Assembly: GCF_046119375.1 (NCBI RefSeq)
Contig: NW_027362767.1
Coordinates: forward strand, 434,248,001-434,312,000
Source of the DNA: Phyllobates terribilis
Taxonomy: Eukaryota
Length of the DNA: 64,000 bases
Direction: 5' to 3'
In this document: positions 1-64,000 of the stretch, piece after piece
Layout: the number at the start of each line of letters is the position of its first letter
Position numbering within the stretch: position 1 is the first letter of the stretch
Program-made: the position numbers and the translations under genes
The notes under the pieces: model-generated
The model's input: only the letters and a program-made list of their open reading frames with translations
The model's database searches: none
Told to the model about the DNA's origin: nothing

Positions 1-169
1 TGCGGAGAGAGCGGAGAGCTCAGCGCCTATCTCCTCGCTATACAGCTCTGCTATATGTGTCTAGCACAGATCTAGAGGTTCCCATTGTTCTCCTGTTCCC
101 AATATCTGCACATAATCCCTGTGCCCACCACAGCTGATGTGACCCGCTACATCTGTATGTCCCATGTGT

Positions 170-2485
170 CTATACATCCCACTATATCTCTATACGTCCC
201 ACTATATCTCTAGGTACCCGTATCTATACGTCCCACTATATCTCTAGGTACCCGTATCTATACGTCCCACTATATCTCTAGGTACCCGTATCTATACGTC
301 CCACTATATCTCTAGGTACCCGTGTCTATACATCCCACTATATCTCTATGTACCCGTGTCTATACATCCCACTATATCTCTATGTACCCATGTCTATACG
401 TCCCACTATATCTCTATGTACCCGTATCTATACGTCCCACTATATCTCTATGTACCCGTGTCTGTATGTCCCACTATATCTCTATGTACCCATGTCTATA
501 CGTCCCACTATATCTCTATGTACCCGTGTCTGTATATCCCACTATATCTCTATGTACCCGTATCTATATGTCCCACTATATCTCTATGTACCCGTATCTA
601 TATGTCCCACTATATCTCTATGTACCCGTATATATATGTCCCACTATATCTCTATGTACCCGTGTCTATACGTCCCACTATATCTCTATGTACCCATGTC
701 TATACGTCCCACTATATCTCTATGTACTCGTGTCTGTATATCCCACTATATCTCTATGTACCCGTATCTATATGTCCCACTATATCTCTATGTACCCGTA
801 TCTATATGTACCCGTGTCTATACATCCCACTATATCTCTATGTACCCGTATCTATACGTCCCACTATCTCTCTATGTACCCGTATCTATATGTCCCACTA
901 TATCTCTATGTACCCGTATCTATATGTCCCACTATATCTCTATGTACCCGTATCTATATGTCCCACTATATCTCTATGTACCCGTGTCTATACATCCCAC
1001 TATATCTCTATGTACCCGTGTGTATACATCCCACTATATCTCTATACGTCCCACTATATCTCTATGTACCCGTGTCTATATGTCCCACTATATCTCTATG
1101 TACCCGTGTCTGTATATCCCACTATATCTCTATGTACCTGTCTCTATACATCCCACTATATCTCTATGTACCCATGTCTATACGTCCCACTATATCTCTA
1201 TGTACCCGTGTCTGTATATCCCACTATATCTCTATGTACCCGTGTCTATACGTTCCACTATGTCTCTCTGTTCCCGTCTATACGTTCCACTATATCTCTA
1301 TGTACCCGTATCTATATGTCCCACTATATCTCTATGTTCCCGTGTCTATACGTTCCACTATATCTCTCTGTTCCCGCCTATACTTTCCACTATATCTCTA
1401 TGTACCCGTATCTATATGTCCCACTATATCTCTATGTACCCATGTCTATACGTCCCACTATATCTCTATGTACCCGTATCTATACGTCCCACTATATCTC
1501 TATGTACCCGTGTCTGTATGTCCCACTATATCTCTATGTACCCATGTCTATACGTCCCACTATATCTCTATGTACCCGTGTCTGTATATCCCACTATATC
1601 TCTATGTACCCGTATCTATATGTCCCACTATATCTCTATGTACCCGTATATATATGTCCCACTATATCTCTATGTACCCGTGTCTATATGTCCCACTATA
1701 TCTCTATGTACCCATGTCTATACGTCCCACTATATCTCTATGTACCCATGTCTATACGTCCCACTATATCTCTATGTACTCGTGTCTGTATATCCCACTA
1801 TATCTCTATGTACCCGTATCTATATGTCCCACTATATCTCTATGTACCCGTATCTATATGTACCCGTGTCTATACATCCCACTATATCTCTATGTACCCG
1901 TATCTATACGTCCCACTATCTCTCTATGTACCCGTATCTATATGTCCCACTATATCTCTATGTACCCGTATCTATATGTCCCACTATATCTCTATGTACC
2001 CGTATCTATATGTCCCACTATATCTCTATGTACCCGTGTCTATACATCCCACTATATCTCTATGTACCCGTGTGTATACATCCCACTATATCTCTATACG
2101 TCCCACTATATCTCTATGTACCCGTGTCTATATGTCCCACTATATCTCTATGTACCCGTGTCTGTATATCCCACTATATCTCTATGTACCTGTCTCTATA
2201 CATCCCACTATATCTCTATGTACCCATGTCTATACGTCCCACTATATCTCTATGTACCCGTGTCTGTATATCCCACTATATCTCTATGTACCCGTGTCTA
2301 TACGTTCCACTATGTCTCTCTGTTCCCGTCTATACGTTCCACTATATCTCTATGTACCCGTATCTATATGTCCCACTATATCTCTATGTTCCCGTGTCTA
2401 TACGTTCCACTATATCTCTCTGTTCCCGCCTATACTTTCCACTATATCTCTATGTACCCGTGTCTATACGTCCCACTATATCTAC
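170..2485. repeat. 34-bp minisatellite (CCCACTATATCTCTATGTACCCGTGTCTATACGT)
   Basis: Clear periodicity, in an RTN2 intron. Confidence 0.95.
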
Positions 2486-2508
2486 AGGTATATCATCTCT
2501 GTACTCAC

Positions 2509-2555
2509 CTGGTTGTGTTTGTACATCACTGGAAATGTGAAGACCCCGATCACCA
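2509..2555 (-). CDS. RTN2: RTN2 reticulon-domain exon ([16 protein letters not shown])
   Basis: 47 nt, TGTTGCAG acceptor, CAG|GTGAGT donor. Confidence 0.9.
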
Positions 2556-5500
2556 CTGCAACAGAGAGAAGAGAATGAACAAGATGACAAAGAACGTGGG
2601 GACCATGCACCCAAATATATCCCTGCACTATATACACCAGAAGGTGCACACCCTATATACGCAGCCCCTCTCTTCATACCCCAGTACCTCACTGTGCACA
2701 TTGGGGGGGCGCCCCACAGATGAGCGGTCAGGGTCTTACCGAGGAGCAGCAGGGTCAGTCCATTAACCACAGCGCCAACATATGTGAGGAGGTAGAGGAG
2801 GAGCAAGAACTGCGGGAAGAAAAGGGGGAAAGTCAGGGAGCCCCCCACAGTCATGTGTGGACCCGTGGGTGTGAGGTGTGATATATACAACACCCGGGTG
2901 ACACACGTATGACAGGGAACGTATCAGGCCTTATCTACACGTCAGTGTCCATTTTTACCACACTGACTCATCGGTGAGTGCGCTGTGCACATAGAGAGCA
3001 CTAACACCGTCGTGAGAAGGAGGCCTTAGAGGGAATCTATCACCAGACAGCTGCCCGATGTAGTGGCAGAGACCCTGATTCCAGCAATGGATCACTTACT
3101 GGGCTATTTGCTGCAGTTTTCTCTGCTGCAGATCTAGCAGTTCTCTGAATGCTGAGCTCTGTATAACCCCACCCACAAAATTGATTGGCATCTTTCTGTG
3201 TGCACTGTGCATAGGCAGAAGGCTGCCAATCATTAGTGGGGATGGGGATATACAGAGCTCCTGAATATGAAGGGCTACATGGCAGCTGCTTTACTGGTCC
3301 TCTGGTGATTAAGTCCTGTTAATAAAACTACAGCAAGAGACCCAATAAGTGACACATAACTGGAATCAGGATCTCTGTCTCTACGTCATGCTGCTCTCAG
3401 ATTAGACGGCAAAAACTTGGTGGCGATTCTCTCTATAGGGGTTGTCCAGGCATATAGCATTATCAATATGATTGACCAAATATTGGACCTGTTATGGTCT
3501 GAGCCCGGCACCTCCACAGATCAGCTGTGGCCGGAGGTAAACAGTGAATGGAGTTGAACTACACGGCTCAGCTCCATGTGATGACAAGTGATCAATGTCA
3601 GACGCCTGGACAACCCCTTCAGGTTCAGTGTCTGGGCGAGTACATGATGTGCCGGAGGGAAAAGCGAGAGCCACGGGCGACTTTACCTTCAGTGACTCCT
3701 TTGTGTCCTGCACTAAGAAGAGTCTGCGGAGGGTGGAGAGCGCAGTGAAGGAGAGAACGACAAGGCGGGCGGCGACCACCTCCACCTGCTGAGGCGGCAG
3801 AATGGGGTCCATGTCCAGGTACTTCCTGAGGAGAGGAAAAGCTGATATGAGACTATAAGGGACTGTTCCCACGCTGCATTTTTTCTAAAGTGATGAGATT
3901 TCTGAAGTCTCCAGCACACGCTGCTGATCACTTTTTTTTTGCGGATTTGAACCTTCAAACGTGTTCTTTTTTTCAAATCTGCAGTGTGAATACTGTCAGC
4001 GTTTTTCCACCCATTAAAATGAATGAAGTAAAAACCAATAAAAAAAATGCATGTATTTTACCAACACTGAATGTGCGCACAATAAAAGCCGACACCACAC
4101 ACTACCCGGAGAACCCTGACACTGCTCCATACAGCCCACTGACACTGCTCCACACAGCCCACTGACACTGCTCCACACAGCCCACTGACACTGCTCCACA
4201 CAGCCCACTGACACTGCTCCACACAGCCCACTGACACTGCTCCACACAACACACTGACACTGCTCCACACAACACACTGACACTGCTCCACACAGCCCAC
4301 TGACACTGCTCCACACAGCCCACTGACACTGCTCCACACAGCCCACTGACACTGCTCCACACAGCCCACTGACACTGCTCCACACAGCCCACTGACACTG
4401 CTCCACACAGCCCACTGACACTGCTCCACACAACACACTGACACTGCTCCACACAACACACTGACACTGCTCCACACAGCCCACTGACACTGCTCCACAC
4501 AGCCCACTGACACTGCTCCACACAGCCCACTGACACTGCTCCACACAGCCCACTGACACTGCTCCACACAGCCCACTGACACTGCTCCACACAACACACT
4601 GACACTGCTCCACACAACACACTGACACTGCTCCACACAACACACTGACACTGCTCCACACAGCCCACTGACACTGCTCCACACAGCCCACTGACACTGC
4701 TCCACACAGCCCACTGACACTGCTCCACACAACACACTGACACTGCTCCACACAGCCCACTGACACTGCTCCACACAGCCCACTGACACTGCTCCACACA
4801 GCCCACTGACACTGCTCCACACAGCCCACTGACACTGCTCCACACAGCCCACTGACACTGCTCCACACAGCCCACTGACACTGCTCCACACAACACACTG
4901 ACACTGCTCCACACAACACACTGACACTGCTCCACACAACACACTGACACTGCTCCACACAACACACTGACACTGCTCCACACAACACACTGACACTGCT
5001 CCACACAACACACTGACACTGCTCCATACAGCCCACTGACACTGCTCCATACAGCCCACTGACACTGCTCCATACAGCCCACTGACACTGCTCCATACAG
5101 CCCACTGACACTGCTACATACAGCCCACTGAAACTGCTACATACAACACAATGACACTGCTACATACAGCCCACTGACACTGCACTGCTACATACAACAC
5201 ACTGACACTACTACAACACACTGACACTGCTCCATACAGCACACTGACACTGCTCCATACACACTGACACTGCTCCATACAACACACTGACACTGCTCCA
5301 TACAGCCCACTGACACTGCTCCATACAACACACTGACACTGCTCCATACAACACACTGACACTGCTCCATACAACACACTGACACTGCTCCATACAACAC
5401 ACTGACACTGCTCCATACAACACACTGACACTGCTCCATACAACACACTGACACTGCTCCATACAGCCCACTGACACTGCTACAACACACTGACACTGCT

Positions 5501-8500
5501 ACATACAGCACACTGACACTGCTACAACACACTGACACATACAGGACACTGACACTGCTACATACAACACACTGACACTGCTGCAACACACTGACACTGC
5601 TCCATACAACACACTGACACTGCTCCATACAACACACTGACACTGCTCCATACAACACACTGACACTGTCCCATACAGCCCACTGACACTGTCCCATACA
5701 GCCCACTGACACTGTCCCATACAGCCCACTGACACTGTCCCATACAGCCCACTGACACTGCTACATACAGCACACTGAAACTGCTACATACAGCCCACTG
5801 ACACTGCTACATACAGCCCACTGACACTGCTACATACAGCCCACTGACACTGCTACATACAGCCCACTGACACTGCTACATACAGCACACTGACACTGCT
5901 CCATACAGCCCACTGACACTGCTACATACAACACACTGACACATACAGTACACTGCTACATACAACACACTGACACTGCTACATACAACACTGACACTGC
6001 TCCATACAGCCCACTGATATTGCTACATACAACACACTGACACTGCTACATACAACACACTGACACTGCGCTGCTACATACAGCCCACTGACACTGCTAC
6101 AACACACTGACACATACAGTACACTGACACTGCTATATACAACACACTGACACTGCTGCAACACACTGACACATACAGTACACTGACACTGCTCCATACA
6201 GCCCACTGACACTGCTCCATACAGTTATATGAAAAAGTTTGGGCACCCCTATTAATCTTAAGCTTAATGTTTTATAAAAATTGGTGTTTTTGCAGCAGCT
6301 ATTTCAGTTTGATATATGTAATAACTGTTGGACACAGTAATGTTTCTGCCTTGAAATGAGGTTTATTGTACTAACAGAAAATGTGCAATCTGCATTCAAA
6401 CAAAATTTGACAGGTGCATAAGTATGGGCACCCTTATCATTTTCTTGTTTTAAATACTCCTACCTACTTTTTACTGACTTACTAAAGCATTTTTTTGGTT
6501 TTGTAACCTCATTGAGCTTTGAACTTCATAGCCAGGTGTATGCAATCATGAGAAAAGCTACTTAAAGTGGCCACTTGCAAGTTGTTCTCCTGTTTGAATC
6601 TCCTCTGAAGAGTGGCATCATGGGCTCCTCAAAACAACTGTCAAATGATCAGAAAACAAAGATTATTCAACATAGTGGTTCAGGGGAAGGATACAAAAAG
6701 CTGTCTCAGAGATTTAACCTGTCAGTTTCCACTGTGAGGAACATAGTAAGGAAATGGAAGAACACAGGGACAGTTCTTGTTAAGGCCAGAAGTGGCAGGC
6801 CAAGAAAAACATCAGAAAGGCAGAGAAGAAGAATTGTGGGATCAGTCAAGGACAATCCTCAGACCACCTCCAGAGAGCTGCAGCATCAACTTGCTGCAGA
6901 TGGTGTCACTGTGCATCGGTCAACTATACAACGCACTTTGCACAAGGAGAAGCTGTATGGGAGAGTGATGCGAATGAAGCCGTTTCTGCAAGCACGCCAC
7001 AAACAGAGTCGGCTGAGGTATGCAAAAGCACATTTGGAGAAGCCAATTTCTTTTTGGTAGAAGGTCCTATAGACTGATGAAACCAAGAGTGAGTTGTTTG
7101 GTCATACAAAAAGGCGTTATGCATGGCGGCAAAAAAAAAACAGCATTCCAAGAAAAACACTTGCTACCCACAGTCAAATTTGGTGGAGGTTCCATCATGC
7201 TTTGGGGCTGTGTGGCCAATGCCGGCACCGGGAATCTTGTTAAAGTTGAGGGACGCATTGATTCCACTCAGTATCAGCAGATTCTTGACAATAATGTTCA
7301 AGAATCAGTGATAAAGTTGAAGTTACGCAGGGGATGGATCTTTCAGCAAGACAATGATCCAAAACACCGTTCCAAATCTACTCAGGCATTCATGCAGAGG
7401 AACAATTACAATGTTCTGGAATGGCCATCCCAGTCCCCAGACCTGAATATCATTGAACATCTGTGGGATCATTTGAAGAGGGCTGTCCATGCTCGGCGAC
7501 CATCAAACTTAACTGAACTGGAATTGTTTTGTAAAGAGGAATGGTCAAAAATACCTTCATCCAGGATCCAGGAAATCATTAAAAGCTACAGGAAGCGACT
7601 AGAGGCTGTTATTATCGCAAAAGGAGGATCTACTAAATATTAATGTCACTTTTCTGGTGAGGTGCCCATACTTATGCACCTGTCAAATTTTGTTTGAATG
7701 CAGATTGCACATTTTCTGTTAGTACAATAAACCTCATTTCAAGGCAGAAACATTACTGTGTCCAACAGTTATTACATATATCAAATTGAAATAGCTGCTG
7801 CAAAAACACCAATTTTTATAAAACATTAAGCTTAAGATTAATAGGGGTGCCCAAACATTTTCATATAACTGTGCAACACACTGACACTGCTACATACAGC
7901 CCACTGACACTGCTACATACAGAAAACTGACACTGCTACATACAGAAAACTGACACTGCTACATACACCCCACTGACACTGCTACATACAACACACTGAC
8001 ACTGCTACATACAACACACTGACACTGCTACATACAACACACTGACACTGCTACATACAGCACACTGACACTGCTACATACAGCACACTGACACTGCTAC
8101 ATACAGCACACTGACACTGCTACATACAGCACACTGACACTGCTATATTTCAAGCCGAGCAGCCCCCCACAGTTGTCCGGTGGTCATGTCTCCGCACTCA
8201 CTGGAAGGGATTTATTCCGTCTCCCTTCTTCAGGAGTTTGCAGTAGATCCGTATTATGAATGTTGCACTGAGGACGAGGAGACAGGAGTAGGAGACGATG
8301 CTGATCACACTGAACTGGATGAGGCACAGCAGGCACACAGTGAGACCGGTGAGACAGCTGGCAGAGAGAGCGATGTCTCGCCAGTATAAGAGGTCTGCCA
8401 CTGAGAGAGAGAAAAAGAGAGCGAGGTAAGCGTCAGCACCGGCGCAGAGAGCGAGGTAAGCGTCAGCACCGGCGCAGAGAGCGAGGTAAGCGTCAGCACC

Positions 8501-11500
8501 GGCGCAGAGAGCGAGGTAAGCGTCAGCACCGGCGCAGAGAGCGAGGTAAGCGTCAGCACCGGCGCAGAGAGCGAGGTAAGCGTCAGCACCGGCGCAGAGA
8601 GCGAGGTAAGCGTCAGCACCGGCGCAGAGAGCGAGGTAAGCGTCAGCACCGGCGCAGAGAGCGAGGTAAGCGTCAGCACCGGCGCAGAGAGCGAGGTAAG
8701 CGTCAGCACCGGCGCAGAGAGCGAGGTAAGCGTCAGCACCGGCGCAGAGAGCGAGGTAAGCGTCAGCACCGGCGCAGAGAGCGAGGTAAGCGTCAGCACC
8801 GTCGCAGAGAGCGAGGTAAGCGTCAGCACAGGGGCAGAGAGCGAGGTAAGCGTCAGCACAGGGGCAGAGAGCGAGGTAAGCGTCAGCACAGGGGCAGAGA
8901 GCGAGGTAAGCGTCAGCACAGGGGCAGAGAGCGAGGTAAGCGTCAGCACAGGGGCAGAGAGCGAGGTAAGCGTCAGCACAGGGGCAGAGAGCGAGGTAAG
9001 CGTCAGCACCGGCGCAGAGAGCGAGGTAAGCGTCAGCACAGGGGCAGAGAGCGAGGTAAGCGTCAGCACAGGCGCAGAGAGCGAGGTAAGCGCCAGCATG
9101 GGCATTTGGTCATTACCCACCACTGATCCTCTATAATAAGACTGCGCTTGCGTGGCGCTGTTCGCCCTCTATCATGTGACGCTGGGAGATGACATCGCAG
9201 TGATACTATAGTGGATACATAATCCCGGGGATGTGTGTAATAATTTGTAGTCCAGGAGTTAAACTCTCAGTGATGGGGCCCCATACTACTGTCTTACAGA
9301 GCCGCAGGGCCATCAGGGGCTCAGACCGGGCTTCACCTCCAGCAAGTTGACAGGTAATTGATGATTACATTTGGCCCATCTACTCCAGTTCCGGTCCACG
9401 ACCCTGGGGGGGCCGTCAGCTATAGAGGAGACCAGATTACCCCCTCCTACAGATTCAAAATTAAGTGACCCTCAAAAGATCCTCCCTGCGTTTCCCACTA
9501 AGTGCCCATATTGGGTTACTAGGTGGCAGATGGGAGCTGTGGGGCCCCGACCATTTTACAAGAGGGACCCAGATACTTTAACTGACAGCCATGGCTGTGG
9601 AGGGGCCAGGTGCTGTAGGGGGGCCTCACGCTGACACTGATATTTGTCCCTTTTTGCCCCATTCTCGGCCTCCACCCCTCACGTCTCTGCAGGACTCACC
9701 CGCTTTCCTCATGGTGTCCTCCTGGTAGCTGCTCCGGGTCTGGGGTGACAGGTGGTGAGAGTCTCTACGACCAGCGTCTGTGAGGGAAGAAGAAGACACT
9801 AAATATAGATGGACAGGGACAACCCCCCTGAGACGAGCAACAACCTCTGTCCTGAGAACCCCTCTCTGCGGCCAGAAAAAGCCACGGAGAACAGCTGTCC
9901 ACACCCAGGGTCAGCTGCTGCCCACTCCACGCAGGGCACCCCTCATATGCCAGGAAGACACCGCCTGTAGTGGGCACCTTGTGTCCCGGGGGGGGGGGGA
10001 GTCAGCACTTACATATTATTGAAGGTTTTATCAAAGTAAAGGTAGCAAAGAAGTAAGTGACCCCCAGCCCCTGCAGTGGTGAAGAAGTGAACGACAGAGG
10101 AAGACCCCACAATCACCTCCATTATTCCACCTCCTGACCCAGCTGGGAGAGGTGAGCGCTGCAGCCAGAGATTCCCCTCATTCCCAGAAGCTTTAATACA
10201 AAGCTGCGCGGCTTATAGAGATCAGAGACCGCGGGCGATAAGCTGCAACAATGGAGCGCGAGCCAGGAGAAAGCCATTGTATCTCTCCCCATATGCCAGC
10301 ACTGTGTAGAATAACTGATAACGGGGCAGCAGTGATGTCACTTCCTGTATAACATAACTGATATCACAAGAGCAGTGATGTCATATATAAAATCTGCATC
10401 ATACTCCAGAGCTGCGCTCACTATTCTGGTCTAGTCACTGTATACATACATTACATTACTGATCCTGTACTGATCCTGAGTTACATCCTGTATTATACTC
10501 GAGAGCTGCACTCACTATTCTGCTGCTGCTGTCACTGTGTACATACATTACATTACTGATCCTGAGTTACATCCTGTATTATACTCCAGAGCTGCACTCA
10601 CTATTCTGCTGGTGCAGTCACTGTGTACATACATTACATTACTGATCCTGAGTTACATCCTGTATTATACTCCAGAGCTGCACTCACTATTCTGCTGGTG
10701 CAGTCACTGTGTACATACATTACATTACTGATCCTGTACTGATTCTGAGTTACATCCTGTATTATACTCCAGAGCTGCACTCACTATTCTGCTGGTGCAG
10801 TCACTGAGTACATACATTACATTACTGATCCTGTACTGATCCTGAGTTACATCCTGTATTATACTCCAGAGCTGCACTTACTATTCTGCTTGTGCAGTCA
10901 CTGTGTGCATACATTACATTACTGATCCTGTACTTGATCCTGAGTTACATCCTGTATTATACTCCAGAGCAGCACTCACTATTCTGCTGGTGCAATCACT
11001 GTGTACATACATTACATTACTGATCCTGAGTTACATCCTGTATTATACTCCAGAGCTGCACTCACTATTCTGCTGGTGCAGTCACTGTGTACATACATTA
11101 CATTACTGATCCTGAGTTACATCCTGTATTATACTCCAGAGCTGCACTCACTATTCTGCTGGTGCAGTCACTGTGTACATACATTACATTACTGATCATG
11201 AGTTACCTCCTGTATTATACTCCAGAGCTGCACTCACTATTCTGCTGGTGCAGTCACTGTGTACATACATTACATTACTGATCCTGAGTTACATCCTGTA
11301 TTATACTCCAGAGCTGCACTCACTATTCTGCTGGTGCAGTCACTGTGTACATACATTACATTACTGATCCTGAGTTACATCCTGTATTATACTCCAGAGC
11401 TGCACTCACTATTCTGCTGGTGCAGTCACTGTGTACATACATTACATTACTGATCATGAGTTACCTCCTGTATTATACTCCAGAGCTGCACTCACTATTC

Positions 11501-14500
11501 TGCTGGAGGTTTCACTGTACAGTGTTTCCTTGGTGACATCTAGTACTATGTCTCACCCATTGTGATCCCTGATATTTTCGGCTGGGGTTTCTCCACTAGT
11601 GTCTGTTCCTCATAGTTCCTCGGGGGCAGGGCTTGTGTCACCTGACACGCCTTCTCCAAAAGAACATAGGTCACAGTCTCCTCTTCTGGTTCCTCTTTCC
11701 TTGGTAACTGTGCTCGGCCCAGACCCCGTCCCCTTCGGGCCCTAACTGTGGGACGGGTTAATGGGACTGAACTTCCAATGGTAATGTAAGAGAAGGTTGG
11801 CTCCTGAGGTGAAGGTAAGGGCCACAGATCAGCCAGGGTCACCGTGGCATCATCGAGGTCACCTACAACATAGACAGAAGAGCGGCACTGAGCATGTGGC
11901 GTGATGACCGGGCCTCATTTATCAGTACAGCTGTCATTGTTTCCCATAGCAACCAATCACAGTGCAGCTTTCATTTTACCTGAAAAGTTTAAAAAATGAA
12001 AGCTGAACTGTGATTGGTTGTTATGGGCAACAGAAAAAAATTACTGTTGGGTTTGATCAATGAGGCCCAGTATTGTGTTTACATGGACGAGGGGCCATTC
12101 AGAAGGGGCGGAGCTACAAATCAATCGTGCATGTCATGTGACTAATATAGAGGACACACATACACACGGAGTCTTTACCATCTGGAGGGCAGGAGTCCGG
12201 GGTGCTGGAGGCAGTGGATGGAGCGTCCTCTGCAGGAGAAGCACAGACATTACAGGCACAATTTTGATAATTTTTGGGTAAGTTTTGTTTGAATGCATGA
12301 TTGCATGAATGCACAGCACCACTGCCCCCACATAGTCACCTGCACAGCACCACCGCCTCCACACAGTCACCTGCATAGCACCGCCGCCCCTACACAGTCA
12401 CCTGCACAGCACCAAAGCCTCCACACAGTCACCTGCACAGCACCACCACCTCCACAGTCACCTGCACAGCACCGCCGCCCCCCACACAGTTACCTGCACA
12501 GCACCACCGCCTCCACACAGTCACCTGCACAGCACCACCGCCTCCACACAGTCACCTGCACAGCACCACCGCCTCCACACAGTCACCTGCACAGCACCGC
12601 CGCCTCCACACAGTCACCTGCATAGCACCGCCGCCCCTACACAGTCACCTGCACAGCACCAAAGCCTCCACACAGTCACCTGCACAGCACCACCACCTCC
12701 ACAGTCACCTGCACAGCACCGCCGCCCCCCACACAGTTACCTGCACAGCACCACCGCCTCCACACAGTCACCTGCACAGCACCACCGCCTCCACACAGTC
12801 ACCTGCACAGCACCGCCGCCTCCACACAGTCACCTGCACAGCACCGCCGCCTCCACACAGTCACCTGCACAGCACCGCCGCCTCCACACAGTCACCTGCA
12901 CAGCACCGCCGCCTCCACACAGTCACCTGCACAGCACCACTGCCCCCACATAGTCACCTGCACAGCACCACCGCCTCCACACAGTCACCTGCATAGCACC
13001 GCCGCCCCTACACAGTCACCTGCACAGCACCAAAGCCTCCACACAGTCACCTGCACAGCACCACCACCTCCACAGTCACCTGCACAGCATCGCCGCCCCC
13101 CACACAGTTACCTGCACAGCACCACCGCCTCCACACAGTCACCTGCACAGCACCACCGCCTCCACACAGTCACCTGCACAGCACCACCGCCTCCACACAG
13201 TCACCTGCACAGCACCGCCGCCTCCACACAGTCACCTGCATAGCACCGCCGCCCCTACACAGTCACCTGCACAGCACCAAAGCCTCCACACAGTCACCTG
13301 CACAGCACCACCACCTCCACAGTCACCTGCACAGCACCGCCGCCCCCCACACAGTTACCTGCACAGCACCACCGCCTCCACACAGTCACCTGCACAGCTC
13401 CACCGCCTCCACAGTCACCTGCACAGCACCGCCGCCTCCACACAGTCACCTGCACAGCACCGCCGCCTCCACACAGTCACCTGCACAGCACCGCCGCCTC
13501 CACACAGTCACCTGCACAGCACCGCCGCCCCCCACAGAGTCATCTGCACAGCACCACCGCCTCCACACAGTCACCTGCACAGCACCACCGCCCCCACACA
13601 GTCACCTGCACAGCACCGCCGCCTCCACACAGTCACCTGCACAGCACCGCCGCCTCCACAGTCACCTGCACAGCACCGCCGCCTCCACAGTCACCTGCAC
13701 AGCACCGCTGCCCCCACACAGTCACCTGCACAGCACCACCACCTCCACAGTCACCTGCACAGCACCACTACCTCCACAGTCACCTGCACAGCACCGCCGC
13801 CCCCACACAGTCACCTGCACAGCACCGCCACCTCCACAGTCACCTGCACAGCACCACCGCCTCCACACAGTCACCTGCACAGCACCACCGCCTCCACACA
13901 GTCACCTGCACAGCACCACCGCCCCCACACAGTCACCTGCACAGCACCACCGCCCCCACACAGTCACCTGCACAGCACCACCACCTGCACAGCACCAAAG
14001 CCTCCACACAGTCACCTGCACAGCACCACCACCTCCACCCCCACAGTCACCTGCACAGCACCGCCGCCCCCCCCACAGTCATCTGCACAGCACCGCCGCC
14101 CCCACAGTCACCTGCACAGCACCGCCACCCCCAGACAGTCACCTGCACAGCACCGCCGCCCCCAGACAGTCACCTGCACAGCACCGCCGCCTCCAGTCAC
14201 CTGCACAGCACCACCGCCTCCACAGTCACCTGCACAGCACCAAAGCCTCCACACAGTCACCTGCACAGCACCACCACCTCCACCCCCAGTCACCTGCACA
14301 GCACCGCCGCCCCCCCCACAGTCATCTGCACAGCACCGCCGCCCCCCCCACAGTCATCTGCACAGCACCGCCGCCCCCAGTCACCTGCACAGCACCACCA
14401 CCCCCAGACAGTCACCTGCACAGCACCGCCGCCCCCAGACAGTCACCTGCACAGCACCGCCGCCCCCAGACAGTCACCTGCACAGCACCGCCGCCCCCAG

Positions 14501-17500
14501 ACAGTCACCTGCACAGCACCGCCGCCCCCAGACAGTCACCTGCACAGCACCGCCGCCCCCAGACAGTCACCTGCACAGCACCGCCGCCCCCAGACAGTCA
14601 CCTGCACAGCACCGCCGCCTCCACACAGTCACCTGCACAGCACCGCCGCCTCCACACAGTCACCTGCACAGCACCGCCGCCTCCACAGTCACCTGCACAG
14701 CACCGCCGCCTCCACAGTCACCTGCACAGCACTGCCGCCCCCACACAGTCACCTGCACAGCACCGCCACCCCCACAGTCACCTGCACAGCACCGCCGCCT
14801 CCAGTCACCTGCACAGCACCACCGCCTCCACAGTCACCTGCACAGCACCAAAGCCTCCACACAGTCACCTGCACAGCACCACCACCTCCACCCCCAGTCA
14901 CCTGCACAGCACCGCCGCCCCCCCACAGTCATCTGCACAGCACCGCCGCCCCCCCCACAGTCATCTGCACAGCACCGCCGCCCCCAGTCACCTGCACAGC
15001 ACCACCACCCCCAGACAGTCACCTGCACAGCACCGCCGCCCCCAGACAGTCACCTGCACAGCACCGCCGCCCCCAGACAGTCACCTGCACAGCACCGCCG
15101 CCCCCAGACAGTCACCTGCACAGCACCGCCACCCCCAGACAGTCACCTGCACAGCACCGCCGCCCCCAGACAGTCACCTGCACAGCACCGCCGCCCCCAG
15201 ACAGTCACCTGCACAGCACCGCCGCCTCCACACAGTCACCTGCACAGCACCGCCGCCTCCACACAGTCACCTGCACAGCACCGCCGCCTCCACAGTCACC
15301 TGCACAGCACCGCCGCCTCCACAGTCACCTGCACAGCACCACCGCCTCCACACAGTCACCTGCACAGCACCACCGCCTCCACACAGTCACCTGCACAGCA
15401 CCGCCGCCTCCACACAGTCACCTGCATAGCACCGCCGCCCCTACACAGTCACCTGCACAGCACCAAAGCCTCCACACAGTCACCTGCACAGCACCACCAC
15501 CTCCACAGTCACCTGCACAGCACCGCCGCCCCCCACACAGTTACCTGCACAGCACCACCGCCTCCACACAGTCACCTGCACAGCTCCACCGCCTCCACAG
15601 TCACCTGCACAGCACCGCCGCCTCCACACAGTCACCTGCACAGCACCGCCGCCTCCACACAGTCACCTGCACAGCACCGCCGCCTCCACACAGTCACCTG
15701 CACAGCACCGCCGCCCCCCACAGAGTCATCTGCACAGCACCACCGCCTCCACACAGTCACCTGCACAGCACCACCGCCCCCACACAGTCACCTGCACAGC
15801 ACCGCCGCCTCCACACAGTCACCTGCACAGCACCGCCGCCTCCACAGTCACCTGCACAGCACCGCCGCCTCCACAGTCACCTGCACAGCACCGCTGCCCC
15901 CACACAGTCACCTGCACAGCACCACCACCTCCACAGTCACCTGCACAGCACCACTACCTCCACAGTCACCTGCACAGCACCGCCGCCCCCACACAGTCAC
16001 CTGCACAGCACCGCCACCTCCACAGTCACCTGCACAGCACCACCGCCTCCACACAGTCACCTGCACAGCACCACCGCCTCCACACAGTCACCTGCACAGC
16101 ACCACCGCCCCCACACAGTCACCTGCACAGCACCACCGCCCCCACACAGTCACCTGCACAGCACCACCACCTGCACAGCACCAAAGCCTCCACACAGTCA
16201 CCTGCACAGCACCACCACCTCCACCCCCACAGTCACCTGCACAGCACCGCCGCCCCCCCCACAGTCATCTGCACAGCACCGCCGCCCCCACAGTCACCTG
16301 CACAGCACCGCCACCCCCAGACAGTCACCTGCACAGCACCGCCGCCCCCAGACAGTCACCTGCACAGCACCGCCGCCTCCAGTCACCTGCACAGCACCAC
16401 CGCCTCCACAGTCACCTGCACAGCACCAAAGCCTCCACACAGTCACCTGCACAGCACCACCACCTCCACCCCCAGTCACCTGCACAGCACCGCCGCCCCC
16501 CCCACAGTCATCTGCACAGCACCGCCGCCCCCCCCACAGTCATCTGCACAGCACCGCCGCCCCCAGTCACCTGCACAGCACCACCACCCCCAGACAGTCA
16601 CCTGCACAGCACCGCCGCCCCCAGACAGTCACCTGCACAGCACCGCCGCCCCCAGACAGTCACCTGCACAGCACCGCCGCCCCCAGACAGTCACCTGCAC
16701 AGCACCGCCGCCCCCAGACAGTCACCTGCACAGCACCGCCGCCCCCAGACAGTCACCTGCACAGCACCGCCGCCCCCAGACAGTCACCTGCACAGCACCG
16801 CCGCCTCCACACAGTCACCTGCACAGCACCGCCGCCTCCACACAGTCACCTGCACAGCACCGCCGCCTCCACAGTCACCTGCACAGCACCGCCGCCTCCA
16901 CAGTCACCTGCACAGCACTGCCGCCCCCACACAGTCACCTGCACAGCACCGCCACCCCCACAGTCACCTGCACAGCACCGCCGCCTCCAGTCACCTGCAC
17001 AGCACCACCGCCTCCACAGTCACCTGCACAGCACCAAAGCCTCCACACAGTCACCTGCACAGCACCACCACCTCCACCCCCAGTCACCTGCACAGCACCG
17101 CCGCCCCCCCACAGTCATCTGCACAGCACCGCCGCCCCCCCCACAGTCATCTGCACAGCACCGCCGCCCCCAGTCACCTGCACAGCACCACCACCCCCAG
17201 ACAGTCACCTGCACAGCACCGCCGCCCCCAGACAGTCACCTGCACAGCACCGCCGCCCCCAGACAGTCACCTGCACAGCACCGCCGCCCCCAGACAGTCA
17301 CCTGCACAGCACCGCCACCCCCAGACAGTCACCTGCACAGCACCGCCGCCCCCAGACAGTCACCTGCACAGCACCGCCGCCCCCAGACAGTCACCTGCAC
17401 AGCACCGCCGCCTCCACACAGTCACCTGCACAGCACCGCCGCCTCCACACAGTCACCTGCACAGCACCGCCGCCTCCACAGTCACCTGCACAGCACCGCC

Positions 17501-19289
17501 GCCTCCACAGTCACCTGCACAGCACTGCCGCCCCCACACAGTCACCTGCACAGCACCGCCACCCCCACAGTCACCTGCACAGCACCGCCACCCCCAGACA
17601 GTCACCTGCACAGCACCACCGCCCCCAGACAGTCACCTGCACAGCACCGCCGCCTCCACACAGTCACCTGCACAGCACCACCGCCTCCACAGTCACCTGC
17701 ACAGCACCAAAGCCTCCACACAGTCACCTGCACAGCACCACCACCTCCACCCCCACAGTCACCTGCACAGCACCGCCGCCCCCCCACAGTCATCTGCACA
17801 GCACCACCACGCCCAGACAGTCACCTGCACAGCACCGCCGCCCCCAGACAGTCACCTGCACAGCACCGCCGCCTCCACACAGTCACCTGCACAGCACCGC
17901 CGCCTCCACACAGTCACCTGCACAGCACCGCCGCCTCCACAGTCACCTGCACAGCACCGCCGCCCCCACACAGTCACCTGCACAGCACCGCCACCCCCAC
18001 ACAGTCACCTGCACAGCACCGCCGCCCCCACACAGTCGCCTGCACAGCACCACCATCGCCCCCACACAGTCGCCTGCACAGCACCACCATCGCCCCCAGA
18101 CAGTCACCTGCACAGCACCACCGCCCCCACATAGTCACCTGCACAGCACCGCCGCCCCCACACAGTCACATGCACAACACCACTGCCCCCACACAGCACT
18201 GCCGCCCCTACACAGCAAACACACAGATATATACACACGGCACAGCTAATACACAGATTATATACACACGGCACGTCTAATACACCGATATATACACACG
18301 GCACAGCTAATACACAGATATATACACACGGCACAGCTAATACACAGATATATACACACGGCACAGCTAATACACAGATTATATACACACGGCACAGCTA
18401 ATACACAGATATATACACACGGCACGTCTAATACACAGATATATACACACGGCACAGCCAATACACAGATATATACACACGGCACAGCTAATACACAGAT
18501 ATATACACACGGCACAGCCAATACACAGATATATACACACGGCACAGCTAATACACAGATATATACACACGGCACAGCCAATACACAGATATATACACAC
18601 GGCACAGCCAATACACAGATATATACACACGGCACAGCTAATACACAGATATATACACACGGCACGTCTAATACACAGATATATACACACGTCACGTCTA
18701 ATACACCGATATATACACACGGCACAGCTAATACACAGATATATACACACGGCACAGCTAATACACAGATTATATACACACGGCACAGCTAATACACAGA
18801 TATATACACACGGCACGTCTAATACACAGATATATACACACGGCACAGCCAATACACAGATATATACACACGGCACAGCCAATACACAGATATATACACA
18901 CGGCACAGCCAATACACAGATATATACACACGGCACAGCTAATACACAGATATATACACACGGCACAGCCAATACACAGATATATACACACGGCACAGCC
19001 AATACACAGATATATACACACGGCACAGCTAATACACAGATATATACACACGGCACAGCTTATACAGTCAGAGCACTACTGTAGTAGTGTGACGGCAACA
19101 CACTGACATGTGATGATCTGGGTGACAGTCACACGAGGACGCCGCGCTCCTCGCTCTCTATAGGATACACCCATATGCAGCCCCTACATAACAATGATGG
19201 AGGAGAGCCTGCACCTGCACTCACAGCGAGACACAATGATACAGCAGGCGACACTTACTGCAGTGTGTGAACGACAGGACGTGTCCCAT
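2509..19289 (-). CDS. RTN2: Reticulon-2, partial (last exons lie beyond the window start). Exons: 19289-19259, 12229-12179, 11862-11557, 9777-9700, 8400-8202, 3825-3687, 2809-2740, 2555-2509
   Basis: All introns are GT-AG with consistent phases. N-terminus [23 protein letters not shown] and EPTFSYI match the RTN2-A motifs [20 protein letters not shown] and ELTFSYI. Reticulon domain starts VADLLYW, with typical 139/70/47-nt exons. Syntenic with VASP and OPA3. Confidence 0.93.
2740..2809 (-). CDS. RTN2: RTN2 reticulon-domain exon ([23 protein letters not shown])
   Basis: 70 nt, CCGCAG acceptor, G|GTAAGA donor, conserved NGLTL. Confidence 0.93.
3030..3432. mobile_element. Degenerate T2/Kolobok-like MITE
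   Basis: Imperfect inverted termini AGGGAATCTATCACC / AGAGAATCGCCACC. Left flank TTAG resembles a TTAA target site. Confidence 0.45.
3687..3825 (-). CDS. RTN2: RTN2 reticulon-domain exon (KYLDMD...[15 protein letters not shown])
   Basis: 139 nt, CTCAG acceptor, AAG|GTAAAG donor. Confidence 0.93.
4110..6220. repeat. 23-bp minisatellite (ACAGCCCACTGACACTGCTCCAC), resuming at 7872-8145 after the Tc1 insertion
   Basis: Clear periodicity on both sides of the transposon. Confidence 0.95.
6222..7871 (+). mobile_element. Full-length Tc1/mariner DD34E transposon of IR/DR type, with inactivated transposase (6620-7643)
   Basis: About 211-bp terminal inverted repeats (6222-6432 and 7661-7871) with GGGCACCC direct repeats, TA on the left. 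[18 protein letters not shown] motifs. Two TAG stops near 7060-7072 and a frameshift in an A-run near 7131-7140. Confidence 0.95.
8202..8400 (-). CDS. RTN2: RTN2 reticulon-domain exon (VADLLYWRD...NPFQ)
   Basis: TCTCTCAG acceptor, CA|GTGAGT donor, first hydrophobic hairpin of the reticulon domain. Confidence 0.95.
8418..9095. repeat. 30-bp minisatellite (AGCGAGGTAAGCGTCAGCACCGGCGCAGAG), about 22 copies
   Basis: Near-perfect units abutting the RTN2 exon acceptor. Confidence 0.95.
9700..9777 (-). CDS. RTN2: RTN2 exon 4 (DAGRRDSH...DTMRKA)
   Basis: Strong pyrimidine tract ending CCTCACAG, donor G|GTGAGT, phase 1-1. DTMRKA|VADLL parallels human ADMGSK|VADLL. Confidence 0.75.
10405..11510. repeat. 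86-bp tandem repeat (TACTCCAGAGCTGCACTCACTATTCTGC...)
   Basis: Identical ORFs recur at 86-nt offsets. Related degenerate reverse copies near 37100-37230. Confidence 0.93.
11557..11862 (-). CDS. RTN2: RTN2 exon 3 (includes EPTFSYIT)
   Basis: TGTTGTAG acceptor, G|GTGAGA donor, 306 nt open frame, TFSYI motif. Confidence 0.82.
11943..12027. repeat. Short palindromic dispersed element (AACCAATCACAG..GCAGCTTTCAT), copy 1
   Basis: About 35-bp imperfect inverted arms. Related copies at 40122-40211 and 40390-40465, half-copy near 26242-26268. Confidence 0.7.
12179..12229 (-). CDS. RTN2: RTN2 exon 2 ([17 protein letters not shown])
   Basis: TTCTCCTGCAG acceptor, G|GTAAAG donor, conserved [11 protein letters not shown]. 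Confidence 0.9.
12310..18220. repeat. 29-31-bp C-rich minisatellite (CACAGTCACCTGCACAGCACCGCCGCCTC), about 5.9 kb
   Basis: Clear periodicity plus a 2186-bp higher-order duplication. Confidence 0.95.
18225..19060. repeat. 30-bp minisatellite (GATATATACACACGGCACAGCTAATACACA)
   Basis: Clear periodicity. Confidence 0.95.
19259..19289 (-). CDS. RTN2: RTN2 coding exon 1 ([10 protein letters not shown])
   Basis: ATG at 19289, donor A|GTAAGT, phase 1. Confidence 0.88.
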
Positions 19290-19534
19290 ATCCGCTGTCT
19301 GCCGGTGACACCCATACAGACCCACAAGCGCGCACCCCACAGCGTGTTCTCTCCCTGCCTAGCATCTCATTGTGGAGCAACCTGACACACACAACTCACA
19401 AACACAGGGAGGGGCGAGCGCAGCAGACAAAGGCCTGAGAGGGGGCAGGAAATGACTACTGCACACAGCCATTCATGGACCAACAGCAAAAGAGACAAGG
19501 GACCGCTCCACCCCACAATCCTGTCATCAGATGA

Positions 19535-20210
19535 CTCCACACCGCTATACTACAATCATACGTCTCCACACCGCTATACTACAATCATACGTCTCCACAC
19601 CGCTATACCACAATCATACGTCTCCACACCGCTATACCACAATCATACGTCTCCACACCGCTATACCACAATCATACGTCTCCACACCGCTATACCACAA
19701 TCATACGTCTCCACACCGCTATACCACAATCATACGTCTCCACACCGCTATACCACAATCATACGTCTCCACACCGCTATACTACAATCATACGTCTCCG
19801 CACCGCTATACCGCAATCATACGTCTCCGCACCGCTATACCGCAATCATACGTCTCCGCACCGCTATACCGCAATCATACGTCTCCGCACCGCTATACCG
19901 CAATCATACGTCTCCGCACCGCTATACTGCAATCACGTCTCCACACTGCTATACTGCAATCATACATCTCCACACCGCTATACTACAATCATACATCTCC
20001 ACACCGCTATACTACAATCATACGTCTCCGCACCGCTATACTGCAATCATACGTCTCCGCACCGCTATACTGCAATCACGTCTCCACACTGCTATACTGC
20101 AATCATACATCTCCACACCGCTATACTACAATCATACATCTCCACACCGCTATACTACAATCATAGATCTCCACACCGTTATACTACAATCATAGATCTC
20201 CACACCATTA
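19535..20210. repeat. 29-bp minisatellite (CTCCACACCGCTATACCACAATCATACGT)
   Basis: Clear periodicity, between the RTN2 and SLC3-like 5' ends. Confidence 0.93.
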
Positions 20211-21166
20211 TGGATCTATACTATGCAGTGTTGACGGCCTGTGTGTAGCACCATATACTGCTCTGTACTGTGTGCGGCACTATCCTCCTATATTACCTCT
20301 GTAATATGGCATCCGATGTAGCAGCCATTATTTCTGCGGTTTCCCCATAGTCGTGGTCGCCGTGTTACTGGTGTGAATACGACTTGTGGATATGAACCCA
20401 CGTTGTGACATAAAGTGGCCACAGCCTGCCCAAACATACAATGCATATTTATGCGATCTCCATGTGCGGATGTGTTCACATGTGGTGGTTTTATCACCAT
20501 GATCACAAAGCAGCTTTCCAATGATTTTACCCAAAAAAAAACAAAACATGAAATCACAAGAAAATTAGTAATAAATCATGAAGACCAGATCCAGTGCGAC
20601 GAGGATGATGAGGGTGATTTTGAATAACTTTGCGCCCCTTTGATCAGGATCCGTCAGACCGTGGTGACTATGAAACGGATGGTGAGCTGACATGATTACC
20701 ACACGTCTCCATGGAAACCACAGGAATCCATTATGTAGAGCCTCCCCCGCCCAGTCCAGGTGATCAACACCGCAGCTTCACCTGAGCCCACATTTAACCC
20801 TCGCTGCGCCCTGGATGTCGGGATCATGACCTCTGCGTGTCAGGAGGTGACAGTGGTCAGTGAAGACTGGAAAACTGCTCAACTAGCCATTACCCAATGA
20901 GGCGGCCACCATTTTTGTTTATATGTGGTTTAGCAGGTCTGACTGCTCCGGTACCTGGTTTTGTAGATTGTGTGTATAATTTTGTGTTTTTTGTTTGTAC
21001 CGTGATTGTGCAGACGGTGGTCGGTTGCCCGGACCCCGTTGTCTCCTCGGGTGGGGCGACGATGGTGGATGTAGAATGTGACACTCCTCTTCACACCTGG
21101 CAGTGATTTTCTGGTCAGCAAATACCGAAGTATAAGATCTGCAGGAGGAGACGCCGCCGGGGAGAC

Positions 21167-21377
21167 ATGGAGTCCCAACCGCTCCTCCGGCCTGAGCAGG
21201 ACACCCGCTTCTGGGTGTGTGTACGTCGGGGGCTGCTGGTCCTTTTCTGGATATTACTTGCTGCACTCCTTATTTCTGCCATCATCATTCTCTCCGAGGC
21301 GTATGTGCCGCCTCCACCAAGCGCGTGGCACCAACGTCGAGTGATCTGCCGCATCGCAGGACTGACGCCGCAGACCG
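21167..21377 (+). CDS. SLC3-like exon 1: short cytoplasmic tail and transmembrane helix
   Basis: Kozak GACATGG, hydrophobic segment at about L23-L42, donor G|GTGAGT. Confidence 0.85.
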
Positions 21378-24300
21378 GTGAGTTATATGTGGGGGGGCCC
21401 CCACCCCAACTGCCATGGCGGATGTATCCAAATGGCAGAGGGAATGGCCGTGATGTTAGGTTTGTGATTCTCTCTGGGTGACTTGAAACTACAACTACCA
21501 GCATGAGGAGAAGAGCGTGCGTTACGTGGGGGCGCCGTGCCACACGTCCTCTCTATACATCTCTTGCCCCCCATGTCTTACAGATGTGACACACAGAATA
21601 CGAGAGGCGTCGGCCCTGGGATGTGGGGGTCTCGTCCTCACCCAGGAGGAGGTGACTAACGGGAGTGTGAGAGGTCAGATGAGTGAGGGGCAGAGATACG
21701 GTAAGTGGCTGTCGTGGTCTGAATGGCCGCGCTGAGTAACGAGTTTGAGTCCTGATCACCTCTGTGGGCTTCACGTTCCCAGGTGTCCGCATCATCCTGG
21801 AGGTCCAGATACTGGAGGAATACGACGGCCGTCAAGTCCAGAGACTGAAGGTGATGATGTCATAGTCTATGGGAGATATTTATACATGAGATTGTGAGGA
21901 GAGATGTAAGATTCTATTCACACTCGTTTTTGTTTTTTTTTGGAAACTGGAAAATCCACAACACAAAATCTGTGTGTGTGAACATCGCCCTAAAATTAAT
22001 TCCCATGCCAAGTATGTTTTTTGTGCTCAACAAAATACAGCATTTTACAGTTCCAATAATGTATGGGATTTATAGAAATCTCCTGCCTGCTGGGCCTTTT
22101 TTTTTTTTTTGCATGTCTAACATTTATTTCCCTATGCGAATGTTCCCCATAAACTTGAATGAGGTGGGGTGGGGGTGGGGGTGGGGGGTTGTACATGTAA
22201 TCTGCATATGACTTTATCCATAAAGTTTTATCACCGCTAAGTAACGGGGAAGTTTCCAGCATGAAGCCGTTTTATTTACAGCCTGACCACAAGGAGGAGA
22301 AAAAAAAAAAAAAATGTGATTTTTGTCAACACAATTAACCTAATTTTTGTAATTGGTGCAGAAAATCTTCAGCATCGAAAAACTCATTGTGGGAACTCGG
22401 CCAAAAGCTTTGCACCAGAGGGTAATGGTCTGCAGGCTCCACATTGCTGGGGAGTCGCCTGTAGAGCGGCGCTGTAGTCTATGATCTAACAGCTCAGCGT
22501 CAGGCAGCTGCTCGCCACTCTCATTAGGGGCTCAGGTGCAGAAATCTCCAGGACTTCTATACACTTCTTCTAGACCACCGCTCCATTCAGACAGGAAACC
22601 CGGACCGCCCCATTCTTGTGATCAATGGGGGTCCCAGCGGTGTAACCCTCTCCTCCCCACTATCCTGTTGTGATTGTGTCACAAACCCTGGACTTGTGGG
22701 ACCGGGATGTAATATTAGCACTTTATAACGGAGTGGGGAATGTACAAAGAATAATCAAACTGAGGAAGCGGCTGGAGACGAGATAATCGGGGAATTACAT
22801 GGATTTAGCGTTAAGAAGAGGCGTCTGAGGAGAGAAGACCAACCTGAGCCAGTATAGAAATGACCCATACAATAAATACGGTGAAAATCTGGCTGCTAAG
22901 TAGACAAGAGCGCCCCCTCCTGTTGGAAGAATGAAGGTTCTGTTTCCAGAAATGAACAGGATTCTTTACTGTAAGAGCAGACAAGCTGTGGAGAAAGGGG
23001 AGGACAGGATTGTTCATTGATTGACTCTGGTGTGGATGTAAAGCCCTTCATTCCTTCAGTAGGAGGGGGGCGCTCTTCTATCTCACACATTCCCACCCCA
23101 GTTTCTCAATTAGCCATCTTGTCCTTGCTCCACAGCTTGTCTGCTCTTACAGTAAAGAATCCTGTTCATTTCTTCAGTAGCAGCTCTTGCGTGTTAGTGT
23201 TCAGTAATGATCAGTCGTCTTTACTGAAGCTGTAGGTGGGTAACATATTGAAAGAAGGAGAGGAGTCTCAAAGAAACTGACAATGTGTAGAACAGGTTCA
23301 GTCTGCCAAGATGGGCAGGCTTTTTTACTGTAAGAGCGGTAACTCTAAGGCTATTTATTACTACCTCAGCAGTTATTAAAGGGGGCTGGGGGGTGGGGTT
23401 GTCATCGGCTGCAAATTTCACTGCCCCCTCCAGTGGCCCACCCACACAAACTCCAGGGCTGTATCCCCTCATTTTTAGTAACTTGAGCCCATCTTGTGCA
23501 GGACTCTGCCCGGAGCTGGATGGAAGATGGAGCATCTGGGTTCCAGCTTTTAGGTGACAAGAAAACAACTGTAATGATGGTGAGAGGGGAAATGAGGTGC
23601 TGTCAGCACTGGTACCTGGGGGCGGGGCTGACAATCTCTGTGATGACATCAACAGGGGGTGGGGCTGACAAGCTCTGTGATGTCATCACCAGGGGGGCAG
23701 GGCTGTGACTGTCTGATCTGATGTCAATCACTCTATGATCCTTGTTCGGGGGACAGTTTGGATACTTGTGCTATAGTCAGTGACTACGATACGTCTTGAT
23801 TTTTGGCAGATATCTCAGATCCTCCTGAATGAAGTAGAAATCGCCAGCGGGGAGGAAAGGTGACAACCGAGTAATCACACAGTGACGTATCCTCACAAAA
23901 GAAAATGCTCTAACAAAACTCTATAATTAGGCTAATCCTGCTTCCTAATTGGCTGTGTGACGACGAGGATACATCCAAAAATAAGTCCCAACTTCTGCGC
24001 ACCTGTCCTCTGCCCGACTGGAACCTGCAAAAGTTCCCTACGGGGTCAGAAATGAAGGACATGGCCTGGGAGGTGAGTGGTCGACAGCGGGAGAGGGGAA
24101 GGGCACTTCATAAAGTAACCTCTTATTTTCTGCAGGTGACGTCTGATGACATTGATTCTCTGGAGTTGAGACAGTTCCTGGCTGTAACCCTACCCGGAAC
24201 CGTCATACTGTCCCTGAACCAGGTGTGTCACCCCGGGGTCACATAATGCAGCAAAAGGGTCCGCTCACCTGATAAGGGTAACACATACTGAGAAATGTAT

Positions 24301-25176
24301 CACACATGGCTGAGAAAGCGTATCATAGCAGGTACAACACTGTCACTGTACATAGGGGTAGTATTATAGTAGTTATATTCTTATACATATGGGCAGTATT
24401 ATAGTAGTTATATTCTTGTACATAGGGGCAGTATTATAGTAGTTATATTCTTGTACATAGGGGGCAGTATTATAGCAGTTATATTCTTGTACATAGGGGG
24501 CAGTATTATAGCAGTTATATTCTTGTACATAGGAGCAGTATTATAGTAGTTATATTCTTGTACATAGGGGGCAGTATTATAGCAGTTATATTCTTGTACA
24601 TAGGGGGCAGTATTATAGCAGTTATATTCTTGTACATAGTGGCAGTATTATAGCAGTTATATTCTTGTACATAGGGGGCAGTATTATAGTAGTTATATTC
24701 TTGTACATAGGGGGCAGTATTATAGTAGTTATATTCTTGTACATAGGGGGCAGTATTATAATATACACTGATTAGGTATTTTTGCATACTGATGACTTTC
24801 TGAGGATCTGTCTGTTCCCATCCCCCAGTTGATGTCTTTATCCTCGTTGTCTCCACAGTCCGTCTCGCCGCCCTTCTGGCTCCGCTCTCTTCTCCACCTG
24901 CGATACCAGAACCCCGCGCTCTACACTGGTCGGCTGCAGCTTTTATCTAATGGCTCCTCTTACAGCGCTTTATCCTCCTGGGCCTGTTCCACGCTTCTAG
25001 TCCTTATTGGTCATTCTGATCAATCGCACAACGTGTCACTGCATTTTCCCAATTTCTCAAATGCTGTTCGATTATTGTTGAGTACCAAACTGGAGCGCAA
25101 CAGAGGTCAGCTGCTCCAGGACAGCGTTCAGCTGGTGCCAGGTGAAGCTCAGCTCATCCGCCTCATACCAGAATGA
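21167..25176 (+). CDS. Divergent SLC3-family heavy-chain-like (4F2hc/rBAT-like) type II membrane glycoprotein, about 353 aa. Exons: 21167-21377, 21584-21700, 21783-21850, 23502-23570 (or 23579), 23810-23859, 23931-24072, 24136-24222, 24859-25176
   Basis: Eight exons with canonical splice sites join into one open frame. FWVCVRRGLLVLFW plus a transmembrane segment resembles 4F2hc WVRTRWALLLLFW. Other matches: ALGCGGLVL vs SLKVKGLVL, GVRIILEV vs SIRVILDL, SWMEDGASGFQL vs FWLQAGVDGFQV, QFLAVTLPGTVI vs QLMLFTLPGTPV, LLLSTKLER vs LLLSTQPGR. Comparison is from memory of human SLC3A2. Confidence 0.85.
21584..21700 (+). CDS. SLC3-like exon 2 (DVTHRIREASALGCGGLVL...QRY)
   Basis: TCTTACAG acceptor, G|GTAAGT donor, phase 1-1. 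Confidence 0.85.
21783..21850 (+). CDS. SLC3-like exon 3 (GVRIILEV...QRLK)
   Basis: TTCCCAG acceptor, AAG|GTGATG donor, GH13 beta-3-like motif. Confidence 0.82.
22705..22915 (+). mobile_element. Degenerate CR1-like LINE 3' fragment
   Basis: Piecewise translation DVILALY...VQRIIKL and LHGFSVKKRRLRRE resembles the CR1 ORF2 C-terminal LFSLEKRRLRGD. Confidence 0.4.
22948..23173. repeat. Perfect 46-bp inverted repeat with 134-nt spacer (MITE-like)
   Basis: 22948-22993 is the exact reverse complement of 23128-23173. Confidence 0.85.
23502..23570 (+). CDS. SLC3-like exon 4 (DSARSWMEDGASGFQLLGDKKTT)
   Basis: TTGTGCAG acceptor. 69 nt, the same length I recall for the 4F2hc DALEFW exon. An alternative in-frame donor ATG|GTGAGA follows 23579. 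Confidence 0.78.
23810..23859 (+). CDS. SLC3-like exon 5 (ISQILLNEVEIASGEER)
   Basis: TTTTGGCAG acceptor, AG|GTGACA donor, phase 0-2. Confidence 0.72.
23931..24072 (+). CDS. SLC3-like exon 6 (RLILLPNW...DMAWE)
   Basis: ATTAG acceptor, GAG|GTGAGT donor, phase 2-0. R|LIL parallels 4F2hc R|LLI. Confidence 0.78.
24136..24222 (+). CDS. SLC3-like exon 7 (VTSDD...TLPGTVILSLNQ)
   Basis: TTTTCTGCAG acceptor, CAG|GTGTGT donor, TLPGT motif. Confidence 0.85.
24345..24760. repeat. About 36-bp minisatellite (GTACATAGGGGGCAGTATTATAGTAGTTATATTCTT)
   Basis: Clear periodicity in the last intron of the SLC3-like gene. Confidence 0.93.
24859..25176 (+). CDS. SLC3-like terminal exon (C-domain, 105 aa plus stop)
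   Basis: CTCCACAG acceptor, TGA at 25174-25176, ATTAAA at 25215-25220. Confidence 0.85.
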   Translation, partial: SVSPPFWLRSLLHLRYQNPALYTGRLQLLSNGSSYSALSSWACSTLLVLIGHSDQSHNVSLHFPNFSNAVRLLLSTKLERNRGQLLQDSVQLVPGEAQLIRLIPE

Positions 25177-25429
25177 AACTTTTTTTTTTTTTTTTTTTTT
25201 GTATTTTTAACTTTATTAAATAATTTTTGTGATATGTAACGGGCAAGTTGTCTGTATTTCTGATATCACCAATTGGTTTCAGAAGACTGCGTCTGTCCTG
25301 AGATCCGCAGGTCTCTTGTTTATCTTTATTGTGCTCCCCGTTCTCTGGAGTCTGTCATTTGTAAGCGCAGTTCACACAACAAGCCCCCAGGGGTCACTTT
25401 AGAGTGTCGCAGACCAGTATCCAGACACC

Positions 25430-25740
25430 TACTGCCTACCCCCCCCCCACCCCTTATATACAGCATCCTGACACCTACTTACCTCCTCCCCCTTTATATA
25501 CAGCATCCCGACACCTACTTACCTCCTCCCCCTTTATATACAGCATCCTGACACCTACTTGCCTCCTCTCCCTTTTATATACAGCATCCCGACACCTACT
25601 TACCTCCTCCCCCTTTATATACAGCATCCTGACACCTACTTACCTCCACCCCTCCTTTTATATACAGCATCCTGACACCTACTTACCTCCTCTCCCTTTT
25701 ATATACAGCATCCTGACACCTACTTACCTCCTCCCTTAGT
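25430..25740. repeat. About 40-bp minisatellite (ATACAGCATCCTGACACCTACTTACCTCCTCCCCTTTAT)
   Basis: 7-8 imperfect copies. Confidence 0.88.
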
Positions 25741-26599
25741 GCAGTCTGTCTAGACTGCAGTAATCTCTTCCCATAGACAGTGATGATCTCCCTATGATTC
25801 ATGCTCCTGCGGCCTGTGAAAGCTCCAGCATGGCGGGAGCTCGGCTGCTTTACCTGGGGCAAAAGGAGTAATGTTCTGCCCTAAAGCTTTATCCAACAAC
25901 CTCTACCCAGGCGGCACAATGGCTTGTTAGCCTCCCCTCCCCTGACACGGCACCTGGGGTAAATGCCCCTTATCCCCAGCTACCCCTTTGCTTCACAGTG
26001 ATCCCTGGTCAGGGGCTAAATCAGTAATGGCTGATGACGTCATTACATCAGTGATGTCATCACCAGGGGGTGGGGCTGACAAGCTCTCAGTGATGTCATC
26101 ACAAGGGGGCGGGGCTGACAACCCCTCACACATGTATACAGGCTGGTTGTCAGCAGTGATGGATGAGGAGCTGGTGCTGGAGTATAAGGGGCTGGGGCTG
26201 TGTCCCTTGTCTTTTGAGAATCTATTTTGGGCAGATTAATGAAATGAAAGCTGCGCTGTGATTGGTCGGTGACTGAACAGTTGTTATAAATATTTCCCCT
26301 GTAGATTCAGACTTTATATAGAGAATATGGTGGCGGCTCCCGCGGTCACCTGCCAGGTGTGATCTCCCCTCCCTCCACACTGTAAACCCCCCGGGGGCTG
26401 CAGCAAATGCTGTGGGGGAAGGTGCATGTGGCGTTGCTGCTTTAAGTGGTGGGGCTGTGGCTTGTGGCCGCTTTAAGAGAAGGCAGATCCCAAAAGAGAG
26501 GAAGTGATAGCTTGTAACAGAGAGGAAAGAAAGAGGCAGAAAGAGACCGAGAAAGAAAGGGAGAGAGAAAGAAGGAAAGAAAGACAAAAAAGAGGGCTC

Positions 26600-26828
26600 T
26601 AGAGAGACGGCTGCGTCTATAGCTCTGCTGTACACGGGCGGAGGCTGATGAGCAGAGCCGGGCTGAGCACATAGGCGCCGGGCAGGGAGGCTCTCAGGGG
26701 CCCCGGGAGGAGGCAGCTGGTGCAGGGGCCACTTCCTGCTATGCCCAGATAGCTGAGGGGCACAGGAGAGTTAGGGTGGGGGCAGCACAGGTGAGGACAC
26801 ATTCCTACCAGGAGGCGGCGCCAGCAGC

Positions 26829-26833
<5 letters not shown>
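26600..26833 (+). promoter_or_regulatory. GC/CpG-rich VASP promoter and 5' UTR region
   Basis: CpG-rich stretch just upstream of the ATG, preceded by a GA-rich purine tract at about 26515-26600. Confidence 0.5.
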
Positions 26834-47524
<20,691 letters not shown>

Positions 47525-48439
47525 TTTCAGCAATCGCCTACTGTGAAGTCTCAGGCTCTACCCACTGTGCTGCACGGCAGACTCTGCAATCATTCCCATG
47601 CTGAGGGCAACTTGCGACCTGTGCCCCACACAGCCCTGTACTGCTGCTGGGCCCGCCGGCTCCTGGATATTCCTAACTTCTGTGCCCTCCTGAGCTACAG
47701 CTCCTGCTCTGTAGCCCCCTATTTTGTGTAGGGTCTGCTGTACTTTTCCTTGGGCTGCAGACCCCACCCTGCTCTGTGCCCCCTATCCCACTTTGCACCC
47801 TCTGCCTTCGCTGCAGCCTCTCCGTGCTCCCTTTTTCCTGAGCTGTGGCCCCGTCCCGCTCTGCACCCTCTGCCTTAGCTGCAGCCCCCTCTCTACTCTG
47901 CACCCTCTGCCTTAGCTGTGGCCACTTCGCTGCAGCCCCCTCTCTGGTGTGCCCTGCTCCCTCTGCCTTAGCTGCGGCCCCCTCTGCCTTAGATGCAGCC
48001 CCTTCCCTAAGCTGCAGCCCCCTTACAGCTCTGCACCCTCTGCCTCAGCTGCCACCCCCTTGCTGCTCTGCACCCCATTTTAACATTCCTCGCACCCTCC
48101 ATTAATCCTCCTATCTCCGCACTCTCCCGAGTGTCTCTAAACGGGTTTGCAGAGGCTCCGAGCTTCAACCAATAGGAATTTTATGGGATAATTCACGGGT
48201 TCTTTTTCATTATTTTTTTGGAATCATTTCAATTTTTGTATAAATTTTCTAGCAGAATTTGCGTCTGTATAATGGTGGCGGGTGACTGATTCCTCTCATC
48301 TGATGGTTTAGGATAATGGTGTCAGACACTGGAGAGCAGCGCTGCGCGGCGCTCGGGGGATGTCGCGCTTTGGCCTATTTTGCGCTGATATCTATATATA
48401 TATATATGGGACTTTGTTTTTGTAAACGGGTTTTCTAGA

Positions 48440-48445
48440 AATAAA
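48440..48445 (+). terminator. VASP polyadenylation signal AATAAA
   Basis: First clear AATAAA in the region before OPA3, followed by GT-rich sequence. Confidence 0.65.
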
Positions 48446-48504
48446 ATCCTTTTCCTCTTGTGTCCGTGTCCAGACAGCACTCACTCACAGCACAGAAATG
48501 TCCC

Positions 48505-48510
48505 TTTATT
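48505..48510 (-). terminator. OPA3 polyadenylation signal AATAAA
   Basis: TTTATT on the plus strand, 133 nt downstream of the OPA3 stop. Confidence 0.6.
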
Positions 48511-48642
48511 CTCTATATACACCTCCAGCTCTCGGGCGGCCCGGCCTCCGCGGATCTTCCTGCTACTGAGACGGCAAATGTCCCTCAGTTCAGTCCACGG
48601 CCGGCACCAGTCTGGCATCAGCTTCACCTCAGGTCACCGGCC

Positions 48643-48953
48643 TCACTTTGCCACCTGCTGCCTCTCTGCGGCTCGGGCGCGGGCATCCAGCTCGTCTGTA
48701 AGGAGACCCAGTCGTGCAATCTCCACCTCCATGGAGCTCAGTCTGGCCTCCATCTCTTCCTCTTTCCGGCGAGAGTTGGTGGCCTGCCGCGAGTATTCTG
48801 CTACCATGCAAGCGCCTCCGATTAAAAAGATGGTGGCTTCCCCTAGAAGCTCCGCTCCCAAGTCTGCTGCCGCCTCCTCGTTCATTGGTTTAATGGCGGC
48901 TCCGCGGAAACCCATGATCCTCATCTTAGCTCGCATCTCCACCCAATGGTACA
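48643..48953 (-). CDS. OPA3: OPA3 exon 2
   Basis: TTTGCAG acceptor, TGA at 48645-48643. Confidence 0.95.
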
Positions 48954-51900
48954 CTGCAAAGAAACCACAGGACTGTGACATACAAGCTGTAGTACACGGT
49001 GAGTCCAGCAGGAGGCAGAATATACAATAACGAGATTAGAGGCCAGTGCATGGCACCTAGCGCAGGGTCTTCTGTACCCACCCCCGTTACATTGCACTCG
49101 GAACCGTCTGTACCCACCCCGTTACATTGCGCCCTCTGTGTACACCCAGATACATTGCACCCGGTGCCCTTCGTGTACACTCTGATACACTGCACCCTTC
49201 TCCCTCTGTGTAACCACCCCCCCCCCCACATACACTGCACCAGGCGCCCTCTGTGTACCCCCCCCCCCCACATACACTGCACCAGGCGCCCTCTGTGTAC
49301 CCCCCCCCCCCACATACACTGCACCAGGCGCCCTCTGTGTACCCCCCCCCCACATACACTGCACCAGGCGCCCTCTGTGTACCCCCCCCCCACATACACT
49401 GCACCAGGCGCCCTCTGTGTACCCCCCCCCCCACATACACTGCACCAGGCGCCCTCTGTGTACCCCCCCCCCACCACATACACTGCACCAGGCGCCCTCT
49501 GTGTACCCCCCCCCCCCCCACCACATACACTGCACCAGGCGCCCTCTGTGTACCCCCCCCCCACATACACTGCACCAGGCGCCCTCTGTGTACCCCCCCC
49601 CACATACACTGCACCAGGCGCCCTCTGTGTACCCCCCCCCCACATACACTGCACCAGGCGCCCTCTGTGTACCCCCCCCCCACATACACTGCACCAGGCG
49701 CCCTCTGTGTACCCCCCCCCCACATACACTGCACCAGGCGCCCTCTGTGTACCCCCCCCCCCACATACACTGCACCAGGCGCCCTCTGTGTACCCCCCCC
49801 CCACATACACTGCACCAGGCGCCCTCTGTGTACCCCCCCCCCCACATACACTGCACCAGGCACCCTCTGTGTACCCCCCCCCCCCCCCCACATACACTGC
49901 ACCAGGCGCCCTCTGTGTACCCCCCCCCCCACATACACTGCACCAGGCGCCCTCTGTGTACCCCCCCCCCCCATACACTGCACCAGGCGCCCTCTGTGTA
50001 CCCCCCCCACATACACTGCACCAGGCGCCCTCTGTGTACCCCCCCCCACATACACTGCACCAGGCGCCCTCTGTGTACCCCCCCCCCCACATACACTGCA
50101 CCAGGCGCCCTCTGTGTACCCCCCCCCACATACACTGCACCAGGCGCCCTCTGTGTACCCCCCCCCCCCCACATACACTGCACCAGGCGCCCTCTGTGTA
50201 CCCCCCCCCACATACACTGCACCAGGCGCCCTCTGTGTACCCCCCCCCCCACATACACTGCACCAGGCGCCCTCTGTGTACCCCCCCCCCACATACACTG
50301 CACCCTTCTCCCTCTGTGTAACCACCCCCCCCCCCACATACACTGCACCAGGCGCCCTCTGTGTACCCCCCCCCCCACATACACTGCACCAGGCGCCCTC
50401 TGTGTACCCCCCCCCCACATACACTGCACCAGGCGCCCTCTGTGTACCCCCCCCCCACCACATACACTGCACCAGGCGCCCTCTGTGTACCCCCCCCCCA
50501 CATACACTGCACCAGGCGCCCTCTGTGTACCCCCCCCCACATACACTGCACCAGGCGCCCTCTGTGTACCCCCCCCCCACATACACTGCACCAGGCGCCC
50601 TCTGTGTACCCCCCCCCCACATACACTGCACCAGGCGCCCTCTGTGTACCCCCCCCCCACATACACTGCACCAGGCGCCCTCTGTGTACCCCCCCCCCCC
50701 ACATACACTGCACCAGGCGCCCTCTGTGTACCCCCCCCCCACATACACTGCACCAGGCGCCCTCTGTGTACCCCCCCCCCACATACACTGCACCAGGCAC
50801 CCTCTGTGTACCCCCCCCCCCCCACATACACTGCACCAGGCGCCCTCTGTGTACCCCCCCCCCACATACACTGCACCAGGCGCCCTCTGTGTACCCCCCC
50901 CCCCATACACTGCACCAGGCGCCCTCTGTGTACCCCCCCCACATACACTGCACCAGGCGCCCTCTGTGTACCCCCCCCCACATACACTGCACCAGGCGCC
51001 CTCTGCGTACCCCCCCCCCCCCCACATACACTGCACCAGGCGCCCTCTGTGTACCCCCCCCCACATACACTGCACCAGGCGCCCTCTGTGTACCCCCCCC
51101 CCCCCACATACACTGCACCAGGCGCCCTCTGTGTACCCCCCCCCCCACATACACTGCACCAGGCGCCCTCTGTGTACCCCCCCCCCCCACATACACTGCA
51201 CCAGGCGCCCTCTGTGTACCCCCCCCCCCCACATACACTGCACCAGGCGCCCTCTGTGTACCCCCCCCCACATACACTGCACCAGGCGCCCTCTGTGTAC
51301 CCCCCCCCACATACACTGCACCAGGCGCCCTCTGTGTACCCCCCCCCACATACACTGCACCAGGCGCCCTCTGTAGCCACCCCGTTACATGGAACCCTCT
51401 GTGTACACACAGATACACTGCACCCAGGCACCCTTTGTGTACACCCCGATACACCACCTCTGTATGTACCCCTTACAGCAATGTGGCTGTGACTATTAAG
51501 GTGGAGTGAGGGGGCAGCAATGACTAGTTAGGTTCAGGAGACGAAAATAATAAAGCTGAGAGGTTTTAATTTCTTGTATGAACGTTGCAGCAGACGGGAA
51601 GCCTCATATCATCGTATTCTCTATTGTGAGGAAAAGGCTTGAGAAGCCGTCGTACAGCTGACTGTGATATAGGGGGCAGTAGTGAAGCAGGTGTCAATTA
51701 TGAGGGCAGTGAAGCAGGAGTTATTATGGGGGGCAGCATATCTGGTATCAATATTATGAAGGCACTATCATGGGAGTAGAGTATATAGTGTCACTTATGG
51801 GGGCAGTGTTCAGGGGGTCATTATGGGGCAGTGAAGCAGTGGTCATTATTATGGGGTTAGTGTAGCGGGGGGGTCATTATTATGGGGTTAGTGTAGCGGG

Positions 51901-53632
51901 GGGGTCATTATTATGGGGGCAGTGTAGCAGGTGTTATTGTAGGGGGATCATTATTATGGGGGCAGTGTAGCAGGTGTTATTATAGGGGGATCATTATTAT
52001 GGGGGGGGTCATTATGGGGGCAGTGTAGCAGGGGGTCATTATTATGGGGGCAGTGTAGCAGGTGTTATAGGGGGATCATTATTATTTAGGCAGTGTAGCA
52101 GGTGTTATAGGGGGATCATTATGGGGGCAGTGTAGCAGGGGGTCATTATTATGAGGGCAGTGAAGCAGGTGTTATAGGGGGATCATTATTATGGGGGCAG
52201 TGTAGCAGGTGTTATTATAGGGGGATCATTATTATGAGGGCAGTGTAACAGGTGCTATTATAAGGGGATCATTATTATGGAGGCAGTGTAGCAGGTGTTA
52301 TTATGGGGGGGATCATTATGGGGGCAGTGTAGAAGGGGGATCATTATTATGGGGCAGTGTAGCAGGTGTTATTATGGGGGGATCATTATGGGGGCAGTGT
52401 AGCAGGGGTCATTATTATGAGGGCAGTGAAGCAGGTGTTATTATAGGGGGATCATTACTATGGGGGCAGTGAAGCAGGTGTTATTATAGGGGGATCATTA
52501 TTATGGGGGCAGTGTAGCAGGTGTTATTATAGGGGGATCATTATTATGGGGGGGATCATTATGGGGGCAGTGTAGCAGGGAATCATTATTATGGGGGCAG
52601 TGTAGCAGGTGTTATTATAGGGGGATCATTATAGGAGCAGTGTAGCAGGGGGTCATTATTATGGGGGCAGTGTAGCAGGGGGTCATTATTATGGTGCAGT
52701 GTAGCAGGTGTTCTTATAGGGGGATCATTATTATGGGGTATCATTAAGGGGGCAGTGTAGCAGGGGGATCATTATTATGGTGCAGTGTAGCAGGTGTTCT
52801 TATAGGGGGATCATTATAGGGGCAGTGTAGCAGGGGCTCATTATGAGGGCAGTGAAGCAGGTGTTATAGGGGGATCATTATGGGGACAGTGTAGCAGGGG
52901 GGCATTATTATGGGGGCAGTGTAGCAGGTGTTCTTATAGGGGGATTATGGGGGCAGTGTAGCAGGTGTTATGGGGGGATCATTATGGGGGCAGTGTAGCA
53001 GGGGGTCATTATTATGGGGCAGTGAAGCAGGTGTTATAGGGGGATCATTATTATGGGGGATCATTATGGGGGCAGTGTAGCAGGGGGATCATTATTATGG
53101 TGCAGTGTAGCAGGTGTTCTTATAGGGGGATCATTATGAGGGCAGTGAAGCAGGTGTTATTATAGGGGGGTCATTATGGGGACAGTGTAGCAGGGGGTCA
53201 TTATTATGGGGCAGTGAAGTAGGTGTTGTTATAGGGGGATCATTATTATGGTGCAGTGTAGCAGGTGTTCTTATAGGGGCAGTTTGTCATTATAATGGGG
53301 GCCCTATGATGTGCAGCTGTTGGTGACCCCCATATTCCTCCATGTGATCAGGGTGACCTCTCTAAGTCACACACGTGATCGCCGCTTTTAGTAGCTGCCC
53401 TGTGATTGGCTGGCGGAGGTAGTTCCCGATGTGTGATTGGTCACCTCCCTCCATGTCCCGGCAGCACAGCTGTCCCCCGGTTATAGTCACCTTGAGCGGG
53501 CGGAAGGCAGATGTAGGTGCGGAAGAATTCGCTGCGTCGGGCTCCTGCTTTGATCCGGTTGGCGAGCGGTTTACTAATCTGCCGGATCCCCAGATAGAGG
53601 AGCTTCGCGATAGGAAACGCACCCACCACCAT
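48643..53632 (-). CDS. OPA3: Optic atrophy 3 protein, 150 aa. Exons: 53632-53491 and 48953-48643
   Basis: [47 protein letters not shown]|[18 protein letters not shown]...[14 protein letters not shown]. Canonical splice sites and synteny with VASP. Confidence 0.96.
49200..51375. repeat. About 40-bp minisatellite with a variable C8-C15 run (CnACATACACTGCACCAGGCGCCCTCTGTGTA)
   Basis: About 50 copies in the OPA3 intron. Confidence 0.95.
51670..53280. repeat. Degenerate G-rich modular repeat (GGGGCAGTGTAGCAGG / GGGGGATCATTATTAT)
   Basis: Recurring modules in irregular order. Confidence 0.88.
53491..53632 (-). CDS. OPA3: OPA3 exon 1
   Basis: ATG at 53632, 142 nt, donor G|GTGACT. Confidence 0.95.
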
Positions 53633-53900
53633 CTTTAGTGACGTCACATGCCGAAGTCGCGCCTACTGTCCGTCTACCTTTACGTCTCTTCCGTGTTAGG
53701 CCCCGCCTCTTATTACTTTATCCAATCAGTGAGAAGAGCGGGAAACACAGATGGCTGGACACGTGACTCCAGTCTGAGGCGCTGTAGTGACAGTCTGCTG
53801 AGGCGGCAGAGAGGTGACTGAGGCGGCGGGTACAGGGGTGCGGCCTGCCAGTGACTGTCTTGTATTCTGTGATCGCAGGTTAAAAGAAAATGTAAAAAAT
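53633..53900 (-). promoter_or_regulatory. CpG-rich OPA3 promoter region
   Basis: CpG-rich. TGACGTCA (CRE) near 53639, GC-box GCCCCGCC near 53700 and CCAAT near 53722. Confidence 0.5.
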
Positions 53901-54914
53901 CAATCACCAGTTTTGTCCCAGTAGAGCCCACAGCCGGTGCGGGTTCCCGAGCCCTCGTGTTGCTCCACCATGGCAGTCAGAACATTATTGATCTCCGAAT
54001 GTGACGGAACAATTTCTTATTTAGTTTTTAAAGCGATTAAGAAAAAACAATACAAATTTGGTAGCGGTGAAGACACAGCAAAAGAAGGCGTCTTATCTGC
54101 GAGCGGGGGTCACAGTGCAGGTCACATTGATATTTAGTTTTGTAGGAAAAGGTTCAATAACGCTATATGTTATTCACTGAAATCTCGGGTGTCTAGATGC
54201 GTAAGGTAACGGAGTACGGGCTATCAGTTTCCGTGGGGGGCTCTGGTGATTGAGAATAGATTGTCCGAGTAGTGCATGACCCTGAGAGAATAAGACGTCA
54301 ATACTAGAACCACTAACAAAGAGCAAATTACTCCCGAAAACTGGAGAAACGAGGATGATGATTCGGGGTCAAGGCTTTCTGCGATTTTTTTTCCAACAAA
54401 ACCATAATCATTCTGCTGAGCTTCTCGCAACTGTGCTGTCCACAGCTCTGACCCCATGTACAACAGGCATAGGTGGATTATAATGAGGGCAATCTGGGCT
54501 ACCGCCCGGGCCCCAAACCTCCAGGGGGCAGCGGAGCTCCGGGGTGTCTATGGCCAGATTGCCCTCATTATATGTGCGGCGCCGCTGCTTCTTCGGCCGG
54601 GCCAGCACTGCAGCAGTTAACTTCCCTGTGCTGGCCCGGCCGCGTCACTGCTAGGAGACACGGCCCTGTGCGCGGCCGTGTCTCCCAGCTGTGACGTCAC
54701 GCAGTGTGCACCCGGCCTGCAGTGCTGCACCGGAAAAGAGCAGGAGGACTGGAGCCGAGCCGGGGGATGGTGAGTGTGTGTGTGTGTGTATGTGTGTGTG
54801 TGTGCAGGCAGATATCATTGTGTGATGTCTGTTTATATGTATTTTTGTGTTTCAAATGTGTTTATGCGTGTATGTATATGTCTGTATGTGTTTGTGTGTG
54901 CGTGACTGCGTGCG

Positions 54915-55780
54915 GCCTCCTGCTGAGTATAGATGGCGCCGTGCGGCCTCCCACTGTGTATAGATGGCGCCGTGCGGCCCCCTGCAGTGTATAGATGGCG
55001 CAGTGCGGCCTCCCACTGTGTATAGATGGCACCGTGCGGCCCCCGTGGTGTATAGATGGCGCCGTGCAGCCTCCCACTGTGTATAGATGGCATCGTGCGG
55101 CCCCCTGCTGTGTATAGATGGCGCCACGCGGCCTCCCGCTGTGTATAGATGGCTACGTGCGGCCTCCCGCTGTGTATAGATGGCTACGTACGGCCTCCCG
55201 CTGTGTATAGATGGCTACGGGCGGCCTCCCGCTGTGTATAGATGGCTACGGACGGCCTCCCGCTGTGTATAGATGGCTACGTGCGGCCTCCCGCTGTGTA
55301 TAGGTGGCGCCGTGCGGCCTCCCGCTGTGTATAGATGGTGCCGTGCGGCCTCCTGCTGTGTATAGATGGCTACGTGCGGCCTCCCGCTGTGTATAGATGG
55401 CTACGGGCGGCCTCCTGCTGTGTATAGATGGCTACGTGCGGCCTCCTGCTGTGTATAGATGGCTACGTGCGGCCTCCTGCTGTGTGTAGATGGCGCCGTG
55501 CGGCCTCCTGCTGTGTATAGATGGCGCCGTGCGGCCTCCTGCTGTGTATAGATGGCGCCGTGCGGCCTCCTGCTGTGTATAGATGGCGCCGTGCGGCCTC
55601 CTGCTGTGTATAGATGGCTATATTCGGCCTCCCGCTGTGTATAGATGGCTATGTTCGGCCTCCCGCTGTGTATAGATGGCTATGTTCGGCCTCCCGCTGT
55701 GTATAGATGGCTATGTTCGGCCTCCCGCCGTGTATAGATGGCGCCGTGTGGCCTCCCGCCGTGTATAGATGGCTACGTGT
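54915..55780. repeat. 31-bp minisatellite inside the hAT element (GTGTATAGATGGCGCCGTGCGGCCTCCCGCT)
   Basis: Clear periodicity. Confidence 0.92.
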
Positions 55781-55810
55781 GCTCAATATTGAGTCATACA
55801 ATTAATGTAA

Positions 55811-56464
55811 GGCTATGTGCCCACGATGCAGAAATGCTCCGGATTTTTTTTGAGCGTTTCTGCATCTCCCTGGCAGAAAAAACGCATGCGGGTTGTATAT
55901 GCGGGTTGTACATGTGGATTGTACATGCGGATTGTACATGCGTTTTCCTGCCAGGGACATGCGGATGTGAAGCGTTCTTCACTTGCATTTCCGCATGCGG
56001 TTGACAAGCGATTTTAGCATCACTTGGAAAGTGCTTGACAACTTGGTCACACTATATAAATCCATGCAACCGGTAAGTATAATATTTATTTTTTATTTTA
56101 TTCTTTTTTTTACAGGTTCTATGGTAGCTGGGTCCGGAGGAGAGTCTCCTGTCCTCCAGACCCGGGTACCATCTGCACATTGAAACGCATGGATTCCGCA
56201 TCTACAGATGCAGTGATGCAGATTCCATGTTTTCCAATGCATGTCAATGGCGGCGAAAACGCAGCGCTTCCGCAAAATAATTGGTAGTGCTGCGGATTTT
56301 TCCGCAATGATAATCCACAGTGGAAATTTCCGCAGCATGTACACAACACATGCGGATTATCATTGGGGAACACGGCAGACCTTCTACCAAGCGTTTTTTA
56401 AGCGTTTATGCAGCAGAATTGCCGCTGCGGAAACGCTTAAAAAACGCATAGTGGGCACACAGCC
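55811..56464. mobile_element. PIF/Harbinger-type MITE nested in the hAT element
   Basis: TIR GGCTATGTGCCCAC / GGCTGTGTGCCCAC (13 of 14 match), TAA on both flanks, internally palindromic. Confidence 0.8.
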
Positions 56465-57499
56465 TAAAAAAATTATTATAATTAATATTGTGCCAAATTA
56501 ATTTCACGTGAACTATCACATGATCTATCACAGGGGATCATGTGACATGTCACGTGATACATCAGGTGTGTGTGTGTGTGGGGGGGGCCACGCCTTCTAA
56601 ACTGCCCGGGGCCCTTGCTACTCTTAATCCAACCCTGACAACGGGACAACCTTTATTCTCAAGATACCTCATTAGATCCTCCAGAATATCCTTTACACAT
56701 TACTGTGGGAATAACTGTTTCTCGCCCAATTCTGGACAAGGGGTATCATTTATACCTCAATAATTAATAACCTTAATCATTTCTGTACCAACATAACAAA
56801 ATAAATTTGGTTTAGTCGTCATTCCTCTTTAAAACCAAGCAAAGAATTGTTTCCCATTTCTCAGTACATTATATGGTAAAATGAATGATGCCATTCAAAA
56901 CTACAACTCGTCCTACAAAAAACATGGCCTCGTAACGCTGTATAAGCGGAATAATTACAAAGAAAAGTTATGGCTTTTGGAAGAAGGGGAGGAAAAGAAA
57001 ATGAAACAAAAAAATTGAAAATCACCCAGTTTGGAAAGGGTTAAGAAGGGAAACAAACTACCAAAGTAACACATACACAGATGTATTTGGCCTCTGCATT
57101 AGAGAGTGTTTCATACAATCATTTTTACCTTTCATGTGCCTTCTGCTATTTTTTCCGTTATATTGTCTTTTCTCTTTTTTCATTATATTATTGCGCACTT
57201 GTAAATTGAAATATAGGAACACCACCACCAAAAAATAAAATCTCACTATGTATACTTCTAGATGAAAGTTTTTTTTTTTTTGTTTTGTTTTTAGCACATT
57301 TCTGTTCCTACCTTGCTGGGCAGAGACCTGTTATGGTGTGCCAGCATGCAACAGATACGCATCGATTGGGCAAAAGAAATGTACAACCAGTCCCTCAAAA
57401 AAAGAAAAAAACGTTTTTCTTTTATCCTATAACATGTTCAGCTTTTTTTAATCTCTATTTTTAAACTTGTTGCCTTTCAGTAAGAAGCCGTTTATTTTC

Positions 57500-60390
57500 A
57501 GCTCTTGTTTACTGTTGTGCAAATGGAACAGACAACTGGTAGAAATGACAGTCAATTAGCAAGATACCCCCTATAAAGGAGTGGTTCTGGAGGTGGGGAC
57601 CACAGACTATTTCTCTGTTTTCATTCTTTTTGGTTGTTTTGGTGACTTTTGCATTTTGTCATTGCTCTCACCCCTAGAGGTATAGTAGCATGAGGCGGTG
57701 TCTACAGTACAACCCACAGAAGTTGCTCAGGTAGTGCAGCTCCTCCAGGATAGCTTATCAATGCGAGCTGTGGATAGAAGGGTAGCTGTGTCTGTCAGCA
57801 CAGTGTCCAGAGCATGGAGCAGATACCAGGAGACAGGCCAGTACACTAGGAAATATGGAGGGGCTGTAGAACGGCAACAACCCAACAGCAGGACCGCTAC
57901 CTCCTCCTTTGTGCAGGGAGGAGCAGCGCCAGAGCCCTGCAAAATGACCTCCAACAGGCCACCACCATCCATGTGTCCACTCAAACTGTCAGAAACAGAC
58001 TCCATGAGAGTGGTTTGAGGGCACAATGGCCACAAGTGGGTGTTGTGCTTACTGCCCAACATGTGCAGGGCAATTGGCATTTGCCAGAGAACACCAAGAT
58101 TGGCAGATTCAACATTGGCGCCCTGTACTCTTCACAGATGAGAGCAGGTTCACACTGAGCACATGTGACAGACGTGACAGAGTCTGGAGACGCCGTGGAG
58201 AGCGATCTGCTGCCTGCAACATCCTTCAGCATGACCGGTTTGGCAGTGGGTCAGTAATGGTGTGGGAAGGCATTTCTTTGGAGGGCCGCACAGCCCTCCA
58301 TGTGCTCGCCAGAGGTAGCCTGACTGCCATTACTTACCGGGATGAGATCCTCAGACCCCTTGTGAGACCATATGCTGGTGCGGTTGGCCCTGGGTTCCTC
58401 CTAATGCAGGACAATGCCAGACCTCATGTGGCTGGAGTGTGTCAGCAGTTCCTGCAAGATGAAGGCATTGAAGCTATGGACTGGCCTGCCCGTTCCCCAG
58501 ACCTGAATCCGATTGAGCACATCTGGGACATCATGTCTCGCTCCATCCACCAACGTCACATTGCACCACAGACTGTCCAGGAGTTGGCGGATGCTTTAGT
58601 CCAGGTCTGGGAGGAGATCCCACAGGAGACCATCCACAACCTCATCGGGAGCATGCCCAGGCGTTGTAGGGAGGTCATACAGGCACGTGGAGGCCACACA
58701 CAATACTCAGCCTCATCAGGAGCATGCCCAGGCGTTGTAGGGAGGTCATACAGGCACGTGGAGGCCACACACAATACTCAGCCTCATCAGGAGCATGCCC
58801 AGGCGTTGTAGGGAGCTCATACAGGCACGTGGAGGCCACACACAATACTCAACCTCATCAGGAGCATGCCCAGGCGTTGTAGGGAGGTCATACAGGCACG
58901 TGGAGGCCACACACAATACTGAGCCTCATCAGGAGCATGCCCAGGCGTTGTAGGGAGGTCATACAGGCACGTGGAGGCCACACACAATACTCAGCCTCAT
59001 CAGGAGCATGCCCAGGCGTTGTAGGGAGCTCATACAGGCACGTGGAGGCCACACACAATACTCAACCTCATCAGGAGCATGCCCAGGCGTTGTAGGGAGG
59101 TCATACAGGCACGTGGAGGCCACACACAATACTCAGCCTCATCAGGAGCATGCCCAGGCGTTGTAGGGAGGTCATACAGGCACGTGGAGGCCACACACAA
59201 TACTCAACCTCATCAGGAGCATGCCCAGGCGTTGTAGGGAGGTCATACAGGCACGTGGAGGCCACACACAATACTCAGCCTCATCAGGAGCATGCCCAGG
59301 CGTTGTAGGGAGGTCATACAGGCACGTGGAGGCCACACACAATACTCAGCCTCATCAGGAGCATGCCCAGGCGTTGTAGGGAGGTCATACAGGCACGTGG
59401 AGGCCACACACAATACTCAACCTCATCAGGAGCATGCCCAGGCGTTGTAGGGAGGTCATACAGGAATGTGGAGGCCACACACAATACTCAGCCTCATCAG
59501 GAGCATGCCCAGGCGTTGTAGGGAGGTCATACAGGCACGTGGAGGCCACACACAATACTCAGCCTCATCAGGAGCATGCCCAGGCGTTGTAGGGAGGTCA
59601 TACAGGCACGTGGAGGCCACACACAATACTCAGCCTCATCAGGAGCATGCCCAGGCGTTGTAGGGAGGTCATACAGGCACGTGGAGGCCACACACAATAC
59701 TCAGCCTCATCAGGAGCATGCTCAGGCGTTGTAGGGAGGTCATACAGGCACGTGGAGGCCACACACAATACTCAGCCTCATCAGGAGCATGCCCAGGCGT
59801 TGTAGGGAGGTCATACAGGCACGTGGAGGCCACACACAATACTCAGCCTCATCAGGAGCATGCCCAGGCATTGTAGGGAGGTCATACAGGCACGTGGAGG
59901 CCACACACAATACTGAGCCTCATCAGGAGCATGCCCAGGTGTTGTAGGGAGGTCATACAGGCACGTGGAGGCCACACACAATACTCAGCCTCATCAGGAG
60001 CATGCCCAGGCGTTGTAGGGAGGTCATACAGGCACGTGGAGGCCACACACAATACTCAGCCTCATCAGGAGCATGCCCAGGCATTGTAGGGAGGTCATAC
60101 AGGCACGTGGAGGTCACACACAATACTCAGCCTCATTTCCTTGTCTTGAGGCATTTCCACTGAAGTTGGATCAGCCTGTAATTTGATTTTACACTTTGAT
60201 TTTGAATATCATAACAAATCCAGACCTCCATGGGATATTAATTTTGATTTACTGTACATTGATCATTTTTATGTTTTATTGTTCTCAACGCATTCCACAA
60301 TGTAATGAATAAAGATTTGTAACTGGAATATTTCATTCATTTATATCTAGGATGTGGTATTTTAGTGTTCCCTTTGTTTTTTTGAGCAGT
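57500..60390 (+). mobile_element. Tc1 DD34E transposon with frameshifted transposase (about 57690-58711) and tandemly amplified 3' end
   Basis: [28 protein letters not shown] (34 residues between D and E). Right TIR TAGTGTTCCCTTTGTTTTTTTGAGCAGT ends at 60390. Left end degraded, so the start coordinate is approximate. Confidence 0.88.
58640..60136 (+). repeat. 71-bp tandem repeat, 21 copies, derived from the Tc1 transposase 3' end
   Basis: CCTCAT recurs at 58640, 58711, 58782 and onward to 60131 (1491/71 = 21). Confidence 0.95.
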
Positions 60391-63199
60391 TTTTTTTTAT
60401 GACAAATGTGATGCTGAGGACATGTCTCCTATACAAGTACAACTAGTTCTTCATACATTTTTTATGTCATTGCTTTGCTGTATTTTTTAACAAAGTAATC
60501 CCATTATTTTGTGAGATTAAAAACTTTTCTTTAGGGCTCGCTCACACTGGCGTATAGCACCGAGTGCCATGTGATGTTATATTATATACAGCTCAATGTT
60601 ATACTATGGGGCAGTGCAGAAATACAATTATTATTTTCTCATTCCAATTCAGCATGAGAAAACAATCGCAGCAAGCTACATATGGCTCCAATATTCGGAT
60701 CACGCGCACACACAAGTCTATGGGTGCTTGTGAAACATCGAACATCGATACTCAGTATACCCCTAAATTATAAGTTTGTGAAAAAAAAGTCAAATTAAAT
60801 TTCTGCACCTATTTTCTATGTGAAATAACATGAAAATACTCAATATATGCAGTTTAGGAAGTATAATTTTAGAAATGGGGTCAGTTTGGGTGGTTTCCTT
60901 ATGATCAGGCACCTCTGATCCTTAGCCGGTAACTTACAAGCAATAATTCACAGGAGTGTATTATTGCAGCAGTGGGACCTAAAAAAAAAGAATCAAGAAA
61001 AAAAAAGTCGATATAATAATTTTTTTTTGCACCAAAAATCCACTTATAGTGCAAAAAAATAGTACAATTATAAAAATGTATAGCGTACTGTACATTTTTG
61101 GTATTGCGCCCATCATTAAGACCTGTTTGGTACAGTAAAATTATAGTTAAGTTGCACGGTGAATTGAAGTAGAAGAAAAAAGTCAGTAAAACTACTTTTT
61201 TCCCGTTAGGCCCATCAAAGAAAAAAAAACATTTGTAAAAAGTAATTAATCAGTTTACGATATCCAAAGTCAGGTTTCATATGTTGGAAACTGTGATTTG
61301 TTTTTCTTTTCTTTTTTTTTTTTTCCCCATGGATCTCAGAAAATTGCTGCATAAAGCGTGCTGGGGTCTGCTGAGCCAAACTACTTGATTGAAAAATATA
61401 ACTCATCTTACAAAAATAGTGCCCAATCTGAAAATGCAGTAATGAAACATTCCTGTTCTCAAGGGATTAAGGCTCATTTGTGTATCTGATAAAGTATTAA
61501 TTCCTGTATTTCCGTGAGATTGTATTGATATTTCCCCAATGTAAAGCTAGCCATGTACATTAAATAGCTGACAACCTAATGATATCTATCTCTCCCGACT
61601 CCCCCCCGTACACAGGATTACACATCACAGCCGGGGGCTTCCTTGTATTCTCTATCTGAGCGACTCTGCCAAACCAAGGGATCAGCTGTTGAAATCCAGC
61701 AGGCCGGATCCTGCATTCATCCAATGTTACCTATTGAGGGAAAGTCGGGAGACCCCCATACACATTAGACGGTCGGCAGATTTGACCAATTTTTATATAA
61801 TGTGTATTAAAACCTTAAGTCAGACTCATTTATCACCCGATCACTTATCTGATTGTTCACTTGTTCTTAAATGTATACTATATTCCTGCAGTTAGAGGAA
61901 CGATTTCCTGCTATATAACAATGTTTTAAGCTCTTATTAACCTCTTCAGTACAGGGTAGGGTTCAGGACATGTTTGGGGGCAGTTATTGACGCACTTACC
62001 TGGTGTTCTGTGTAGTCTCATCTCTGATGATTTCCATTTATCTCAGCCTGTTGTCTTCTGCTTAGTCAAGTGAGTTAGGCTGGGTTCACACTGGCTGGCT
62101 TTGTGGCATTAAGTGACCGCCGATCGCTTACATGTTTGCCGATCGCCTACATGTTTGCCGATCGGCGGTCATTTAATAGCCTGTTTAGAAAAATTGACCG
62201 CACTTCCCTGTGCACAGAATAATCACTAATTTGGATTGTTCCATTCACATAGAAGATCATTGCTGGCAGCACATCCTGTTTACACGGGACGATGTGCCGC
62301 TGCAAACTATGATTTTTAAGCAACTACAAACATAATTTCACCTGATGAACGAGCATTTTATCCGTTCACTGAGTGATTGGCAGCCTGTTTACAACGCCCA
62401 GTTATCAGAAAACGAGCATTAATAGGAACACTCGTTCATGATAATCTTGTCTAAATGCACCCTAATTAGTTTTAGAAATAATACACTATGTGGGAGAGAT
62501 GGAGACTAAATTGTAAGCTCCTGGGGACAGAGTGGTGTTTTGTGTGAGCAGGGCAGAAACAATGTGTATATTATAAGCAGAAACATATGTAGTTGTCTTA
62601 TGGGACTTTGCAGACTTAGTGACTACTGTATGTTTGGATGTCTGTGACTTTTACCCTTTCTCTAGAGATTGGGGCCCCATGTTGGCTTACTGGATCTCAG
62701 CAGAGCTGGTGGATTTAGGAATCTGCGTTCTTTAGTGGGGGAATGCTACGTAAAAGATTATATTAAAAATTCCTGGATTATGAGTTGAGTACTCTGACAT
62801 TTACACGGCTAAAGATGAAAGTGAATATTTATTTGCAGCATGCGAAGCTGGATCCCCCGTTGCCATCCTGGCACAAAGTCTAGGTCCTGGCCTGTATGTT
62901 GTGGTGGATTCTCTACTTTGCAGGTTTCAAATGAAAGCTGCTGTCTTGCAACATCTCCCAGACGTGCATCCCGATACAGACTGGAGTTTCTGTCGAGTGC
63001 AAGTTCTTATACTCAGCAGGGTTTCTATGAACCTGTCAATATGTATTTCGGTCGTGTGCCTCTGTTTCATTGTTATCTTGACTGCTTCAATTCACTGCTA
63101 ATCGGTCTTCAGCTCTCCAATCTATCCTGAATGTAGTACTGGTTGTCCCTCTGTTATAGAAAACAGTATCAACTTTTAATTATCACTCACACAGATCTC

Positions 63200-64000
63200 C
63201 ACAATGCTGCAACACCTTACACCTCCTCCCTCATCTCTACCGCCCTACCAATACTCTCCATATTGCTGCACCACCCTACATCTCCTCCCTCATCTCATCC
63301 ACCCTACCAATACTCTCCACAGTGCTGCACTGCCCCACATCTCCTCCGTCATCTCTAAAACCCTACCAATACTCTTCACAGTGCTGGACCACCTTACATC
63401 TCCTCCTCACCTCTACCACCCTGCCAATACTCTCCATGGTGCTGCCCTGCCCCACATCTCCTCCCTCATCTCTTCCACCCTACCAATACTCTCAAGAGTG
63501 CTGCACTGCCCCGCATCTCCCTCATCTCTACCCATCCATCCCTCAGTGCTGCACTACCTTACATCCCCTCCCTCATGTGTCTACAGCTCTACCCCAGTTC
63601 TCCTTAGTGCTGCTCCACCCCATATCTCATCCTCATCTCTACCGCCCTAATACTCTCCACAGTAGTGCACAGCCTTATATCTCCGCCCTCATGTCTACCG
63701 CCCTACAATACTCTCCACAGTGCCGCACGGCCCTACATCTCCTCCCTCATCTCTAACGCCCTACCAGTCCTCTCTACAGTGCTGCACATCCCTACATCTC
63801 CCCCCTCATCTCTACTGCCCTACCTGTCATCTCCACAGTGCTACACAGCCCTACATCTCCCCTCTCATCTCTACCGCCCTACCCGTACTCTCCATAGTGC
63901 TGCACCGCCCTACATCTCCCCCCTCATCTCTACTGCCCTACCTGTCATCTCCACAGTGCTGCACATCCCTACATCTCCCCCCTCATCTCTACTGCCCTAC
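63200..64000. repeat. About 59-bp C-rich tandem repeat running off the window end
   Basis: Units at 63781, 63840, 63899 and 63958, more diverged to the left. Confidence 0.85.

Follow-up and report, generated by a model that had tools for sequence, protein, structure and literature searches.

An SLC3A2-like gene between RTN2 and VASP in frogs, a candidate third SLC3 copy from the vertebrate genome duplications

RESULTS

The window analyzed here, a 64,000-nt stretch of the Phyllobates terribilis genome, carries RTN2(-), an SLC3-like gene(+), VASP(+), and OPA3(-). This order had been claimed by a sequence-only reading and was borne out by Pfam domains on stop-free segments, by their strands, and by a VASP-specific match of the EVH1 exon, for which human VASP was best in a PDB search (97.5 bits, against 76.7 for ENAH and 74.8 for EVL). 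We refer to the SLC3-like gene between RTN2 and VASP as SLC3L. The locus contains the following features:

2453..3884, minus strand: RTN2 reticulon-homology-domain exons, within stop-free segments 2453-2923 and 3495-3884 (partial matches to Pfam Reticulon PF02453; annotated Reticulon gene at the collinear Ranitomeya locus)
11549..11914, minus strand: RTN2 N-terminal coding exon, head-to-head with SLC3L (tblastn, 92.7% identity to Ranitomeya L001:2679-3005, within the Reticulon gene)
12310-18196, 18211-19066, and 19535-20206, no strand: minisatellite arrays (Tandem Repeats Finder)
20774..20855, plus strand: SLC3L 5′ UTR exon, 5′ end not fixed (spliced contig of run X10, joint 20855/21014, GT..AG)
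21014..21377, plus strand: SLC3L exon 1, with ATG at 21167, ExxxLL motif, transmembrane helix, and Cys-free neck (joint 21377/21584 in three runs; Pfam SLC3A2_N PF16028 at 21107-21478, 30.7 bits against a gathering cut-off of 27)
21584..21700, plus strand: SLC3L coding exon 2 (GT..AG joints, frame check, tblastn to orthologues)
21783..21850, plus strand: SLC3L coding exon 3 (same evidence as exon 2)
23502..23579, plus strand: SLC3L coding exon 4 (same evidence as exon 2)
23810..23859, plus strand: SLC3L coding exon 5 (same evidence as exon 2)
23931..24072, plus strand: SLC3L coding exon 6 (same evidence as exon 2)
24136..24222, plus strand: SLC3L coding exon 7 (joint 24072/24136; donor read in the sequence; loose end of the X10 contig past 24222 equal to the first 17 bases of exon 8)
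24859..25176, plus strand: SLC3L coding exon 8 with stop, C-terminal beta domain (acceptor and stop read in the sequence; 85% identity to residues 252-356 of the Ranitomeya protein)
26217..27048, plus strand: collinear with the annotated 5′ end of Ranitomeya VASP (blastn, L001:15331-16077; Ranitomeya VASP gene start at L001:15885)
31369-31773 and 40492-40806, 41277-41612, and 46365-46655, plus strand: VASP coding exons for the EVH1, proline-rich, and tetramerisation parts, respectively (Pfam WH1 on the first two segments and VASP_tetra on the last; best PDB match human VASP EVH1)
48646-49035 and 53444-53662, minus strand: OPA3 exon 2 and exon 1, respectively (Pfam OPA3 PF07047, 81 and 48 bits)

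Counterparts of the RTN2 N-terminal coding exon were also found in Dendropsophus and Ascaphus. Most of the space between RTN2 and SLC3L (12310..20206) consists of minisatellite arrays, and those at 18211-19066 and 19535-20206 align to arrays at the equivalent place in Ranitomeya. On the other side, the first VASP exon lies near 26.8 kb, ~1.6 kb 3′ of the SLC3L stop.

The coding sequence of SLC3L (21167-25176) and the end of its 5′ UTR exon at 20855 fall inside 19289-26833, where the sequence-only reading had placed the gene. The eight coding exons sum to 1068 nt, or 356 codons, and in a frame check each of the seven introns had GT-AG boundaries. Spliced transcript contigs with GT..AG joints from runs X10, X11, and X12, which come from two studies, confirmed the introns, the last one partly. 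The contigs were compared over 20210-24346 only, clear of a 36-bp tandem array at 24347-24760, and because the comparison stopped before this array, support for the last intron consists of the 17-base loose end and the orthologues alone. Taking one exon at a time and counting whole codons only, dN/dS against Ranitomeya was 0.32, with a dS of 0.205. SLC3L is thus a real, functional, and expressed gene. One might suspect a decaying pseudogene, or an annotation artefact that has no function, from the failure of most Pfam ectodomain models and from the bare label "uncharacterized protein" that the gene carries in other frogs. We regard this as extremely improbable and rejected it, given the spliced transcripts from two studies, the intact 356-codon frame with canonical splice sites, and the dN/dS of 0.32; length and five cysteines are also kept across frog families from Ascaphus to neobatrachians. 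A retrocopy origin was likewise rejected, as the gene has eight coding exons.

A further 15 anuran species have SLC3L orthologues, among them Ascaphus, Rhinophrynus, and many neobatrachians, with a length of 356 aa and exons matching those of the window gene. Public frog annotations list them as "uncharacterized protein", and one isoform as "SLC3A2-like". Identity between Ascaphus and dendrobatids is 45-47%. In the six species with readable flanks, SLC3L has RTN2 and/or VASP as a neighbour, and no PP2C gene was called: the arrangement Reticulon(-), SLC3L(+), VASP(+) is present in Ranitomeya, Eleutherodactylus coqui, and Dendropsophus, RTN2 was confirmed as a neighbour in Ascaphus and Hyperolius, and VASP in Mixophyes. 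SLC3L is therefore not a recent transposed copy, which excludes the recent lineage-specific duplicate that the sequence-only reading had named as one ground against its proposal, and its position is older than crown frogs.

Beyond Anura, an exhaustive phmmer search of the last exon against 1.84 billion representatives found no relative of SLC3L. Three word searches, including profile searches at E<=10, also found none outside frogs. All of these searches are weak at such divergence. In the word searches, only the 8000 candidates richest in common words were scored, and the known members of Hyperolius and Mixophyes were missed, as were even family members contained in the query alignment. One of the three used residues 10-100 of the Pseudophryne protein, which hold a 7-residue word common with mammalian 4F2hc, and it too returned frog SLC3L only. 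Within frogs, no SLC3L was found in Xenopus.

To place SLC3L among heavy chains, window exons were searched singly, and database orthologues (~84% identical) served as proxies for the full-length protein. SLC3A2_N scored 30.5 bits on Engystomops P0025, close to its score on window exon 1, and an AlphaFold2 model gave a single long helix at residues 9-45; both fit a type II single-pass topology with an SLC3A2_N transmembrane region. Single-exon phmmer searches against PDB gave only marginal matches to 4F2hc, and a profile of the 15 orthologues was needed. This profile matched 4F2hc with an E of 2.6e-15 (59 bits), in one stretch spanning the transmembrane region and domain A and in another covering domain C, and rBAT only marginally, with an E of 0.8-1.1 (11.7 bits). 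Foldseek with the AlphaFold2 model of an orthologue put 4F2hc chains first, at ~1e-8, VIA-align gave Z of 17-18 against GH13 enzymes and CD98hc, and the closest ESM Atlas clusters were SLC3A2. Profile, Foldseek, and VIA-align all point to a GH13-like ectodomain homologous to that of 4F2hc. The barrel is shortened, Pfam Alpha-amylase PF00128 had no match, and identity to human 4F2hc is 17-20% only. As judged from these comparisons, SLC3L is SLC3A2-like and far nearer to 4F2hc than to rBAT; it is a deep-branching, very divergent relative of 4F2hc/SLC3A2.

SLC3L proteins keep an N-terminal ExxxLL motif, ME[ST]xP[LI]L, five invariant cysteines, and a neck free of Cys. From the membrane to W[HY]QR, the window protein and all 10 full-length orthologues are devoid of Cys, and in an HMM alignment the neck Cys of human 4F2hc falls on the AYxPPP neck of SLC3L, so that the cysteine linking light chains is lacking.

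The slot that SLC3L occupies belongs to another gene in humans. The sequence-only reading had reported no PP2C exons between RTN2 and VASP and took PPM1N exons there as grounds to abandon its proposal; none were found. PF00481 (PP2C) had no match at E<=1 in 150 stop-to-stop segments of at least 40 aa on both strands of 2453-12335 and 19088-31037, the rest of the RTN2-VASP interval (12310-19066 and 19535-20206) is minisatellite, and none of four PP2C signature motifs occurs in any of the six reading frames across the window's full length. Eight frog loci had no PP2C domain or motif either. PPM1N is absent from the frog RTN2-VASP slot, an absence established for the slot only. Mammalian PPM1N and frog SLC3L both lie between RTN2 and VASP and are unrelated, PPM1N being a PP2C phosphatase. 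PPM1N is on the plus strand and head-to-head with RTN2, as SLC3L is in frogs. The human order FOSB-RTN2-PPM1N-VASP-OPA3-GPR4-EML2, from RTN2 onward as given in the sequence-only reading for 19q13.32, is documented (PMC4015772), and so is its placement of SLC3A1 beside PPM1B on 2p, where SLC3A1-PREPL-PPM1B are contiguous at 2p21 (PMC8607452). This adjacency of the rBAT gene to a PPM1 gene was the source of the slot argument. Our literature search on a third SLC3 paralogue, PPM1 ohnologues, and PPM1N in Xenopus found nothing relevant.

DISCUSSION

SLC3L is predicted to be a 356-aa type II membrane glycoprotein of four parts: a short cytosolic tail with a conserved ExxxLL sorting motif, one SLC3A2_N-type transmembrane helix, a proline-rich neck without the light-chain cysteine, and a shrunken GH13-like ectodomain that would combine a (beta/alpha)8 barrel with a C-terminal beta domain. 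It shares with 4F2hc/CD98hc (SLC3A2) the type II single-pass topology and SLC3A2_N-type transmembrane region, the N-glycosylation sequons, and GH13-like A and C domains that are predicted to have no catalytic function. However, SLC3L has 356 aa against ~530, its ectodomain is ~110 residues shorter, it has no neck cysteine for a disulfide with SLC7 light chains, its very short cytosolic tail bears the ExxxLL motif, and it lies in another chromosomal block. With rBAT (SLC3A1), it has superfamily and topology in common, whereas rBAT, at ~685 aa, retains domain B along with glucosidase motifs that are nearly complete. From these features, SLC3L is likely a non-covalent ancillary or trafficking subunit and not a classical disulfide-linked heavy chain, and it possibly acts in endosomes or lysosomes.

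Members of the FOS, RTN, EML, and PPM1 families are distributed over human 2p, 11q, 14q, and 19q, and human SLC3A2 lies in the 11q12-13 block. Taking this set of four blocks together with the window order and the documented human order, SLC3L lies in a block paralogous to those of SLC3A2 and SLC3A1. Since SLC3L is SLC3A2-like, the 11q12-13 block is the more relevant paralogous region, ahead of the PPM1B-SLC3A1 pair. We consider it most likely, with confidence somewhat above even, that SLC3L goes back to the two vertebrate genome duplications as a third SLC3 copy, which frogs retained and which in other lineages was lost or can no longer be recognized. In the 19q13.32 block it would then correspond to SLC3A2 of the 11q12-13 block. 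Its place, head-to-head with RTN2 and shortly upstream of VASP, is older than the last common ancestor of living frogs and is the one that PPM1N occupies in mammals. The ohnologue origin with reciprocal loss put forward in the sequence-only reading is only partly supported: it is favoured by the 19q13.32-like position, the affinity to SLC3A2, and the age, and it is weakened by the lack of any relative found outside frogs. As detection is confined to Anura, it needs either many independent losses or orthologues that diverged beyond recognition. Differential retention after the vertebrate duplications is known from other ohnologues kept in frogs and lost in mammals, but fishes or reptiles usually have these too, whereas SLC3L is so far limited to anurans.

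The same distribution would suit an SLC3A2 duplicate made at the DNA level on the frog stem, after the salamander split and before crown Anura, that inserted between RTN2 and VASP, shed ~110 residues of the ectodomain as well as the neck cysteine, and evolved very fast before coming under moderate constraint, with PPM1N displaced or lost independently. The clear SLC3A2-type rather than rBAT-type character, the relaxed constraint (dN/dS 0.32), and the high rate seen in the 45-47% identity between Ascaphus and dendrobatids agree with such a history, and fast evolution after a frog-stem duplication would produce distances equal to those under a genome-duplication origin. However, with a retrocopy excluded by the eight coding exons, a dispersed multi-exon copy must by chance have entered the paralogous block precisely where an ohnologue is expected, and in the expected orientation, and 17-20% identity to human 4F2hc demands an assumed early burst of change; we find this history rather unlikely. 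Very low identity to 4F2hc could also reflect an old paralogue from outside the genome duplications, born in a pre-vertebrate split of 4F2hc-like genes or in a small-scale duplication early in bony vertebrate or tetrapod history, with the 19q-like position being secondary. Invertebrates possess 4F2hc-like heavy chains, and the family predates vertebrates. We give this origin little credence, as it leaves the match of position and paralogon unexplained and the searches turned up no relative in non-frog proteomes.

Only two heavy chains of heteromeric amino acid transporters, rBAT and 4F2hc, have been recognized in the field since the 1990s. If SLC3L was left by the genome duplications, a bolder proposal can be made, which we hold tentatively and at less than even confidence: SLC3L may be a genuine third vertebrate heavy chain ("SLC3A3"), retained for >450 million years in frogs only, disulfide-free, and routed by ExxxLL to endosomes or lysosomes. 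If true, heavy chains would have a new way of functioning, and reciprocal ohnologue loss with PPM1N would be cleanly exemplified. SLC3L offers a natural minimal 4F2hc ectodomain, smaller and without the linking cysteine, yet conserved and expressed. It may hint at a novel partner or compartment in the cell, and it provides a test case for the lineage-specific sorting of copies from the early vertebrate genome duplications.

Gene order around SLC3L

Pfam scans and the match of an EVH1 exon to VASP gave the order RTN2(-), SLC3-like(+), VASP(+), OPA3(-), as the sequence-only reading had claimed. The SLC3-like gene is hereafter SLC3L.

Genes in the window
2453-3884, N-terminal exon 11549-11914, minus strand: reticulon gene (RTN2); Pfam, stop-free segments
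21107-21478, plus strand: SLC3A2_N domain of SLC3L; Pfam, 30.7 bits against a cut-off of 27
31369-46655, plus strand: gene with WH1 and VASP_tetra (VASP); Pfam, stop-free segments
48646-53662, minus strand: OPA3; Pfam, stop-free segments

The EVH1 exon is best matched by human VASP (97.5 bits, against 76.7 for ENAH and 74.8 for EVL), and with OPA3 next to that gene, position identifies the reticulon gene as RTN2. The claimed lack of PP2C exons between RTN2 and VASP also held, as none of 150 translated stop-to-stop segments of at least 40 aa (both strands, 2453-12335 and 19088-31037, tandem arrays excluded) had a PP2C Pfam match at E ≤ 1. Four signature motifs mark the PP2C domain of the PPM family, and none was present in the six frames of the window or of eight frog loci. 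The rest of the RTN2-to-SLC3L spacer is minisatellite (12310-19066 and 19535-20206), which is abundant in the frog DNA of this window, and the window contains no N runs. Tc1/mariner-type transposase remnants were seen at 6566-7640(+), 34471-35226(-) and 57689-58808(+), and the copy at 57512-58691 matches one in the VASP intron of the Ranitomeya locus (L001:19085-20253) in reverse orientation with 85% identity.

Structure and expression of SLC3L

Contigs from four public transcript runs of the same organism were aligned to 20210-24346, and those of three runs from two studies (X10, X11 and X12) showed seven GT..AG joints, which together with direct reading of the sequence define the exons.

Exons of SLC3L, plus strand
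ends at 20855: 5′ UTR exon
21014-21377: exon 1, ATG at 21167
21584-21700: exon 2
21783-21850: exon 3
23502-23579: exon 4
23810-23859: exon 5
23931-24072: exon 6
24136-24222: exon 7
24859-25173: exon 8, stop codon at 25174-25176

The coding sequence of 1068 nt (356 codons) has GT-AG boundaries in 7/7 introns between coding exons. For the last intron, beyond the contig-covered stretch, support comes from a loose end of 17 bases identical to the beginning of exon 8, and from the orthologues. SLC3L is a real, expressed gene, and its dN/dS of 0.32 against Ranitomeya (dS 0.205) indicates sequence constraint that is not tight. Intron 7 (24073-24135) is 63 nt long, in frame and stop-free within a continuous open frame (23914-24243), and its retention would add 21 residues to an unbroken protein; no retained form was found among the aligned transcript contigs.

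Directly upstream of the ATG, the 5′ UTR at 21038-21166 is conserved with Dendrobates and Eleutherodactylus, whose NCBI models (464 and 461 aa) include it as additional N-terminal protein sequence. In the window, this would-be extension is ended by an in-frame TGA at 21104-21106, and past the DVECDTP stretch that they share, the E. coqui extension corresponds to another reading frame of the window. The conserved element is therefore more likely untranslated or regulatory than coding.

SLC3L across frogs

An exhaustive phmmer search of 1.84 billion representatives with the last exon returned seven true matches, all from frogs; a match to a clam sushi-repeat protein was rejected as a false positive. 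Further frog proteins came from profile word searches and from cluster look-ups; in all, SLC3L was found in Ranitomeya variabilis, R. imitator, Dendrobates, Anomaloglossus, Eleutherodactylus, Dendropsophus, Hyla, Pseudophryne, Mixophyes, Engystomops, Leptodactylus, Hyperolius, Staurois, Rhinophrynus and Ascaphus. Compared exon by exon with the proteins of Ranitomeya and Dendrobates, the window shows ~83-86% identity over most exons, which marks its source as a dendrobatoid frog. The orthologues carry the names "uncharacterized" or "hypothetical", with a single exception, an E. coqui isoform called "SLC3A2-like" at NCBI. Public annotations list SLC3L solely as an uncharacterised locus, and a literature search found no description of a third SLC3 paralogue. 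Among the well-studied frogs, Xenopus, Bufo and Rana gave no match in the same protein searches, and the gene may have been lost there, be unannotated or be too diverged.

The neighborhood was compared in six other frogs.

SLC3L loci in other frogs
Ranitomeya (L001): Reticulon(-), SLC3L(+), WH1/VASP_tetra(+), within 25 kb
E. coqui (L005): Reticulon(-), SLC3L(+), downstream plus-strand gene with VASP EVH1 exon
Dendropsophus (L006): Reticulon(-), SLC3L(+), downstream plus-strand gene of 387 aa, similar in length to VASP
Ascaphus (L003): Reticulon(-) 2 kb upstream of SLC3L
Hyperolius (L007): Reticulon(-) upstream of SLC3L
Mixophyes (L008): VASP EVH1 exon downstream of SLC3L

No PP2C gene or motif was found at any of these six loci. 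Ascaphus is sister to all other living frogs, and the RTN2-SLC3L-VASP arrangement predates crown Anura. Since Ascaphus and the other frogs share the slot, with SLC3L beside RTN2 and/or VASP in all six, the gene is not a recent lineage-specific transposed duplicate. The window and the Ranitomeya locus are collinear even in their tandem arrays: several, among them those at 18211-19066, 19535-20206 and 27922-30712, align with R. variabilis arrays at the same relative positions and are old and positionally stable, not recent expansions. The largest array (12592-18215) did not align with any Ranitomeya sequence.

Two loci show irregularities. The Ascaphus truei locus carries the last exon twice: the additional copy (L003:22265-22597) lies ~1 kb downstream of the gene end, is 70% identical at the protein level to residues 297-401, and could be either a duplication of the terminal exon or what is left of a tandem copy. 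In Rhinophrynus dorsalis (L002), of the coding exons only the last three could be detected in 10 kb of upstream flank and the annotated product has 138 aa, so the gene may be truncated or its 5′ exons may lie further away.

Origin of SLC3L

Members of the RTN, FOS, EML and PPM1 families occur on human 2p, 11q12-13, 14q and 19q13.3, with SLC3A1 on 2p21 and SLC3A2 on 11q12.3. The sequence-only reading proposed that SLC3L is an ohnologue, lost in mammals, that sits in the human PPM1N slot. The human gene orders behind this proposal are borne out by publications: FOSB, RTN2, PPM1N, VASP, OPA3, GPR4, EML2 (PMC4015772), and SLC3A1, PREPL and PPM1B contiguous at 2p21 (PMC8607452). A surviving ohnologue is expected to look like a third SLC3 gene in a 19q13.32-like block, and the position of SLC3L favors this origin, which we consider slightly more probable than not. 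A profile of 15 orthologues matched human 4F2hc, the SLC3A2 product, with 59 bits (E 2.6e-15) across the transmembrane region, the first half of the barrel and the C-domain, and rBAT, the SLC3A1 product, with only 11.7 bits (E about 1); this far closer match to SLC3A2 is consistent with a later split from that gene. Against the ohnologue origin, phmmer and profile word searches found no relative outside frogs, but they are weak at such divergence: even between Ascaphus and dendrobatids, identity is no more than 45-47%. Duplication in the frog stem is less probable than the ohnologue origin, as a dispersed frog-specific copy would have had to land by chance in a 19q13.32-like block. Full reciprocal loss with PPM1N is less probable than the ohnologue origin itself.

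Protein features

Exons of the window entered the searches one at a time, and fold prediction used a database orthologue as a proxy. The AlphaFold2 model (mean pLDDT 65) has one long helix and eight beta/alpha units, with the barrel well predicted and the C-domain poorly. Foldseek placed 4F2hc chains at the top (~1e-8, 17-20% identity), an ESM Atlas feature search returned SLC3A2 clusters (score 0.96), and VIA-align scored GH13 enzymes and CD98hc (4F2hc) alike (Z 17-18). Compared with 4F2hc, SLC3L is ~170 residues shorter, ~110 of them in the ectodomain, and its tail begins with a sorting motif of the ExxxLL type, ME[ST]xP[LI]L. SLC3L has five invariant cysteines. Its neck (AYxPPP...W[HY]QR) has no cysteine at the position where 4F2hc bonds the light chain, and therefore one defining feature of classical heavy chains is missing. 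SLC3L may work as a non-covalent or differently targeted subunit.

Follow-up and report, generated by a model that had tools for sequence, protein, structure and literature searches.

The gene and its transcripts

The window, i.e. the whole stretch of 64,000 nucleotides of Phyllobates terribilis DNA that was analysed, carries an eight-exon gene on its forward strand (21167-25176, +), the features of which are collected in table 1. When rebuilt, the exons give one uninterrupted frame of 356 amino acids plus a stop codon, through introns that are all of the GT..AG type and lie in phases 1,1,0,0,2,0,0; the original prediction had described the same eight exons in a single frame, although with a product of 353 amino acids, a length that is now corrected. 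The good Kozak context that it had assigned to the start codon is found again (G at -3, G at +4), as are, at the sequence level, the five sequons (NGS twice, NKS, NVS and NFS) and the ATTAAA. An upstream open reading frame is closed by an in-frame TGA at 21104-21106. The 5' region is covered by RNA contigs at 21013-21135 (run X3) and 21039-21209 (run X5), and its conservation between 21047 and 21172 against E. coqui (L001) and Dendropsophus (L002), being found in several frames, points to conservation at the DNA level.

Exact spliced joints are present in RNA contigs for introns 1, 2 and 3 (runs X2 and X3), intron 4 (run X20) and intron 5 (run X5, from a related species), so that the proposed junctions stand for the first five introns; for introns 6 and 7 no spliced joint is found among the RNA-run contigs. 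RNA coverage is shallow, and some of the contigs are unspliced; exon 8 is covered over 24900-25170 in six runs, the contigs ending at a T-run at 25171, short of the ATTAAA. The agreement of the evidence is far beyond chance and confirms that the eight-exon gene is real. Longer gene models of 464 (Dendrobates) and 397 amino acids (E. coqui) carry 5' extensions in different frames, and were rejected as annotation artefacts because the window has a stop there.

Table 1. Position and content of the features of the gene, numbered from the first nucleotide of the window.
Feature	Position	Strand	Content and evidence
5' untranslated region and proximal promoter	21013-21166	+	RNA contigs; conserved among hyloid frogs
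Exon 1	21167-21377	+	start codon, short cytoplasmic tail, predicted transmembrane helix, proline-rich linker and first barrel strand; donor GTGAGT
Acidic dileucine-type motif ESQPLL (ExxxLL), residues 2-7	21170-21187	+	alignment of complete N-termini
Single predicted transmembrane helix, ~residues 19-43	21221-21295	+	hydrophobic stretch aligned with the 4F2hc helix; AlphaFold model
Exon 2	21584-21700	+	canonical splice sites; RNA contig joints on both sides (runs X2, X3)
Exon 3	21783-21850	+	canonical splice sites; intron 2 and intron 3 joints in RNA
Exon 4	23502-23579	+	predicted WMEDGASGFQLL strand, aligned with 4F2hc WLQAGVDGFQV; intron 3 joint (X3), intron 4 joint (X20)
Exon 5	23810-23859	+	intron 4 joint (X20), intron 5 joint (X5)
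Exon 6	23931-24072	+	two conserved cysteines and NKS sequon; canonical splice sites; contig over 23929-24068
Exon 7	24136-24222	+	predicted LRQFLAVTLPGT strand, aligned with 4F2hc FTLPGTPVF; canonical splice sites
Exon 8	24859-25176	+	predicted last barrel helix and C-terminal beta domain, stop codon; weak Pfam DUF3459 match
ATTAAA polyadenylation signal (putative)	25215-25220	+	read from sequence

Conservation among frogs

Orthologous exons were expected in other anurans, and the same eight-exon layout was indeed recovered from the genomic DNA of Eleutherodactylus coqui, Dendropsophus ebraccatus and Mixophyes fleayi. Exons 2, 3 and 5 have fixed lengths in all four frog genomes (117, 68 and 50 nt, respectively), and the other frogs have an exon 6 of 142 or 136 nt and an exon 7 of 87, 81 or 84 nt. 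Independent gene models of related frogs also comprise 356 amino acids and align without gaps to the window protein at 86-87% identity; full-length models of 354-361 amino acids are found in several further species, and the family ranges from Ascaphus, with a protein ~44-46% identical to that of the window, to the dendrobatids. All these homologues are labelled 'uncharacterized protein' in the databases, and not 4F2hc-like as had been thought possible.

The dN/dS comparison that had been proposed, carried out on four frog species at dS values of 0.5-1.4, gives ~0.33 with a bootstrap interval of 0.25-0.45, i.e. significantly below 1, which indicates that the gene is under constraint (purifying selection). 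By dN/dS, exon 8 is under the tightest constraint in the gene (0.17-0.26), the strongest within-family constraint falls over residues 220-275 of the ectodomain, and dN is highest in the membrane-helix region. Cysteines and sequons are kept from Ascaphus to the dendrobatids; five of the conserved cysteines of the ectodomain are family-specific, and conserved N-x-S/T sequons are found only C-terminal of the membrane helix. All 11 sequences in which the N-terminus is complete keep the ExxxLL motif, including those of Ascaphus (ESQPIL) and Mixophyes (ESHSLL).

Relation to SLC3A2 and predicted fold

Sequence comparison and modelling support the window protein as a divergent homologue of SLC3A2 (4F2hc, CD98hc), to which it is nearer than to rBAT or other GH13 proteins. 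Exon 1 matches Pfam SLC3A2_N (PF16028) with E 1.1e-7 and 31.8 bits against a cut-off of 27, and the orthologues match in the same place with 19.9-25.2 bits, under the cut-off. Of the two Pfam families put forward for this check, SLC3A2_N is thus found, while Alpha-amylase (PF00128) is not matched by any of eight family members at E values up to 1. The family profile finds human 4F2hc with E 7e-13, and the alignment runs collinearly from membrane helix to C-terminus, in keeping with the order of motifs first noticed; with rBAT the profile reaches E ~1.4, over 22 residues. The nearest language-model clusters are those of SLC3A2. Exon pieces and the Ranitomeya protein (87% identical), as a proxy for the joined 356-amino acid protein, served as queries in the sequence searches; the membrane-helix region of Pseudophryne, used as query, returned only itself.

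The AlphaFold model is of moderate quality (pLDDT 64.5, pTM 0.57) and, with TM-scores below 0.5, its top Foldseek matches are 4F2hc chains and four Swiss-Prot SLC3A2 entries, followed by GH13 enzymes; rBAT is not in the top 30 fold matches, and a fold search of AlphaFold clusters returned no vertebrate relatives other than 4F2hc entries. The single N-terminal transmembrane helix, already recognized in the original prediction, aligns with that of 4F2hc and corresponds to a model helix at residues 9-45 (block-mean pLDDT 88-91 over residues 21-40), the predicted topology being of type II, with a large extracellular C-terminal domain. The latter appears, from its sequence and the model, to be a stripped-down, non-enzymatic GH13 (alpha-amylase-like) fold, putatively glycosylated. 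At GH13 region II, the aligned strand has the sequence SGFQLLG, in a column taken to be that of the catalytic nucleophile; the match of exon 8 to an alpha-amylase lies at the junction of helix 8 and C-domain; its Pfam DUF3459 match is weak (E 0.038 in the window, down to 2e-4 in orthologues). The barrel and beta-domain fold is predicted to be common to bacterial GH13 enzymes, among which are the best PDB match of the C-terminal domain (an amylase) and remote sequence matches to alpha-glucosidases and amylases (E 8e-4 to 10); however, the frog protein has a membrane anchor, no Pfam Alpha-amylase match and SGFQLLG at the nucleophile strand. Taken together with the splicing and the purifying selection, these sequence, profile, language-model and fold comparisons agree with the proposal of an intact, compact and divergent SLC3 relative.

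Comparison with known heavy chains

The membrane helix is the segment of the frog protein closest to 4F2hc and likewise begins W-V-R-x-R/W-x-L-L-L-L-F-W. The ectodomain is collinear with the barrel and C-terminal beta domain of 4F2hc and, like it, has no match to the active alpha-amylase model and is putatively N-glycosylated in its C-terminal part. However, the frog protein has 356 amino acids where 4F2hc has ~530. It is without ~20 residues after strand 2 and ~50-70 between strand 8 and helix 8, ~110 ectodomain residues being absent together with most of the cytoplasmic tail, which is reduced to ~18 residues and bears the N-terminal ExxxLL motif; the PMEAPVMLW stretch, the exon for which had appeared to be missing, has indeed no counterpart. 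In contrast, the generic GH13 motif R..NPAL..G, lost by human 4F2hc, is retained in the C-terminal domain.

The differences extend to residues that serve the pairing of 4F2hc with light chains. The heavy-chain cysteine just outside the membrane helix forms a disulfide with the light chain (PMC7285653, PMC11001984); this residue, 4-5 positions past the helix in 4F2hc, aligns with a Pro in frog AYVPPPPS, and in all frogs aligned the ectodomain has its first cysteine at residue 61, within predicted strand 1, the five other conserved cysteines being a further difference from 4F2hc. Lys533 and Arg535 of 4F2hc contact light chains (PMC11001984) and correspond to invariant Gln and Pro at frog residues 268 and 270, within the region aligned with residues 220-275. 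The missing loop was considered as the carrier of these two contacts and rejected, as both align with retained residues. Like rBAT (SLC3A1), the frog protein is predicted to be a membrane glycoprotein of type II whose ectodomain derives from GH13, its C-terminal domain being weakly of the DUF3459/GH13 type, but rBAT is about twice as long, and SLC3A2_N was not found in the rBAT-type language-model clusters returned.

A locus distinct from that of SLC3A2

In Ranitomeya and Dendrobates, the gene (+) lies between Reticulon (-) and WH1+VASP_tetra (+); the reticulon gene is found upstream in Dendropsophus and Hyperolius, and a VASP EVH1 exon downstream in the window, E. coqui and Mixophyes. The flanks in the frogs checked (hyloids, one ranoid and one myobatrachoid) are thus the reticulon gene, VASP or both. 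The flanking reticulon gene is RTN2-like, and the RTN2-VASP neighbourhood, distinct from the SLC3A2-type locus, supports the earlier claim that the gene is not SLC3A2 itself. The gene is therefore very probably a separate, third SLC3-type gene of frogs, distinct from frog SLC3A2, on the basis of SLC3A2 being its nearest relative, of its reticulon/VASP position and of its range from Ascaphus to the dendrobatids.

That it might instead be the species' own fast-evolving SLC3A2 orthologue is suggested by SLC3A2 being the closest known protein, and is very improbable in the light of the reticulon and/or VASP flanks, of the NCBI pipeline never having chosen the name SLC3A2 in any of more than 10 annotated frogs, and of Xenopus having slc3a1 and also a canonical SLC3A2, which is expressed in its pronephros (PMC2441470 and its reference 20). 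A decaying duplicate with low-level residual transcription could account for the low RNA depth, the unspliced contigs, the truncated domain and the fairly high dN/dS; against it, four of four genomes have open frames and one and the same exon layout, full-length models exist elsewhere, dN/dS is significantly below 1, and cysteines, sequons and N-terminal motif are kept from Ascaphus to the dendrobatids, which makes decay extremely improbable.

Putative function

By analogy with 4F2hc, the frog protein may serve a multi-pass membrane protein as its escort or ancillary subunit, a role proposed tentatively and at somewhat less than an even chance; the most plausible partner would be a light chain of the SLC7 type. 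The partner would be held by the transmembrane helix, which resembles that of 4F2hc, and by the side of the ectodomain turned towards the membrane, in a pairing that would be non-covalent because the juxtamembrane cysteine is missing. The N-terminal ExxxLL might steer the complex into adaptor-dependent sorting, i.e. to endosomes/lysosomes or rapid internalization, [DE]xxxL[LI] being a known sorting consensus. The closeness of the helix to 4F2hc and the constraint on residues 220-275, over the Lys533/Arg535 region, speak for the escort role; the absence of the defining heavy-chain cysteine, the Gln and Pro at the Lys533/Arg535 positions, the highest dN in the helix region and the putative nature of the partner speak against it.

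Some of these features would also fit a third SLC3-type gene that no longer works with SLC7 proteins, its product being lectin-like, an adhesion or signalling glycoprotein, or an escort of other proteins. The lost disulfide cysteine and changed Lys533/Arg535 equivalents, the loss, relative to 4F2hc, of ~110 residues from the ectodomain and of most of the cytoplasmic tail, and the concentration of five family-specific cysteines and of the strongest constraint in the ectodomain, outside the membrane helix, could all be so explained. However, the disulfide is not known to be strictly required for 4F2hc function, the helix start W-V-x-V-R-R-x-L-L-x-L-F-W has remained 4F2hc-like over more than 200 million years, and no match hints at another function, so that a role away from SLC7 is possible but rather doubtful.

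Origin

Whether the gene is an old SLC3A2 duplicate, produced by the vertebrate genome duplications and lost by mammals, is a matter on which the evidence gives about an even chance. Outside Anura, an exhaustive search with exon 8 and profile and word-indexed searches, weak at such divergence, returned no homologue except a few bacterial GH13 enzymes, and homologues in frogs only sit uneasily with an origin that would lie 500 million years back. This distribution, the fast evolution (Ascaphus identity and dN/dS, as given above) and the retained SLC3A2-specific N-terminal domain would be expected of a frog-specific duplicate, born in the anuran stem lineage, that came to lie next to RTN2 and later shrank and diverged fast, an origin that is plausible at a little under an even chance. 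It leaves less well explained the R..NPAL..G motif, retained here and lost in human 4F2hc, and the RTN2-VASP position, which is that expected of a genome-duplication twin if, as we assume for the human map, the RTN2/VASP/FOSB/MARK4/RELB/EML2 block at 19q13.32 is paralogous to the RTN3/FOSL1/MARK2/RELA/EML3 block at 11q12-q13 with SLC3A2; the weakness of the searches at such divergence also tells against it.

A possible fish counterpart bears on the same question. Zebrafish si:dkey-202g17.3 (chromosome 15) is listed, without expression or function data, as an extra gene beside the SLC3A2-type genes (PMC8478756, Table 1), so that fish, too, have an SLC3A2-like gene in addition to those with names. 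The searches from frog proteins did not return it. It may be the counterpart of the frog gene, and would then count against a frog-specific origin.

The combination of separate gene, escort subunit and old duplicate origin is judged slightly more probable than not. A more specific form of it, in which the gene is the surviving genome-duplication twin 'SLC3A3' beside RTN2/VASP and encodes a disulfide-free heavy chain with its own dileucine signal to endosomes/lysosomes, is unlikely; in the literature 'SLC3A3' is no earlier name for such a gene, and is a typing error for other genes.

Significance

For more than 20 years it has been asked whether there are further heavy chains to go with orphan light chains. 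Textbooks and reviews recognize two vertebrate heavy chains of heteromeric amino-acid transporters, SLC3A1 and SLC3A2 (e.g. PMC7285653). The frog gene, which is expressed, conserved and as yet without a name, adds to these two a third relative, smaller than both, and is as such a concrete candidate heavy chain for orphan light chains, so far only in frogs. Its product would be a 4F2hc ectodomain reduced by nature to a minimal form, indicating what the fold can do without: the cysteine of the disulfide, ~110 ectodomain residues and the greater part of the cytoplasmic tail. If the gene is an old genome-duplication copy, amphibians would have kept one more member of the family than mammals, which lost it; if the 'SLC3A3' reading is true, frogs would have an intracellular heteromeric amino-acid transporter.

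Gene structure and transcripts

The hidden gene of the original prediction (hereafter the frog gene; window 21167-25176, forward strand) is confirmed as an observation. Rebuilt from the window, it comprises eight spliceable exons (table), with all introns GT..AG, pyrimidine-rich acceptors and, as had been claimed, cumulative intron phases of 1,1,0,0,2,0,0. The joined exons do form one uninterrupted frame, but of 356 codons plus TGA and not of 353. The good Kozak context holds (G at -3 and G at +4), with an in-frame TGA 60 nt 5' of the ATG, and the five sequons and the ATTAAA (25215-25220) were located in the window sequence.

Features of the window
Feature	Position	Strand	Details
Exon 1	21167-21377	+	frog gene
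Exon 2	21584-21700	+	frog gene
Exon 3	21783-21850	+	frog gene
Exon 4	23502-23579	+	frog gene
Exon 5	23810-23859	+	frog gene
Exon 6	23931-24072	+	frog gene
Exon 7	24136-24222	+	frog gene
Exon 8	24859-25176	+	frog gene
Reticulon gene, RTN2-like	2453-19400	-	neighbour of frog gene
Reticulon-homology exons	2453-2923, 3495-3884	-	Pfam Reticulon, weak matches; upstream of frog gene
Large N-terminal reticulon exon	11285-11839	-	
VASP gene	26338-31695 onward	+	neighbour of frog gene
EVH1 exon	31489-31695	+	passes Pfam WH1; downstream of frog gene
31-bp unit array	12310-18196		5.9 kb, about 190 copies
30-bp array	18211-19066		next after 31-bp array
Second transposase remnant	6566-7640		
Tc1-like transposase remnant	57689-58808		71-bp array directly after
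71-bp tandem array	58640-60136		21 copies, 97% identity

Transcription was followed in Logan contigs of RNA runs from the window's species or a very close one. Of the seven introns proposed for a junction check, the first five are seen as exact joints, namely introns 1, 2 and 3 in runs X2 and X3, intron 4 in run X20 and intron 5 in run X5, from a species related to the window's; no joint for introns 6 and 7 was seen among these contigs. Exon 8 is covered by six runs as far as a T-run at 25171. Coverage of the gene is shallow (depth 2-6) and includes a few unspliced contigs, so that the runs also hold pre-mRNA or DNA.

An upstream open reading frame in the frame of the gene occupies window 20897-21166 and is ended by a TGA at 21104-21106; the Dendrobates tinctorius annotation takes the equivalent stretch as coding (464-aa model), and the Eleutherodactylus coqui model (397 aa) reads it in another frame. 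Because the DNA is conserved, a 5' UTR or promoter is more likely than a true N-terminal extension. Annotated isoforms lack exons 5 and 6 in E. coqui (P0002; 64 aa, in frame) and exon 7 in Ascaphus (P0018; 29 aa, in frame), and shorter X2 isoforms are annotated in both Ranitomeya species (P0014, P0015); alternative splicing may thus remove parts of the barrel.

Relationship to SLC3A2

The interpretation as a divergent, 4F2hc-like SLC3 protein is supported by concurring lines of evidence. Exon 1 alone passes the Pfam SLC3A2_N model (31.8 bits, cut-off 27), orthologues falling slightly below the cut-off, and DUF3459, a GH13 C-terminal domain, is matched weakly at the C-terminus; the Alpha-amylase catalytic model, the other half of the proposed Pfam check, is matched by no family member searched. 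A ten-member family profile finds human 4F2hc chains at E 7e-13, the match running collinearly from membrane helix to last strand, as compared with E 0.014 for sucrose isomerases, on the C-terminal domain, and only about 1.4 for rBAT. The AlphaFold model built from the family alignment, of moderate quality (pLDDT 64.5, pTM 0.57), predicts a long N-terminal helix, a barrel of alternating strands and helices and a C-terminal beta domain. A Foldseek search with this model gives 4F2hc chains as the best PDB matches (E 7e-10), and in Swiss-Prot the four SLC3A2 entries lead. GH13 enzymes come next, and rBAT does not occur in the top 30; the TM-scores below 0.5 are expected, the frog protein being shorter and the model moderate. 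Independently of these comparisons, language-model features place SLC3A2 clusters nearest (0.95, 196/256 features shared). The gene is best filed within the SLC3 kind.

Distribution and selection in frogs

Exon 8, searched exhaustively with phmmer, returned seven clusters of relatives, 7/7 anuran; one further match, a repeat protein, was judged spurious. Two profile searches added members, and the family includes Ranitomeya variabilis, R. imitator, Dendrobates tinctorius, Anomaloglossus, E. coqui, Dendropsophus, Hyla sarda, Leptodactylus, Engystomops, Pseudophryne, Mixophyes, Hyperolius, Staurois, Rhinophrynus and Ascaphus truei. The gene is already in public annotations, but unnamed: entries are 'uncharacterized', 'hypothetical' or 'unnamed' proteins, and of the automated 4F2hc-like label that had been anticipated there is one UniRef name beginning 'Solute carrier family 3'. 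No paper on the gene was found in the literature. Xenopus has both slc3a1 and SLC3A2, the latter expressed in the pronephros (PMC2441470, Table 1 and reference 20), which indicates, on the evidence of this genus, that anurans also own both canonical genes.

The window protein can be aligned gaplessly, at 86-87% identity, with the three models of 356 aa, those of Anomaloglossus and the two Ranitomeya species; its identity to Ascaphus is ~44-46%. Conserved orthologous exons were borne out in the genomic DNA of E. coqui, Dendropsophus and Mixophyes, each yielding eight coding exons of near-equal size (211-226, 117, 68, 78, 50, 136-142, 81-87 and 318-324 nt). The proposed dN/dS check gave about 0.25-0.40, i.e. 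purifying selection, with pairwise values of 0.33-0.40 among three hyloids (bootstrap interval 0.25-0.45) and 0.25-0.32 against Mixophyes; constraint is strongest in the C-terminal third (0.17-0.26). The gene is therefore genuine and, within frogs, old; the purifying selection on it is fairly relaxed.

Locus and origin

In Dendropsophus and E. coqui the corresponding loci are collinear with the window. The Pfam Reticulon matches are weak because each is a single exon, and the EVH1 exon scores higher with human VASP (65 bits) than with ENAH (60) or EVL (57). Genes called in Ranitomeya and Dendrobates run Reticulon(-), frog gene(+), WH1+VASP_tetra(+, 383 aa); Reticulon lies on the upstream side in Dendropsophus and Hyperolius, and the VASP EVH1 exon on the downstream side in E. 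coqui and Mixophyes. The frog gene is only ~1.7 kb from the reticulon gene and ~1.1 kb from VASP, and no PP2C-type (PPM1N-like) gene lies between these two in the window.

The surroundings are rich in repeats. Intron 7 carries a 36-bp minisatellite (unit TTGTACATAGGGGGCAGTATTATAGTAGTTATATTC; window 24347-24760), with a near-identical unit in the equivalent intron of Dendropsophus (L002 12868-13790) and E. coqui (L001 25410-26325); it is missing from that of Mixophyes. In RNA-run contigs its summed word depths reach at least 1e5, which points to transcription of the unit, to very high abundance across the genome, or to both. The 31-bp and 30-bp arrays both lie within the reticulon gene, between the large exon and the 5' end, and over 20 other minisatellite arrays (units 23-86 bp) occur in the window. 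The 71-bp array, when translated, is similar to the C-terminus of a Tc1/mariner transposase (SMPRRCREVIQARGGHTQY).

As to origin, human 19q13.32 presumably holds RELB, MARK4, FOSB, RTN2, VASP and EML2 together, and 11q12-q13 presumably holds SLC3A2 with the paralogues RELA, MARK2, FOSL1, RTN3 and EML3, so that an RTN2-adjacent SLC3A2-like gene sits where a genome-duplication twin would be expected. Against such an origin counts the failure to find homologues outside frogs, in searches that are weak at such divergence. The obvious candidate for a fish counterpart is zebrafish si:dkey-202g17.3 on chromosome 15, an extra, unstudied SLC3A2-type gene (PMC8478756, Table 1) that no other paper found mentions. 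An old genome-duplication copy and a frog-stem duplicate appear about equally probable.

Departures from 4F2hc and possible function

As far as is known, human 4F2hc has only two cysteines in or near its ectodomain, Cys109 and Cys330; the frog family conserves five (61, 84, 184, 200 and 294), as well as the sequons at 191 and 282. Cys109 (Cys211 in the numbering of PMC11001984) bonds the light chain and is the conserved heavy-chain cysteine described in PMC7285653; judged by alignment, its position is taken in frogs by a proline of the conserved linker AY-x-PPP, the first ectodomain cysteine, Cys61, lying within predicted strand 1. Likewise, Lys533 and Arg535, which touch LAT1 and Asc-1 (PMC11001984, PMC7285653), align with Gln268 and Pro270, near-invariant among frogs and part of an R-x-Q-N-P-A-L-x-x-G motif closer to generic GH13 enzymes than to 4F2hc. 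About 20 residues past strand 2 are absent, and the human strand 8-helix 8 stretch holding PMEAPVMLW, already thought to be missing, is unmatched in the alignment.

4F2hc and rBAT escort SLC7 light chains to their membrane, and one cryo-EM study contends that the disulfide and the membrane helix are the main tether between the 4F2hc ectodomain and LAT1 (PMC7285653). Since the frog protein retains a similar helix and, on the ectodomain, a membrane-proximal face under constraint, without the disulfide, it would most economically be read as an escort or ancillary subunit, paired non-covalently; a function that has nothing to do with SLC7 is almost as probable. The cytoplasmic tail, of ~18 residues, begins M-E-S-Q-P-L-L, and its E-x-x-x-L-L, present in all sequences with a complete N-terminus, Ascaphus included, matches the [DE]xxxL[LI] adaptor-binding consensus. 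With the precedent of the invariant chain, a type II protein bearing a signal of this type at its extreme N-terminus, this fit suggests that the putative escort may be delivered to endosomes or lysosomes, or be rapidly endocytosed.
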